From the sequence record OR699282.2: a stretch of DNA of 64,000 nucleotides; one strand, written 5' to 3'. Position numbers and translations under genes: made by a program. This document shows positions 1 to 64,000 of this stretch, piece by piece. The stretch's first letter is position 1, and each line of letters begins with the position of its first letter. The notes beneath the pieces were generated by a model that searched no databases, was not told the origin of the DNA, and saw only the letters and a list, made by a program, of their open reading frames with translations.

Positions 1-1760
1 TTATAAAAAATAGATTTATATCCAGACTTATGTTGTATTAAAAGAGCACCATTAGTAATTACTACCACACCACCATCTGGTGCAACTACATCACCTTTAC
101 ATTGTATTTCCCAACCTGAACGGTCTGCCTTTCCTCCACTTTGTGTTGGAACACCTTTCCCCCAGTAACCATATTGTCGAATAGTGCCGCTACATGGCAT
201 TAACATATGTAAACCTTCATATGTAATACTATATCCAGTCATCCCAGGATCAGATGTCATCAAATCTTGTGATTGAACTTGTTCAGTTTCTGATGTATAG
301 TTAACAAACTGAACAGCTTCAGTGTCTTGTGCTACGGGTAATTCTGGTGATACATCATTTGCTGGTTGTGGTTGTACTGGTGATTCACTAGAACCACTTC
401 CACCACCTTGTCTTGGTGGTTCAACATAACTACCATGATTTTCAGCGTTAACCCATGCAGCAATATCATGAATGTGTTCATTAAGACCAGCAGATGGTGT
501 TCTAAAGTTTGGTGCAGTAAATTCAGCAGTACCGCTATTACCACCACTATTAACTGTTAATGTTTGACCACCACCACTAATAATTGCTGATGATGATCCA
601 ATTAGGTTTGCAGATGTTGCGGCAGAAATAGAAGCATTTGAACCAGCCGTAATATCAGTACTGCTACCACTTTGCATACGTAATGATGCAGCAGTAACTA
701 AACGAAGGTCTGCCCCAGAATTAACAACAACTTGTCCACCAACTTTTGCATCAAGAGCACCAATTAGATCTAATTTAGTATTTGCACCAACTCGTGCATT
801 GAAATCTTGTCCGGTTTCAATATTATATGAACGTCCAGCAGTAATATTAATATCTTGACCAGCACGAATATTAATATTCTTATCACAGTGCATGTCAATA
901 TCACCTTCACCAGTGAATTTTATACGTGCAGTTCCATCACGGTTAATTAAAAGAACATCACCAGTAGCTTCTGATAAAAGAAGTTGTGCACCACTACGTG
1001 TTTTTATTACGACACCTTCATTTTTACGAGAACCAACACGTGTATCGTTTACTGGGTTATTAAATTGTGTATCTTGATATCCATCTGGGTCTTGATCCCA
1101 CGTTGGTGCTGTTAATTCCTCTTCAGTATATCCATCATCAATAATAAAACTATTACCACGTGGCGAAGACATACCATATACAGTACTGGTGGTTTGTCGA
1201 GTACTACTACGATTCGCCAACCCAGCTTCTTCGTCATATAAAAGGTTTTGCTTTTTAAGACCTGCGATAATTGGAACGTTAGCATATTTGTCTTGCATAT
1301 CGGTAGTGATAGTGTTACGATCATAGTCAGTAACAGGAAGTGGCATATCAGTTCCACCATAATTACTTACTTCAGTTGCCATACCTGGAACCATAGTATT
1401 CATACGCTGGTCATATACACAACCAATCCAATATGCTTGGAATGTACGGGCTTGTGCAAAAATTACAACAACTGTACACCCTACGTCTGGTGGTACTGCC
1501 CAAAAACCGTATCCTTTTGGATATTGACCATATGCATCAGCACTTGGAATACCTGGTGTTTTACCAGCAAAAGGAGACATGTAAGATGCTTCTATCCATG
1601 ATTCTTTTGAGTTTTTATCACTTTGAGAACCTTGTATCCAAACTTTCAGTTTTCCTGATTTAGTTGGATCTCTGTTATCCATAACAGTTGCTAACTGCGG
1701 ATAAGATGGGTCAAAACGACCCAACTGCTGTTGTGCATACTTTTTACTTGTATCTGCCAT
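1..1760 (-). CDS. gp5-like baseplate hub/spike protein, 3' end runs off the window
   Basis: Manual translation from ATG 1760 (MADTSKKY...) stays open to base 1. It has an N-terminal OB-fold-like DNRDPTKSGKLKVWI..W...MSPFAG segment, beta-helix repeats (NINIRAGQDINITAG) and an M23-like segment at the window edge. Absent from the ORF track because no stop lies in the window. Confidence 0.75.
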   Translation of the reverse strand, partial: MADTSKKYAQQQLGRFDPSYPQLATVMDNRDPTKSGKLKVWIQGSQSDKNSKESWIEASYMSPFAGKTPGIPSADAYGQYPKGYGFWAVPPDVGCTVVVIFAQARTFQAYWIGCVYDQRMNTMVPGMATEVSNYGGTDMPLPVTDYDRNTITTDMQDKYANVPIIAGLKKQNLLYDEEAGLANRSSTRQTTSTVYGMSSPRGNSFIIDDGYTEEELTAPTWDQDPDGYQDTQFNNPVNDTRVGSRKNEGVVIKTRSGAQLLLSEATGDVLLINRDGTARIKFTGEGDIDMHCDKNINIRAGQDINITAGRSYNIETGQDFNARVGANTKLDLIGALDAKVGGQVVVNSGADLRLVTAASLRMQSGSSTDITAGSNASISAATSANLIGSSSAIISGGGQTLTVNSGGNSGTAEFTAPNFRTPSAGLNEHIHDIAAWVNAENHGSYVEPPRQGGGSGSSESPVQPQPANDVSPELPVAQDTEAVQFVNYTSETEQVQSQDLMTSDPGMTGYSITYEGLHMLMPCSGTIRQYGYWGKGVPTQSGGKADRSGWEIQCKGDVVAPDGGVVVITNGALLIQHKSGYKSIFY

Positions 1761-1773
1761 AATATTTTATTCC

Positions 1774-4023
1774 TTAATCAACTATACTATCGTGACGTTT
1801 GAGTGCACGAATTACAATTGCAGCTTGAATTTGTTGTGTAAAAGAACCACCTGCACCAAAATCATGAACAATTTTATTAACACGATAAATTGTTTGGTTA
1901 AATGTGGTTGGTGTATTAATATCCAAAACACCAGTGTTATCATTTATTGATATTACTGGTTGTAATTTTAGTAATAGATACGCTTCAGATGTTATATAAT
2001 TTGCTACATGATAATCATCTGGGTTAATTTCCATATCTTCACCATTAATTACTTGTTCTAGATATTGTAAGTAAGAGTAATCACTCCACCCTAACCAGTA
2101 CGGGTCACCTACTACACGCATATCGAGTTTACACAAAAAAGGTCTATTGTAATAGTTGTCACGTATTTTACGTCTATCCATTTCATATGTGCTGCTGTTA
2201 TCGTTTAACGAAGCGGATAAAGTTGTTTCATTGTTAGTTGCTTCGGTTGGCATTGTGAACACTTCACCATAACGGTGACCAACACCATCAGTGCCACCAT
2301 CGTTTTCTTCATAAGTGGTTACATAATCTTCAATATATTGAGGTAAAACATTGACTTGATAGTTATTATAACGGTCTTGTTCTTCTGCGTTACCAACCTG
2401 CATTTGATTTTTTGCTAAAGTTTCAACTTCAGTTAACAATTGTTGTTGGGCTTGTGTTAACATCCCTCCTAAATCACGAGTTACACGTAAATCACTTGTT
2501 TTTGCCCATGCGTCTGGTATACTATTGTATTGTACACCTTGAATATTGAGTTCTTGGGATGTATGTGTACCTGCATGGTTCGCTACATCTTGTATCGGAC
2601 CAGGGTTACGTGTAGTGGCTACGAAAAATTGCTGATCAAATTTCAAATCCAAATCAAGTATCTCACTATTAAGCCCACTAAATTGATAATTATAAGTTTT
2701 CATGTTTATTTTTGGTTTTTGATCATTAGGATCTACGTATTTTTCTGCGTTCTCAAAAAAGTACTCAAATGTGAAATTTTCAGGTTGTAAATCCGATTCA
2801 TGAACAATATCACCTATTTTAAATCTAACAATATAAAAAATTACTTTATAAACAGAAGTATTACGATAATTATCAAAACCAACGTATTGTTTAACTGGTA
2901 TAATGTTTACAAATTGACGCACACTAGTACTATCATCGGCTTGTACAGTACATGTATCAATAACGTCATCAATAATTCGAGATATAGGAGTACTTGGGTT
3001 CCATGAAAAGTTTTTAGAACCTTGTGCACCACTTTTAGTTGTTCCGGCCTCTGCCATTTGTTTAGAATCATAGTTTATAAACAAATCTTGCAAATCAGGT
3101 GCTACTTTAAATTCGAAAAATTTACCTTCGGATAATTCACCAAATTTATATCTAAGATAACCATATTGTTGGTCAGCCATCTGATTTAATTTATCTTCTA
3201 AATCAAAGCAGAAGTCACCAAAGTTTTCAGCAGTACAATTGAATGGTTCTTTTAAGGTCCATTCAATGTTATCAACTAAAGCTGCTCTATTATGAACTAA
3301 GTTCATAGTATACATCATAGTACTACCACTTTGTGAAGCACTTGCAGTAACACTATTAATTTTAACTGACCAGCGTCTTGTTGTTTCTGGGATAATTTCA
3401 GGTATTCCATTTTTATTAAAGCCAATAAACTTTAATTCCAAGATCAATGGCAAGTCCATAAATTTATGATATCTAAGTTTGTTACTTAACGAAATTAATT
3501 CATCATATAGACTCATACTATTATTTTCAGACATATTAAGTACTGCTGTATTAAAACAATAGTTTGTTGTCATTCCTGGTGTTGAAGGTCCAGCTTGTGT
3601 CATTTGTACACTAGTGATATTATATTTGCCAGTAACACCACTTTCTGATATCACATGTCGTTGCACTTCTGCATCTGGGTAAAGCCAAAAGTTTTTAAAA
3701 TCATCTTTATCTAAGGCAAATAAACAAAAGTGCCAAGTTGGGTTATCATATTTCAATAATTTATTGTCATACGGTATTACAAACTGACTTAAATCGAGAT
3801 CTTCATAAACTTGATCAACACTAGCACTTTGTTTTGGTAATGATACTACATTACTTACATTTGCTTTGTAATTATTTTTTGTAATAGTTTTTACATCATT
3901 TTGTAATGTATTTGCTGTAGCTTTCAAACTATCAAGTGCATTAGATGTGGTGGTTTTAGCCTTACCAGTAATACTTGTAATATCATTTTGAAAATTATCA
4001 ACTGTACTTCGTAAATCTGCCAT
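1774..4023 (-). CDS. Large virion/baseplate hub protein (gp27-like position)
   Basis: 749-aa ORF between the gp5-like and gp53-like genes; C-terminal LDMRVVGDPYW...YRVNKIVHDF..G.FTQ resembles hub proteins. Confidence 0.5.
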   Translation of the reverse strand: MADLRSTVDNFQNDITSITGKAKTTTSNALDSLKATANTLQNDVKTITKNNYKANVSNVVSLPKQSASVDQVYEDLDLSQFVIPYDNKLLKYDNPTWHFCLFALDKDDFKNFWLYPDAEVQRHVISESGVTGKYNITSVQMTQAGPSTPGMTTNYCFNTAVLNMSENNSMSLYDELISLSNKLRYHKFMDLPLILELKFIGFNKNGIPEIIPETTRRWSVKINSVTASASQSGSTMMYTMNLVHNRAALVDNIEWTLKEPFNCTAENFGDFCFDLEDKLNQMADQQYGYLRYKFGELSEGKFFEFKVAPDLQDLFINYDSKQMAEAGTTKSGAQGSKNFSWNPSTPISRIIDDVIDTCTVQADDSTSVRQFVNIIPVKQYVGFDNYRNTSVYKVIFYIVRFKIGDIVHESDLQPENFTFEYFFENAEKYVDPNDQKPKINMKTYNYQFSGLNSEILDLDLKFDQQFFVATTRNPGPIQDVANHAGTHTSQELNIQGVQYNSIPDAWAKTSDLRVTRDLGGMLTQAQQQLLTEVETLAKNQMQVGNAEEQDRYNNYQVNVLPQYIEDYVTTYEENDGGTDGVGHRYGEVFTMPTEATNNETTLSASLNDNSSTYEMDRRKIRDNYYNRPFLCKLDMRVVGDPYWLGWSDYSYLQYLEQVINGEDMEINPDDYHVANYITSEAYLLLKLQPVISINDNTGVLDINTPTTFNQTIYRVNKIVHDFGAGGSFTQQIQAAIVIRALKRHDSIVD

Positions 4024-4034
4024 ACGTTACTCCA

Positions 4035-4349
4035 TTAGCCTATGTTTCGAGTACCATTAAGATAATTCTGTACTCTTTGATTTGCTGGTATTCTAATTGT
4101 TACTCCACTTTTAAAATTATATATAGGATCTTCTCCTAGTATGTCTGGATTTAACAATGCGAAAATATAATATAAGCGTTCATTACCATACATTTCGTAT
4201 GCTAAACGCCAAGGTTGATATTCATATTTCAATGGGATCTCATAAAAATCATCAGTATCAGCCGGAACAATATCACGTGGTAAATTATACCCAAGATACC
4301 ATGTTTGTTTCACCTTAGCGTAAGGTGAGTATTGACTATAGTTGGACAT
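4035..4349 (-). CDS. gp53-like/LysM-like baseplate wedge protein
   Basis: 104 aa with YEYQPWRLAYEMYGNERLYYIFALLNP...G..IRIP, the pattern of gp53/tail-X proteins. Confidence 0.7.
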   Translation of the reverse strand: MSNYSQYSPYAKVKQTWYLGYNLPRDIVPADTDDFYEIPLKYEYQPWRLAYEMYGNERLYYIFALLNPDILGEDPIYNFKSGVTIRIPANQRVQNYLNGTRNIG

Positions 4350-5080
4350 TAAATGAATCCTCCTTTACGTAATAGTTCACCACGTTTGAATGCATTGAGG
4401 TTGAACGTTTTAGTCATATAATCCGATGTTGGTTGTTCTTCAAGTTGTAACATAACTGAGATTTTTTGTGGAACCCAAACTTCATCTTGTGGGTTCATAT
4501 ATCCAGTACTTCTAAGTTGTTCGAAGAATTTTCTACTATCCATGTCGGATAAATTAAAAGTACTATCGCTACTATTCAACGGAACTTGAATATAAGAAAC
4601 ATCATTTGGGTAAGTAAAATTATAAGATTTTAAAATAACAGGAATATCATTATATGTATAACGACCATATCCACTTAGAAGTAAGATTGGTGGTGGTGCA
4701 CCTGCAATTGCGAGTTCGGGGTTATTAGCCGAAGCAGCTTGTCTACCAAAATCCATCAACGAAACAGAACGTATAAAATGAACACATGCCAACGCATACA
4801 TAGCTTCTGCTGCGGTATTCGCATAAAATTCACCCTGAATCGTGAAAACTGTATTAGTAGTGTTCTTATAGTTGTTATAGTTACTGTTAGTATGTATAGG
4901 GGACTGTGTTTCATACTGAATTGACCTTTGTTCAGTAATTGTTGGTGTTACAGTCCAAACCAACCCATTAGTTGGACGCAGAAACGAAAGTAGAGTTGGT
5001 TCGGAGCTATCTCCAAAATCACCATATACATAGTTAGCACCTGCGGCTTTAGGTCGTAATCGAATTCTACGATCAATCAT
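4349..5080 (-). CDS. Baseplate tail-tube initiator/cap-like protein (gp48/gp54-like)
   Basis: Likely start ATG 5080 (MIDRRIRLRP) with GGAG upstream and TATAAATA at 5116-5123. PPILLLSGYGRYTYNDIPVILKSYNFTYP is a tube-fold signature. Confidence 0.6.
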   Translation of the reverse strand: MIDRRIRLRPKAAGANYVYGDFGDSSEPTLLSFLRPTNGLVWTVTPTITEQRSIQYETQSPIHTNSNYNNYKNTTNTVFTIQGEFYANTAAEAMYALACVHFIRSVSLMDFGRQAASANNPELAIAGAPPPILLLSGYGRYTYNDIPVILKSYNFTYPNDVSYIQVPLNSSDSTFNLSDMDSRKFFEQLRSTGYMNPQDEVWVPQKISVMLQLEEQPTSDYMTKTFNLNAFKRGELLRKGGFI

Positions 5081-5115
5081 CTTTTTGATTCTCCATAATA
5101 AGGGAACATTTGATG

Positions 5116-5123
5116 TATTTATA
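5116..5123 (-). promoter_or_regulatory. T4-type late promoter TATAAATA
   Basis: Exact T4 late consensus 36 nt upstream of the baseplate gene start. Confidence 0.7.
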
Positions 5124-5126
5124 CGT

Positions 5127-5154
5127 GGGACAAACTGCTTTTTGGTGCTATAAT
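5127..5154 (+). promoter_or_regulatory. Phage early/middle-type promoter GGGACA-N16-TATAAT
   Basis: GGGACA 5127-5132, TGC, TATAAT 5149-5154; upstream of the sigma factor gene. Confidence 0.7.
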
Positions 5155-5211
5155 AACATTGATGGTACAAGGATTGTACCTATTGGATTTAAACATGGAG
5201 AGTAAAATACA

Positions 5212-6051
5212 ATGACAAATAGACCAAAGCGTAAAAAGTATCTCAATAATGCTGATTTACTTCGTGAAATACAAAAAAGTAAAATTTCATATTGCTGGTT
5301 ATTAGACAAATCATATAGTATGTATGATTATATTGTTTTTCATGAGTCAGAAATTACTGCTGAGTTACTAGAAAAAGCTAAGGCAGCACGAATTAAACGA
5401 CTGAACAATGAAATGCTTGATAGTATTCGTGAAAAGGAAAATATGAGTGCTAAAAAAGCTAAAGAATATGCAGATGAACACAATTTAGTTATCACTGACG
5501 TTCCAATTGATGAAGTTGTTATTCGTGTTATTACAGATGAACATATTCCACCAGATACTAGAGTTAACTTTGAACCATTCAAGCATTATATTGTAGATAA
5601 TGAAGGTATTCTCTATGAAGTTTGTCGTTCTCACTGGAAAGGCGACCTTGAAACTGGTGAATTCAGTACTGTTCATGGTAAAATTACAAATGAACTTGGG
5701 AAGATGTTCATTAAACTTGCAGAGGAAATCTCACACAAATCTAATTACAGAAACTATACATACTTAGATGAAATGATGGGTGATGCAAGAATACAATTAG
5801 TTAAAAACGCACTTCTCTTTAAAGAGAGCATTCTTTATAAAAAAGATAAACCAGCAGTTCAGCTAAATCCTTTCTCTTACTATACATCATTCGTAAACAA
5901 TAGTTTTCGTTCTATATTGAATAGTGAGAAAAATGTTCGAAATATACGTGATGATTTACTTGAAATGCATGGCTTTACGCCATCACATACACGTCAAATT
6001 GAAATTGAATTGAACATGATTGAAAGGAAAAATGAAGATGGCTCTGTTTGA
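5212..6051 (+). CDS. gp55-like sigma factor for late transcription
   Basis: KYLNNADLLREI at the N-terminus, NYRNYTYLDEMMGDA and NPFSYYTSFVNNSF motifs; sits upstream of gp47/gp46 as in T4-like phages. Confidence 0.85.
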   Translation: MTNRPKRKKYLNNADLLREIQKSKISYCWLLDKSYSMYDYIVFHESEITAELLEKAKAARIKRLNNEMLDSIREKENMSAKKAKEYADEHNLVITDVPIDEVVIRVITDEHIPPDTRVNFEPFKHYIVDNEGILYEVCRSHWKGDLETGEFSTVHGKITNELGKMFIKLAEEISHKSNYRNYTYLDEMMGDARIQLVKNALLFKESILYKKDKPAVQLNPFSYYTSFVNNSFRSILNSEKNVRNIRDDLLEMHGFTPSHTRQIEIELNMIERKNEDGSV

Positions 6052-7069
6052 TAAAGCAATTACATTCACTGATATTCATTTAGGTTTAAAGAATAACAGC
6101 AAGCAACACAATGAAGATTGTTTAAACTTCATTAAATTCATGATTGAGGTAGCTAAAAAAAATAATATCAAAGTTTGTGTTTTTATGGGAGATTATTTTC
6201 ATAATAGAAGTAATATCAATATCCAAACACTAAACTATGGTTTACAAATTCTTCAATTATTAAATGATAATTTTGAAAAAGTATATTTTTTAGTAGGCAA
6301 CCATGATATGTATCATAAAAACAAACGTGATATAACAAGTATCAATATGGCTCAAGTTTATGAAAATATAGAATTCATTAATGAAATTACAACATTTGAT
6401 GATTGTACTTTCATTCCATTTATGATTGAAGATGAATATAAGTTGTTACCTCAACTAAAAAGTAAGTATGTTTTTGGTCACTTAGAGTTACCAGGTTACT
6501 TGCTTAACAAGATGGTAGAAATGCCTGATCATGGAAAAGAAACAGAAGGTTCTTTTGGTGGTTGTGAGTATGTTTTTAGTGGGCATTTTCATAAAAGGCA
6601 GTCAAAAACAACTTCAAAAGGAACTCGTGTAGTTTATACTGGTAATTGTTTTCCACATAATTTTTCCGATACATGGGATGATGCAAGAGGTGTGATGATT
6701 CTTGAACATGGAAAAGAACCTATTTTCAAGTCATGGGATAATGCACCAAAATATAGAACATTTACACTTTCTGAATTGTTGACTGATCCAAGCTATTATC
6801 TACAAGATAACACAATATCAAAAGTTCAAGTTGATATATCAATAACAACTGATGAGATTAGTTTTATTCGTGATACATTTACTAAACTTTATAACATTAG
6901 GGAGTTTAATGTTGTAACTAGCAAGCAAAGTATTTCAGAATTAATCGAAGATGGTGTTAGTTTTGAAAGTACTGAATCAGTTGATGAGATTGTGTTGCAG
7001 CAAATTATGGAAATTGACTCACCCATGTTTGATAAAAATCTTCTAATCCAAATTTACAGATCGTTATAA
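6038..7069 (+). CDS. gp47-like recombination nuclease (Mre11/SbcD family)
   Basis: Metallophosphoesterase motifs FTDIHLG, MGDYFH, VGNHD, GHLE, SGHFH. Confidence 0.92.
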   Translation: MALFDKAITFTDIHLGLKNNSKQHNEDCLNFIKFMIEVAKKNNIKVCVFMGDYFHNRSNINIQTLNYGLQILQLLNDNFEKVYFLVGNHDMYHKNKRDITSINMAQVYENIEFINEITTFDDCTFIPFMIEDEYKLLPQLKSKYVFGHLELPGYLLNKMVEMPDHGKETEGSFGGCEYVFSGHFHKRQSKTTSKGTRVVYTGNCFPHNFSDTWDDARGVMILEHGKEPIFKSWDNAPKYRTFTLSELLTDPSYYLQDNTISKVQVDISITTDEISFIRDTFTKLYNIREFNVVTSKQSISELIEDGVSFESTESVDEIVLQQIMEIDSPMFDKNLLIQIYRSL

Positions 7070-7077
7070 GGGACTAT

Positions 7078-9225
7078 ATGCTAAACATTACACGTATATC
7101 TATGAGGAACTTCTTTTCATTTGGTAATGCACCACAATCAATTGAATTGAATGGTTCTGACATTTCATTAGTACTGGGTCAAAATAATGATGCAGTTATT
7201 GAAGGTGGTGACAGTACCGGACGTCGAAATGGTGTAGGGAAAAGTGCTATTATTCAAGGATTAGTTTTTGGATTATTTGGGAAAAGTATTGGTAATGATA
7301 TTAAAATTCCTAACTTAGTCAATAAAACTAATGGTAAAAATTGTGAAGTAGTTGTAGAGTTTGAAAAAGATGGTGTACAATATCTGGTTGAACGTGGGAG
7401 AAGTCCCACGTATTTCAATTTTGTTACTTTAGGGAAAGATAATAAAATTGAAGATGAATCAAGGGGAGAAAAGAAAGACACACAAGAAGATTTGAATGAA
7501 ATTCTTGGTATATCTCAATTATTATTTGAACATATTGTAGTACTGAATGCTAACGTTGAACCTTTCTTAGCTTTATCCACACAAAAACAACGTGATATGA
7601 TAGAAGAACTTCTTGGAATAACACAGTTGACGGAAAAAGCTGAAATGCTAAAGGAGATGTATAAGGATACTAAACGTTTAGCCGAACAAGAAAAGTTCAA
7701 AAATGAAACTGTAGCTGCAAGTAATGAACGTATTCAAAAAAGTATTGAGACACTACAAGAACAGGCAAACCAGTTTGAAATTGATAAAAATAATAGAGTA
7801 TCTAAGTTAAATGAAGAGTTGAATATATATAAAACTTTAGACTTTAATGACCTCTATGAAGCTGCTGATATAAAAGAGAAAGCTCTTATTCATAACGCAA
7901 AGCGTGGGGAAATCGAACGCCGTGTACAAGAGTTGGCTTTAAAATTTGATGCATATGACCGTGAACTTGAAAGATCTAAAAGAGCATTAAATCTAAGCAT
8001 TGATAAGCTAAAAACTATTGATATTAGTGCAGAATTGGAAAATCATAATGAGTTGGAGATATGGAAACAGTTAGAGGGTATTCTAAAAGAGAATAATAAC
8101 CAAAAACGTTTCAAAGAACAAAAACTAAACTCACTAAAAATAGCTTTAAAAGGATATGAATGTTCAATTAATGCTGAAATTGACAAATTATCAACAGTTG
8201 AAAACAGCAAATGTCCACTTTGTATGTCTGAATTAGAACATAACGAACATACTTCTTCAATTAAAGACAAAATCCAAAGTACTATTAATGATCTTCAAGC
8301 TAAAATTGATAGTTCTTCTTCTGAAATTGAAACATTACTTCAAGAAATTGATAGTATTGAGATTTTTGATATGCCACCTAAGCCTGTGACATATTATAAT
8401 ACACTTTCAGAAGCACAAATGCATGAACATAAGCTTCAAGAATTGGTCAGAAAGAGTGAAGAAGAACAAATAAACATCTATGCAAATGAACTTATGTCAT
8501 CATATGATGAACTTAACTCATATGAACTAATGGAAGTTCCAGATACATTAAACAAATATGAAGTTAAAGAGTTAGAAATGACTGTAAATTCATTATCACA
8601 GCAATTAGATCGTGAATTGAAGACTACTAACACATTTATTAGCCAAATTAATACCCTGAAGACTGATTCTTTAGTACCAATCGATTATAGCGACTATAAT
8701 AATCTTGATAAAATGTCAAATCACCAAGATTTCTTGGTTAAATTACTTTTAAACAAGGATTCTTATGTCCGTAAACGTATTATTGAGCAAAATATCTCAT
8801 ATTTGAATACACGACTTCAGTACTATATCGATATGTGCGGTTCTGAGCATAATGTTGTGTTTTTGAATGATTTGAGTGTTGAAATTGAGAAGAGTGGACA
8901 GTACTTTGACTATAAACAGCTTAGTAGAGGTGAGCGTACAAGGGTAAACATCGCATTATCTTGTGCTTTCCGTGATACATATGAGTCATTATACCAAAGT
9001 ATTAATATTCTTATCATTGATGAGATGATTGACCAAGGTCTTGACTCAAGTGGTGTTCTACGTGTGTGGTCTATCTTCCAAGATATGGCTGCTGTACGTG
9101 GTAAGAACGTTTATGCTATTTCCCACAGAGAAGAGTTACTATCTAAGACTGAAAAAATCCTCAAAGTTGTTAAAGAGGACGGTTTCAGTACTGTTGAATA
9201 TGCAACCCTTGACGATGTTTTCTAA
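7078..9225 (+). CDS. gp46-like recombination ATPase (Rad50/SbcC family)
   Basis: Walker A NGVGKS, coiled coil with CPLC zinc hook, LSRGE signature, Walker B IIDE and SH switch. Confidence 0.92.
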   Translation: MLNITRISMRNFFSFGNAPQSIELNGSDISLVLGQNNDAVIEGGDSTGRRNGVGKSAIIQGLVFGLFGKSIGNDIKIPNLVNKTNGKNCEVVVEFEKDGVQYLVERGRSPTYFNFVTLGKDNKIEDESRGEKKDTQEDLNEILGISQLLFEHIVVLNANVEPFLALSTQKQRDMIEELLGITQLTEKAEMLKEMYKDTKRLAEQEKFKNETVAASNERIQKSIETLQEQANQFEIDKNNRVSKLNEELNIYKTLDFNDLYEAADIKEKALIHNAKRGEIERRVQELALKFDAYDRELERSKRALNLSIDKLKTIDISAELENHNELEIWKQLEGILKENNNQKRFKEQKLNSLKIALKGYECSINAEIDKLSTVENSKCPLCMSELEHNEHTSSIKDKIQSTINDLQAKIDSSSSEIETLLQEIDSIEIFDMPPKPVTYYNTLSEAQMHEHKLQELVRKSEEEQINIYANELMSSYDELNSYELMEVPDTLNKYEVKELEMTVNSLSQQLDRELKTTNTFISQINTLKTDSLVPIDYSDYNNLDKMSNHQDFLVKLLLNKDSYVRKRIIEQNISYLNTRLQYYIDMCGSEHNVVFLNDLSVEIEKSGQYFDYKQLSRGERTRVNIALSCAFRDTYESLYQSINILIIDEMIDQGLDSSGVLRVWSIFQDMAAVRGKNVYAISHREELLSKTEKILKVVKEDGFSTVEYATLDDVF

Positions 9226-9234
9226 TTAAAGATA

Positions 9235-9259
9235 AAGGGAGCCTTAGCTCCCTTTTTTT
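9235..9259. terminator. Intrinsic terminator between convergent genes
   Basis: AAGGGAGC-CTTA-GCTCCCTT followed by a T run. Confidence 0.75.
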
Positions 9260-9735
9260 ATATCAACCATATTTAATTTACCGTCCTTAATCAGCTTTCT
9301 AGCTTGCTTTACACGAGCAGTAGTGTTACTACCAGGGACAACTCCTAACCCTTCCAGAATCGCGTTTTGCTGTGTTGCTGGAAGCCTTTTAAACTTATTA
9401 ACATCCACAGTTAGTGCAGTGTGATGTATAACTTGTTCATCGTCAGGAATGCTGTTATTACGCTCTAAGTAATCAGCAAGATTTCTGAGTACCTCATATA
9501 ATGGTTTATCAGTTAAGTGCTTCATATATCGATTGAAGCTGTTTTGTACCTTTCCTTCCCAAGCATTGACTTCATTTTGAAGAACTTGTCTACAATGTTG
9601 GTTACCATAGTGGTAGTGATCCAGTACTGGTTTAGTTATTGGTTCTTTAATTATAGGATCTATTCCATTTTGTTTCTTTAGTAATTCGTTTCGATAGTTT
9701 GCAGCATCCTTACTATCTTTTAATCTTTTTTTCAT
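9244..9735 (-). CDS. Endonuclease VII (gp49-like Holliday junction resolvase)
   Basis: Q.GIDPI...I..PVLDH.H...HCRQVL..EVN.WEGKV...F.RY pattern. Confidence 0.8.
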   Translation of the reverse strand: MKKRLKDSKDAANYRNELLKKQNGIDPIIKEPITKPVLDHYHYGNQHCRQVLQNEVNAWEGKVQNSFNRYMKHLTDKPLYEVLRNLADYLERNNSIPDDEQVIHHTALTVDVNKFKRLPATQQNAILEGLGVVPGSNTTARVKQARKLIKDGKLNMVDIKKGS

Positions 9736-9765
9736 AATTCCTCACCAAACTATTTGTTATCAAAA

Positions 9766-9773
9766 TATTTATA
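9766..9773 (-). promoter_or_regulatory. Late promoter TATAAATA for endonuclease VII
   Basis: Exact consensus 31 nt upstream of ATG 9735; GAGG RBS. Confidence 0.65.
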
Positions 9774-9827
9774 GATTAATTATTTGCAATATTTTAAGTA
9801 CTTAATGAATATTTTTATAAAAATAGT

Positions 9828-9855
9828 GAGACAACTTTAAAGTTTGTGCTATAAT
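9828..9855 (+). promoter_or_regulatory. Promoter GAGACA-N16-TATAAT driving an ORF-free region
   Basis: GAGACA 9828-9833, TGC, TATAAT 9850-9855; same architecture as 10 gene-driving promoters in the window. Confidence 0.75.
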
Positions 9856-9861
9856 GTTTGT

Positions 9862-10345
9862 TGTAGTAGTGACAATCCTGTTGAATGCAGAAATGCATAT
9901 AAATTAGAACCTGATCCTATCGAAAATGTAGATGGCAGATGAGTAGTTCAACAGTGCGATGAGCAAAAGAAACCCGTTAGATGTGGGCATAGTTTGAACC
10001 CCTCACGGCAATGCGGCTCAATAAAGAACTCCGATAAGCATACAGAGAGTTCCTAGATAGACATATAAGGATCGCACCTTACCAGATTTGCTAAGGGAGT
10101 TTATTAAGTGATTTTAATAAACAGCCTGAAGTTTGATTGTATAGACTTTCAGGTGAGTGTCAGGATGATTAAGACTGACGACCGTTGCACATGACTGCGA
10201 TAGAGAGAAACAGAGCAACCCGCTTTCGTTCTTAATATATTTTTAAGAAATTCGCAATACAATAAATGCTGAAACCATCAGCGTCAAGAAATAGAGACTT
10301 CATTGTCTCTTTTTTATTGTCTTCATTCCCCTGCGGGGGGATGAA
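9862..10345 (+). ncRNA. Candidate large structured non-coding RNA (about 450-480 nt), family unassigned
   Basis: No ORF of 60 aa or more; strong promoter upstream; more than 10 stems including nested long-range pairs; terminator at 10293-10315; locally GC-enriched. Confidence 0.65.
10293..10315 (+). terminator. Intrinsic terminator candidate closing the ncRNA
   Basis: AGAGAC-TTCATT-GTCTCT then TTTTT. Confidence 0.6.
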
Positions 10346-10412
10346 AATGTCCTCAACAAATCCCGTCAAGTATTAAATCTTTTAAAGTTCTTTATAATTA
10401 ATTTAATTAAAT

Positions 10413-10472
10413 GAATATGAGTTACGTAGTAACGAATATTCTTCAGCTAACGAATGAAATGAGTTAGATGAA
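10413..10472. repeat. Interleaved direct/inverted repeats in an AT-rich tract
   Basis: ATGAGTTA at 10417 and 10459; TAACGAAT at 10430 and 10448; two adjacent imperfect hairpins (10413-10441, 10442-10472). Confidence 0.6.
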
Positions 10473-10534
10473 TCCAATAATATTAAAATTAATCCTTTCA
10501 TAATTCAATTCAAATAATTCTGTAGTTTAAAACC

Positions 10535-10561
10535 AAAAAAAAACCAGCAACAATGTGCTGG
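10535..10561 (-). terminator. Intrinsic terminator for the gp26/gp51-like operon
   Basis: CCAGCA/TGCTGG stem with an A9 run on the + strand (U tract on -). Confidence 0.65.
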
Positions 10562-10572
10562 CTATATGAAAA

Positions 10573-10782
10573 TTAGTGCTTCTCGTTTTGTTTTTTAATT
10601 TTTTTATTAAAAGACTTAACTAATAAGTCTCTATCTATTAATGGCATATTAAGGAGTGTTCCATAGTCAATGTTATCCATATATACAGAACATTCCATTA
10701 GTGCATTTTTGATTTCTGACTTATTCAGTTCTATCTCCTTCAGTACTTCTTGTATTTCTTCAGGAGATGACTGGAGAAGCAT
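10573..10782 (-). CDS. gp51-like baseplate hub assembly protein
   Basis: IDYGTLLNMPLIDRDLLV resembles the gp51 motif; coupled to the gp26-like gene by a TAATG overlap. Confidence 0.55.
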   Translation of the reverse strand: MLLQSSPEEIQEVLKEIELNKSEIKNALMECSVYMDNIDYGTLLNMPLIDRDLLVKSFNKKIKKQNEKH

Positions 10783-11618
10783 TACTCGAAAAAATGACTA
10801 GGATCATATTTTAGTCCATCAATTTCCCATTGATGATTACATCCATCACATTCTACTTCCATACTATGAGATACACCAATTTCAAGTACTTCATCCATTT
10901 TTTCACGAATTAGTTTAAGTACTCCCTTCGATTGTTGTCCAAGCCATTCATTAATAAATTCTTTTTCAACTACTTCATCACCATCTGGTGTTATAATTTT
11001 TGCAATAACTCCACCAATCATATCGAAGTTAAGTTGAGCCATGTTTTCAAATACTTCAGAAAATATTTTTACTTTTTCATCTTTATCAATATCAGCAGTT
11101 TCAAGAAACTTAGTCTTCTGCTGCTCACTGAACATGCGTTCAGCAAACGATGAATATTCTTTCCATGTCAGTGGTCTAAATTCTAAACGGAGTCCATTAT
11201 CTAAATCAATTGATGGGATTTCTTCAAATGTTTGTGCAGTTTCAAGAAGATATGATAGATTACGTTCAAATCGACCTTCTTTTTCACATTCAGGACATAC
11301 AACGTTAATATCATATGTTTCTTCTTTAGAAGCAACTTTAATAGCAATAAGAAGCATTTCAACGTCATTTACATACAACTCATCAGCGTCAATTACATTA
11401 GGAACACAGTTTTCAATAACACGGGATACTGCATCTCCGTTTAGTAACATATCGGGGGTATTAAGTGTCATTTCATCACGTGCACTACGTGCACAAACTC
11501 CACATTTGACACCTTTTGGACCTAGAACTCCTTCTTTATAAGGAATAACGCCGTTTGTAACTAACTTAGTACTGATCTCTTCAATTTTAGTGTACTTAGC
11601 AAGTGGATTCATAGCCAT
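10782..11618 (-). CDS. gp26-like baseplate hub subunit
   Basis: NPLAKY, ARDEMTLNTPDMLLNGDA..RVIENCVP, D.EMLLIAI..AS, CPEC and CDGC motifs. Confidence 0.8.
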   Translation of the reverse strand: MAMNPLAKYTKIEEISTKLVTNGVIPYKEGVLGPKGVKCGVCARSARDEMTLNTPDMLLNGDAVSRVIENCVPNVIDADELYVNDVEMLLIAIKVASKEETYDINVVCPECEKEGRFERNLSYLLETAQTFEEIPSIDLDNGLRLEFRPLTWKEYSSFAERMFSEQQKTKFLETADIDKDEKVKIFSEVFENMAQLNFDMIGGVIAKIITPDGDEVVEKEFINEWLGQQSKGVLKLIREKMDEVLEIGVSHSMEVECDGCNHQWEIDGLKYDPSHFFE

Positions 11619-11652
11619 TTTATTAAATCTCCATGTAATAAATGTGTTTTAG

Positions 11653-11716
11653 TATTTATAAGACTAAAAAAGATTAAATTAAACTAATTTTTATATTCTC
11701 TATAGTTTCATAAATA
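11653..11716. promoter_or_regulatory. Divergent late promoter pair
   Basis: TATAAATA on - at 11653-11660 and ATAAATA on + at 11710-11716, between divergent tail genes. Confidence 0.6.
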
Positions 11717-11748
11717 TTTCTATAATACATCTATTAAAAGGGAATGTT

Positions 11749-13953
11749 ATGGCTGGAAATACAAGTGATTACCTACTCCAGCAGTTGGTTAATCAAACTA
11801 AAGATAACAACGATAGTTTGAGTGCTATTCGTGAGTTATTGGCTGAAAATATAAAAAATGATAGAAAGAAATCCGGTTCTAAAAGTGGAAAACGTAATGG
11901 AAGTAATTCATCAAGTACTGGAAACCGTGGCTCTCGAACAAATAACAAAGCTGATGATGGTAAAGAATTTGGAAAAATATTCAAATCATTATCATCTGAA
12001 GTATCGAATGTCGGCAAAACTATGATGAGTACGTCTGCAAACGTTAGCAATGTTGTAAACTCACTAGGAATGAGTGCATCTTCATTTGCTGGTTCATTAG
12101 CAATGATCCCAGGTCCAGTTGGTGCAGCAGCATCTGCATTCAAATTGGTTGCTGACGCTGGTTTAGCAGTTTATAATGTGTTAAATGCACAGCTTGAAGT
12201 TTATAATAGAATAAACAGTGCTGGTGTCGCTCTATCTGAAGGTTACGGCTCCATATTAAAAGGTGCTGGTGCATCAATGATGAGTATTGATGCATTTGGT
12301 GAAGCATTACAAACTCATAGTGCAGTTGTTGCACAATTAGATGGTGCATATGGTGATGGTGTTTCTACATTTGGTAAATTATTGGGTACTGTGCAACAAG
12401 CACAAAATCAATTAGGTTTATATGGTGTTTCTCAAAAAACATTAACTGATTTAACTGCACGTAATATTAAATTCCAAAAGCAATTTGGTGGAAGAGAAAT
12501 GTTACGTAGTATGGATCAAGCAAAAAGTACTGAACAGTTTATCATGAGTATGACTAAGTTCAGTAAAAGTATGGGTGAGTCAGTTGATGCACTATTAAAT
12601 AAAACACAAAACTTAGATAAATCATTAGACACACGTTCAATGCAAATCGCATTACAAAACTATTCTGGATTATCTAGTAAAGCAGCAGTTGCAACATCAA
12701 AAGCATTTAACGAAGCTGCTGCCAGTATGGGTGATGCTGGTGCAGATTTTCTACGTTTAATTTCACATCGTTTAACTATTGGTGGAGTACCAGATGATTT
12801 ATTGACTCCAGTACTGAACCAATTTGCTGATTTAGGTGAGAACTTGGTACGTAGTGGTGTTACTGATTCACAAGAAATTCGCCGTCAACAATTGGAATTT
12901 GTTAAAAAGAACAAAGAACTAATAAAGCAAGATTTATTAAATCAGATACAATTAGGAAACACTACGGCAGCAACCTTCAACCAACAACTACTTGATATGG
13001 AAGCTGCGATTAATGATCCTAAGAGTCAACCAGCAGATAAACTAACACAATTCACTGATAGATTCAATAGATGGATTAGTAAAGAATTTACTGAACCATT
13101 TAATAAAATGTATGCAGATACACAAAATTCTATTGCGGATTACCTTACTGATATTGCAGACCGTACTGATGGTGCATGGGAATTTATCGGAGAGTTAGCA
13201 CTTGATGGTTTTGGTTTGGTTCCTATTGCGAAAGATGCAGTTGCGTATTTGGATAGGATTGGTGGTGAGTTTGAGCAGTGGTTAGAAGGGTTAGGTACTG
13301 AAATTTTTGGTAGTGGATATAATAAAGTTTCAGAAGCATTTGATAGCTTTATGAATAACCTAATGGATCTTCCTGGTAAACTTTGGGATTCTGTTAAAGG
13401 TTGGTTTGGTGGATCAGACGACAAAGTAAAAGTAGAAAACAATTCTGTTACCGATGGTGCAGAAAAAGTTAATAATTATTTTGAAGAAAAAATGAATTCA
13501 TTTGGTGATTATATTTCTAGTTCATTTGATGGTTTTTTAAAATGGAATTCAAGTAGAAACTTTAAACAACCAAAACCCCTTGATGAATCAGTTGCTGAAA
13601 AACTTATTAGTAGTGGTCTTGAAAATAAGCCAAGAGCAACTGCGAGAATCGAAAAATCTGAACATGTTGCACCATATGTTACCATAACTCCAAAAACTTT
13701 TGATAAATCAGCATGGGGTCCAAATGAACCACCAATTCAAGCTGAACCGGACGATTATGAGGCCATGAAAGCGATGATAAATAGTGGTAGTAGTATGGCA
13801 AATGCTAATAATAATGCCACAATATCAGAAGACATGAAAGAGTTACTTAAAAAACTTGCTGATGTTAATGAGCAATCTCTATCTGCCGTGCAACAGACAA
13901 ATAACTATCTAAGAACTATCTCTGAAAACACTCAAGGTGAGAGAAACAGTTAA
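11749..13953 (+). CDS. Tape-measure-like/baseplate hub protein (gp29-like)
   Basis: 734-aa helical Ala/Gly/Ser-rich protein, immediately upstream of the portal. Confidence 0.65.
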   Translation: MAGNTSDYLLQQLVNQTKDNNDSLSAIRELLAENIKNDRKKSGSKSGKRNGSNSSSTGNRGSRTNNKADDGKEFGKIFKSLSSEVSNVGKTMMSTSANVSNVVNSLGMSASSFAGSLAMIPGPVGAAASAFKLVADAGLAVYNVLNAQLEVYNRINSAGVALSEGYGSILKGAGASMMSIDAFGEALQTHSAVVAQLDGAYGDGVSTFGKLLGTVQQAQNQLGLYGVSQKTLTDLTARNIKFQKQFGGREMLRSMDQAKSTEQFIMSMTKFSKSMGESVDALLNKTQNLDKSLDTRSMQIALQNYSGLSSKAAVATSKAFNEAAASMGDAGADFLRLISHRLTIGGVPDDLLTPVLNQFADLGENLVRSGVTDSQEIRRQQLEFVKKNKELIKQDLLNQIQLGNTTAATFNQQLLDMEAAINDPKSQPADKLTQFTDRFNRWISKEFTEPFNKMYADTQNSIADYLTDIADRTDGAWEFIGELALDGFGLVPIAKDAVAYLDRIGGEFEQWLEGLGTEIFGSGYNKVSEAFDSFMNNLMDLPGKLWDSVKGWFGGSDDKVKVENNSVTDGAEKVNNYFEEKMNSFGDYISSSFDGFLKWNSSRNFKQPKPLDESVAEKLISSGLENKPRATARIEKSEHVAPYVTITPKTFDKSAWGPNEPPIQAEPDDYEAMKAMINSGSSMANANNNATISEDMKELLKKLADVNEQSLSAVQQTNNYLRTISENTQGERNS

Positions 13954-13964
13954 GGACGAAAATA

Positions 13965-15704
13965 ATGAGTTGGAAACGACATATGACAGTGGGAAGGTCT
14001 AAACTATCGACCATCCCGAATCAGTCCAGTAATAGCAATAAATCAACAGGAACGAAAACAAATTTCGCTTCCTATCTTCCTGTTGTATATAATGGATTGG
14101 CAAACCGTACTGAGCGTTATAGTCAGTATGAGCAAATGGACCAAGATCCTGAAATTAGAACTGCATTGAATATAATTGCTGACTTTTGTACCCAAAGTAC
14201 TGAAGATTTTGGTTTACCATATAAAATCAAATATAAAGATGATATTGGTGATACTGAAGTAACTACTATTGAAGATCGTTTAGATGCATGGACTGAACAA
14301 AATGATTTTAAAACACGAATGTATGAAATTGTGCGTGGTCTTCTGAAATATGGTGATCAATTTTTCATTCGAGATCCAGAAACATTCGATTGGTATTGGG
14401 TAAGTCCCAAAAATGTTGAGCAAGTATTTGTTAACGAAGCCACTGGTAAAACACCAGTAATTTATTATATACGTGACGTATCATTAAATTTGAAAGATAA
14501 AGTTTTTAGTAACCTTCAAGTAGGATTTGATAAAACCGCTTATCCAGGAGCTATTCCGACAACAATGGGTGGTGGTGGTTCAGTAGCTGCGGGTGGTGCA
14601 TCTGGTTTTACAAGTCAAGGAAATACTGCTGATCCATTCAGTACTAACGGTCAATTAGACGTTATTCCTGTTGGTGCAGAACACGTAATTCATTTAACGC
14701 TAAATACAGGACAAGATGGGGTATGGCCTTTTGGTACTAGTATACTTGAGGACGTATTTAAAGTCTATAAGCAAAAAGAACTTCTGGAAGATAGTATCAT
14801 AATTTATCGTGTACAACGTGCACCTGAGCGTCGTGTATTTAAAATTGATGTTGGTGATATGCAAGCACATCAAGCGATGGCTTATGTTGAAAGATTTAAA
14901 AATGAAATCCACCAGCGTAGAATACCTTCAAACAAAGGTGGAAGTACTTCATTAATGGATGCAGCATATAATCCATTAAGCATTTTAGAAGACTACTTTT
15001 TCCCACAAACTTCTGAAGGTCGTGGTTCAGATGTTCAAACATTACCAGGCGGTGATAACTTAGGACAAATTGATGACTTACGTTATTTTAATAATAAATT
15101 GATTCGTGGTCTTCAAATACCAGCTTCTTATCTACCACAAGGTCCAGATGATGGTGGTGTTTCATTATTTGGTGATGGTGCTACACAAGCTATGGCAAGT
15201 GAATTGCGATTCAATAATCAATGTATGCGTTATCAACGTTTAGTTGCAAAACATTTTGATGCTGAATTCAAAAGATTTATGGTTAAAAATGGATATAACA
15301 TTAGTACTTCATCTTTTGAAGTTATTATGAATCCACCTATTAACTTAGCTTCTTATCGTAAAGCTGAACTAGATGCTAAACTAATTAATACATATCTTCC
15401 TCTTAATGACTTGCCTTATATGGCGAAACAAACAATTCTTGAAAAAATGGGCTTTTCTAAAGCTGATATTGTTAAGAATGAACAAATGTGGTTACAAGAG
15501 AATCCACAAGATGGTTCCCAACCTTCTGGTGGTGAAGAAGATTCCGCTGGATTACAGTCTGTTGGTATTGATGCTCCAAATGATCCTGGAATGGATCTTG
15601 GTATTGATGGAGAAGGTAATTTGGAAAGTGCTGATGCCGAATACCAAGAGCAACAGAGTGGAAGTGGTGGTTTCAACCCTAATAATTTAGGCAATTCTTT
15701 TTAA
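13965..15704 (+). CDS. Portal vertex protein (gp20-like)
   Basis: YEQMDQDPEI, LLEDSIIIYRVQRAPERRVFKIDVG, EDYFFP, GRGSDVQTLPGG, YFNNKL..GLQIP. Confidence 0.95.
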   Translation: MSWKRHMTVGRSKLSTIPNQSSNSNKSTGTKTNFASYLPVVYNGLANRTERYSQYEQMDQDPEIRTALNIIADFCTQSTEDFGLPYKIKYKDDIGDTEVTTIEDRLDAWTEQNDFKTRMYEIVRGLLKYGDQFFIRDPETFDWYWVSPKNVEQVFVNEATGKTPVIYYIRDVSLNLKDKVFSNLQVGFDKTAYPGAIPTTMGGGGSVAAGGASGFTSQGNTADPFSTNGQLDVIPVGAEHVIHLTLNTGQDGVWPFGTSILEDVFKVYKQKELLEDSIIIYRVQRAPERRVFKIDVGDMQAHQAMAYVERFKNEIHQRRIPSNKGGSTSLMDAAYNPLSILEDYFFPQTSEGRGSDVQTLPGGDNLGQIDDLRYFNNKLIRGLQIPASYLPQGPDDGGVSLFGDGATQAMASELRFNNQCMRYQRLVAKHFDAEFKRFMVKNGYNISTSSFEVIMNPPINLASYRKAELDAKLINTYLPLNDLPYMAKQTILEKMGFSKADIVKNEQMWLQENPQDGSQPSGGEEDSAGLQSVGIDAPNDPGMDLGIDGEGNLESADAEYQEQQSGSGGFNPNNLGNSF

Positions 15705-15777
15705 ACATAAATAACAGTGTATAAGAATGAGGGTTTATTTTTACCCTCATTTATAATGCATATTTCAAGGAGATCAA

Positions 15778-16005
15778 ATGTTAAAGGACATCTTTGAATC
15801 TAGCAGTGATTCAATGTACGACCCTGAAGATGATCAGAACGTATATAAAATTACTGATTCCAGAAAACCGAAACTAACATTACAAGTATTAAACAACTTA
15901 AGAAAGTACCGTGAATTTAAAGCACATGAAGAACAACGCCGCAAAAATGTGGTTGCAGTTGTTTATGCCGCTGCACCAACTGGTGACGGTTCTGGGTTAA
16001 TGTAA
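15778..16005 (+). CDS. Small prohead core protein (gp68-like position)
   Basis: 75 aa after the portal; IFES motif and RKPKLTLQVLNNLRK; AAGGAG RBS; late motif at 15707-15713. Confidence 0.5.
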   Translation: MLKDIFESSSDSMYDPEDDQNVYKITDSRKPKLTLQVLNNLRKYREFKAHEEQRRKNVVAVVYAAAPTGDGSGLM

Positions 16006-16106
16006 ATCAAAAATCGCACTTTTTAAAGCTTTTAAAAAAGGCGATTTTATTCAGTACTAAATAATATCATACTTTATACGAATGTAATATATCTATGGAG
16101 GATATA

Positions 16107-16955
16107 ATGGCGAATTTAAAACTACTACAAGAAGCAATTGCGGCGTTTGCAAATGGCGAACAAGATATTGCTGATAAAAAAATGCGTAAGTATTTCGTTG
16201 AGCAAGCTCAAGAAATTAACAAACAACTAGAAGAAAGCATGGAAGATGAAGACGACGATGAAGATTGTGAAGTCGAAGTTAAAGTCAAAGATGAAGAAAA
16301 GCTTGACGAAGATTTTGATGTACAACCAGACGAAGGTCTAAATGCTGAAATCGAATACACCCTTGGTGAAGAAGATGAAAGTGCAGAAGAAGAAGTTGAA
16401 TTCTCTGCTGATGCAGATAGTGACGGTGAAGACGATGTTGACGTTGAAGTGAAAGCTGATGCTGATGTTCCTTCCGAAGACCAATGGGAATCAATCCAAG
16501 ATGCTTTCCGTGGCCTACAACAAATGTTTGATGAAATCGGTGACGGTGAAGTTGATCTAGATTCTGAAGAAGAAGTAGAAGATAGCGAAGAAGAAGTTGG
16601 CGTTGACGGTGACGACGAATTTGCTGATGTTGAATTCGGTGATGAAAAATTCGGTGAATCCTTCAAACTAGAAAAAGTTGCTCCAGTTGATAAGAAAGAA
16701 AAAGCTGGCACTCATTCCAAATCTCCAGTAGCACCAGAAGCTAAATCTCCAGTAGCAGGAGCAGAGCCAGTTAAATTCGCTAAGAAAACTGACCAAGCAC
16801 CACTACTAGACCTAGATGATAAATCTGTTCTACCAAAAGATAGTCTAGATCTTGGTAAAAATGCTCGCGGTGAAATGAAAGATGTTAAAGCACCAAAAAC
16901 TACTGCATCTAATTCTAAATCACCACTAAGCAAAGCACAACCTAAACTAAAATAA
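16107..16955 (+). CDS. Highly acidic prohead core protein (gp67-like position)
   Basis: GGAGG RBS; Asp/Glu-rich body, basic KSP-repeat tail, L.ES motifs. Confidence 0.55.
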   Translation: MANLKLLQEAIAAFANGEQDIADKKMRKYFVEQAQEINKQLEESMEDEDDDEDCEVEVKVKDEEKLDEDFDVQPDEGLNAEIEYTLGEEDESAEEEVEFSADADSDGEDDVDVEVKADADVPSEDQWESIQDAFRGLQQMFDEIGDGEVDLDSEEEVEDSEEEVGVDGDDEFADVEFGDEKFGESFKLEKVAPVDKKEKAGTHSKSPVAPEAKSPVAGAEPVKFAKKTDQAPLLDLDDKSVLPKDSLDLGKNARGEMKDVKAPKTTASNSKSPLSKAQPKLK

Positions 16956-16975
16956 ATATCTGAAAGGAGATCATT

Positions 16976-17599
16976 ATGAGTAGTATGATTCGTGAATGGT
17001 CTTCATTCAATGATTCTAAAGTTGTTTTGGAACATCGTGATAATGGATTTGGTGGGCGTGACTGCTATCTTCGTGGTATTGCTATTCAAGCCGACCAACG
17101 AAATTTGAACGAGAGAATTTACCCTTTATCTGAAATTACAAGGGCAGTAAATAACATGAACCAGCGTTTAGCTAAAGGTGAAAGCATTCTTGTTGAATGT
17201 GACCATCCAGAAACACTAACTATTAACCTAGACCGAGTAGCAGCAATGATTACTAAGGTTTGGATGGAAGGTGCTAATGGTATGGCAGAAATCAAACTAC
17301 TTGATACTGCACATGGTCAAAATATCCGTAAAATGCTAGAGGCTGGTGTAAAACTTGGTGTAAGTTCTCGCGGTTCCGGTAACGTTGATTATAATGGAAT
17401 AGTTTCTGATTTTGAAATTATCACTATTGATATTGTTGCTCAACCTAGTGCTCCAGAAGCATACCCAACAGCGGTATTTGAATCTCTGATGAGTAAGTAC
17501 GGATCACCTTGTAATAGTTCTAAAAAAATCACTGAATCTAAAAAAGTAAATAATTTAGATTCTGAAATATACGATTTTTTCAAGAAATTAAAAGGTTAA
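16976..17599 (+). CDS. Prohead core protease (gp21-like)
   Basis: ECDHP, LGVSSRGSG, DIVAQPSAPEAYP motifs. Confidence 0.93.
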   Translation: MSSMIREWSSFNDSKVVLEHRDNGFGGRDCYLRGIAIQADQRNLNERIYPLSEITRAVNNMNQRLAKGESILVECDHPETLTINLDRVAAMITKVWMEGANGMAEIKLLDTAHGQNIRKMLEAGVKLGVSSRGSGNVDYNGIVSDFEIITIDIVAQPSAPEAYPTAVFESLMSKYGSPCNSSKKITESKKVNNLDSEIYDFFKKLKG

Positions 17600-17610
17600 C
17601 ATTTTAAAAA

Positions 17611-17618
17611 TATAAATA
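17611..17618 (+). promoter_or_regulatory. Late promoter TATAAATA
   Basis: Exact consensus upstream of the scaffold gene; overlaps an 8-bp hairpin TATCTGTA/TACAGATA (17617-17640). Confidence 0.7.
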
Positions 17619-17665
17619 TCTGTATGTTGAAGTACAGATATTTCAGTACTTAAAGGAGAGAACGA

Positions 17666-18781
17666 ATGTCTAAATTAGAAAAGCTTCTAAAAGAATCATC
17701 TCTTTCTGATGAGGCAAAACAGCTAATTCAGGAAGCATGGAATGAAGAAAAGAATACACTAGCCGCAGAGATGCGTGAAGAAATGAAAGGCCGTTATCAG
17801 CAAGATTTGGCTGAACTAACCGAAGGTTTGAATACTATGGTTACTCAAGTCATTGCTGAAGAAATGGGTGCTGTATATGAAGAGAAAAAACGTCTCGTTG
17901 AAGATCGTGTAACTCTACGTAAAACACTAAGCAATTTCTCTGCGTTTTCAAACTCTGTTTTGGCTGAAGAAGTTAAACAAATGCGTAAAGAACGTAAGCA
18001 TCTTCATGAATGCATGGGTAAATTCGTTAATTTTTCTAACGGTATCCTAGCAGAAGAGCTAAAAGAATTCCACACTGAAAAACGTCAACTAGTTGAAACT
18101 CGCGTTAAACTACTTGCTGAAGGTTCACGTCAAATTGCTGAAGCTCGTAATAACTTCATCAAACGTACATCTGAAAGTGCTGCTAAATATATTGCAGAAA
18201 CCACTCAGAAGAATCTATATGCGTTGAAACAAGATCTAGTGGAAGCAAAACAAAATATGTTTGGTCGTAAAATCTTTGAAGCATTTGCTCAAGAGTTTAA
18301 TGTCAAACAATTTAATGAAAACTCATTGCTACGTTCCCTAACTGAATCAATTAAATCTAAAGAAGATGAAATTGCTCAAGTTAAGCAAGAACTACATGAA
18401 ACTGCTAATGCCGTTAAAGCTGCTAAAACCAAACTACGTATTATGGAAGATGCACAAGCACGTAATGCGATTATGTCTGAACTAGTAAAACCACTAACTG
18501 CACAGCAAAAACAAATTATGGAATCCCTTCTAGCTACTTCACCTACTGAAAAGCTTAAAGAAGATTTCAGCAAGTACCATAAGTCAGTACTTAACGGTAC
18601 TAAAGTAAATGAATCTGCTACCACTCGTCAAGCAGTTCAGTCTTCCGCTAAGAAAACTCTTGCAGAAGGTAAAGTAATCACTGGCAACCGTCAGGCTATT
18701 GTTGAAAGCGAAGAAATGACCGCTGACGATATGGCATTCCTAAAAGAACTCGATGTTCTTTCAGGTATCAATAAAAAATAA
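17666..18781 (+). CDS. Prohead scaffolding protein (gp22-like)
   Basis: Long coiled coil between protease and capsid genes; FGRKIFEAF motif. Confidence 0.85.
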   Translation: MSKLEKLLKESSLSDEAKQLIQEAWNEEKNTLAAEMREEMKGRYQQDLAELTEGLNTMVTQVIAEEMGAVYEEKKRLVEDRVTLRKTLSNFSAFSNSVLAEEVKQMRKERKHLHECMGKFVNFSNGILAEELKEFHTEKRQLVETRVKLLAEGSRQIAEARNNFIKRTSESAAKYIAETTQKNLYALKQDLVEAKQNMFGRKIFEAFAQEFNVKQFNENSLLRSLTESIKSKEDEIAQVKQELHETANAVKAAKTKLRIMEDAQARNAIMSELVKPLTAQQKQIMESLLATSPTEKLKEDFSKYHKSVLNGTKVNESATTRQAVQSSAKKTLAEGKVITGNRQAIVESEEMTADDMAFLKELDVLSGINKK

Positions 18782-18819
18782 ACATTTTAAAGCATTTTAA
18801 TAATCAAATTTTTCAGTTC

Positions 18820-18827
18820 TATAAATA
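18820..18827 (+). promoter_or_regulatory. Late promoter TATAAATA
   Basis: Exact consensus 45 nt upstream of the capsid ATG. Confidence 0.75.
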
Positions 18828-18872
18828 ATATCATACTGAAAAACGAATATAACATCTTTAAGGAGATATATA

Positions 18873-20048
18873 ATGTCACAACTACTAAATGAATCCAAAT
18901 GGGTAGCAGTAAAAGAGAAACTAGTTGAAGGTCTACAGGGTACTCGTAAGTCTGTAATGGAAACTGTTCTTGATAACCATCGTAAAGTTATGCTAACTGA
19001 ATCCGCAACTTCTGGTGCAACTACCGCTGGTAACATCGCTACTCTAAACAAAGTGATTCTACCAATTATGCGTCGTGTAATGCCAACCGTTATTGCTAAC
19101 GAAATCATCGGTGTTCAACCAATGACTGGTCCAGTTGGTCAGATCCACACCCTACGTGTGCAATATGCTGATAACGCACCTGGTGTTATCGCTGGTGAAG
19201 AAATGCTTTCTCCATACAAAATCGCTAAATCCTACTCTGGTGATCTAAATGCGGATAATAGCAACCCACAAGCTGCTCCAACTAGCCAACTAGAAGGTAC
19301 TATGGGTCGTCGCGTTAACATCCGTATTCTACGTGAAACTGTTGAAGCGAAATCTCGTCGTCTATCTGCACGTTGGACTGTTGAATCTGCACAAGATGCT
19401 CAATCCCAACATGGTGTTGACGTTGAAGCAGAACTAATGGCTGCAATCGCTCAAGAAGTTACCGTAGAAATCGACCAAGAGCTACTAAGCCGTCTACGTG
19501 CACTACCTGGTGCTGCTGCTGTAACTTATGACCAATCTAAAGTTACTGGTGTTGCAACCTTCGTTGGTGATGAGCACGCTGCTCTAGCAACTCTAATTAA
19601 CCGTCAAGCAAACGAAGTTGCTCGTCGTACTAAGCGTGGTGCTGCAAACTGGGCTGTTGTTTCCCCAACTGCACTAACCATTCTACAATCTGCTACTACT
19701 TCTAGCTTTGCACGCACCACTGAAGGTACTTTCGAAGCACCAACTAACGTTAAGTTTGTAGGTACTCTAAACAGCACTATGCGTATTTTTGTTGATACTT
19801 ATGCAAGTGATGCAGAAGATATTCTAATTGGTTATAAAGGTAATGCAGAAACTGATGCTGGTGTGTTCTATTGCCCATACATCCCACTAATGGCTTCCGG
19901 TACTGTAATGGACCCTAACACTGGGGAACTCGTAACAACTTTTCTAACCAGGTATGGCTATGTACAGTTGACCGATAGCACCAGTTCACTAGGTAACGCT
20001 GCTGACTACTACAGCAAAATCGCTATCAAAAACGTTACTTTCATGTAA
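18873..20048 (+). CDS. Major capsid protein (gp23-like)
   Basis: RRVMPTVIANEIIGVQPMTGPVGQIHTLR, SRRLSARWT.ESAQD, FYCPYIPL, TRYG; strongly optimised codons. Confidence 0.96.
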   Translation: MSQLLNESKWVAVKEKLVEGLQGTRKSVMETVLDNHRKVMLTESATSGATTAGNIATLNKVILPIMRRVMPTVIANEIIGVQPMTGPVGQIHTLRVQYADNAPGVIAGEEMLSPYKIAKSYSGDLNADNSNPQAAPTSQLEGTMGRRVNIRILRETVEAKSRRLSARWTVESAQDAQSQHGVDVEAELMAAIAQEVTVEIDQELLSRLRALPGAAAVTYDQSKVTGVATFVGDEHAALATLINRQANEVARRTKRGAANWAVVSPTALTILQSATTSSFARTTEGTFEAPTNVKFVGTLNSTMRIFVDTYASDAEDILIGYKGNAETDAGVFYCPYIPLMASGTVMDPNTGELVTTFLTRYGYVQLTDSTSSLGNAADYYSKIAIKNVTFM

Positions 20049-20091
20049 TTATAATCGATTTAAAAGATTTAATCAAGAAATTAAAAACAAT

Positions 20092-20117
20092 AGGGACTCT
20101 TCGGAGTCCCTTTTTTT
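20092..20117 (+). terminator. Intrinsic terminator with UUCG loop
   Basis: AGGGACTC-TTCG-GAGTCCCT followed by a T run. Confidence 0.9.
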
Positions 20118-20127
20118 ATTAAAAACA

Positions 20128-20156
20128 TTGACATGATGTTGTTGGTTATGTATAAT
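20128..20156 (+). promoter_or_regulatory. Perfect sigma70 consensus promoter
   Basis: TTGACA 20128-20133, 17 nt, TATAAT 20151-20156. Confidence 0.85.
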
Positions 20157-20189
20157 AGGCACATACACACAAACTAAAGAGACAGAATT

Positions 20190-21287
20190 ATGCCAAACGT
20201 AAGTATCAACAAAGAAGAGTTTATTAACCAAATGACTGCTAAGTATGGAGAATTTGACTTTAGTACTTTAGTATTCAAGGCAAGTAAAACAACAGTAAAA
20301 TGTAACAAGTGTGGGAAAGAAAACACCAAACCTGCACTTCGTCACATTGCATGTACATGTGCATCATGTTATTCAAACATGTCACAGCGTTCAAACAACG
20401 ACACATTCATCAGTACTGTAGAAACTAAATTCGGAAAAGATAAATTCAAATTTGATAAACTAAATTACACTAACGCTATAACAAAAGTAACACTATTCTG
20501 CACAGATGAGGGTCATAACGATTACTTTGAAATTACACCAAACAAATTTCTTTCTGGTAAGGGCTGTCCTGTATGTAATAAAAATGAAGCATACAGTACT
20601 GAATCATTCATCGCAAAAGTAAAAGAAAACTATGGTGATGCGTTTGAATTTCCAAATACCAAATATGTTAACAATAAAACGGAAGTTACTGTATACTGTA
20701 CACGCGGTAAACACGAATGGACTGTTTCAGCCCAAACTTTATTGAAGGGTAAAACTGGCTGCGGTACATGTTCTGGTAAAGGTGGAAGAAGCACTGAACG
20801 TTTCATTGAACTTGTGTCGCCTATCCATAACCATAAGTATGATTATAGCTTGGTTGAATATACTTTAAGCGAGAATTATGTTGATATAGTATGTCCGACG
20901 CATGGTGTTTTCTCCCAACAACCAAAAGCACATATGGCTGGTAAAGGATGTCCATCATGTGGTGAATATGGATATCAACCATCAAAACCTGGATATTTCT
21001 ATGTTCAAAAACTAACTAACAATGACAAGACTGTGTACAAATATGGAATCACTGGTGATATGAAACGCCGTGTAAACGAACAAAGTCGTAATTCTGGGTT
21101 CGAACATGAAGTACTAGTAGAACGCTACTTTGAAGATGGAAATCAACCATTACTGTTGGAAAAGTTCATAAAGAAATACATTGAAAGTGGTGTTGTAAGT
21201 ACTGAAGAGTTACCGTCAGGATTTACTGAAACATTTGATGCTAAGTATCTTGAAAGTGTTTTAGAAATTGTAAATACTTTTAAGTAA
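20190..21287 (+). CDS. Free-standing homing-endonuclease-like protein (repeated Cys/His zinc modules plus GIY-YIG-like C-terminus)
   Basis: Four repeats such as C..HNDYFEITPNKFLSGKGCPVC and CPTHGVFSQQPKAHMAGKGCPSC; C-terminal GYFYVQ...YKYGIT...RR. Confidence 0.7.
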   Translation: MPNVSINKEEFINQMTAKYGEFDFSTLVFKASKTTVKCNKCGKENTKPALRHIACTCASCYSNMSQRSNNDTFISTVETKFGKDKFKFDKLNYTNAITKVTLFCTDEGHNDYFEITPNKFLSGKGCPVCNKNEAYSTESFIAKVKENYGDAFEFPNTKYVNNKTEVTVYCTRGKHEWTVSAQTLLKGKTGCGTCSGKGGRSTERFIELVSPIHNHKYDYSLVEYTLSENYVDIVCPTHGVFSQQPKAHMAGKGCPSCGEYGYQPSKPGYFYVQKLTNNDKTVYKYGITGDMKRRVNEQSRNSGFEHEVLVERYFEDGNQPLLLEKFIKKYIESGVVSTEELPSGFTETFDAKYLESVLEIVNTFK

Positions 21288-21310
21288 ACAATCTAAAGGA
21301 GTTGACACGG

Positions 21311-21661
21311 ATGTTAACTGTATACAAATTTAACAAAGAAGAGTACTTAAAGAGTCAGTACTCAAATATAGAAATAAATGTTCCTTATGGTACGTTAGTT
21401 GGATATGATGAAGCCACTGAAACATTGTATTATAATGATGATAGATTGGATTATAGTTTAGATTCTTTCATAGAAGATATACTTAATACACATACTGAAG
21501 ATATGTTGTATGAAGAATACATAGATCATTATAGAGAACGTATGTCGGTGCTGCATTCTGATGCTCCTGTACTAAACATAGCACAAGAACCATCGGAATT
21601 TCAGCCACATAATCCTTTTCAACGTTTAATTGATATTGGTTTAAAATTCACTATTAGTTGA
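21311..21661 (+). CDS. Hypothetical protein
   Basis: ORF with AAGGAG RBS before ATG 21311. Confidence 0.6.
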   Translation: MLTVYKFNKEEYLKSQYSNIEINVPYGTLVGYDEATETLYYNDDRLDYSLDSFIEDILNTHTEDMLYEEYIDHYRERMSVLHSDAPVLNIAQEPSEFQPHNPFQRLIDIGLKFTIS

Positions 21662-21700
21662 TAGATAAATATCTCCATATTAATGATGGAGATTGAATCT

Positions 21701-22009
21701 ATGTCACAGATATGTTATGTTATAATAAACTCTGCATGGCCTGACTATGTTAAGATTGGCTTCACTTCTAAATCTGAAATGACAGAGCGTTTGAGAACGT
21801 ATCAGACAGCTACCCCGTTTCGTGATTTTGAAGTTTATCATGAAGTTCACTTTGAAGACGCACGTTTAGCTGAAAAAGAGATACATAAAAGGCTTAAACA
21901 AATGAATGCAACTAGACAACCAAACACGGAGTGGTTTAAAATGTCTAAAAAGATAGCAGCAAACATCATTGATTCTGTGTGGGATGATATGGATAACGAC
22001 TTGCTATAG
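21701..22009 (+). CDS. T5orf172/MUG113-like GIY-YIG domain protein
   Basis: CYVI......YVKIGFT....ERL..YQTATP...EV......AEKEIH..L...R...EWF. Confidence 0.75.
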   Translation: MSQICYVIINSAWPDYVKIGFTSKSEMTERLRTYQTATPFRDFEVYHEVHFEDARLAEKEIHKRLKQMNATRQPNTEWFKMSKKIAANIIDSVWDDMDNDLL

Positions 22010-22049
22010 GAATAAATATAGTATATATTAATCATAAAGGGATTTATAC

Positions 22050-23660
22050 ATGAGCATAAGTTTTAATAACCCATTGGATACAATGACCAGTACTGGTGCT
22101 AATGGATCTTTAGAACTAATAGTGCTTGGTGGTACACCAACTAACCCAAGACCTATTCGTTTTAATTCGTCATCAGTTATTATACCAGTACAAACGTTAC
22201 CTACTGGTGAACAAGGTGCAATGGTTTTTGATCGAAGCGAATTAGTTTTGAAGTATCATAACGGTACAAGTTGGATTGCAGTATATGATACTGATACTAT
22301 TTTGGAACCAATTAGAATTTCATTAGATGAAGTAAACAGAAAATTAAATTTAAAAGTAGAAAGTGTAACATACAGTAGCAGTACTGTTCCTAGTGCAAGT
22401 ATTAGTGGAACAAACTTAAACATTGTATTCCCTACTGCTTCTAGTGGTGGTTCTGGTCCAACTGGTCTTTATACTTCACTTAAACCTGGTGCTATTACAC
22501 AATATTCATTGACTTCTGGTCAATCTGTTGCTAGTATACGTGAACAAATGTCAGGGCAATCGAATGGACAAAGTGGACGAAACGGTTCACAAGGTGCTCC
22601 GTGGAAAACGTCTGACGGTTGGTGTTTTGCTGATGGTATGTGGTGGCAATGGGAGGGGGAAAATGGTACAATTACCAAACAAGTACCAAACCTTAACCAA
22701 AACGCGTATTTAAAAGGTATAACAACATCAGGTGTAACTAAAACTGATAGTGTTATTGGTAGTAGTGGTAACATTAGTGGAACTGTATTGAGTGTTGCCC
22801 AGTTACCATCACACTCATTTAGTTTTAGTGGAACCACTGGTGCTGCTGGTCGTCATGGTCATAGTCAAGCACTAAAAGGTATGGACCGTAGTGGTCTAAA
22901 TGCGTTAACTTCAAGTAATGATAACGGTATACCAACTGTAATCAATAACATTAACGAAGCACCAGACCACATTCACTCATTTAGTGGAAACACTAACACA
23001 CTTGGTGGAAACCAACCACACTATCATGGTATTAGCAACATTGATGTGGAACACTTTAACGTTGCATACCTATATAACATTGCTGAATCTAACGTCGCAT
23101 TGAGTGAAAAAGTTGCAAACACTCGTTATGTACTAAAAACTGGTGATACAATGACTGGTTCATTGACTATTGCAAACAGTGCGTCAATTAAGTCAAATGA
23201 TACATCATTAGTTCTATATTTCCGTAACGCAAGCGGTGGTGAGCGTGCGGCAGTGTATCATAACTCTTCAAATAATACATTGAGATTACGTTCCGGTGGA
23301 GCAGAAGTTACTGTAAACTCTTCTGGTACTTTAGCTGCTCCATCATTAACTGTTTCTAACAACTCAGCTACTGTTGGTGGTAAAAATATTGTTCGTTCAA
23401 TTAACGGTACTGCTGCTGATGCTAGTGGCAACGTTACTTTGCAAATTAGTACTAATAACGTACAAAGTATTCGTTTGAGTGCACGTATTGAAACAAGTAA
23501 AATACCTGATTCTTCATGGACATATACACCAGAAGGTGCATTTATGGATGGCGTATGGATTTCTGTTAATGGTAGTTCAGGCACTCACTTAGAACGAATT
23601 AGTTATCGCTATGTTCAAATGCAAATAAATGGTAACTGGGAAACAGTACGTCAACAATAA
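22050..23660 (+). CDS. Tail fibre protein
   Basis: Collar-like GWCFADG..VPNL, HxH repeats, YVLKTGDTMTGSL, C-terminal YRYVQMQINGNWETV; late motif at 22012-22018. Confidence 0.8.
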   Translation: MSISFNNPLDTMTSTGANGSLELIVLGGTPTNPRPIRFNSSSVIIPVQTLPTGEQGAMVFDRSELVLKYHNGTSWIAVYDTDTILEPIRISLDEVNRKLNLKVESVTYSSSTVPSASISGTNLNIVFPTASSGGSGPTGLYTSLKPGAITQYSLTSGQSVASIREQMSGQSNGQSGRNGSQGAPWKTSDGWCFADGMWWQWEGENGTITKQVPNLNQNAYLKGITTSGVTKTDSVIGSSGNISGTVLSVAQLPSHSFSFSGTTGAAGRHGHSQALKGMDRSGLNALTSSNDNGIPTVINNINEAPDHIHSFSGNTNTLGGNQPHYHGISNIDVEHFNVAYLYNIAESNVALSEKVANTRYVLKTGDTMTGSLTIANSASIKSNDTSLVLYFRNASGGERAAVYHNSSNNTLRLRSGGAEVTVNSSGTLAAPSLTVSNNSATVGGKNIVRSINGTAADASGNVTLQISTNNVQSIRLSARIETSKIPDSSWTYTPEGAFMDGVWISVNGSSGTHLERISYRYVQMQINGNWETVRQQ

Positions 23661-23670
23661 GGAATGTGTA

Positions 23671-24186
23671 ATGCAACTAACAAATTTTAAGATGTATGAA
23701 AAAGAAGGTGGTAATCCTAATTCTTTGTATATGATGTCCGATGAAGGTATGGATTGGTATGAATCTCGTGAATTGTTTGACATTAATAAAGCAAAATTTA
23801 TGTATGATATTAACGGTTTAATTGTTTCAGCATCATATAACATTTATGATCTAGTACCTTTAGGTTTTAGTGTTTCTGAAATTGAATATGATGGTGATAT
23901 TAACAAACTTTATGGTATGGTTTACGATGGAAATACTATTCATGACTATATTGAAACTAAAGAAGAAAAAATTGAACGCCTAAAAAATGAATTATCTAAT
24001 TTGAAATACATTGCAATTCAAGAACTTGGACACTTAAAAACTGCTATGGATCTTGAGTTAGCAACTGATGAAGAAGCTGTATTGTTTGTAAAATTGAAAG
24101 ATTATGTAACGCAATTGAATTCAATCAAACCAGCAGACATGATTAAGAAAACATTTTCATTTCCAGTTAAACCGGAAAAAAAATGA
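23671..24186 (+). CDS. Tail fibre assembly chaperone (Tfa-like)
   Basis: Follows the fibre; EGMDWYE, L..AMDLELATDEE..L...DY..QL pattern. Confidence 0.75.
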   Translation: MQLTNFKMYEKEGGNPNSLYMMSDEGMDWYESRELFDINKAKFMYDINGLIVSASYNIYDLVPLGFSVSEIEYDGDINKLYGMVYDGNTIHDYIETKEEKIERLKNELSNLKYIAIQELGHLKTAMDLELATDEEAVLFVKLKDYVTQLNSIKPADMIKKTFSFPVKPEKK

Positions 24187-24212
24187 GACAACACGTAAAG
24201 ACGTGATACAAT
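24185..24212 (+). promoter_or_regulatory. Promoter GAGACA-N16-TACAAT
   Basis: GAGACA 24185-24190, TGA, TACAAT 24207-24212. Confidence 0.65.
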
Positions 24213-24215
24213 TAA

Positions 24216-24251
24216 GTCATCTCACCGATTGTGGTGAGGTGACATTTTTTT
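24216..24251 (+). terminator. 11-bp hairpin with U tract just downstream of a promoter
   Basis: GTCATCTCACC-GATTGT-GGTGAGGTGAC then ATTTTTTT. Confidence 0.7.
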
Positions 24252-24276
24252 GAAAACACACATGGAGAAATACAAA

Positions 24277-24579
24277 ATGGCTAAATCTAAAAAAGAAGTT
24301 AAAGTTGAAATTCGTGATCTAAACGATGAACAACGTAAACGTCTCGGTGACGCACTTAACAACATTGTTGTACAACTAACTTTCATTGATGATACCAAAG
24401 CATCCTTATCTGATTTTGTTTCTAGTGTTTCTGATGAACTTGGTATCGATGCATCTGATATCAAACAAGCTGCACAACGTATGTACAAAGGTGATTACTT
24501 TGACAAACAAAATAAACTCGATAATATCGAAACTATTCTTAGTGTTACTAATAATCTTCCACAAGCAGATGATTACTAA
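24277..24579 (+). CDS. Small dsDNA-binding protein (T4 DsbA/GapR-like)
   Basis: Helical protein with ELGIDASDIKQAAQRMYK pattern; GGAG RBS; optimised codons. Confidence 0.55.
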   Translation: MAKSKKEVKVEIRDLNDEQRKRLGDALNNIVVQLTFIDDTKASLSDFVSSVSDELGIDASDIKQAAQRMYKGDYFDKQNKLDNIETILSVTNNLPQADDY

Positions 24580-24601
24580 TTAGTACTAAAATATATTAAA
24601 T

Positions 24602-24629
24602 AGCCTCCAATGACGGAGGCTTTCTTTTT
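24602..24629 (+). terminator. Intrinsic terminator
   Basis: AGCCTCC/GGAGGCT stem followed by TTCTTTTT. Confidence 0.7.
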
Positions 24630-24658
24630 AACTTAATAAACGTAAGGGAATACAAACG

Positions 24659-27600
24659 ATGTATATCGATGCTTATATGGAACGTAAACGTACTGGTGAT
24701 ATTCTTCATGTAGTTGAACGTAAGAATGGTAAACGTATTCTACGCGAATTAGATCCAGTATATGAATATTATGTTGAATCCCCACAAGGAACACATAAAA
24801 CTGTTTATGGTACAATGGCTAAACATTTTGAGTTTCAAACTCAAGCTCAAATGAATAAAAGTGTAGAGCAACACAAAAGTGAAGGTCTACGTATTTTTGA
24901 AAGTGATTGTAACATTACATTTAAAACATTAGCTAAAGAATATATGGGAAAAGGTTCACCAGATTTGAACATCGTGTTCTTCGATATCGAGACTGATTTC
25001 CATAAGAAATTTGGTTATGCTCCACCATCAGACCCGTTTAACCGAGTAACCGCTATTTCTCTATATCAATCATGGACTGGAAAGGATTATGTACTTACTT
25101 TACCACCTGCTGATATGGAAATTTATGAAGCACAAGATATTGTTCGCCAACTAAATGAAGAAACAAACGATCCTAACAGTACTGTAATTTTATATACAGA
25201 CGAAAAGGAAATGTTTATGGAATTCTTTAGTTTAATTGATGATTCTGATGTTATTTCAGGATGGAATAGTGAATTCTTTGATATTCCATATATGATCAAT
25301 CGAACTAAAAAAATCTTCAATGAAGCAACAACTGCTCGTTGGTGTTTATGGAATAAAAAACCAAATTCACGTGAAGCAGACAATTTTGGTAAAACTGTTC
25401 AAACATATGATCTGGTAGGTCGCGTCCATCTTGATTATTTGGCTTTGTATAAGAAACATGCTGGTCAAGTTGAACAATCTTATAAACTAGATTATATTGC
25501 TGAAAAAGTAACTAAAGAAAATAAAGTATCCTATGAAGGTTCATTGGATAAACTTTACAGAGAGGATTACATTACTTTCTTGCGTTATTCTAAACAGGAT
25601 AGTATTCTTCTTAAAAAGATTGATGCTAAATGTGACTATATCAACCTACACAATCGACTTGCACACAAAGAATGTGTACTTATCAGTACAACAATGGGTT
25701 CAGTAGCACTAATCGACACTGCTATTATCAACTTAGCACATACTCGTGGTGAAGTTGTTTTCAACAAAGCACCGAAAGATGATCTTGAGTTTGATCCAGA
25801 AATGGAATATTATGGTGAAGATGGTGAAGAAGAAGATGAGAAAATTAGTGCAAAAGCAGCAGGTGCATGGGTACAAGATCCAGTACTAGGACTTGTAAGT
25901 GACCTTGGGTGTACTGACTTTAACTCTCTTTACCCTACTGTTCTACGTACTTTGGGTATGAGTACTGAATGTATTCTTGGTCAATTACGTCAAGATTACA
26001 CCGATGCGTATCTTGCAGCTAAAATCCAAGAACAGAAGAACAAATCTAAATCTAAATCATTTGAACCAGATTGGACTGCGGCATGGCATGGTTTATTTGC
26101 TGCTGTTGAATTTACAATGGTTCATGAAAAGTCAGAAGAAACATTGATTGTTGATTTAGAAGATGGGAGTTCTTTTAAAGCAACGGGTAAAGAGCTATAT
26201 GATATTATTTTTGCAGAAGATAGTACTATTGTACTTAGTGCAAACGGAACACTTTTTGATAAGTCTAAGTCTGGTGTAATTCCTGACATTCTAACTCAAT
26301 GGTATTCAGAACGTAAAGCACAGCAAAAAATGGTCATTGACTACAAACATATGTATACTGATGGTTGGGAGTTTAATGGCTATGAAAAAGTTGAACCACT
26401 ACTATCAAACTATACCCCTGGTACAATGTTTAGAACTAATATTCATGATAATGATCCTGTATACTTACTTCGTAAAGAAATTGGTAAAGGACAGTGGGAT
26501 GAAGTTGCTAAGTTGATTGTAGAAAACGGATTAGTACTAAAAGATGGTCGTATTTTCTGTCCTAAAGAAGAAAAAGATTACTTCAAACAACGTAGTGCTT
26601 TCTGGAAACAGAACCAACAGATTCGTAAGATTCTTCTAAACAGTCTATATGGTGCACTATTGAACAAAGGTTCTCGTTTTTTTGACAAACGTTTAGGTCA
26701 ATCCGTAACATTAACTGGACGTTCTATGACCAAACATATGGCAAGTCGTATCAATGAAATTACTACTGGTGTATATAACCACCAAGGTGGTTCAGTAATT
26801 TATGGTGATACTGACTCAGTTTACTTTAGTGTAACTCATTATCTGAAAGAACAAGGTATTCCATATAATCTATCTAAAGAAGAGATTGTTGATATGTATA
26901 TTAAAATTGGTGAAGAAGTTGGTGAATCTTTCCCATCATTTATGCATGAGATGTTCAACACTGGTATTGAAAAAGGTAAGATTGTTGGTGCAGACCTTGA
27001 GATGGTTGGTTCGCGTGGCCTATTCTTGAAGAAAAAACGTTATGCAATTCTGAAGTACTGGGAAGATGGGTTCCGTAAAGATATTGATGGTAAACCAGGT
27101 GAAATCAAAGCGATGGGTCTTGAAATTAAACGCTCAGACACGCCAAAATACATCCAGAACTTCCTAGAAGAGACTCTAATCGCATTACTGGTAGGTGAGA
27201 GTGAACAACAGCTAAAACAGCGTGTACGTGAGTTTAAGGACGTATTTAAGGATATGCCTGTACATGAAAAAGGTTCACCAAAAACTGTAAAAAACTACAC
27301 TAATTTAGAGGCTGAATATCAGCTAACTGGTAAGTGTAAAGTTGGTCACGTTCTTGCTGGTATCCAATGGAACCGTCTACGTGAAGTTTATGATGATAAA
27401 TCTGTTCCAGAAGTAACAGATGGAACAAAAGTAATTGTCTGTAACTTAAAAGATAATCCTATGGGAATTAAAGCTGTTGGTTATCCAATTGACTGTGTTG
27501 AGTATCTTCCAGAATGGTTCTTGGAACTACCATTCGATACTGAAAAAATGGAAGAGATTGTTCTAACTAAAAAATTAGAGAATATTTTTGGTATTTTGGA

Positions 27601-27664
27601 TATGGATATTGGTATTCATGAAAAAAGTACTGCGTCAGTAAACAATGGATTCTTCACTTGGTAA
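24659..27664 (+). CDS. Family B DNA polymerase (gp43-like)
   Basis: Exonuclease motifs DIET, GWNSEFFDIPY, YSKQD; polymerase motifs DFNSLYP, KILLNSLYG, YGDTDS, KKKRY. Confidence 0.96.
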   Translation: MYIDAYMERKRTGDILHVVERKNGKRILRELDPVYEYYVESPQGTHKTVYGTMAKHFEFQTQAQMNKSVEQHKSEGLRIFESDCNITFKTLAKEYMGKGSPDLNIVFFDIETDFHKKFGYAPPSDPFNRVTAISLYQSWTGKDYVLTLPPADMEIYEAQDIVRQLNEETNDPNSTVILYTDEKEMFMEFFSLIDDSDVISGWNSEFFDIPYMINRTKKIFNEATTARWCLWNKKPNSREADNFGKTVQTYDLVGRVHLDYLALYKKHAGQVEQSYKLDYIAEKVTKENKVSYEGSLDKLYREDYITFLRYSKQDSILLKKIDAKCDYINLHNRLAHKECVLISTTMGSVALIDTAIINLAHTRGEVVFNKAPKDDLEFDPEMEYYGEDGEEEDEKISAKAAGAWVQDPVLGLVSDLGCTDFNSLYPTVLRTLGMSTECILGQLRQDYTDAYLAAKIQEQKNKSKSKSFEPDWTAAWHGLFAAVEFTMVHEKSEETLIVDLEDGSSFKATGKELYDIIFAEDSTIVLSANGTLFDKSKSGVIPDILTQWYSERKAQQKMVIDYKHMYTDGWEFNGYEKVEPLLSNYTPGTMFRTNIHDNDPVYLLRKEIGKGQWDEVAKLIVENGLVLKDGRIFCPKEEKDYFKQRSAFWKQNQQIRKILLNSLYGALLNKGSRFFDKRLGQSVTLTGRSMTKHMASRINEITTGVYNHQGGSVIYGDTDSVYFSVTHYLKEQGIPYNLSKEEIVDMYIKIGEEVGESFPSFMHEMFNTGIEKGKIVGADLEMVGSRGLFLKKKRYAILKYWEDGFRKDIDGKPGEIKAMGLEIKRSDTPKYIQNFLEETLIALLVGESEQQLKQRVREFKDVFKDMPVHEKGSPKTVKNYTNLEAEYQLTGKCKVGHVLAGIQWNRLREVYDDKSVPEVTDGTKVIVCNLKDNPMGIKAVGYPIDCVEYLPEWFLELPFDTEKMEEIVLTKKLENIFGILDMDIGIHEKSTASVNNGFFTW

Positions 27665-27675
27665 GGAGTAATAAT

Positions 27676-27825
27676 ATGGTTATTGTAAATGAAATTGAAC
27701 TAAACTATGACGAAGTAAACGATACTTTCACTAATGAGATGTTGAATCTTACTGAAGAAAGTGTAAATGAGGCATGGGAAAAATATGTAGAATGGACTTC
27801 ATTACAAGGTAAAAATGATGAGTAA
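27676..27825 (+). CDS. Small acidic hypothetical protein (49 aa, below ORF-track cut-off)
   Basis: AAGGAG RBS, MVIVNEIELNYDEV...; fills the gap between two genes. Confidence 0.6.
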   Translation: MVIVNEIELNYDEVNDTFTNEMLNLTEESVNEAWEKYVEWTSLQGKNDE

Positions 27826-28114
27826 TATATATAAGCGTATTGGTGAAGTATTAGAAGGTAATGGTATCATTAATTCTGTACTAGCATATGATAATGATGA
27901 AGAAGTAGTTCTAATTGGTGCGGGTTTTACTCGCACTGGTTCAGTGGAAGTTGACGGAGAGATTGCTGATGTTTACACTCTTGTGAAAAAGCGTAAAGTT
28001 GTTTTTGTCGATGATGTACATACATTAAAAGACTTGAAAAAATTACGAGATAAAATTGGCATGAGTTCTACAATTGATAAGCCTTATCTTCATCGTTGGA
28101 ATACAAAATACTGA
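27815..28114 (+). CDS. Hypothetical protein
   Basis: 99-aa ORF overlapping the upstream small ORF. Confidence 0.6.
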   Translation: MMSNIYKRIGEVLEGNGIINSVLAYDNDEEVVLIGAGFTRTGSVEVDGEIADVYTLVKKRKVVFVDDVHTLKDLKKLRDKIGMSSTIDKPYLHRWNTKY

Positions 28115-28123
28115 TAAAAAATT

Positions 28124-28151
28124 GAGACAAGCATCATTTTTGAGATATAAT
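28124..28151 (+). promoter_or_regulatory. Promoter GAGACA-N16-TATAAT
   Basis: GAGACA 28124-28129, TATAAT 28146-28151. Confidence 0.7.
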
Positions 28152-28215
28152 GGTGCTTGTAGTAATCTTACATAAAAACATTTTTTGATTAACAAATAAA
28201 ACGGAGAATTATATA

Positions 28216-28947
28216 ATGGATCTACGCAACGTACTACGTGACCTCGTAAACACAACCAGTGGTATTGACTTCTCTTGTATTGCAGTAAGCAGTGAAGACC
28301 GTGGTGAAGGACAACGTGTATATCTAGAAGCGTACACAGATGACCGAACTCTTGTAATGCGAGCATATACTAAAGAAGATGTTCCTGAAGTTCAGGGTCG
28401 TTTTGGCTTAGGTAATCTAGGTCTTCTTCAGGGTCTAATGTCTCTTAAAACATACAGTACTGAAGGAACCACAATCACATCAAATGTTAAAGACGGTTCA
28501 GTTAAAAGTCTGGCATTTAAATCTGAAGACGCAAGCACTACATTTATGGTACAAGCTGAAAAACTTATTCCAGTTCAACCACGTTTCCATGAACAACCAT
28601 ATGACGTACAGGTTATTCCTAGTGCAGCAAAAGTTCAGGAACTAAAGAGTTTTTCTGGTGTATTTAAATCTTTTAGTTCTCTTGTAACTCCGTATACTGA
28701 AGGCGACACCCTATACTTTCACGTTGGTGAGAAAAACAAAAGTAACCACGTTGGTTCTCTAGCTTTTTCTAAAACTGAAGGTGAATTAGGTCTTGGTTTT
28801 GGTTATAATATTGATCGCGTACTTCAAGCATTATCTCGCGTATCTAATGCCGAATCAGTATCACTTGGTATTACTAAAACTGGTATGCTAAATGTAACAC
28901 TAGATACTGGAATTGCAGTATACAAATTTTACGTAACAGGCTGCTAA
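28216..28947 (+). CDS. Probable sliding clamp (gp45-like)
   Basis: 243 aa with alternating beta/alpha pattern, near the polymerase; no gp45 motif firmly recognised. Confidence 0.5.
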   Translation: MDLRNVLRDLVNTTSGIDFSCIAVSSEDRGEGQRVYLEAYTDDRTLVMRAYTKEDVPEVQGRFGLGNLGLLQGLMSLKTYSTEGTTITSNVKDGSVKSLAFKSEDASTTFMVQAEKLIPVQPRFHEQPYDVQVIPSAAKVQELKSFSGVFKSFSSLVTPYTEGDTLYFHVGEKNKSNHVGSLAFSKTEGELGLGFGYNIDRVLQALSRVSNAESVSLGITKTGMLNVTLDTGIAVYKFYVTGC

Positions 28948-29011
28948 TATAAATAACGGGGAACACTATGTTCCCCAAATTAGTTTGATTTAAAAAGTAA
29001 AGGAATACAAA

Positions 29012-29218
29012 ATGCCATTATATACATATCGTTGTGAAAAAGAAGAATGCAAACATAGCATGGAAAAAATTGTTAAAATTGCAAATCGTGATGAACCTCA
29101 TGATTGTCCTAAATGTAATGGTGAAAAAACTATGAAGTTGGAAGTGTTCACTCCAGGTGATAAGGGTGCTAATCTTTATTTCCGTGGAAAATGGTTTGCA
29201 AATACTGGAGGTTACTGA
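29012..29218 (+). CDS. FmdB-family zinc ribbon protein
   Basis: MPLYTYRC..C...CPKC...F.GKWF pattern. Confidence 0.8.
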   Translation: MPLYTYRCEKEECKHSMEKIVKIANRDEPHDCPKCNGEKTMKLEVFTPGDKGANLYFRGKWFANTGGY

Positions 29219-29219
29219 T

Positions 29220-29519
29220 ATGAAAATTAAAATGATTAATGATTACGTTCTTGTTCGACAAATTGAAGCACAGAATAAAAGTACTGGTGGTATTATTCTA
29301 GGTAATGTTGAACCACCATGTATTGGGATGGTAATTTCCGTTGGTCCAGGTAAAATTCTTCCGAACGGACAACTTGCAGAACATAATATTAAAGAAGGTG
29401 ATATGGTTGTGTTTGGTCGTTCATCTTTGAACACACCACTGACTGAAGATCTTGGTGGCGGCGAAGATACATATTATGTAATGAAAATCGAAGAGATTTT
29501 TGGTAAGAAAAATGGCTAA
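29220..29519 (+). CDS. groES: Co-chaperonin GroES-like
   Basis: DYVLVR...STGGIIL...VISVGPG...IKEGD.V.F; ATG 29220 with GGAG RBS. Confidence 0.9.
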   Translation: MKIKMINDYVLVRQIEAQNKSTGGIILGNVEPPCIGMVISVGPGKILPNGQLAEHNIKEGDMVVFGRSSLNTPLTEDLGGGEDTYYVMKIEEIFGKKNG

Positions 29520-30237
29520 AAAGAAATTTATTCCATTTTGGATGGTCCCTGCTCACTGGGGACTTTCTGGAAAGGCAAAAGAGATAGCTAAAGCATACTA
29601 CTACAATGATGATTATGAAGCTGATATGAAAGTTGCTGAATTGACATATCTAACTCCATATGAAGTTGAAGTGGCCCAATTGGATATTAAAAAGAAATAT
29701 AGCGTAATTGGAGATTTGGAATATCTAATTGCTGTACTTGATGTTGAACTAAAATATTCTAAAATTACTCGTGAACAGTATGATGTTAAAGTTCTTGATG
29801 CAAAACTAAGTATTGGAGTTATTACAGAAAAAGAATATGATATGGAAATCATTGAGTTAATGCCAGAAGGTGATGAAAAAAGGCTTAAGGCTATTGAATT
29901 TGCATATCGTTACGATGAAATCACACAAAGTGAATATTCTAAGGAAATATACACACTTCGTAAAGAACCTTGGATTGATTTGGATGTTGTTCTTGATCCT
30001 GAAACTAATGAAGTTGAGTTTGTATTTGACTATAATGAATATTTCTGGAAAAAGTTGAAAGCTGAAGGTCATCCAGGAAATGATGAAGAAGAAATTATCG
30101 ATAACTTTGTGAGAGACTTGGGGCGTAAACTTGCTACGGATGATTTCAGTGATGATTACGACACAAAGCTGGTGAGTGCGAACGAAGGATTAGACAAGCT
30201 ACCTGGTTTGCCTGAAGGATTTCGTTCATATAGATAA
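29512..30237 (+). CDS. Hypothetical protein
   Basis: Long acidic helical ORF coupled to groES. Confidence 0.65.
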   Translation: MAKKKFIPFWMVPAHWGLSGKAKEIAKAYYYNDDYEADMKVAELTYLTPYEVEVAQLDIKKKYSVIGDLEYLIAVLDVELKYSKITREQYDVKVLDAKLSIGVITEKEYDMEIIELMPEGDEKRLKAIEFAYRYDEITQSEYSKEIYTLRKEPWIDLDVVLDPETNEVEFVFDYNEYFWKKLKAEGHPGNDEEEIIDNFVRDLGRKLATDDFSDDYDTKLVSANEGLDKLPGLPEGFRSYR

Positions 30238-30242
30238 CATAT

Positions 30243-30276
30243 AAAAAAAGGAGAGCAAATGCTCTCCTTTTCTTTT
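30243..30276. terminator. Bidirectional intrinsic terminator
   Basis: A7-GGAGAGC-AAAT-GCTCTCC-T4 between convergent genes. Confidence 0.85.
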
Positions 30277-30284
30277 GAAAAATA

Positions 30285-30974
30285 TTAAACCAATGCTGGG
30301 ATGTATTGGAAAAGTTTAACACCGAAATCACCTGCTGCATCAGCAGATTGGGAACGTAGGTAAACTTCGGTAACACCATCTTTAGCAAGTAGTGGAACAC
30401 CAGTTAGATCATCAATTAGTAGACGGCCTTCTTCGGATTCAGTACTTGGTACACCTTGTGGTGATTTAAGATCTTTGTTAAAGACACCAGCACGTTCAAC
30501 TAGGAAGGTAACAACAGAAGCATCAGCAATACTAACTGAACCTGCACTCAATACACCATCAGGTGCGTTGGTGAAACCAGTAACTGGAAATACTTCAAGA
30601 CCATTACCTGCGATGTTAGAGGTAGCGATGATAACCGCACGTTGTTGAACAACATCGACAATACGTTTAACGTTAGTTTGTGCTGCATAAGATGCATTGT
30701 AATCAGCTTCTAGTGTGCCAAGAACAAATGCAGTTCCATCAATACGTTTGATACCTTTATCATTTAGATATGCTAGAATTTCTTCTGGAATATCAGTGTT
30801 TAGAAAACGTTGTAGACCAGCATAAGAAGAAACTGCACCAGTAACTAGAACGTTTACGTTTCCTAGCTTACTGATAGCAATGGATGCTAGGGCGTTAGTG
30901 CCACAAAAGTAACCTAGAATACGTTCAAAGGAATAACCATTGATACGTTCAAAAGAAGTATTAGTATATGACAT
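30285..30974 (-). CDS. Abundant virion protein, probable head decoration (paralogue A)
   Basis: Capsid-like codon optimisation; shares QQRAV and ER..VFNK with the neighbouring gene. Confidence 0.55.
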   Translation of the reverse strand: MSYTNTSFERINGYSFERILGYFCGTNALASIAISKLGNVNVLVTGAVSSYAGLQRFLNTDIPEEILAYLNDKGIKRIDGTAFVLGTLEADYNASYAAQTNVKRIVDVVQQRAVIIATSNIAGNGLEVFPVTGFTNAPDGVLSAGSVSIADASVVTFLVERAGVFNKDLKSPQGVPSTESEEGRLLIDDLTGVPLLAKDGVTEVYLRSQSADAAGDFGVKLFQYIPALV

Positions 30975-30988
30975 AATCTATCCTCCTA

Positions 30989-31588
30989 TTATAGTTGAAC
31001 AGGAAGAGCAGCACGTACTTTAATTGCTACAGCAGTAGATGCACCTGCATCACCAACACCATCAGTACCTTGACTTACGAAAGTTTTGGTACGGAAAACT
31101 TTAGCTTGAGCGATAGACTTAGCTAGGTCAACAGTTGGATCAACTGGAGCAGGACATGCTGAACCAGGACGAACTTCTTGCTTGTTAAATACGTCTTGAC
31201 GTTCACAGATGAAAGTCAATGCAACAGAATTAGCACCACCTGCTACATCAGCACCACTAGTGCCGAACGCAACTACGTTTGGATTAGCATTTTTGAAATC
31301 AGCAGGAATAACAACTTCTGAATCAAGAGCTAGTAGAGAGGTAGTAACTAGAACTGCACGTTGTTGTAGTAGTTGGGTAACCATGAATAGGTTATATTGA
31401 GCATTACTTAGAGCAGTTTGATACGCTTCAGCTTGAACATCAGAACCGTCAGAAGTAACTTTGGTAGTACCTAGTTCAACATCAGTTGGTAGATCGATTA
31501 CGATGGTAACGAAACCGTTATTACCACCCCACCATTCGCGAGCAACGCTAGACATACCATAGTTACGGTTAAAAGAATTAAGACTCAT
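30989..31588 (-). CDS. Abundant virion protein, probable head decoration (paralogue B)
   Basis: Late motif ATAAATA on - at 31635-31641; AAGGAG RBS; optimised codons. Confidence 0.55.
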   Translation of the reverse strand: MSLNSFNRNYGMSSVAREWWGGNNGFVTIVIDLPTDVELGTTKVTSDGSDVQAEAYQTALSNAQYNLFMVTQLLQQRAVLVTTSLLALDSEVVIPADFKNANPNVVAFGTSGADVAGGANSVALTFICERQDVFNKQEVRPGSACPAPVDPTVDLAKSIAQAKVFRTKTFVSQGTDGVGDAGASTAVAIKVRAALPVQL

Positions 31589-31712
31589 GAAAATCTCCTT
31601 GTCAAATTTTGTGCAGGTATATCCTGCTTAAAGTTATTTATCAAAAAATATCACTAGCATTTAAATTTACTGAGATATTTAATGAATTTCTATGATATTA
31701 TTTATCAAATCT

Positions 31713-31740
31713 GGGAAAGTGATTCAAGATGTGCTATAAT
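31713..31740 (+). promoter_or_regulatory. Promoter GGGAAA-N16-TATAAT
   Basis: Hexamer 31713-31718, TGC, TATAAT 31735-31740. Confidence 0.65.
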
Positions 31741-31749
31741 TATCAATGA

Positions 31750-37046
<5,297 letters not shown>

Positions 37047-37133
37047 GTAAAACGTTGAAGGAACAATGAAGTTTCTGAAACATTGAAGCCAATTAACAAA
37101 TAACAAAGAAACCCAAAATCAAGGAAGATATAT

Positions 37134-38186
37134 ATGAAATCTCTAGCTGAAATTCGTGCACACCTAAAAGCAGAACAAGAAAAAGCAGAAGCTCAAAAGA
37201 ATGGTACATTTACTGGCGAGCGTAAAGCTGATTCGTTCTTAGCTTTCTGGAACGTACCTTATAACGAACCACTAAACCTACGTTTTCTACCAGATGCAGA
37301 TGAGTCTAACCCATTCTTCTGGCGTGAACGTGACATGATTAACCTAACTTTCAATGGTGTAGTCGGTATGCACACTGATAAAGTTACCGTTCAAGTACCT
37401 TGTAACGAAATGTGGGTTCCTAAATCCTGTCCGGTTCTGAAAGAAGTACGTCAATGGTTCCAAAGTGCGAATGAAACAGGGAACGAAGAACTAAAAGCAA
37501 TGGCTGGTCGTTACTGGAAGAAGAAAACCTATCTAATGCAATGTTTTATTGCTCCTGATAGCGTTGCAGTAAAAGACGACATTGCACCAGAAAATCCAAT
37601 TCGTCGTATTCTGGCTAACAAAGATATCTTTGATAAAGTTAAATCCATCCTGCTAAACCCAGGCATCAAAGAGTCTCCAACTCACTACGTTCAAGGTCGT
37701 GATTTTGGTATTGTTAAAACTAAGAATGGTGGTGGTTATAATAGCTACGACATGTCTCAATTCTCCATGTCTGAGCGTCCACTAAACGAAGAAGAACTAG
37801 CAGCAATTGAAAAATATGGCCTATACAATCTAAATGATTTTATGCCAAAACAACCAACTCCAGAAGAGTTGAAAGCAATTGAAGAAATGTTCGAAGCATC
37901 AGTAAATGGTGAAGCATATGATCCAGCACGTTGGGCATTTGCATATCGTCCAGCAGGTGTACCAAAACCTAACTCTGGAACTGTTACTGAATCAAAACCA
38001 ACTCCTGCTCCAGTACAACAAGAGTCAGCACCTGCACCAGTAGCACCTACTGCTCCAGTTACACCAGCCCCACAAGCTGCTCCAGTAACTCCAGTCGCTA
38101 CCCCAGCAGCAACCACTCCTGAAGCACCAAAAGAACAACTATCTGCATCTGCACTAGTTGCTCGTTTGAAACAACAAGGTAAGTAA
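37134..38186 (+). CDS. Single-stranded DNA-binding protein (gp32-like)
   Basis: LRFLPDAD..NPFFW, VPC..MW...CPVL, RYWKKKTY, GRDF..K; Pro/Ala-rich tail. Confidence 0.88.
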   Translation: MKSLAEIRAHLKAEQEKAEAQKNGTFTGERKADSFLAFWNVPYNEPLNLRFLPDADESNPFFWRERDMINLTFNGVVGMHTDKVTVQVPCNEMWVPKSCPVLKEVRQWFQSANETGNEELKAMAGRYWKKKTYLMQCFIAPDSVAVKDDIAPENPIRRILANKDIFDKVKSILLNPGIKESPTHYVQGRDFGIVKTKNGGGYNSYDMSQFSMSERPLNEEELAAIEKYGLYNLNDFMPKQPTPEELKAIEEMFEASVNGEAYDPARWAFAYRPAGVPKPNSGTVTESKPTPAPVQQESAPAPVAPTAPVTPAPQAAPVTPVATPAATTPEAPKEQLSASALVARLKQQGK

Positions 38187-38204
38187 TAGTTTTTGAAAAG
38201 TTAA

Positions 38205-38232
38205 GGGGCAACGGAGTTTGCCCCGTTTTATT
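38205..38232 (+). terminator. Intrinsic terminator
   Basis: GGGGCAA/TTGCCCC stem with a T-rich tail. Confidence 0.65.
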
Positions 38233-38255
38233 TCATAAAATTCAAGGAGCGAATT

Positions 38256-39374
38256 ATGAAAATGACAAGTGGTTTTGCGAACATTCTTAAAAACAGTACT
38301 GGTAGTGTTAAAAAGAATACTGGTGTTAGTGTTGGTTTTCATGATCCAGATACATGGGTTAGTACTGGTAACTATGCACTAAATTATCGCATCAGTGGCT
38401 ATTTTGACCGTGGTATCCCACTAGGCAAAGTAACGATGTTTGCTGGTGAATCAGGTAGTGGTAAATCTTTTATCGTATCTGGTAATATTGCACGTGAAGC
38501 TCAAAAACAAGGCATCTTTGTTGTTATGATTGACTCAGAGAACGCATTGGATTCAGATTGGCTTCAAGCACTTGGTGTTGACACTTCTGAAGAAAAACTT
38601 TTGAAAGTCAATATGGGTATGATTGGTGACGTTGCAAAATTCACCTATGAGTTCATTGAAGGATATCGTAAAGAATACGAAAATACACCTAAAGATGAAC
38701 GTCAAAAAGTATTGTTTATTATTGATTCAATTGGTATGCTAAACACTGAAGTAGCCAATGATCAAATGAAAGCGGGTAACCTTAAAGGTGACATGGGTCA
38801 TAAACCCAAACAGCTTAAAGCATATATCACAAACTGTGTAAACTCTATTGGTTCATTGAACATTGGTATGGTTTGCGTTAACCACAGTTATGAATCTCAG
38901 GACATGTTTAACCCAGATCCTAAAGTTTCAGGTGGTAGTGGCTTGATTTATGCTTCATCTATGGTTATCGCAATGGGTAAATTAAAACTTAAAGAAGATG
39001 AAGACGGAAATAAAACTTCCGAAGTAAATGGTATTCGTGCTAAATGTAAAGTCATGAAGACTCGTTACAACAAGCCGTTCGAAGATGTAGAAATTAAAAT
39101 TCCTTGGGATAAAGGTATGGACCCACGTAGTGGTCTACTAGATATGTTTGAAAAATACGGTCTAATCACTAAATCAGGTAACCGTCTATTGTATGTTGAT
39201 ATTGTAACTGGCGAACAGATTCTAAAATATCGCAAAGAGTGGATGCGTAATGAAGATTCATGTCTTGATTTGGTAATGCATCAATTTAAAAATCATCCTT
39301 TGATTGAAGAAGTTAAAGAAGAAGAAAAAGGTGATGAAACTTTTGGTACTGATGTGGATATTAGTGAGGAATAA
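38256..39374 (+). CDS. uvsX: RecA-like recombinase
   Basis: STGNYALN, GESGSGKS, IDSENALD, IIDSIG, SGGSG. Confidence 0.93.
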   Translation: MKMTSGFANILKNSTGSVKKNTGVSVGFHDPDTWVSTGNYALNYRISGYFDRGIPLGKVTMFAGESGSGKSFIVSGNIAREAQKQGIFVVMIDSENALDSDWLQALGVDTSEEKLLKVNMGMIGDVAKFTYEFIEGYRKEYENTPKDERQKVLFIIDSIGMLNTEVANDQMKAGNLKGDMGHKPKQLKAYITNCVNSIGSLNIGMVCVNHSYESQDMFNPDPKVSGGSGLIYASSMVIAMGKLKLKEDEDGNKTSEVNGIRAKCKVMKTRYNKPFEDVEIKIPWDKGMDPRSGLLDMFEKYGLITKSGNRLLYVDIVTGEQILKYRKEWMRNEDSCLDLVMHQFKNHPLIEEVKEEEKGDETFGTDVDISEE

Positions 39375-39835
39375 TGAAACCTTGGCATTGGATTATCAAA
39401 GATGATAAATCTAAAATTATTGAAATGATTGAGTTCTTTAACAAAGAAGTTGAAGAAGCTCGTCGTGAAGTAAAGAAGATTGGCATCATTGAAAAAATTG
39501 CTCAAGAGATTCCTGGCTGGCATGAGACGCGTCTAAGCCAGCTTCAAGAACTTGAAGCAGTATTGGAAATGTTAGAAATTGAAATGCGTCAGGTACAAGC
39601 CGAGAAGTTCAAATACTTTCTCGAAGGATACCGCCGTGCACTATCTTCATCTGACTGTAAAAAGTATGTTGAAGGTGATAAAGATGTTTGTGAGTTAGCA
39701 GAACTTATAAACGAGGTATCTTATATAAGAAATACATATTCAAGTATTGTTAAATCCTTAGAGATGAAAGCTTTTCAGTTAAACAATATTGTGAGACTAC
39801 GTGCCGCTGGTATTGAGGATGCACGTTTAGAATAA
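39374..39835 (+). CDS. uvsY: Recombination mediator
   Basis: Helical, RALSSSDCKKYVEGD, KAFQLNNIVRLRAAGIED; follows uvsX. Confidence 0.8.
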   Translation: MKPWHWIIKDDKSKIIEMIEFFNKEVEEARREVKKIGIIEKIAQEIPGWHETRLSQLQELEAVLEMLEIEMRQVQAEKFKYFLEGYRRALSSSDCKKYVEGDKDVCELAELINEVSYIRNTYSSIVKSLEMKAFQLNNIVRLRAAGIEDARLE

Positions 39836-39882
39836 TTATCATTAAGGACGCATATCGCGTCCTTTTTCTATGCGAGAATAAA

Positions 39883-40701
39883 ATGACAAAATTAAATGAG
39901 TTTTTATCAAATGTAGCAGTTCTAGATACTGAAACTACTGGGGTTGAGAGTGAAGATGATATTATTGAATTTAGTATCTCGTATCCACATACTTCACATG
40001 AAAACATTGATACTATTGATAACTATACATTGAGATACAAACCCTTGAAAGATATTCCACCAGAGGCATCTGCTGTGCACTTTATCAGTACTGAGGATGT
40101 AGCTAATTGTGTTGGGTATAAAGATGATTTAGATAACATTGATGCACTTATGGGATGCCGTAAGTATTTTGTTGGTCATAATGTACAATTTGACCGTAGA
40201 ATGATGGTAGATAACGAATATAAATATCGTAACTCAATTTCACAGTACTTACTTGATGAAAATAAATGGATTTGTACCCTTCGTCTTGCTAAGAAAATGT
40301 TCGCAGAAGATATTGAATTTAAAAACTTAACTCTAAGTTATTTGTGGTATAAGTTTGGATGTTATCGTGATGTTCATCGACCTGTTAATGCACACGCAGC
40401 AAAAGACGATGTGTTTATGTGTTATCAGGTTCTAATCAAATTAGTTGAAATTGCAATCGAACGTGGACATATCGAATCTAATGGTGATATTGGTGAGCAA
40501 ATTGTAACTTTCTGCAACACACCAATGCGTTATCAATTCATGCCATTTGGTAAACACAAAGGTGAGCCAATGAGTACAGTTCCATTGAATTACATTGAAT
40601 GGATGATTACTAATAGTGACATTTTAGATGCAAGTAACCCTAACTGTGATAAAGATTTAGTATATACATTTGAGTACGAATATAATACTCGAACTAATTA
40701 A
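39883..40701 (+). CDS. DnaQ-like (DEDDh) 3'-5' exonuclease, ExoX-like
   Basis: LDTETTG, GHNVQFD, HAAKDD, C-terminal MPFGKHKG..VP.NYIEW. Confidence 0.85.
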   Translation: MTKLNEFLSNVAVLDTETTGVESEDDIIEFSISYPHTSHENIDTIDNYTLRYKPLKDIPPEASAVHFISTEDVANCVGYKDDLDNIDALMGCRKYFVGHNVQFDRRMMVDNEYKYRNSISQYLLDENKWICTLRLAKKMFAEDIEFKNLTLSYLWYKFGCYRDVHRPVNAHAAKDDVFMCYQVLIKLVEIAIERGHIESNGDIGEQIVTFCNTPMRYQFMPFGKHKGEPMSTVPLNYIEWMITNSDILDASNPNCDKDLVYTFEYEYNTRTN

Positions 40702-40716
40702 TAAAGGTAATCATGG

Positions 40717-42201
40717 ATGAAAACTTGTAAGTTAACCTTATTGGATGAGGTGAATTGTAAATTTGAGGGACTTGATCCCTCAATTAGACAAAAGATGATT
40801 CGTGCAACTGAATATGTGTTACCATATGCAAAGTTCACACCAGCAGGACGTATTGGACGTTGGGATGGTAAAGTTCAGTTTATGAATTTAGGCGGGACAA
40901 CTTATTATCATATGTTAGATAAGTTATTGCCTATTCTTGATGAAGCTAAGATTGACATTGAATTAGTAGATCATAGGGTAGATTATGGATTTAAATTTGA
41001 CCCCATTGATGAAGATATTTTTAGTGATGTTGTATTCGGTGCAGGACACCACATGGAAGGTAAATCCATAAAACTACGTGAACATCAAGTTAATGCGGTT
41101 AATGCATGTTTGGCTAATCCACACGGACTGCTATTGGCAGCGACTGGTGCAGGTAAAACTCTCATTACTGCTGCATTGTCAAAGAAAGTGCAAGAGTATG
41201 GACGTTCTGTTATAATAGTACCAAGTACTGACTTAGTACAACAAACATATGATGACTACATTATGTGTGGGTTGGATACTGGCATGTTCTATGGTTCACA
41301 AAAAGATTTTGGTCACCAACATACTATTACGACTTGGCAATCATTTAACTCTCTATGGAAGAAAACCAAGAAAGGTGAAATTGAATTAACTGAACAAGAC
41401 GTGAATGATTTTATCGATGGAGTAGTTTGTGTTATCGTTGATGAGTGTCAAGGTGCAGGCGGTGACGCATTAGTTCAAGTACTTTCTAAAGTTATGAATA
41501 ACGTACCATTACGTTGGGGTCTTACTGGAACAATTCCTAAAGATCCGGTAGTTGCCGCGAAAATCAAATGTAATGTTGGTGATGTTATATTTAAAATAAC
41601 TGCAAAGGAATTACAAGATAAACAAATACTAAGTACATGTAATGTGAATTGCATCAAACTAAAAAGTAGTATGAAGTTTGCATCATATGCTGAAGAGTTG
41701 AAATACTTAGTAACTGACAGAGATAGGATGGCATATGTAGCGTCATTGATATCTGCGTTATCTGAATCAGGAAACACTTTAGTTTTAGTAGATAGACTTG
41801 AAGCAGGTGAGTTGCTATGTGAATTTTTAGGCATTCCCAAATCAGAATTCGTTCGTGGAGAAACTAAAAAGAAAGATCGAGAATCATCTTATGGTGAAAT
41901 TCGTTGGGCTGATAATAAAATACTTATTGCGACATACGGCGTTGCCAGTACTGGTATTAGTATTTCAAGGTTATATAATGTAGTATTGATTGAGCCAGGA
42001 AAAAGTTTTGTAAGAACTATACAGTCAATTGGACGTGGATTACGCCGAGCAGAAGATAAAGACCACGTAGAAATATATGATATTAGTGGTTCTAATAAGT
42101 ATAGTGCTAAGCATTTACGAGAACGTTTAGCTTACTATAAGGAAGCACAATATCCTCATAGTATAATAGATGTTAAAGATTGGGAAAACACAGCGGGATA
42201 A
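40717..42201 (+). CDS. uvsW: SF2 DNA helicase
   Basis: LREHQ, ATGAGKT, VDEC, GLTGT, QSIGRGLR. Confidence 0.92.
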   Translation: MKTCKLTLLDEVNCKFEGLDPSIRQKMIRATEYVLPYAKFTPAGRIGRWDGKVQFMNLGGTTYYHMLDKLLPILDEAKIDIELVDHRVDYGFKFDPIDEDIFSDVVFGAGHHMEGKSIKLREHQVNAVNACLANPHGLLLAATGAGKTLITAALSKKVQEYGRSVIIVPSTDLVQQTYDDYIMCGLDTGMFYGSQKDFGHQHTITTWQSFNSLWKKTKKGEIELTEQDVNDFIDGVVCVIVDECQGAGGDALVQVLSKVMNNVPLRWGLTGTIPKDPVVAAKIKCNVGDVIFKITAKELQDKQILSTCNVNCIKLKSSMKFASYAEELKYLVTDRDRMAYVASLISALSESGNTLVLVDRLEAGELLCEFLGIPKSEFVRGETKKKDRESSYGEIRWADNKILIATYGVASTGISISRLYNVVLIEPGKSFVRTIQSIGRGLRRAEDKDHVEIYDISGSNKYSAKHLRERLAYYKEAQYPHSIIDVKDWENTAG

Positions 42202-42222
42202 ACCCGCTGTTTGTGATATAAT
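42195..42222 (+). promoter_or_regulatory. Promoter GGGATA-N16-TATAAT overlapping a terminator-like hairpin
   Basis: GGGATA 42195-42200, TGA, TATAAT 42217-42222; ACAGCGGG/CCCGCTGT stem. Confidence 0.65.
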
Positions 42223-42256
42223 GTGTCATATGACAACAACAAGGATGTAAAATAAA

Positions 42257-42685
42257 ATGGAATTGAGATCTAGTATTGCTTTTATTTGTGACCAAGAAAC
42301 TTTAGAAGTTATGGATGTATTGTTGAACGATGATGGTATTATGGATGACATGGTATCTTCTCTTGACTATATACCTGAGCTAGAAACGGATGATACTAAC
42401 GTATGGAGATGTAATATTGATAGTGATTCTTGGATTAATATCTATGAATTACAGACACGAATTGATTCTAAAGTAGAATCATTGAAATATGATATCATCT
42501 ATGCAAGTACTGACACGAAAACTTTTATTGATGTAGTAAGTCTAAGTGGTAATTTTGATTCATATCTGGATACTGATGTAGATAAAATTCAAGAGATGTG
42601 TGAAACTTATGGACTTGAATTTTATGGCGTAGAAGACCAAGATGATGAAGAATATTATGATGACGAAGAAGATTCGCAGTACTAA
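42257..42685 (+). CDS. Acidic hypothetical protein
   Basis: ORF with AAGGA RBS. Confidence 0.65.
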   Translation: MELRSSIAFICDQETLEVMDVLLNDDGIMDDMVSSLDYIPELETDDTNVWRCNIDSDSWINIYELQTRIDSKVESLKYDIIYASTDTKTFIDVVSLSGNFDSYLDTDVDKIQEMCETYGLEFYGVEDQDDEEYYDDEEDSQY

Positions 42686-42694
42686 GGAGATGAC

Positions 42695-43192
42695 ATGAAC
42701 GTATTAACACCTGAAAATAATTCTTTTGACATGGATTTAGTAACAGAACATATCCCTGAAGAAATGTATTGTGTTTTGGATCTAAGCCCAAATGGTGAAT
42801 CTGATTTTTATTTTAGACATATTCTAAACACCGTATCATTTAATAGTATTAGTGCTGATCTTCAAATTGGTGAAAAGATTATTCAAGTGCCTCTAGGATG
42901 GCAAATTATGTTAGGTGATGAAGAAACTGGTATGGTTGAGATGTGTACAATTGAAAACATTCTTAACATGAAAGAACCAAAAGCTTTTGTTTACAATCCT
43001 ATCCGTTCAATGTATCCTAAGTTTGAACCAGTCAAAGTACTACGTGTATTTGCATTAACTACAAAGTGGCAGATACCAATGTTACCTAAAAAGAATTTAC
43101 TATGCGTCCCACTACATAGTGGTGAAAATCCACCATGTGTGTACTTTGCAGATGAAAACGAAAAAATTCAAGATTTGTATCTAGGAGTATAA
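42695..43192 (+). CDS. Beta-rich hypothetical protein
   Basis: AAGGAG RBS; 165 aa. Confidence 0.65.
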   Translation: MNVLTPENNSFDMDLVTEHIPEEMYCVLDLSPNGESDFYFRHILNTVSFNSISADLQIGEKIIQVPLGWQIMLGDEETGMVEMCTIENILNMKEPKAFVYNPIRSMYPKFEPVKVLRVFALTTKWQIPMLPKKNLLCVPLHSGENPPCVYFADENEKIQDLYLGV

Positions 43193-43196
43193 AATA

Positions 43197-44042
43197 GTGT
43201 TTGATTTCAGTGATATTAAAAATAAGTCGGTCGATGATGATGAAAAACCAACACAGCATTCTTTTTCTATTGCTGAATTTCTAAAACACATTGACCGTGC
43301 TGATTATAAGTACTATAATGACATGACCGAAAAAGAACGAAAAGAGTTTACTCCATATACTGTTTTGCGATGGGTAAGCTCTTTAGATGATTCGTTACAA
43401 GTAACCTACCCTAGTAGTAAAGTTGAAAGTGTATTTGGAAAATGGAAATCTGGTGGTAAAGAAGCACTGACTGAACTAGTTACTGAATTAAAGTCTTCAG
43501 GGACAAATGTTTCATCAGTAACTAAGTACTGTCATAGTGATTATGATTGGCGTATTAAATTTGCAGTCCAATCAAAAGATGACGCACAAAAATTAATATC
43601 CTCAATGGTCGAATTTGGCGTATCAGGTTCCGAAATTGTTTCATTAGTAGATACTGAAGTTGTCAAATACCAACTTATTATGCTAAATGATATGGTTAAT
43701 GATGGATTTTGGGATATGAAAGAACATCCAGAATTAGTATATCAGCTTATGTGTTCAGTCCATGATATGATTGGTGGACAAGAAATGCCACGTAACTGGT
43801 TAAACTTTTCTAAGAATTTCAAAAAGGCAAATAACGAATTATTTGAGTTAATTAAAAGCTCACAACCTGATACTATATCTACTCAAATGAATGAAGATGA
43901 GTACAAAATTGTTCTATTGCAGTATGATAAAAAAACATTTGAGACATTTCTTGACAATAATGGTTTTCAAGATAATGAAAAGAAATCTATGATGAAATTG
44001 TTTAAAGAAGAATGTAAAAAATATGGCAAAGAAATCAAGTAA
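43197..44042 (+). CDS. Possible clamp-loader small subunit-like protein (gp62-like)
   Basis: Y..MTEKERKEFTPY..LRWVS and VN..FWDM.EHPEL..QL patterns recalled from T4-like phages; weak. Confidence 0.4.
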   Translation: MFDFSDIKNKSVDDDEKPTQHSFSIAEFLKHIDRADYKYYNDMTEKERKEFTPYTVLRWVSSLDDSLQVTYPSSKVESVFGKWKSGGKEALTELVTELKSSGTNVSSVTKYCHSDYDWRIKFAVQSKDDAQKLISSMVEFGVSGSEIVSLVDTEVVKYQLIMLNDMVNDGFWDMKEHPELVYQLMCSVHDMIGGQEMPRNWLNFSKNFKKANNELFELIKSSQPDTISTQMNEDEYKIVLLQYDKKTFETFLDNNGFQDNEKKSMMKLFKEECKKYGKEIK

Positions 44043-44733
44043 TAAAGTATATACCTGTAGATTTTGTGATCGTGAATTTAAACGTGAAGAAACTGTAAAC
44101 ACACATAAATGTATAAAACGTGACCGATACGAAGACCGCCAAAGCCGCCAGATGATGGAGGCTTTTCGTATATATATGCAATTTATGGAATTGAATAAGT
44201 TCCCATTTAAAAAAGGCGTAGAGCCTTTTATTGCTTTTATAAAGTCAAAGTACTTTAATGATTTTTATAGTTTTGCCGAATACTATTTGAATAATAGAGA
44301 TATTATTAATGTGGACGAGTTTGTAAAGTACTTGATTATCAATAACAAACCAATCACGGAATGGAGTACATATAAAGCAAAAGATGAATGGATATTAAAA
44401 ACAATTCGTGCCGAGCACCCAAAAGAAGCAATTGCAAGAAGTGTTATCTCACTGGTTGAATGGGCTGAAAATTTGAATGTACAATGGAATACTTTCTTTG
44501 AAAATGTAAGTTCTGCCCGTGCAATTGCATGGATTGAGAGTGGTAAAATTTCACCTTGGATTATCTGGCTTGCTCCTAAAAAAAGTACTAATAAGTTTTT
44601 TAAAAAACTATCAAACTCAGAAATTGAATATATACTTAAATACATCGATCCAAGTTATTTTGAAATCAAAACTATAAAATACAAAAAGGATTGTGATGAA
44701 ATTAAGATTATGCTATGTGAGGCAGGATTATGA
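44023..44733 (+). CDS. C2H2 zinc-finger hypothetical protein
   Basis: YTCRFCDREFKRE....THKC at the N-terminus. Confidence 0.6.
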   Translation: MAKKSSNKVYTCRFCDREFKREETVNTHKCIKRDRYEDRQSRQMMEAFRIYMQFMELNKFPFKKGVEPFIAFIKSKYFNDFYSFAEYYLNNRDIINVDEFVKYLIINNKPITEWSTYKAKDEWILKTIRAEHPKEAIARSVISLVEWAENLNVQWNTFFENVSSARAIAWIESGKISPWIIWLAPKKSTNKFFKKLSNSEIEYILKYIDPSYFEIKTIKYKKDCDEIKIMLCEAGL

Positions 44734-45059
44734 ATGGAAAAAGTATATATAATAAAATACCAGAAGGGTATGTACCTGTACCTAAAGAACAAAAATCAAA
44801 ACAAATATCTCTACTTAGACAAGGATCTATTACTGAAATAACTTTAGATGGTAAAACATTTCAAGTTCATGATCCTGCTCGTATTGAAAAAATTATTTCT
44901 TTGGTAGAAAGACACGAAGAACGCTTTTTCAGTTTAAGTCAAGAATTGGCAAAGACAAAACAAAATTGTAGATTATTAGAGAATCAAATATCAACTTTGA
45001 CTAATACAGTTAAACAGTTACAGGAGCAAATAAAAAATGCAGGATTCGACCGATTCTAA
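44730..45059 (+). CDS. Coiled-coil hypothetical protein
   Basis: Coupled ORF with heptad pattern. Confidence 0.6.
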   Translation: MNGKSIYNKIPEGYVPVPKEQKSKQISLLRQGSITEITLDGKTFQVHDPARIEKIISLVERHEERFFSLSQELAKTKQNCRLLENQISTLTNTVKQLQEQIKNAGFDRF

Positions 45060-45675
45060 ACATTATAGAAAAGCCCGAACTGATATTGACATTGACTTCA
45101 AGGATAGTAAAAGCGTAATCGCTAAACTTCCATGTGTGCGAAGTACTGAAAAAATTACGGAGGATGGTTTAATCCCCCATAATAGTGGTGTTCATTTTGA
45201 TAATATACCTATTGATCCAATCACTGGATTGGCAAGTATACAATATAAAGAAGCTGAAAGGTTAGGGTATCAAAAAGTTGATATTCTTTCACAGTCAGCT
45301 TACATGTATGTTCGTGATAGAGAGCATTTAAAAGAACTAATGAATCAGGAACCAAATTGGGATCTATTGTTAGAACCCGAAATTGTAGAACATCTATCGC
45401 AAATTAAAAAACATGTAACTTTATTAAATGTATGGAAGCCTAAATCTATAGACGAACTAGCAATGTTTATTGCAATGATTCGCCCAGGAAAAAGGCAGTG
45501 CCAAAGTATGAACACATGGGACGAAGTTAAAGCTACCATATGGGATTATAGTACTATAGGCACTGACCAAGCAGGAAATAAATTACGATATTTCAAAAAG
45601 CCACATGCTTACGCATATAGCTTAATGATTGTTGTACAACTAAATGCTTTAGTTGAACATCTTACTTCTTCTTAA
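45037..45675 (+). CDS. Minimal family C (DnaE alpha-like) polymerase core
   Basis: TDIDIDF, HNSGV, GYQKVDIL, IAMIRPG, FKKPHAYAY motifs. Confidence 0.75.
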   Translation: MQDSTDSKHYRKARTDIDIDFKDSKSVIAKLPCVRSTEKITEDGLIPHNSGVHFDNIPIDPITGLASIQYKEAERLGYQKVDILSQSAYMYVRDREHLKELMNQEPNWDLLLEPEIVEHLSQIKKHVTLLNVWKPKSIDELAMFIAMIRPGKRQCQSMNTWDEVKATIWDYSTIGTDQAGNKLRYFKKPHAYAYSLMIVVQLNALVEHLTSS

Positions 45676-46015
45676 GAGCCACATTACGACGCTTGATGCG
45701 TTTCTGTGGCAAATTGCTTAAAGAAACTACTGGACCACATACGAAATTCACCGACGGTGTATCGAATCTCTGTGTGTACGGTTCAAATTTCTCCATCTCT
45801 TCTTGAAAGAATAGACAAACTGGAATGGTTCTATTACTTTGCCACCACCAATCGTGTGCTATACCTAACAATTCGTCTTGCATTGAATCATCCATATCAT
45901 CGAAACAGTAAAGAGTTGTATACTGTTTGCTTTTGATTTTGATGATACCAACAAACGTTTTACCATCATACTGGATTACAGTAATGAATGGTGGAATAGT
46001 GTTATATTGATTCAT
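45662..46015 (-). CDS. Hypothetical protein
   Basis: 117 aa, WWWQSNRTIP..F motif; convergent on the polymerase fragment. Confidence 0.65.
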   Translation of the reverse strand: MNQYNTIPPFITVIQYDGKTFVGIIKIKSKQYTTLYCFDDMDDSMQDELLGIAHDWWWQSNRTIPVCLFFQEEMEKFEPYTQRFDTPSVNFVCGPVVSLSNLPQKRIKRRNVALKKK

Positions 46016-46072
46016 ATTAGTTCCATAAATATTAGTATAAATTTATACCTATTATTTATGGAAGGAAAAACT

Positions 46073-47050
46073 ATGGCTCATCACGGCGTGTTTATGTACC
46101 CTTATAATCAGGAAGTATCATTGGGCAATTTTAATATGCCATATAGCAATGAAAAACTAACTATATATAGAGGGGCAAATAATAATTTATCTTTTACTGT
46201 TCACAACGCTGATGGAAAATATACTTTATTGAAAGATAATGAATATCTTACATTTATGATTTTTGATGCACGAAATAATACTAAACTATTTGATGTTGTA
46301 TTAGAAAAACAAGAACCCAGTTGGTTATCAGAAAGTGGACAAGCAAGACAAACATTAGGAAATAAAAAGAAAGTATATTATGGATGTATTGTTCCAGCAG
46401 GAGTTATTCAAGATACCAGTCCTGGTTCAAAATATAGATGGAGCATTACTAAAGTAACAATGGATGGTTCACTTATAGAACCAACACAATATCTATACAC
46501 AGGGATGAACTTTGAGGCATCAGCAGAGCTAATAATTTCAGACCAAGCAGCACCTGTATTTGTCCCCAGTACTGAAATATCAGTTAATAAAAATCCAGCA
46601 TGGACAACTATAAAGCGTTTATATCATGAACCAATTGGAAATGGTATGATTGGTGAATATGATATTCTCGCATCAACTCCACTACCAGCACAAATGCAGT
46701 TTGGATTAGTAGATGGATTAAGTAGTATTGCAATCTATTTTGATAAATTTATTGGTAGAATACAGCTACAAGGGTGCTTGTGTAACAACGTACCTAATGA
46801 TAATGAAAACTATAAATGGTTTATTATTAAATTAGATGGAAAGGATTATATTGAAAATGGAATTGATTCAGAAGGTTTTCCAAAAGAACTTGACGGAATA
46901 CAAGCATTTAATTTTAAAGGAAATTATATGTGGTTACGTTTGGTGGTTGCTATTCATCCCAAAATTGTTCCAGTACCATATGACTATGCTGCTGTCCGAA
47001 AAGTGTATGACCCTTTCCTAACAGTACCTAAAATTTTGATACGTAGATGA
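46073..47050 (+). CDS. Probable late/virion beta-sandwich protein
   Basis: Late motif 46025-46031; AAGGA RBS; beta-rich. Confidence 0.5.
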   Translation: MAHHGVFMYPYNQEVSLGNFNMPYSNEKLTIYRGANNNLSFTVHNADGKYTLLKDNEYLTFMIFDARNNTKLFDVVLEKQEPSWLSESGQARQTLGNKKKVYYGCIVPAGVIQDTSPGSKYRWSITKVTMDGSLIEPTQYLYTGMNFEASAELIISDQAAPVFVPSTEISVNKNPAWTTIKRLYHEPIGNGMIGEYDILASTPLPAQMQFGLVDGLSSIAIYFDKFIGRIQLQGCLCNNVPNDNENYKWFIIKLDGKDYIENGIDSEGFPKELDGIQAFNFKGNYMWLRLVVAIHPKIVPVPYDYAAVRKVYDPFLTVPKILIRR

Positions 47051-47076
47051 GACAAAACTAGAAGGTGTGCTATAAT
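47049..47076 (+). promoter_or_regulatory. Promoter GAGACA-N16-TATAAT
   Basis: GAGACA 47049-47054, TGC, TATAAT 47071-47076; upstream of primase. Confidence 0.75.
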
Positions 47077-47105
47077 CATTTGTAAGAAAAGACAAGGATT
47101 AACTT

Positions 47106-48161
47106 ATGAACGCTGTACAAAACATAATGGCACAAATTATGAATGATCCAGTACCTGCGATTGGTACATGGTCACAACACAACTGTCCAGCTTGTGTGTT
47201 CAGAGGACATTCAAGGCCGGATACAAAGCACCGTGGTAATCATATGTTCAATGCAGATGGTTCCGTTTCATATAACTGCTTTAACTGTAGTTTAAAAACT
47301 GGTTGGCAACCAGGAAAATATATGAGCAAAGATATGGAGTCTTTGCTCATTTCTTTTGGTGCACAAGATAAAGAAATAGAATTAGTTAAGTTTTATATTA
47401 AAGAAATGGTTGACAGCGGTGATTTTGCTGCACAAGAAACTGTTGCATCAAAATTGTATGACCGAGTAACAGTACGTGATTTGCCATCAAATGCAAAAAC
47501 ATTTTGGGAATGGGCTTCTTTACCTGAAGATAAAATTCCACAAGAATTTATAAGTGTTTTGCATAATGTCAATGAAAGAAACCCATATCTGTTAGACTTA
47601 GAATTATATTGGTCACCTAATAAAGAACATAAAATGTATGACAGATTTATTATTCCATATTTCATGAATGGTAAAATTATTGGTTATACTGCACGACATA
47701 AATTAAAAGATCCTGGAAGTACATACAGGTTCATAAATCAAGTAAGTACTAATATACTATATAACTATGATTTATTAAAAGATGAACGAATAAAAACAAT
47801 TTTAGTATGTGAGGGTCCGTTAGACGCAGCATTAATGGGTGGTGTATCTGCTAATAACTTTAAATTATCAAACGTACAGATTGATGTATTAAAAGATGCA
47901 CAGCAAAAAGGTAAAAAAATAGTTATTGTTCCAGATAGAGATAAAGATGGATTAATAACTATAGACCAAGCACTTGAAAATGGATTCAGTGTTTCCTTCC
48001 CAGACTTTGGTGCTGTAAGAGAAGGTAGTACAATACGTCATATCAAAGACTTTGAAGAAGCTTGTGCACGATTTGGTAGGTTATTTTGTTTACAATTAAT
48101 ACATGATAGTATAGTAGATGAGCCATTTTATATTAAAGCTCAAACGGATAAATGGATGTAA
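47106..48161 (+). CDS. DNA primase (gp61-like)
   Basis: Zinc finger CPAC...CFNC, IIPY, TOPRIM VCEGPLDA and PDRD. Confidence 0.9.
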   Translation: MNAVQNIMAQIMNDPVPAIGTWSQHNCPACVFRGHSRPDTKHRGNHMFNADGSVSYNCFNCSLKTGWQPGKYMSKDMESLLISFGAQDKEIELVKFYIKEMVDSGDFAAQETVASKLYDRVTVRDLPSNAKTFWEWASLPEDKIPQEFISVLHNVNERNPYLLDLELYWSPNKEHKMYDRFIIPYFMNGKIIGYTARHKLKDPGSTYRFINQVSTNILYNYDLLKDERIKTILVCEGPLDAALMGGVSANNFKLSNVQIDVLKDAQQKGKKIVIVPDRDKDGLITIDQALENGFSVSFPDFGAVREGSTIRHIKDFEEACARFGRLFCLQLIHDSIVDEPFYIKAQTDKWM

Positions 48162-48183
48162 TACATATAATGAGGGAACATAG

Positions 48184-49704
48184 ATGATTCAAAGCACAGT
48201 GGATGTGAAACAATATGGGATTAATGCACAACAATACTTATTATCTCAGATTTTCAGTAATCCTGATTTATATGTACGTTGTAAAAATATCCTTAAACCA
48301 GAATATTTTGATAAAACATTTCATGAAAGTATTCAATACGTGCATGATTATGCTGCAAAATATAGTTCATCACCTACTTTGAAAGATATTGAAGTTAAAG
48401 GTGGTTATCAATACGATCAATATGAAGTTCAAGAATTACATAAACAATCAGTACTTGATACATGTGGTGAATTTTGTCGTCATAAAGCATTAGCGTTAGC
48501 CGTTGAAAAAGGAATGGAACTTGTCCATCAGAAAAAATATGGTGGAATCGAAGAACTAATCCGAGAAGCAATGTTGGTAACGGTACAGAATGAGTTAGGT
48601 TTGGACATTTTTGAAAACCCTGAAGATACAATCCGCTCACTCAGTACAATGCAAGGGTCATTTAAGAGTGGTTGGGAAACTCTTGATTACAAACTGTTCG
48701 GTGGATTTGGGCGTAGAGAGTTAGAGATCTTTGCTGCTGCATCAGGTGGTGGTAAATCAGTAGTACTGCAAAATTTAGCAGTTAACTTTGCGAAAGCTGG
48801 TATGAATGGTGCATACATTTCACTTGAACTAGCTGAAGAGTTGGTTGCTGTTCGTATCTATGGTATGATGACTGAATCAAAACTCAGTAACGTAAAAAAT
48901 GAAGCTGAAAAGATTGGATTTGCTGTTAAAGTTGAAGGTAAAAACAGTGGTATGTTGCGTATTAAACGCTTACCTGAATCTGTAACAACCACAGACGATA
49001 TTGAAAGTTATCTACGTGAATTACAAATTAAGATGGAAATCAAACTTGATTATGTATGCGTGGACTATTTGGATCTATTAACTTCTAATCGTCTTGGACC
49101 AAATGATAAATCCAATACATTTACTAAAGATAAATTTGTATCAGAAGAATTACGTGCTCTTGCATCCAAAATGGATTTGACTGTTTTCACTGCATCTCAG
49201 TTTAACCGTAGTGGTATGGACGAAGATAAGAAAAGTCAAAGTCAGATTGCTGGTGGTATTTCAAAAATTTATACTGCTGATAACGTAATTTATATTGAAG
49301 CAAAAAAAGAAACTGGCGAACTATGGTTTGATTTCCAAAAAACACGTAACAGTAGTGCAGTAGGTTCCCGTTTGCGTATGTCATATGATATTGATTCATT
49401 GAGAGTTCTTGACCACGCAACTACAGTACAACAAATGGAAACCGAAGGTAATGGATTCCGTCACAGCGGTGTTTCTAAGATTGGTGGAGGGAACATGGCG
49501 TTACCACCCAGCACTATGCAAACATTACGTCATTCGCTTTCTGGTGCAGCTAAATCACCATCTGTGCAACCTGACAATACAGTAACACTAAATACTGATA
49601 GTGCTCCTAACTCTACGACACAAAACGAAATACAGAATCCACAGACACATGCTGGTACTGATCGTGTTCATGCAATGAAGCAATGGTTAAATCAAAGGAA
49701 ATGA
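48184..49704 (+). CDS. Replicative helicase (gp41-like)
   Basis: ASGGGKS, ISLEL, VDYLDL, TASQFNR, KTRNS. Confidence 0.92.
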   Translation: MIQSTVDVKQYGINAQQYLLSQIFSNPDLYVRCKNILKPEYFDKTFHESIQYVHDYAAKYSSSPTLKDIEVKGGYQYDQYEVQELHKQSVLDTCGEFCRHKALALAVEKGMELVHQKKYGGIEELIREAMLVTVQNELGLDIFENPEDTIRSLSTMQGSFKSGWETLDYKLFGGFGRRELEIFAAASGGGKSVVLQNLAVNFAKAGMNGAYISLELAEELVAVRIYGMMTESKLSNVKNEAEKIGFAVKVEGKNSGMLRIKRLPESVTTTDDIESYLRELQIKMEIKLDYVCVDYLDLLTSNRLGPNDKSNTFTKDKFVSEELRALASKMDLTVFTASQFNRSGMDEDKKSQSQIAGGISKIYTADNVIYIEAKKETGELWFDFQKTRNSSAVGSRLRMSYDIDSLRVLDHATTVQQMETEGNGFRHSGVSKIGGGNMALPPSTMQTLRHSLSGAAKSPSVQPDNTVTLNTDSAPNSTTQNEIQNPQTHAGTDRVHAMKQWLNQRK

Positions 49705-49707
49705 TAA

Positions 49708-49980
49708 ATGTCTAGTAAATCCAATAAAAAGAATCTACTTGATAGTATAGTTGACTATACGCCAGAGAAAGATACATTACAGAGTTTTAGTAATCGTGCC
49801 GACCACGCAATAAACTCTGTGATTCATTTATTGGAGAGCATTGAAGATGAGTTTAACCAAACTGATGCTGAAGATTTAAAAAAACGCTTATTTCTAAGTA
49901 TAAAAAACCGAGATTATAAAAAGTTTCAAAAAGGGTTAGAGAATATAGCACTTGATGAAAAACGTAATAAAGGAAATTAA
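49708..49980 (+). CDS. Hypothetical protein
   Basis: 90-aa helical ORF. Confidence 0.65.
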   Translation: MSSKSNKKNLLDSIVDYTPEKDTLQSFSNRADHAINSVIHLLESIEDEFNQTDAEDLKKRLFLSIKNRDYKKFQKGLENIALDEKRNKGN

Positions 49981-49981
49981 T

Positions 49982-50146
49982 ATGAAGAAAAAGAATATCA
50001 AAGAAAATGCATCTTCTGGAGCTACTTCAGCAGGTGCTATTGCATCAGTCAGTACTGGTTTACATTATCCATTACATCGTAGATTGCCTCCTACTAACTT
50101 CTTTGGATACAAAGTCGTAGAGAAAAAAGATAAGGACAAAGAATGA
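49982..50146 (+). CDS. Small hypothetical protein
   Basis: ATG 49982 with AAGGA RBS; IKENASSGATSAG. Confidence 0.55.
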   Translation: MKKKNIKENASSGATSAGAIASVSTGLHYPLHRRLPPTNFFGYKVVEKKDKDKE

Positions 50147-50535
50147 AACCATATACATTCTACACAATTCACACTGTAGTAGATATTGGTGATGGTAAAA
50201 CCCCAACAATCATAGATTCTAAGTTCACTGGTGCTATGAACTTGTCTAGGTTGTTGGAAGCTATTATGGTATATGACTATCCAATGATGGTAAGCGTTGT
50301 TAAAAATGAAGTCGATTTATATAAAGATAATAATTCATCTTTTTATAACATGCCAATTTCTTGGGGAAAATGTACCATAAGCACATTCAAATTCGCATTA
50401 CCAATGGATGTCGAACTTCGTTTGAATGGTATACCATTGGTTCTACCAACCGAATTAAATGGAAAACGAATAACAAAATTTATCACATCTGGTGATGATA
50501 TTAACATTAGCATCAGCAAACAGACCTTTTCTTAA
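50143..50535 (+). CDS. Hypothetical protein
   Basis: Coupled by an ATGA overlap. Confidence 0.6.
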   Translation: MKPYTFYTIHTVVDIGDGKTPTIIDSKFTGAMNLSRLLEAIMVYDYPMMVSVVKNEVDLYKDNNSSFYNMPISWGKCTISTFKFALPMDVELRLNGIPLVLPTELNGKRITKFITSGDDINISISKQTFS

Positions 50536-50591
50536 TTGTGATAAATATCATAAAGCAAGACAGAGGTCTTTTTATTTTATATGGAGAAATT

Positions 50592-51536
50592 ATGGATATA
50601 AACCAAACAGCAACTGAACTTCAAAAGTTCGCAGATGCACATAATTTGAATGTTGATGTTTCTGTTATTCTTGATAATATGGATGCAGGTGATTTTATCA
50701 CTTTAAATTCTGCGATTGATAATTCTGACAATCGTGAAATATTCCAAATTTTACAAAAATACAAAGCACAGATGAGTGAATGTTATAATTATTTTAGTAC
50801 TAAAAATGTTAACAAACATATTAATGAAAGTACTGAACTTCATAGTATTGTTGATTCAATGTCACTAAAGCAATTAGCAGAAGAGTATCATAAAAATTAT
50901 ACATATTCAGATATAACAAAACTAACCACACAAGAATTAAAAGCAATTGTATTTGAAGATTTACAAAATCAAGCCACACAAATGCAAGCAAAACAAATTG
51001 CTAAAATGAATGTTTCTCAGGGTCAACAACAAGTCAATCCACAAACTCAAGCTAAAATGAAACAAGCTGAGTTGCAAAGAAATGCTAATAATATGAAAGT
51101 TAGTGTTCCTGGTACACAAAGCGGGACAGATTCGGTTGAACCTGTAGTTGGTGTTGACCCAGGACAAACACCGGAGCAATCATTAGTTATTACTAAAAGT
51201 GGGACCAAGCCAAATGAGTTGAACGTTTTTCCTTTGAGTGATGTTAATCCTATTGATAATCAAAATAATCCAATTCGTGAAGAAAAATCTCCACAAGAAA
51301 TTAACAGTGAACTTATGGCTAATTCCAGTTTAGAGCCTGATAGTAATCCTGATACACCATCACCATTGTCACATCATGCACCTGGTATGGGCGAAATGAT
51401 ACATGCAATTTCTGATATTGAAAAAGAAGATGATATCTATGGTGATGAAAGTGTTATGGCAAACACATCACAATCTGATAATGATGACATGGTAGACCAA
51501 ATTATCGATTTCTGTCATCGTATGCGAGGTCGTTAA
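50592..51536 (+). CDS. Probable internal head protein
   Basis: Late motif 50541-50547; GGAG RBS; INES motif; Gln-rich. Confidence 0.5.
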   Translation: MDINQTATELQKFADAHNLNVDVSVILDNMDAGDFITLNSAIDNSDNREIFQILQKYKAQMSECYNYFSTKNVNKHINESTELHSIVDSMSLKQLAEEYHKNYTYSDITKLTTQELKAIVFEDLQNQATQMQAKQIAKMNVSQGQQQVNPQTQAKMKQAELQRNANNMKVSVPGTQSGTDSVEPVVGVDPGQTPEQSLVITKSGTKPNELNVFPLSDVNPIDNQNNPIREEKSPQEINSELMANSSLEPDSNPDTPSPLSHHAPGMGEMIHAISDIEKEDDIYGDESVMANTSQSDNDDMVDQIIDFCHRMRGR

Positions 51537-51754
51537 TGAGAACAGTACTAAATGTGCATGGTCACAATACAATGGTTTCTAATGAAGAATATAAACTATT
51601 ACAAAAGATAAAAGCACGCGGTACTGTTCCAGTTGAAAAGGTAAATGAATATTATCAGGAATTAGCTGATAAGATGGTATCACGTGGTGTTCTAAATAAA
51701 ATAGAAAATGATGACGGTACTGAATCTTACCAAACAGTTAGGAGTAGTAAATGA
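51536..51754 (+). CDS. Small hypothetical protein (winged-helix-like)
   Basis: LADKMVSRGVL pattern; coupled. Confidence 0.55.
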   Translation: MRTVLNVHGHNTMVSNEEYKLLQKIKARGTVPVEKVNEYYQELADKMVSRGVLNKIENDDGTESYQTVRSSK

Positions 51755-52422
51755 ATTACGAATATGATCAACAATCAGTTAATCAGATGGCTGATTTGTT
51801 AAGTGGATTGAATGACATTGAAGCTGGTGAAACACATAACGCATCTGGGGTTCCATATAAAACTGGTGGTGATATCGGTGCTATGGCTTCTATTTTAACT
51901 TCATTAAATGAAGCAGGTATGGATTATGGTGAACCACAACATCCACATATGGTTCAATACAATTCTCCGTATAATGAACATTTATCAGGGAATTCACCAG
52001 TACCTTCGCCACGACCATCACAAGCACCTCTTAAACCAAAAACTAATTGGAGTTTAGTGGAAGAAAAAGTACAAGGTACTAAATCTACTAAAGTTTATAG
52101 CATTAAGTGTAATCATAGTTCACAAATTATCATGAATAATATTATGATGTATGAAGCAGCACTTACATTAGTTAATCTTCTCAATGAAGGAAGAATGTTG
52201 ACAGATGCAAAAGTACTTGGTATAATCAGTTCGGGTCTTCAATACACGAATGTGATTAGTGAAGCATTGAAAGCAGCCCAGAAACGTCAACGCGTACTTA
52301 ATGAATCGAAGTATGATGAAGCAAAAGATTTAGATATAATTATTGCAGAAAAGAAAGCTGAAGCGTATAAATTAAAAGAGCGTGTATTAAACTTTCTAAA
52401 AGGCGAAGGTTATATAAAGTAA
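51751..52422 (+). CDS. Hypothetical protein, possible head protein
   Basis: LNE motifs; coupled. Confidence 0.55.
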   Translation: MNYEYDQQSVNQMADLLSGLNDIEAGETHNASGVPYKTGGDIGAMASILTSLNEAGMDYGEPQHPHMVQYNSPYNEHLSGNSPVPSPRPSQAPLKPKTNWSLVEEKVQGTKSTKVYSIKCNHSSQIIMNNIMMYEAALTLVNLLNEGRMLTDAKVLGIISSGLQYTNVISEALKAAQKRQRVLNESKYDEAKDLDIIIAEKKAEAYKLKERVLNFLKGEGYIK

Positions 52423-52454
52423 ATAAATGAGTGATATTTTATAAGGAAATACAA

Positions 52455-53087
52455 ATGTCAAAATATAAAAAACTAATGGAAGCAGCTTCTCGTGCAGAAG
52501 CTATGAAGTTTATTCAACTAAATGAATCTAATATTGAAAAAGCAGAAATTGTTCTTTCAGTAAAAGGTGAGATTGTGGATAAACTCCAACGTCAATCTGA
52601 GGTTATTAACAACATGGGTGTTGACGTACTAGGCCCACTACTTGACCGTATTAAAGCCGAGCAAGGTCTAGATGCTGCACAAAATTTTAGTGATAATGTT
52701 CGTCATCTACTACAACATGCAGTTACTACCTTAATGGATGTAAAAGACAAAATCAGTACTGAAACACTTAAACTAACTGGTGATATCACTGACGGTCCAG
52801 ATGTTTCTGATATTGGAAGTGAAGATGTTGATATTGATATTGCAGCAGATACCCCAACTTTTGATATGGATGCAGACGCAGACTTTGAAGAAGACATTAT
52901 CTCTGAGCCAGTACCAACTGAACGTGAAATGAAAGAATCTGTTAAACCAAGTAAAGTTGGTGTAAAAATGGAAAGTATTCGCGGAACTGTGGGTACTAAA
53001 TACTTTAGTTCAAAAGAAGAAATGAAAACATGGCTTTCTGAGAATGAAAAGAAAGTTAAACGTGTTCTAGGATACGTTAAAAAATAA
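52455..53087 (+). CDS. Hypothetical protein, possible head protein
   Basis: LNESN, MKESV; optimised codons. Confidence 0.55.
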   Translation: MSKYKKLMEAASRAEAMKFIQLNESNIEKAEIVLSVKGEIVDKLQRQSEVINNMGVDVLGPLLDRIKAEQGLDAAQNFSDNVRHLLQHAVTTLMDVKDKISTETLKLTGDITDGPDVSDIGSEDVDIDIAADTPTFDMDADADFEEDIISEPVPTEREMKESVKPSKVGVKMESIRGTVGTKYFSSKEEMKTWLSENEKKVKRVLGYVKK

Positions 53088-53103
53088 TTAAGGACAATTC
53101 TAC

Positions 53104-53439
53104 ATGAGATTTCGTGATCTTACTGAAGAGGCTCCTGGTAAAGATATACGCAATATGATTACTACTATTGCGTTGTCTTTAGTGTCCACGGGTCGAGAAG
53201 AAGTAAATGTTCAATCTTTGATTTCTGAAATTAAAAAGAGAACCAACATCGATGTTCCATACAATGTAATGATGGACATTTTGAATTCCCTTCCTTTTGT
53301 ACAGGATGCTAATTCTGATGTTGTAACTTTTGCAGGAAATTCAGCAGAAGGTTCAGAAGAAGTCGAGCAAGATTCTGAAGAGCAAGTTGAAGATTGGGCC
53401 ACAAAAGCTGCTGTGACAGCAAATAAACAAAAAAACTGA
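53104..53439 (+). CDS. Hypothetical protein
   Basis: MRFRDLTEE start; AAGGA RBS. Confidence 0.6.
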   Translation: MRFRDLTEEAPGKDIRNMITTIALSLVSTGREEVNVQSLISEIKKRTNIDVPYNVMMDILNSLPFVQDANSDVVTFAGNSAEGSEEVEQDSEEQVEDWATKAAVTANKQKN

Positions 53440-53465
53440 GACAAATTAAAATATAATGCTATAAT
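53438..53465 (+). promoter_or_regulatory. Promoter GAGACA-N16-TATAAT
   Basis: GAGACA 53438-53443, TGC, TATAAT 53460-53465. Confidence 0.7.
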
Positions 53466-53478
53466 TAGGAGTACACGG

Positions 53479-54198
53479 ATGTACACACCACCAATTGTTA
53501 GCAGATATACATATGTTGGTTACAATAGAATTGAAGGCGGCCCAGAAGGTCGCCTTTATTCAACTCCAACAGGTAATCTGCCGTCAGTAACAACAATTCT
53601 AAGTGCGACCTCGAATGACGAAGGTTTAAAGAAATGGAGAGAATTTGTTGGTGAAGAAAAGGCTAATGAGATTACATTAGAAGCATGTACAGTTGGTACT
53701 TTTATGCATGAGAACTTGGAATTTAGATTGGAAGGAAAGCCAGACCATGAAGGCGGTATGCCAATTCGAGTTCTTGCACGTAGAATGGCTGACAAAATTC
53801 AGCAAGAAGCATGGCCTAGAATTAATGAAGTATGGGGACAGGAAGTCCCATTGTACTATGAAGGTTTATGGGCCGGAACAACTGATTTAGTAGGTGTTCA
53901 TGATGGAATCCCAACCATTATGGATTATAAAAATTCCCGTAAAGTTAAGAAGTGGGGACAAATCGAAAATTATCGTATGCAAATTGCAGCATATGCATTA
54001 GCCCATAATCAAATGTTTGGTACTAATATAGAACGTGGTGTGATTTTCATCTGTGTAAGAAAAGATCCTAACAATCTACAATATCAAGAGTTTGTCATAG
54101 AAGGTCAAGACTTCAAAGATGCAGTCAATATGTGGATTGAACGTGTAGAACAATACTATATTTTACGTGGAGAAATTGAATCAAATGGAGCAGCATAA
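53479..54198 (+). CDS. PD-(D/E)XK exonuclease
   Basis: LPSVTTIL, GT.MH, AGTTDL..IMDYK, QIAAYA. Confidence 0.85.
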   Translation: MYTPPIVSRYTYVGYNRIEGGPEGRLYSTPTGNLPSVTTILSATSNDEGLKKWREFVGEEKANEITLEACTVGTFMHENLEFRLEGKPDHEGGMPIRVLARRMADKIQQEAWPRINEVWGQEVPLYYEGLWAGTTDLVGVHDGIPTIMDYKNSRKVKKWGQIENYRMQIAAYALAHNQMFGTNIERGVIFICVRKDPNNLQYQEFVIEGQDFKDAVNMWIERVEQYYILRGEIESNGAA

Positions 54199-54202
54199 AA
54201 AA

Positions 54203-54739
54203 ATGAAACAAGATCTATATACAATTCGTGCACTAGTAAGTAAAGGTTATGATTTAGAAGAAGTAATTAAACTTAGTGAAGAAGAGATTGATAAACTTGA
54301 TTTATCAAATAAGCTAATTCTAAATATCAAAGATTATAAACAACGTGGTGCTAAACCTGTTGAAGAAATTAAAGAACAAATTGCACAAGATATTAGTGTT
54401 GATGAAGTATCACGCAATGTACCACCAGAAGTTATCCAAGAGTATGTTGTTGATAGTGAAGAACAAGTTAAAGTTTCTGAAGAAGTTGAAATTATTGCAG
54501 AAGAACTTGCTCCTGAATTGGAAGAAGATGAAGTTGTTATTGAGCGTGTTGTTTCATCTAAAGAAGATTTGGACATTATCAAAGAAGCATTACAGACTAA
54601 AGAATTTAAAAGTGTTTCCAACTATGTTAAACATTTAAAATCTTTAGTACCAGAACAAATTTTATCTTCTGTAGATAGCTCAGTTGTATCTCAACTAATT
54701 AATGAGCGTATTGCGGAAGTTAAAGAAAAAGCTAAATAA
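54203..54739 (+). CDS. Acidic hypothetical protein
   Basis: Long ORF; start uncertain (54167/54185/54203). Confidence 0.6.
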   Translation: MKQDLYTIRALVSKGYDLEEVIKLSEEEIDKLDLSNKLILNIKDYKQRGAKPVEEIKEQIAQDISVDEVSRNVPPEVIQEYVVDSEEQVKVSEEVEIIAEELAPELEEDEVVIERVVSSKEDLDIIKEALQTKEFKSVSNYVKHLKSLVPEQILSSVDSSVVSQLINERIAEVKEKAK

Positions 54740-54767
54740 TCCTATAATACTATAGGAGATAGTTTTT

Positions 54768-55349
54768 ATGGCACAACAACAAATTGCTTTACAACAAGTA
54801 AGAACTGGTAAACAGAGAGACTTACCTGATGCATTAGAAAAAGGTCAGATAGGATTCAGTACTGATGTGGGTCGTGTTTTTATTGGCCTTCCATCATCAT
54901 CTGACCCCGCCAGCTTAGTTGCAGGTAGAACTTGGACTACTGATCCAAATTCAGGTAAAGAAAACGTAGAAATAATTACAGAATTTTCACCGTGGAGAAC
55001 GGTATCAAAAATAATTAACAGACCGTTTAAAGTTGATCTTCCACAAAATCAAGAAAGTATAGAAGTTATTCTTGAAAGTGAAAGTAGAGTATTCATCGAT
55101 TATATTGCATATGATGATACAGAAACGGTTTTGGAATCAGGAACTATTCAAATTGTAGCTGCTGGTACAAACACGATGATTGCACAGTCAAATAATACAA
55201 ATAGAACTGACGCAATTATTTCTATCTCATTTGAAGATCCTGCATATGATTCAACAACTGGAAATATGCAATTTAACATAGTTAACTCGGATTATTTAAA
55301 TTCAGGATATCATATAGAATTTGTATATCGTGGGTGGGACAAACCTTAA
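54768..55349 (+). CDS. Probable virion protein with fibre-attachment-like N-terminus
   Basis: QVRTG...LP..L..GQIGFSTD.GRVFIG motif; CTAAATA at 54732-54738. Confidence 0.5.
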   Translation: MAQQQIALQQVRTGKQRDLPDALEKGQIGFSTDVGRVFIGLPSSSDPASLVAGRTWTTDPNSGKENVEIITEFSPWRTVSKIINRPFKVDLPQNQESIEVILESESRVFIDYIAYDDTETVLESGTIQIVAAGTNTMIAQSNNTNRTDAIISISFEDPAYDSTTGNMQFNIVNSDYLNSGYHIEFVYRGWDKP

Positions 55350-55370
55350 AAGGCGTCCCGCCTTTTTCTT
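55348..55370 (+). terminator. Intrinsic terminator
   Basis: AAAAGGCG/CGCCTTTT stem followed by T residues. Confidence 0.6.
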
Positions 55371-55412
55371 CCACTAAAAAAAGAAATTTACATCAAAAAA
55401 CAAGGATGACAC

Positions 55413-57731
55413 ATGATTAACGTAACCAAGCGTAATGGAATGAAAGAGCCGTTATCATTGGATAAGATCCATCAAATTTTATTTTTCGCTGCTGAAGGTT
55501 TAAGTGGTATTTCAGTTTCTGAAATTGAAATCCGAGCACAGCTTCAGTTTTATGAAGGTATTGAAACTAGTACTATTCATGATATTCTTATTAAAGCAGC
55601 AGCAGAACTTATTTCAGAAGATACACCTAATTACCAATATGTTGCTGGAAGACTATTAAACTATAGTATTCGTAAGCAAGTATATGGGCAGTATGACCCA
55701 ATTAAATATACTGCTCATCTTCAAGAAATGGTTGATACCAAAATATATGATCCTGAAATTCTTGAGAAATATACTCTTCAAGAAATAGAAGAGCTTGGAC
55801 GTTATATCAAACATAAACGTGACGATAAATTTACTTATGTTGCAATGCGTCAATGGGAAGGAAAATACCTTTACAAAAATCGCGTTACTAAGAAAATTTA
55901 TGAAACTCCACAAATGGCATATATGACTATTGCAGCAATCATCTTTATGGAGTATGATCGTTCTGTTCGTATGTCATATGTTAAAAAGTTTTATGATGCA
56001 GTAAGTAACTTTGACATTAGTCTTCCTACGCCTATTATGGCTGGTCTACGTACAAATACACGTCAGTTTAGCTCTTGTGTAGTACTAAACGTTGGTGACA
56101 GCTTGGATAGTATTGGTTCCTCTAACCACGCTATTCTACGTTATATTTCACGTAAAGCTGGTCTTGGTATTAATATGGGCCGCATTCGTGCTCTGGACTC
56201 CGAGATTCGTTCAGGTGATGCAGTACACACTGGGCTGATTCCGTTCATTGCAGCTACTGCTAAGACTGTTAAAAGCTGTTCACAAGGTGGTGTTCGTGGT
56301 GGTGCAGCAACTGTTCACTTCCCATTGTGGCATTTGGAATTTGATAACTTGGTAGTCCTTAAAAATAACAAAGGTACTGAGTTTAACCGTGTGCGTCAAC
56401 TGGACTATTGTTTCCAAGTAAACAAAACTTTGTATCAACGTTTGGTTGATGGAAAGAATATTACATTCTTTAGTCCTAATGAAGTCCCTGGGCTATATGA
56501 AGCATTCTGCTCTGATCAAAAAGAATTTGAAAAGTTATATAAAAAATACGAAGCTGACCAAAGCATCCGTAAAAAATCCGTACCTGCTGTTGAAGTATTC
56601 AGTACTTTAATGACTGAGCGTGCTGAAACTGGGCGTATCTATATTCAAAATATTGACCATGCAAACACTCATTCAACATTTATTGAATCTATTGCACCTA
56701 TTGAACAATCCAACTTGTGTCAAGAAATCGCACTACCATCTGTGCCATTTGATGACATTAATACTGGGGAAGGTTTGATTAGTTTATGTACATTGAGTGC
56801 AATCAACTGGGGTAACTTTGACCGTCCAGAAGATATGGAAACGGCATGTGATCTTTCTGTTCGTGCTCTTGATTCTCTATTAGACTATCAAGACTACCCA
56901 GTAGTTCATGCTGACCGTGCTACAAAAATGTATCGTCCACTAGGTGTTGGTATTATTAACTTTGCATACTTCCTTGCTAAACGTGGTTTACGTTATAATG
57001 AAGCAGCACTAGAAACAGTTAACGAGTGGGCCGAGGCATGGTCTTACTATCTAATTAAATCTTCTGTACAGCTTGCTAAAGAGAAAGGTAAGTGTGAAGG
57101 ATTTGATAATCTAAAATATGCCAAAGGTATCCTTCCAATCGATACTTATAAATCGGACATTGATGAATTAGTAACTAAAGAACTAAAACAAGATTGGGAA
57201 TCCTTACGTGCCGATATCAAAGAATATGGTATTCGTAACGCAACAACAATGGCATTAATGCCAGCAGAAACAAGTGCACAAATCAGTAACAGTACTAACG
57301 GTATTGAAAAGCCACGTTCTCTTGTAACGAAGAAACTATCTAAGGATGGTATTCTTAAACAAGTAGTTCCAGAAATCAATAAGTTGAAAAACAAATATGA
57401 TTTACTATGGGATCAGAAAGATAACATTGGTTATCTACAAATCTGTGGTGTTCTACAAAAATACATTGACCAAAGTATCAGTGTTAATACTAGTTATAAC
57501 CCAATACACTTCCCTGATGGTAAGTTGCCAATGTCAACTCTTCTAACTGAACTTATGTATGCATATAAAGTTGGTTTGAAAAATCTTTATTATCATAATA
57601 CAAATGATGGTTCAGATGAAGTAGACGTTGAAAAAGTACTGAAAGAAGCTGCCAAACCAGAATCTGGACAATTTGTATTACCATCACTTCCTGATTTGGA
57701 TGAAGGTGATTGTGATAGTTGTAAAATCTAA
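55413..57731 (+). CDS. nrdA: Ribonucleotide reductase class Ia alpha subunit
   Basis: ATP cone VTKRNG, PTP, QFSSC, GGVRGG, SNLCQE, TMALMP, LYY, C-terminal CDSC. Confidence 0.97.
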   Translation: MINVTKRNGMKEPLSLDKIHQILFFAAEGLSGISVSEIEIRAQLQFYEGIETSTIHDILIKAAAELISEDTPNYQYVAGRLLNYSIRKQVYGQYDPIKYTAHLQEMVDTKIYDPEILEKYTLQEIEELGRYIKHKRDDKFTYVAMRQWEGKYLYKNRVTKKIYETPQMAYMTIAAIIFMEYDRSVRMSYVKKFYDAVSNFDISLPTPIMAGLRTNTRQFSSCVVLNVGDSLDSIGSSNHAILRYISRKAGLGINMGRIRALDSEIRSGDAVHTGLIPFIAATAKTVKSCSQGGVRGGAATVHFPLWHLEFDNLVVLKNNKGTEFNRVRQLDYCFQVNKTLYQRLVDGKNITFFSPNEVPGLYEAFCSDQKEFEKLYKKYEADQSIRKKSVPAVEVFSTLMTERAETGRIYIQNIDHANTHSTFIESIAPIEQSNLCQEIALPSVPFDDINTGEGLISLCTLSAINWGNFDRPEDMETACDLSVRALDSLLDYQDYPVVHADRATKMYRPLGVGIINFAYFLAKRGLRYNEAALETVNEWAEAWSYYLIKSSVQLAKEKGKCEGFDNLKYAKGILPIDTYKSDIDELVTKELKQDWESLRADIKEYGIRNATTMALMPAETSAQISNSTNGIEKPRSLVTKKLSKDGILKQVVPEINKLKNKYDLLWDQKDNIGYLQICGVLQKYIDQSISVNTSYNPIHFPDGKLPMSTLLTELMYAYKVGLKNLYYHNTNDGSDEVDVEKVLKEAAKPESGQFVLPSLPDLDEGDCDSCKI

Positions 57732-57737
57732 TTTAAG

Positions 57738-57762
57738 ATCCCGCTTCGGCGGGATTATTATT
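57738..57762 (+). terminator. Hairpin with UUCG loop
   Basis: ATCCCGC-TTCG-GCGGGAT; weak T tail. Confidence 0.65.
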
Positions 57763-57785
57763 TCAAAATATATAAAGGAATATAT

Positions 57786-58910
57786 ATGTCAGTTTTCAAA
57801 ATTAACGAGAAGTCTCACCTAGAAAAAAATATGTTTTTTGATGAAAGTGTTGATATCCAACGCTTTGAAAGTAACAAATACTCTACACTTGAAAAACTAA
57901 CAGAGCAACAGAAAAGTTTCTTCTGGACTCCTGGTGAAGTTGACGTATCTAAAGATAAAATTGATTTTGCCAACCTTAATGATTCCGAGAAGCACATTTT
58001 TACCTCTAACTTGAAACGTCAAATTCTTCTTGATTCCGTACAAGGTCGTGGTCCAAACCTAATGTTACTTCCATATGCATCTCTACCTGAACTAGAGAAC
58101 TTTATAGAGACATGGGCATTCTTTGAAGGTGCGATTCATAGCAAATCATACACTCACATTATTCGTAACATTTATCCTAATCCATCTGAAGTATTTGATA
58201 CTATGTTGGACATTCCAGAAATCACAGATTGTGCGGCTGATGTTTCCAAATACTACGATGAACTTGATGTATTAGGAACTTTATACCGTGCATTGGGCGT
58301 TGGGACACATACAATCAATGGTGAAACAGTTGAAATTAGTTTGTACGAACTAAAGAAAAAACTTTGGTTGTGTCTGAATAGTATTAACATTCTTGAAGGT
58401 GTTCGTTTTTATGCAAGCTTTGCGTGTTCTTGGGCGTTTGCTGAAAACAATCTAATGGAAGGTAATGCTAAGATTATCCGTCTAATCTGTCGTGATGAAA
58501 ACCTACACCTAGCAGCAACCCAAATGATTCTACGTCTTCTGAAAAAAGAAGATCCAGATATGGTAAAAATAGCAGAAGAGTGTTATGATGAAGTACTGGA
58601 AATGTTTATGTCTGCTATCCGTCAAGAAGAAGCTTGGGCAGACTTCCTCTTTAAAGATGGTTCAATCATTGGGCTGAATGCAGAAATCCTAAAACAATAT
58701 GTTCGTTGGATTGGTTCTAAGCGTATGACTGCACTAGGAATTAAATGTCCATATACCGTATCTAAGAGTAACCCACTACCTTGGACTGAGCATTGGGTTA
58801 GTGGTGGTTCAGTACAAGTTGCACCACAAGAAACTGAAATAAGTTCTTATATCATTGGTGGTATTGTGAATGATATCCAAGTAGATACATTCACACCATT
58901 CAAACTATAA
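57786..58910 (+). CDS. nrdB: Ribonucleotide reductase class Ia beta subunit
   Basis: FFWTPGE, LLDSVQGR, IHSKSY, LEGVRFY, RDENLH, VAPQE.EI.SY. Confidence 0.97.
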   Translation: MSVFKINEKSHLEKNMFFDESVDIQRFESNKYSTLEKLTEQQKSFFWTPGEVDVSKDKIDFANLNDSEKHIFTSNLKRQILLDSVQGRGPNLMLLPYASLPELENFIETWAFFEGAIHSKSYTHIIRNIYPNPSEVFDTMLDIPEITDCAADVSKYYDELDVLGTLYRALGVGTHTINGETVEISLYELKKKLWLCLNSINILEGVRFYASFACSWAFAENNLMEGNAKIIRLICRDENLHLAATQMILRLLKKEDPDMVKIAEECYDEVLEMFMSAIRQEEAWADFLFKDGSIIGLNAEILKQYVRWIGSKRMTALGIKCPYTVSKSNPLPWTEHWVSGGSVQVAPQETEISSYIIGGIVNDIQVDTFTPFKL

Positions 58911-58922
58911 ATTCAAACTAAC

Positions 58923-58946
58923 AGGGATTCTATGAATCCCTTTTCT
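58923..58946 (+). terminator. Intrinsic terminator
   Basis: AGGGATTC-TAT-GAATCCCT then TTT. Confidence 0.7.
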
Positions 58947-58960
58947 TATGGGTATAATAT

Positions 58961-60561
<1,601 letters not shown>

Positions 60562-60562
60562 T

Positions 60563-60594
60563 AAAAAAAGGAGCAACATTTTGTTGCTCCTTTT
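60563..60594. terminator. Bidirectional intrinsic terminator
   Basis: AAAAGGAGCAACA-TTT-TGTTGCTCCTTTT between convergent genes. Confidence 0.85.
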
Positions 60595-60597
60595 ATT

Positions 60598-62000
<1,403 letters not shown>

Positions 62001-62085
62001 TGTTAATCTCCAATCTTATTGTTATTTTTATAAAGTATTTACCCAATTTTACGTTTTACATAGTTTATATGGAGAAAGAAGTAAT

Positions 62086-63388
<1,303 letters not shown>

Positions 63389-63415
63389 CTTGAAATGTAA
63401 AAATCAGTCGAGGGA

Positions 63416-64000
63416 ATGATGAGTAAAATTAAGCTTACGGATAAGCAACAAGAAATCTTTGATGATTTTATAGATCGTGTTTACAATTATGCAGGTAAGA
63501 CCATTTCGGTTTTGTCTGCCCCAGCAGGAACTGGAAAAACATTCACTACTGCTGAGATTGTAAAAGCACTATGTAAAAACTATAATATTGCAGTAACTTC
63601 ACCTACACATAAAGCCAATGCTGTTATTCGTAATATGCTAATCAATAATGCTGGTCTTACTAAGGAAGATGCACAAGTTAGTACTATACACTCTTTTTTA
63701 GGATTAAAATTAGTATATGAAAAGAATCGTCAAGTACTGAAGCATGATCCACAAAGTAAAGTTAGTAATACTAACGTTGACATTCTTATTGTTGATGAGT
63801 GTAGTATGATTTCAGATGAACTATTCCAGCACATACAAGACCAATTGTGGCGTGTCCGTCGAGCAGTTTTATTCATTGGTGATCGTTGTCAATTGCCTCC
63901 AGTTGAGTCAGAAGGAACAATGGGCGAGACTAAATTGTCTCCTACGTTTGATGTACCTGTTCAATATGAGTTAACTGAGGTTTTACGACAAGCATTAGAT
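63416..64000 (+). CDS. dda: Dda-like SF1B helicase, runs off the window
   Basis: Manual translation: APAGTGKT, SPTHKA, TIHSFL, VDECSM, IGDRCQLPPV, LTEVLRQ. Confidence 0.85.
   Translation, partial: MMSKIKLTDKQQEIFDDFIDRVYNYAGKTISVLSAPAGTGKTFTTAEIVKALCKNYNIAVTSPTHKANAVIRNMLINNAGLTKEDAQVSTIHSFLGLKLVYEKNRQVLKHDPQSKVSNTNVDILIVDECSMISDELFQHIQDQLWRVRRAVLFIGDRCQLPPVESEGTMGETKLSPTFDVPVQYELTEVLRQALD

Follow-up and report, generated by a model that had tools for sequence, protein, structure and literature searches.

The 64,000-nt window analyzed here (sequence record OR699282.2, numbered from its first nucleotide) contains an 837-bp gap in which the ORF list of the window shows no ORF of at least 60 amino acids, and the question is what such a gap encodes. 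The original prediction was that it carries an undescribed, multi-domain structured phage RNA of ~450–480 nt with its own promoter and terminator. We therefore examined the locus, its relatives in phages and bacterial chromosomes, and the known RNA families that it might resemble.

A predicted self-contained transcription unit in an ORF-free gap

The gap lies between an endonuclease VII gene on the left (9244–9735) and a small ORF on the right (10573–10782), both on the minus strand, and holds only chance ORFs of 25–45 amino acids on either strand. The GC content is 0.47 at positions 9950–10049, compared with 0.18 at positions 9750–9849. On the plus strand, a consensus scan detected a sigma-70-type promoter (9826–9855) with a –35-like TGAGACA box and the extended –10 element TGCTATAAT; the match itself (9828–9855) consists of GAGACA, a 16-nt spacer and a TG-extended TATAAT. 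The gap, the promoter and the GC enrichment of the original prediction were accordingly confirmed by the ORF list, the consensus scan and the GC counts. The predicted transcription start (~9862), placed from the position of the –10 hexamer, is followed by a short unpaired 5΄ leader (9862–9877) that is variable between family members. The –10 element recurs in relatives: TGnTATAAT or TGnTATACT was found upstream of the Asteriusvirus A, C and D copies, of many other phage copies and of the four aligned copies from bacterial islands, and the Asteriusvirus B copy carries TGATATAAT just upstream of a hairpin and U run that precede the RNA.

We computed the folding energy of positions 9862–10345 and compared it with that of shuffled sequences. 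The plus strand folded at –131.2 kcal/mol, compared with –108.4 ± 5.7 kcal/mol for the shuffles (z = –3.98; none of 100 was as good), whereas the minus strand gave z = –2.87. Conservation among relatives extends past position 10345, where the predicted RNA had been taken to end, to ~10372, and the sequence beyond is not conserved; the conserved stretch coincides with the predicted transcription unit. The interval 9826–10372 (plus strand) is a self-contained non-coding unit composed of an extended –10 promoter, a ~430-nt body, an intrinsic terminator and, at the 3΄ end, a hairpin and tail that are conserved. The predicted RNA would be ~455 nt long if terminated and ~510 nt long if read through.

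Covariation supports a plus-strand structured RNA

Across 27 sequences, a model of 104 base pairs was 89.4% paired, compared with 38–43% in controls in which the pairing partners were slid. Compensatory changes were observed at 73 of the 104 pairs, compared with 19–33 in the slid controls and 47.9 ± 2.9 in shuffles (none of 500 reached the observed value); the shuffle-based statistics are inflated by sequence relatedness, an effect of which the slid-partner control is free. The covariation score of the model was 0.446, against values of 0.10 or less, and RNAalifold predicted 70 pairs, 42 of them compensatory. For the core domain, for which 26 sequences including a divergent lineage were compared, 95.5% of the cells were paired (37–56% in the slid controls) and 15 of 21 pairs were compensatory. 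Compensatory changes, the generic hallmark of a structured RNA, thus exceeded the controls, and the pseudoknots also covaried. The strand follows from invariant or frequent G-U pairs (411:418, 484:504, 409:420 and 642:655), because the complementary strand would carry A-C mismatches in their place. We regard it as very nearly certain that the locus represents a real, structured RNA family of the plus strand.

Since 25–45-amino-acid ORFs occur on both strands and some records annotate "hypothetical proteins" here, one could alternatively read the gap as several small ORFs or as a protein-coding gene that is unusual or has decayed. However, no conserved ORF emerged from 36 representatives, the longest ORFs of which differ in frame, position and strand (8–18 stops per frame), and paralogs differ by indels of 1, 4 and 13 nt, which are not multiples of three. 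Conservation shows no codon periodicity and peaks in blocks that correspond to paired or unpaired segments of the RNA model. We give a coding origin practically no credence. Several phage records annotate the gap with spurious "hypothetical proteins" or with nothing.

Predicted fold of the RNA body

The 104 pairs of the model form 20 helices, four of them pseudoknot helices, and the ~430-nt body is predicted to fold into ~20 helices with four to five pseudoknots. All features described below lie on the plus strand. The 5΄ domain (9878–10092) begins with P1 (9878–9885/9947–9954), which is followed by the P1.1 hairpin with its GAAA loop (9886–9897) and by P2 (9911–9921/9931–9938; 7/8 pairs compensatory), which displays the conserved loop GAAAAUGUA. 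It further contains P2a (9943–9945/9955–9957), whose pair 118:131 is UA in 10, CG in 9 and AU in 7 sequences, P3 (9960–9964/10016–10020; 4/5 compensatory), P4 (9974–9977/10005–10008), P5 (10026–10031/10047–10052; 6/6 compensatory) and P6 (10066–10069/10078–10081), together with the pseudoknots PKa (10011–10013/10062–10064; 2/3 compensatory) and PKb (10037–10040/10089–10092; 3/4 compensatory). The invariant linker CUAAGGGAG (10091–10099), in which AAGGGA is unchanged in 42 sequences, leads to P7 (10099–10107/10114–10122), a variable arm that is replaced by longer inserts in other members. P8 (10125–10135/10142–10153; 8/10 compensatory) and P9 (10159–10163/10175–10179; 3/4 compensatory) follow. 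A module of ~30 nt is found at two different insertion points among the members.

The core pseudoknot domain (10181–10263), identified by covariation, carries the invariant GACCGU. In this domain, P10 (10184–10188/10215–10219) interleaves with P12 (10203–10207/10223–10227), and P11 (10196–10200/10252–10256) and the P13 hairpin (10229–10235/10243–10249) complete the local pairing. The 3΄ strand of the domain (10258–10263) pairs with the P8 loop (10136–10141) as PKc, which is 99.4% paired with 5/6 pairs compensatory. An HDV-like topology was considered for the core and rejected: as we read the model, its strands follow a different order, and the interleaved P10 and P12 make an H-type knot. More than 50 nucleotides, mostly unpaired, are invariant; the invariant unpaired blocks are GAAAAUGUA, AUAAAG, GAUAGA, CUAAGGGAG, GACCGU, AGAAAC and ACCCGC.

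All complementary segments listed in the original prediction are present at the coordinates given for them, and most of the stems proposed from them recur in relatives: the CTGTTGAA/TTCAACAG stem (P1), the TGCA-GAAA-TGCA hairpin in its position, the pairings GAGC/GCTC, GAACTC/GAGTTC, CCTGAA/TTCAGG, GTCAG/CTGAC and TTCTTAA/TTAAGAA, and the terminator and 10-bp stem at the 3΄ end. The GTTTATTAA/TTAATAAAC pairing falls in the variable arm. Two long-range proposals are not conserved. The GTGCGAT/ATCGCAC stem is lost, as many members have a shortened ATCGCAC loop or none at all; closure of the 5΄ end on the 3΄ end through GACAAT/ATTGTC was likewise not retained, so the terminator switch built on it is unsupported.

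A conserved module beyond the terminator

Downstream of the core lie the P14 hairpin (GCUGA/UCAGC, within 10268–10288), the register of which shifts between subgroups in our reading of the alignment, and a first direct-repeat motif, AUCAGCGUCAAG (10277–10288), which is conserved in all members. The scan also located the proposed intrinsic terminator at 10293–10315 (AGAGAC-UUCAUU-GUCUCU plus a U run), where the short isoform of ~455 nt probably ends. A hairpin and U run occupy this position in ~70% of the members, with 5/6 pairs compensatory, and are missing in the Asteriusvirus B and D copies, RaK2 and the Serratia islands. Beyond the terminator, a further hairpin, UUCAUUCCCC-UGCG-GGGGGAUGAA (10322–10345), was recognized by its conservation and includes a run of five consecutive G that is invariant in 42 sequences. 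In its 5΄ arm, C or U stands opposite G (at 642:655, UG in 16 and CG in 11 sequences), so the pairing holds on the plus strand only. Within the genome, this hairpin occurs only beside the four RNA bodies. The 3΄ tail (10346–10372) contains the second direct-repeat motif, CAAAUCCCGUCAAG, ends at ~10372 and is conserved in every paralog, ortholog and island copy.

Motifs 1 and 2, both CGUCAR repeats, change in parallel and in a non-complementary manner. We considered whether the P14 5΄ strand could pair with motif 2 instead, which would form a switch; by eye this fits some subgroups but fails for the Asteriusvirus A and C copies, and it was rejected. The simple picture of a terminated sRNA sits uneasily with a conserved module 3΄ of a bona fide terminator and with the parallel, non-complementary co-evolution of two direct repeats, and either observation could point to a role at the DNA level or during transcription.

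Copies in jumbo phages

A BLAST search located the RNA at 4–5 places per record in 72 phage records. In one genome, four copies were found at ~18.3, 128.4, 208.1 and 261.6 kb, all on the same strand, and a covariance model recovered exactly these four. All four Asteriusvirus copies sit in ORF-free gaps. A covariance model of the core domain (R1) scored 104.7 bits at the locus described here and detected no other copy within the window; pattern scans of genomes and metagenomes gave many matches that arose by chance in coding sequence, such as sugar-nucleotidyltransferase genes. The copy number is 4 in Asteriusvirus, ~5 in other RaK2-like jumbo phages and ~2 in the Klebsiella RaK2 group, and a more distant metagenomic phage lineage also carries the family. 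In that lineage, the copy at the baseplate-hub locus recurs by homologous hub, structural-protein and portal genes, and the B copy recurs beside the dam gene in RaK2; the recurring neighbors indicate that at least these positions are old.

The position of the terminator, directly after the body in ~70% of the members and followed by conserved sequence, raises the possibility of a cis-acting leader that acts on its own polymerase or senses a signal and thereby controls terminator read-through, as in HK022 put-like antitermination or a very large riboswitch or attenuator. Consistent with this, copies B, C and D run in the same direction as their downstream genes, and the Citrobacter and E. coli island copies described below also point towards downstream genes. 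However, the copies in the window, in the Serratia fonticola island and in an Enterobacteriaceae MAG are convergent with the genes downstream, and those genes are unrelated from copy to copy. Moreover, some members lack any terminator, no conserved anti-terminator pairing was found and the 5΄/3΄ competition is not conserved. We consider a leader distinctly improbable.

Copies in bacterial islands

Single intact copies were also found in Citrobacter, Serratia and E. coli, in chromosomal islands that carry an integrase, where they retain the promoter, body, 3΄ hairpin and tail. In the available 8-kb stretch of one Serratia island, the RNA is accompanied by a recombinase and two ParB/RepB-like proteins; the island of E. 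coli LR-29-1 resembles a defence island, with no replication genes seen, and one island also carries the candidate defence system PDC-M45. To look for a shared protein that could be the partner of the RNA, island ORFs were compared with the phage genome by tblastn. Once spurious ORFs inside the RNA were set aside, the only matches were the N-terminus of the L140 tail-fibre-like ORF and a DUF4326 protein that one island carries, and no protein common to the different islands and the phage was found by these searches. A blastn search with the Citrobacter copy found no match among 72,556 plasmids.

These copies bear on the possibility that the locus is an RNA-primed replication origin. The T4 origins oriF and oriG consist of a middle promoter and an unwinding element, and ColE1 RNA II is a folded pre-primer of ~550 nt. 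By analogy, the transcript would form a persistent R-loop and prime DNA synthesis, the post-terminator G run and hairpin would mark the RNA–DNA transition or a helicase-loading site, and the island copies would serve to have the islands replicated by the phage replisome. In its favor, the present RNA resembles these systems as a promoter-driven, ~500-nt non-coding transcript, close to RNA II in length, with its 3΄ region by a conserved G-rich element; several dispersed same-strand copies (four to five) in a T4-like genome of ~350 kb recall the several origins of T4; DNA is conserved beyond the terminator, including the invariant G run; and the Serratia island holds the RNA together with ParB/RepB-like proteins. 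In addition, the –35-like box, TGAAAC or TGAGAC, resembles the 'divergent RpoD-like' promoter class of phage CBB, some examples of which lie near DNA-synthesis genes (PMC5259590). On the other hand, a fold with four to five pseudoknots and ~100 covarying pairs, in which more than 50 mostly unpaired nucleotides are invariant, is more than a primer needs, and the G-U-tolerant variation of the 3΄ hairpin indicates selection at the RNA level there too. The T4 origins are not mutually homologous and have no long conserved RNA fold. The lack of a match among the plasmids searched speaks against an origin relying solely on host factors, the GC skew at the four loci tracks the direction of transcription only, and the E. 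coli island gives the impression of defence rather than replication. An origin is, in our judgment, unlikely, while deserving more weight than a leader.

Comparison with known RNA families

We searched the whole window with the 4227 models of Rfam 15 at the gathering threshold and obtained no match; these models include RNase P, tmRNA, 6S, SRP, group I and II introns, GOLLD, ROOL, HEARO, OLE and raiA, as well as pRNA, riboswitches, and HDV-like and other ribozymes. A sensitive scan of positions 9700–10620 (E up to 10) returned a 5.5-bit tmRNA fragment and otherwise only terminator-like look-alikes of sRNAs, the Rfam search of six homologous loci (bacterial islands and RaK2 among them) found nothing at the RNA, and ARAGORN detected no tRNA or tmRNA gene in the window. 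The earlier judgment that the RNA does not look like a tRNA, tmRNA or RNase P agrees with these results. A group I or II intron was rejected, as no model matched and the element stands between genes and has a promoter of its own, with the flanking genes here on the opposite strand. The RNA was not described in the literature and record annotations examined. It matches no catalogued family and apparently has not been described before. The central prediction of an undescribed structured RNA with its own promoter and terminator is thus supported by strong covariation, by the conservation of promoter and terminator among relatives and by the negative family searches.

The closest parallels in character are GOLLD and ROOL (RF01998 and RF03087), which likewise exceed 400 nt, have an intricate fold with many covarying helices and pseudoknots, are encoded by phages or integrated elements with their own promoter, have no known function and were found by comparative analysis. 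However, neither model matches in sequence or structure, even at E up to 10; here, the hosts are jumbo myoviruses of Enterobacterales with 4–5 diverged paralogs per genome, and the locus is not beside tRNA genes. The phi29 pRNA (RF00044) is another structured RNA that a phage makes from a dedicated promoter, and it works in trans as a particle, as proposed here; the multiple copies of the present family could in principle assemble. However, pRNA is ~120–174 nt long, single-copy and found in Bacillus podoviruses, and its model does not match. A precedent for abundant non-coding RNAs in such jumbo phages is provided by ncRNA001–004 of PA5oct, a phage related to 121Q, PBECO4 and RaK2; these are RNA-seq-defined, ORF-free, strongly transcribed and 236–619 nt long (PMC7318152). 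Two of the four, ncRNA001 and ncRNA002, were compared with the present family by nhmmer --max and by a covariance model, and neither found any homology.

HEARO and omega RNA resemble the family in being structured and pseudoknotted, in having several dispersed copies and in joining a conserved scaffold to non-conserved sequence right after the 3΄ tail, although the body here is about twice as long. An IS200/IS605-type element with a guide RNA (omega RNA or reRNA) was rejected, as no TnpB, IscB, TnpA or transposase was recognized beside the four phage and five island copies (the phage neighbors being judged without a Pfam scan). More generally, the locus could be a mobile or recombinogenic repeat at the DNA level, in which RNA structure is secondary: a site of attachment or packaging, for instance, or the remnant of a MITE-like or IS200/605-like element that has hairpins near its ends. 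The dispersed copies, the co-evolving direct repeats flanking a two-hairpin segment, the adjoining integrases in the islands and the ~30-nt module at two insertion points would fit such a repeat. Nevertheless, the compensatory changes, spread over 20 helices including long-range pseudoknots, and the G-U asymmetry indicate selection on single-stranded, plus-strand RNA; the HEARO and IS605-related Rfam models do not match, and the hub-locus and dam-gene positions are old. We accordingly hold a DNA-level repeat to be very improbable.

A candidate trans-acting RNA particle

Beyond what had been predicted, the RNA is a multi-copy, heavily pseudoknotted family with a conserved 3΄ module after the terminator and with copies in bacterial islands. 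The explanation that we favor, at a probability of roughly 0.55, is an undescribed RNA gene whose folded product acts in trans as a ribozyme or as the core of an RNP. Host RNA polymerase would make the RNA from several gene copies, and the folded RNA itself would be the functional product, working as a compact tertiary particle in which the invariant loops and the P10/P12 pseudoknot core may form an active or binding site. A single partner may read both of the co-evolving CGUCAR repeats, and the island copies would most plausibly use or compete for this partner. A proposed link to an 'Hfq-like' ORF is unsupported, as this 55-amino-acid ORF (58961–59128) has no Pfam match. The preference for a trans-acting particle over its rivals is, taken separately, close to an even call.

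Known large structured RNAs of bacteria and phages are very few and include rRNAs, RNase P, group I and II introns, tmRNA, OLE, GOLLD, ROOL, HEARO and raiA. To our knowledge, each of these classes has proved catalytic, RNP-forming or architecturally unprecedented. The present family shares these hallmarks: it combines several pseudoknots with ~100 covarying pairs, and dozens of its unpaired nucleotides are invariant. An entire clade of phages with 350-kb genomes that grow on laboratory E. coli, such as 121Q, PBECO4 and G17, carries it in 4–5 copies, which makes the family directly testable. As a practical point, the gap is mis-annotated or left blank in several phage records. The intact copies in chromosomal islands add an unexplored phage–host or phage–satellite angle. 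We tentatively suggest, as a possibility that is itself rather doubtful, that this is a new large, ornate RNA, a ribozyme or RNP core, that RaK2-like phages need in high dose and that islands have repeatedly captured to mimic, titrate or exploit its partner. If true, this would place an RNA at the center of a phage-versus-island conflict, under a promoter of the class seen in phage CBB.

The locus and its copies in phages

The RNA unit (window 9826–10372, plus strand) lies in a gap between an endonuclease VII gene (9244–9735, minus strand) and a small ORF (10573–10782, minus strand), beyond which lies a T4-type baseplate hub gene (10782–11618, minus strand). In a blastn search of phage records, this gap region of 841 bp was identical to that of Escherichia phage BAU.Micro_ELP-22 and >99% identical to those of 121Q, PBECO4 and G17, all three of them ~350-kb jumbo myoviruses of the genus Asteriusvirus. 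The original prediction had described an 837-bp gap, and no ORF of ≥60 aa was found there; the predicted promoter was recovered as a promoter-like site (GAGACA, a 16-nt spacer and a TG-extended TATAAT; 9828–9855), and the terminator (10293–10315), the rise in GC content and every complementary segment listed were located as predicted. Compared with dinucleotide shuffles, folding gave z = –3.98 for the plus strand and a weaker z = –2.87 for the minus strand. A 55-aa ORF proposed to be Hfq-like does exist at 58961–59128, but a Pfam scan with E values of up to 0.01 allowed gave nothing for it; it directly follows a 374-aa ORF whose sequence resembles a ribonucleotide reductase small subunit.

By blastn, we found the segment in 72 of 50,697 phage records, all from RaK2-like jumbo phages with Escherichia, Salmonella, Klebsiella, Erwinia, Yersinia, Serratia, Cronobacter, Pectobacterium and "Xanthomonas" as named hosts. 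Identity ranged from 67% to 100% over approximately window positions 9905–10350, with four to five matching places per record and two in the Klebsiella RaK2 group. The window contains one copy only; in a complete, unannotated genome on which copies were mapped (OR844650.1), four were located at ~18.3, 128.4, 208.1 and 261.6 kb, all on the same strand, all in ORF-free gaps and with mutual identities of 70–84%. To sample more widely, IMG/VR, metagenomes and a set with one genome per species were scanned for sequence patterns and the matches confirmed with nhmmer, which left 36 full-length sequences as representatives at ≤95% identity. In one metagenomic lineage, clearly more distant, the core blocks are retained together with the 3΄ half, and at least two of its members adjoin homologs of the baseplate-hub, structural-protein and portal genes of the window copy. 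On metagenome contig OERT01000271.1 (locus L140, 1–5755), a divergent copy adjoins a 1366-aa tail-fibre-like ORF, and an MFS-transporter gene ends ~160 bp away from it; this locus may be a prophage or a chromosome junction.

Rfam 15 gave no matches in the window at gathering thresholds and, at E up to 10, nothing meaningful at the RNA, here or in six homologous loci. ARAGORN found no gene, and neither of the two RNA-seq-defined ncRNAs compared from PA5oct, a related jumbo phage, was homologous. The annotation under blastn matches in phage records was either nothing or "hypothetical proteins", no RNA gene was annotated at the copy in the records of G17, UE-S1 and E. coli LR-29-1, and a description of the family was not found in the searchable literature. 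As far as Rfam 15, the inspected genome annotations and the searchable literature show, the RNA family is new; the feature is real, and its original reading as an undescribed structured phage RNA is supported. In UE-S1 (L002, ON568341.1), a "repeat_region" assigned by the depositors (3132–3289) covers the 5΄ half of the RNA. The weak Rfam matches at 10529–10613 (minus strand), to Arrc14, CyaR, RyhB and Esr41, all coincide with the intrinsic terminator that belongs to the small ORF (stem 10542–10563); they are look-alikes of terminators and not sRNA genes.

Conserved fold

RNAalifold predicted 70 pairs from 27 sequences, 42 of them with compensatory changes, and pseudoknots were added from column-pair scans, giving a final model of 104 pairs in 20 helices. 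Under this model 89.4% of alignment cells were paired, compared with 38–43% when partners were slid by 1–3 columns. Two-sided changes were observed in 73 pairs, compared with 19–33 for slid partners and 47.9 ± 2.9 in shuffles (0 of 500 reached 73), and the covariation score was 0.446, against ≤0.10 in controls. Compensatory changes also marked the pseudoknots PKc (P8 loop with 10258–10263; 99.4% paired, 5/6), PKb (P5 loop with 10089–10092; 3/4) and PKa (10011–10013 with 10062–10064; 2/3), as well as helix P10, which is interleaved with P11/P12 (100% paired, 3/5). The core domain (P10–P13) was 95.5% paired when sequences of the divergent lineage were added, and 15/21 of its pairs showed compensatory changes. 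The GTGCGAT/ATCGCAC and GACAAT/ATTGTC pairings of the original prediction were not conserved in relatives.

Invariant or frequent G–U pairs assign the RNA to the plus strand. A mobile repeat acting at the DNA level is difficult to reconcile with covariation that is strand-asymmetric in this way. Fifty-three positions were invariant in 42 sequences with a mean column identity of 48%, many of them in loops and junctions, and no conserved ORF was found in the family. A module of ~30 nt (GUACAAnAnAGnUCCGUC..., GUACAAnAnAG(A/U)UCCGUC(C/U)AAAAUU) occurs at two different peripheral sites across members, the P7 arm and the P13 loop (columns about 345–385 and 517–545 of the family alignment A2; e.g. 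12330–12375 and 12195–12230 in locus L007), and looks like a movable peripheral element. The P13 insert of UE-S1 is 17 nt longer than that of the window.

Promoter, terminator and 3΄ module

Conservation of the RNA unit begins at the promoter. Among the four paralogs of one Asteriusvirus genome, the A, C and D copies have a TGnTATAAT extended –10 element directly upstream, and the B copy has TGATATAAT upstream of a hairpin and U run that precede the RNA. In place of TTGACA, the –35-like box reads TGAAAC or TGAGAC (e.g. 9826–9855; 3470–3500 in locus L090), resembling the "divergent RpoD-like" class reported for phages CBB and GAP32 (PMC5259590). The copies in bacterial islands share this box, which raises the question of their induction by an infecting phage.

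A covarying hairpin and U run follow the ~430-nt body in ~70% of members; the Asteriusvirus B and D copies, RaK2 and the Serratia islands are without this hairpin. Further on (window 10322–10372), every member carries a 10-bp hairpin whose G run is invariant and then a tail with CGUCAR at its end; within the genome, this module was seen only beside the four bodies. Because the terminator is present in ~70% of members and the module beyond it in all, two isoforms, predicted at ~455 and ~510 nt, may be produced. Motif 1 at the end of the body (AUCAGCGUCAAG, 10277–10288; A2 columns 585–595) and motif 2 in the tail (AUCCCGUCAAG, 10360–10370; columns 676–685) are mutually non-complementary direct repeats that change in parallel: in main-group sequences the two share their last base, A (CGUCAA) or G (CGUCAG), and in the divergent lineage ACGAAG stands at both places. 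Conservation stops at the end of the transcription unit, and the genes downstream are unrelated or convergent; the convergent copies argue against a cis-acting leader or antiterminator.

Copies in bacterial chromosomes

Intact copies were found in chromosomes of Citrobacter amalonaticus, Serratia fonticola, Serratia sp. and an Enterobacteriaceae MAG. In C. amalonaticus a large serine recombinase lies immediately upstream of the RNA, and a CI-like repressor and a Ner-like gene come after it; in S. fonticola a recombinase of this large serine type is followed by two ParB/RepB-like genes and then by the RNA, adjoined by a duplicated rof gene. In S. fonticola GTA-SR07 (L097, 61–5490), the RNA shares with the recombinase and both ParB_N/RepB-like proteins a compact stretch that may be a very small integrative element with its left end outside the locus, and the two near-identical rof copies lie upstream of tilS. 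In the MAG (L083), a TPP riboswitch (5385–5481, minus strand; 73.5 bits) lies ~0.9 kb from the RNA; it is presumably chromosomal and would mark a nearby island boundary.

Two of 5,426 complete E. coli genomes carry a copy. That of LR-29-1 (L202, NZ_AP027515.1; 14001–14583) is unannotated and lies in a ~10.8-kb island (9900–20600) between ffs and ybaA, together with an IS3-disrupted tyrosine integrase and PDC-M45, a PADLOC candidate defence system of dual-OB, DUF488 and DUF4326 genes. In a tree, the RNAs from islands were polyphyletic among those of phages, which suggests several transfers. When spurious ORFs inside the RNA were left out, tblastn of the island ORFs against the phage genome matched only a DUF4326 protein (one island) and, at its N-terminus, a tail-fibre-like ORF; no protein was common to different islands and the phage in this comparison.

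None of 72,556 plasmids contained a match. This absence and the degree of structural conservation weigh against an RNA-primed replication origin, like T4 oriF/oriG or ColE1 RNA II; in favour of such an origin are the dispersal of the copies, the class of promoter and the conserved module with its G run beyond the terminator.

Proposed function

Comparative analysis demonstrates, at the level of sequence, a family of plus-strand structured RNA genes with a conserved promoter. Selection on pairs, pseudoknots and unpaired blocks is typical of RNAs whose product is a tertiary fold. Because selection here acts on ~100 base pairs, long-range pseudoknots and unpaired invariant blocks, we infer that the folded RNA would form a trans-acting compact particle, either a ribozyme or an RNP core, supplied from several gene copies. 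We speculate that the island copies use or compete for the partner of the phage RNA. The function of the RNA is directly testable in laboratory E. coli phages.

Follow-up and report, generated by a model that had tools for sequence, protein, structure and literature searches.

Two distant genes of RaK2-like jumbo phages probably encode a single split, minimal family C DNA polymerase

We analysed a 64,000-nt stretch of DNA (hereafter the window) from Escherichia phage BAU.Micro_ELP-22 (OR699282.2), an Asteriusvirus and RaK2-like jumbo coliphage that is a group 2.2-type host, and conclude that the product of the ORF at positions 45037-45675 on the + strand is probably the C-terminal subunit of a minimal polymerase of family C (Pol III alpha-like) that is made from two genes and is typical of the RaK2-like 'group 2.2' phages. 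Window positions equal OR699282.2 record positions minus 186000; window 40000-50000 matches record positions 226000-236000 with 100% identity. The kind of enzyme is already known from comparative genomics since 2021, when a "split minimal DNA polymerase III alpha" was described from jumbo phages of group 2.2, which also have a family B polymerase and lack any further Pol III domain; it was suggested that the split enzyme might help to make one of the strands or act in repair (Iyer, Anantharaman, Krishnan, Burroughs and Aravind, 2021, Viruses 13:63, PMC7824862). The pair analysed here (PHROG 11778 and 11127) is the same system, consisting of a stand-alone Mg2+- and template-binding C-terminal protein and a distant N-terminal NTP-binding protein. 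To this description we add confident models, the exact junction (E. coli ~394), conservation at the level of residues, the distances between the halves (11-182 kb), the conserved flanking genes, and the occurrence of the system in a 141.6-kb non-jumbo phage. A search of the literature found no biochemical or genetic work on any member of the family; the split phage polymerase treated in a 2026 preprint is an unrelated chimallivirus enzyme, and the omics paper on PA5oct does not mention the gene of the C-terminal subunit.

As read from the sequence, the ORF encodes a protein of 212 aa, here called the C-half. An AGGAG ribosome-binding site (45022-45026, + strand) lies 10 nt 5' of the ATG, and the start overlaps the 3' end of the preceding ORF (44730-45059) by 23 nt, in agreement with the intact ribosome-binding site and coupling reported in an initial annotation of this DNA. 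That annotation had also quoted a series of polymerase motifs, all of which are present in the translation: TDIDIDF (residues 15-21), HNSGV (48-52), GYQKVDIL (77-84), IRPG (148-151) and FKKPHAYAY (186-194). The family PHROG 11778 'DNA polymerase', which comprises proteins of ~197 residues, matches the C-half end to end with an E of 2e-108, far beyond chance.

An alignment of 52 homologues with 41-89% identity to the query revealed that residues D16, D18, D20, H48, G51, P58, G77, K80, D82, R149, P150, K152, H190, Y194, Q201 and N203 are invariant, while the first ~13 residues are unconserved. The aspartate triad D18, D20 and D82, whose conservation the initial annotation had put forward as a check, is thus retained down to 41% identity. 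The DxDxD element D16-I-D18-I-D20 (codons at 45082-45096, + strand), which aligns with residues 413-424 of Mycobacterium tuberculosis DnaE1 (5LEW), corresponds to PDFDVDF of E. coli alpha and MPDIDIDF (413-420) of M. tuberculosis DnaE1, the catalytic metal ligands. K80-V-D82 (45274-45282, + strand), aligned with the KMDFLG stretch of 5LEW, corresponds to the K-x-D of KFDFLG/KMDFLG, with D82 as the third catalytic aspartate. Two further motifs belong to the fingers, namely the 'RPG' motif R149-P150-G151-K152 (45481-45492, + strand), aligned with YRPG of 5LEW, and K188-P189-H190 (45598-45606, + strand), in which K188 is conserved in at least 90% of the homologues and which aligns with residues 773-787 of 5LEW and corresponds to K-S-H of FNKSHA. 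We take D18, D20 and D82 to correspond to D401, D403 and D555 of E. coli alpha; R149 would presumably correspond to R709/R710 and K188/H190 to K758/H760, with H190 at the site where, in PolC and DnaE, a histidine packs against the sugar.

Homologues of the C-half were found by tblastn in 96 phage records, at identities of 32-100%, including RaK2, GAP32, CBB, PA5oct, Xoo-sp13 and RsoM2USA. A word search returned 785 protein clusters for the C-half and 121 for its partner described below, a gap that reflects the retrieval of candidates and not abundance. Four wastewater metatranscriptome runs yielded short contigs that cover segments of 44894-45717, such as 45199-45349 and 45504-45717; these libraries may contain DNA, and strand and level are unreadable from them. 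Scanning for promoters and terminators gave sites no more numerous than in shuffled sequence.

When compared with cellular enzymes as a single sequence, the C-half gave only a sub-threshold Pfam match to DNA_pol3_finger (residues 129-162, E 0.045) and no NCBIfam match. Its best single-sequence match in the PDB was a dynein chain (E 0.35), which we took as chance. The profile of the C-half family, compared with M. tuberculosis DnaE1 (5LEW), produced four collinear stretches at a PDB profile E of 0.16, pairing DIDID with MPDIDIDF (413-420), GYQKVDFL with GLLKMDFLG, MIRPA with LYRPGPM, and YFKKSHAIAY with AFNKSHAAGY. Because these sequence scores to cellular Pol III (E 0.045 and 0.16) are weak, the kinship rests mainly on the collinearity of the motifs and on the predicted fold.

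In support of the family C assignment made in the initial annotation, AlphaFold2 modelled the C-half with a pLDDT of 93.6 and a pTM of 0.80, and the first 13 rows of a Foldseek search with this model were all Pol III alpha or PolC. Foldseek assigned weak E values (2e-3), an effect of targets five times as long as the query, and the match was settled by VIA-align, which superposed 201 of the 212 residues on Taq Pol III alpha 456-841 (Z 9.7). Further matches were obtained with M. tuberculosis DnaE1 414-811 (Z 9.5), PolC 966-1299 (Z 9.3) and E. coli alpha 394-784 (Z 8.4); rows of Pol III alpha and PolC ranged from Z 9.7 to 5.8, against 4.2 for the best unrelated fold. Since the 212 residues of the C-half span what needs ~390 in E. 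coli alpha (394-784), thumb and fingers have been cut to about half and the thumb is nearly gone, which bears out the heavy shortening noted earlier. Sequence and model comparisons together indicate that the C-half is a true relative of bacterial Pol III alpha. The description of the ORF as a 212-aa minimal family C polymerase thus stands as regards the family; it does not stand as regards a self-contained enzyme, as the protein makes up no more than half of the catalytic core. It also lacks the opening part of the palm, a point absent from the initial annotation.

[quoted passage not shown] In the nearest of the genomes compared (G001; 348,532 bp, 121Q-like), Pfam DNA_pol3_alpha (PF07733) matches a single short frame with an E of 3e-10. 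The frame is 180 aa long in G001, most homologues start at M9 and are thus 172 aa long, and the protein, here called the N-half, ends in ...GLGRGSSVASY...ELDVNEFLKW-stop. It represents the piece of the Pol III palm that immediately precedes PDFDVDF, and holds the triphosphate-binding GRGSS. NCBIfam searches with the N-half gave DnaE matches only, all far sub-threshold. The same gene is present in OR699282.2 on the same strand as the C-half (match at record positions 261988-262524; CDS 262009-262527, 'DNA polymerase'), 30.3 kb downstream of the C-half at a position equivalent to window ~76,009 and so beyond the window, within which tblastn found no N-half. Among 54 homologues with 31-94% identity, G137, G139, R140, G141, S142, S143, V144, S146 and Y147 are invariant, and in 50 of the 54 the protein ends 0-4 residues after ..EFLK.

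The N-half was modelled with a pLDDT of 86. Alignment of this model placed residues 78-172 on E. coli alpha 278-394 (Z 10.2) and on M. tuberculosis DnaE1 306-414 (Z 10.9), and gave Z 7.2 with PolC ~823-966. The junction between the two proteins is exact: the N-half stops at E. coli alpha residue 394, and the C-half aligns from residue 394. Within the Pol-beta-like nucleotidyltransferase core, the GS-type triphosphate loop is on one side of the break and the DxD strand on the other, and the three catalytic aspartates and the GS triphosphate loop of the Pol III palm are provided only by both phage proteins together. Since the break lies inside the core, the models predict that neither protein should be active alone, a complete active site being present in neither. 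Residues 1-77 of the N-half (G001 ~44257-44487) form a confidently modelled small alpha/beta domain that occupies the place where PHP joins the palm in cellular enzymes, and that did not align with Pol III or with any other chain compared.

The initial annotation had considered that the missing domains might be encoded elsewhere as a split DnaE. This is what we found for the palm, in the form of the 172-aa gene 30.3 kb downstream, and not what we found for PHP. Searches of G001 at E up to 10 returned no match to PHP (PF02811), with the positive control found in 14 of 14 genomes, and a search for HhH (PF14579, HHH_6) likewise returned no match in G001, with positive controls found in 14 of 14. 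The earlier statement that accessory domains are missing is therefore upheld for PHP, and can be extended to HhH.

The two halves occur together. Genus tallies for the C-half (96 records) and the N-half (94 records, tblastn) are nearly identical, and Agrobacterium phage Atu_ph07 (490 kb) carries both halves 182 kb apart. Outside the jumbo phages, Alishewanella phage Slickus01 (OQ508957.1, 141,644 bp) carries both halves ~11 kb apart (C-half 68346-68957, N-half 79808-80038) plus a family B polymerase, and its C-half retains all motifs. In this phage the family B domain is distributed over two frames, 578 and 322 aa long (3596-4198 and 4339-5100), which could reflect a split gene, a frameshift or an intervening element. 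Among ten large divergent IMG/VR contigs the N-half was found in five, including the sole 100%-complete one, and the five contigs that lacked it were 18-79% complete. Both halves were thus present in every complete genome tested, and the N-half was missing only from incomplete contigs. The distance between the halves varied from ~11 to 182 kb, always on the same strand, and in none of 80 related IMG/VR loci, inspected with at most 10 kb on either side, did we find an N-half near the C-half or an ORF containing both. Assembly by a split intein was ruled out: no intein-sized extension is present at the junction, and each gene has its own start and stop.

We then compared the gene neighbourhood of the C-half across the same 80 loci, taking as much as 10 kb on either side if the contig reached that far. 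Upstream in the window lies a replication/recombination module with genes for SSB (37134-38186), UvsX (38256-39374), a UvsY-like mediator (39374-39835), a DnaQ/epsilon-like 3'-5' exonuclease (39883-40701, + strand; Pfam RNase_T E 6e-15, NCBIfam epsilon-like models below cut-offs) and a superfamily 2 helicase (ResIII/DEAD; 40717-42201, + strand; Pfam ResIII E 1e-16), the last being present in 55 of the 80 loci. The exonuclease gene, which is situated 4.3 kb upstream of the C-half and whose product has an ExoX-like C-terminal stretch, was found in only 3 of the 80 loci, all close relatives, and so is no conserved partner of the minimal Pol III; a role as proofreader is possible. Four unknown proteins are encoded between the superfamily 2 helicase and the C-half in the window. 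These include h165 (165 aa, 42695-43192, + strand; PHROG 11279), found in 59 of the 80 loci, and h281 (281 aa, 43197-44042, + strand; PHROG 11758), found in 53. Neither gave a Pfam match, and the h165 family profile matched nothing in the PDB. A third, h236 (236 aa, 44023-44733, + strand; PHROG 11058), is upstream of the C-half in 75 of the 80 loci. Its residues 5-28 form a single C2H2 zinc finger of the classical type, the family profile matching C2H2 fingers in the PDB with an E of 7e-7, and a domain of ~200 aa with no recognised fold makes up the remainder; an Atlas look-up with h236 returned viral hypothetical clusters only. Slickus01 encodes a positional analogue of h236 with a similar finger (E 0.004).

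On the other side of the C-half, the gene for h117 (117 aa, 45662-46015, - strand; PHROG 11637) is convergent with it, their 3' ends overlapping by 14 nt, and occupies the same place and strand in 78 of the 80 loci. W56-W58, N61 and R62 of h117 are invariant, as are K105, R106 and R109 of its basic C-terminal tail. Searches with h117 yielded no family match, no PDB profile match and no usable Atlas match, and BLASTP detected no similarity to its positional analogue in Slickus01. It might associate with either the polymerase or the primase. A virion protein gene separates h117 from a DnaG-type primase (47106-48161, + strand; PHROG 47 E 4e-31), which was found in 57 of the 80 loci, in most of them 1.7-2.1 kb downstream, and which is followed by a DnaB-like replicative helicase (48184-49704, + strand; OR699282.2 annotation) that lies downstream in 47 of the 80. 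The order helicase, h165, h281, h236, C-half, h117 (on the opposite strand), primase and DnaB is conserved at ~40% identity.

The N-half has a neighbourhood of its own, following topoisomerase II and lying three genes before the clamp loader. In OR699282.2 this block (262009-264573) comprises the N-half, a small hypothetical protein, a GroES-like 'head morphogenesis' protein, a hypothetical protein and the clamp loader, an order that is kept in Atu_ph07. Since the arrangement is common to Asteriusvirus and Atu_ph07, each half resides in its own conserved block related to replication. As stated in the initial annotation, the window also holds, besides the primase, a family B DNA polymerase of 1001 aa with an exonuclease domain (24659-27664, + strand; DNA_pol_B_exo1 E 4e-23, DNA_pol_B E 1e-21), which is presumed to be the main replicase.

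Based on these observations, we propose that the two proteins form a heterodimer in which one palm is rebuilt from two chains. The C-half would supply the metal-binding residues D18, D20 and D82, with D16 and K80, and trimmed fingers with R149, K152, K188 and H190, while the N-half would supply helices and the GxGRGSS loop that holds the triphosphate of the dNTP. As no intein-sized sequence is present at the junction, the predicted assembly must be non-covalent. The pair is predicted to be a DNA-templated DNA polymerase that extends a primer-template with dNTPs. As the modelled enzyme has almost no thumb and no proofreading domain, and no HhH was found in G001, it should be distributive, and a distributive enzyme would be suited to short-patch synthesis, for example gap filling or the extension of primers, alongside the family B replicase. 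Its most likely role would be to extend primers made by the primase, or to fill gaps at the fork or in recombination-dependent replication, by analogy with Bacillus subtilis DnaE beside PolC or with eukaryotic Pol alpha; the primase and DnaB genes that neighbour the C-half likewise recall B. subtilis DnaE beside PolC. By sequence, the pair could be a replicase, a primer extender or a repair enzyme. A fuller proposal is that the two proteins make up an active DNA polymerase, which would be by far the smallest of family C, and that it acts as the primer extender of a hybrid replisome in which a bacterial-type Pol III core, DnaG and DnaB work with an archaeo-eukaryote-type family B replicase and PCNA/RFC; the conserved neighbours, the C2H2 zinc-finger protein and h117, might then stand in for the absent thumb or processivity functions in trans. 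We regard this proposal as tentative and would not expect it to hold in all its parts. T4-like phages replicate with a family B enzyme alone, which counts against a need for a second polymerase.

We weighed three other explanations, each of which is less likely than a two-gene split polymerase. The initial annotation favoured a repurposed nucleotidyltransferase rather than a replicase, with the C-half acting by itself as a signalling-nucleotide synthase, in untemplated tailing or in DNA modification. The small size of the protein, the near absence of a thumb, the failure to find PHP or HhH in G001 and the presence of a full family B polymerase in the phage all agree with such a function. The C-half, however, lacks the GRGSS element, which a partner gene encodes in every complete genome tested, and the fingers residues that contact dNTP and template in Pol III are invariant. 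In addition, a PADLOC search for defence and signalling families gave no match at E up to 1, no CD-NTase-like fold was among the structural matches of the C-half, and the gene is embedded in a replication module. This part of the initial annotation is therefore not supported, and we consider a self-sufficient nucleotidyltransferase the least credible of the readings weighed here. Only slightly less remote is the idea that the pair is a non-catalytic remnant serving as a DNA-binding or scaffolding part of the replisome. Extreme loss of domains would be in keeping with it, as would a literature that holds no measured activity of the pair; against it, every catalytic or substrate residue that we checked is invariant in both halves, among homologues down to 31-41% identity, and these residues are kept in Slickus01 too, a pattern typical of an active enzyme.

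An asymmetric replisome of family B and family C enzymes, in which the split enzyme would be the principal replicase of one strand (for example the lagging strand) instead of a short-patch accessory, is a more serious competitor, yet we still judge it unlikely. The possibility of one-strand synthesis was raised with the original description (PMC7824862), both genes reside in replisome modules (primase and DnaB by the C-half, the clamp loader by the N-half), and RaK2-like phages have the DnaQ-like exonuclease gene 4.3 kb upstream. The lack of a thumb and of any HhH match in G001 argues instead for low processivity, the DnaQ-like gene is absent from 77 of the 80 related loci, and the family B enzyme is a complete polymerase that includes an exonuclease domain. 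We therefore retain the two-gene split polymerase, with a short-patch role beside the family B enzyme, as the preferred reading.

Compared with the bacterial Pol III alpha (DnaE1) enzymes of E. coli (2HNH), Taq (3E0D) and M. tuberculosis (5LEW), the phage pair has in common a Pol-beta-like palm with GRGS, DxD and K-x-D, fingers with RPG and KSH, and the order of the fold. In contrast to the single chain of ~1,160 residues in cells, the phage enzyme consists of two chains of 172 and 212 residues, in which the 507 residues of E. coli alpha 278-784 are compressed to ~300 with the thumb nearly gone; unlike Pol III alpha, it carries the 77-residue phage-specific domain at the N-terminus of the N-half, and PHP and HhH were not found (G001). 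All scores of the phage halves are below the Pfam and NCBIfam cut-offs. PolC of Firmicutes (3F2B) shares the structural match, over 966-1299 to the C-half and ~824-966 to the N-half, but also contains clamp-binding parts, an OB domain at its N-terminus and a proofreading exonuclease inserted in the chain, whereas the phage enzyme is without a proofreading domain. The split DnaE of cyanobacteria resembles the phage system in that DnaE is encoded by two distant genes. The cyanobacterial halves, however, carry intein fragments and are ligated to a full-length chain, whereas the phage halves have no intein parts, the phage split falls inside the nucleotidyltransferase core, and the product is minimal.

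Several GenBank records already name one or both genes 'DNA polymerase (III alpha)', and the C-half is often labelled 'hypothetical' or 'membrane protein' in databases. Its annotation should read C-terminal subunit of a split minimal Pol III, always alongside the distant partner gene. If active, the pair would represent a minimal catalytic core of the bacterial replicase family, with ~300 conserved residues against ~1,160, and would provide a tractable model for the working and the evolution of Pol III alpha. Its host phages would then possess a natural two-polymerase replisome that mixes bacterial and archaeo-eukaryotic parts.
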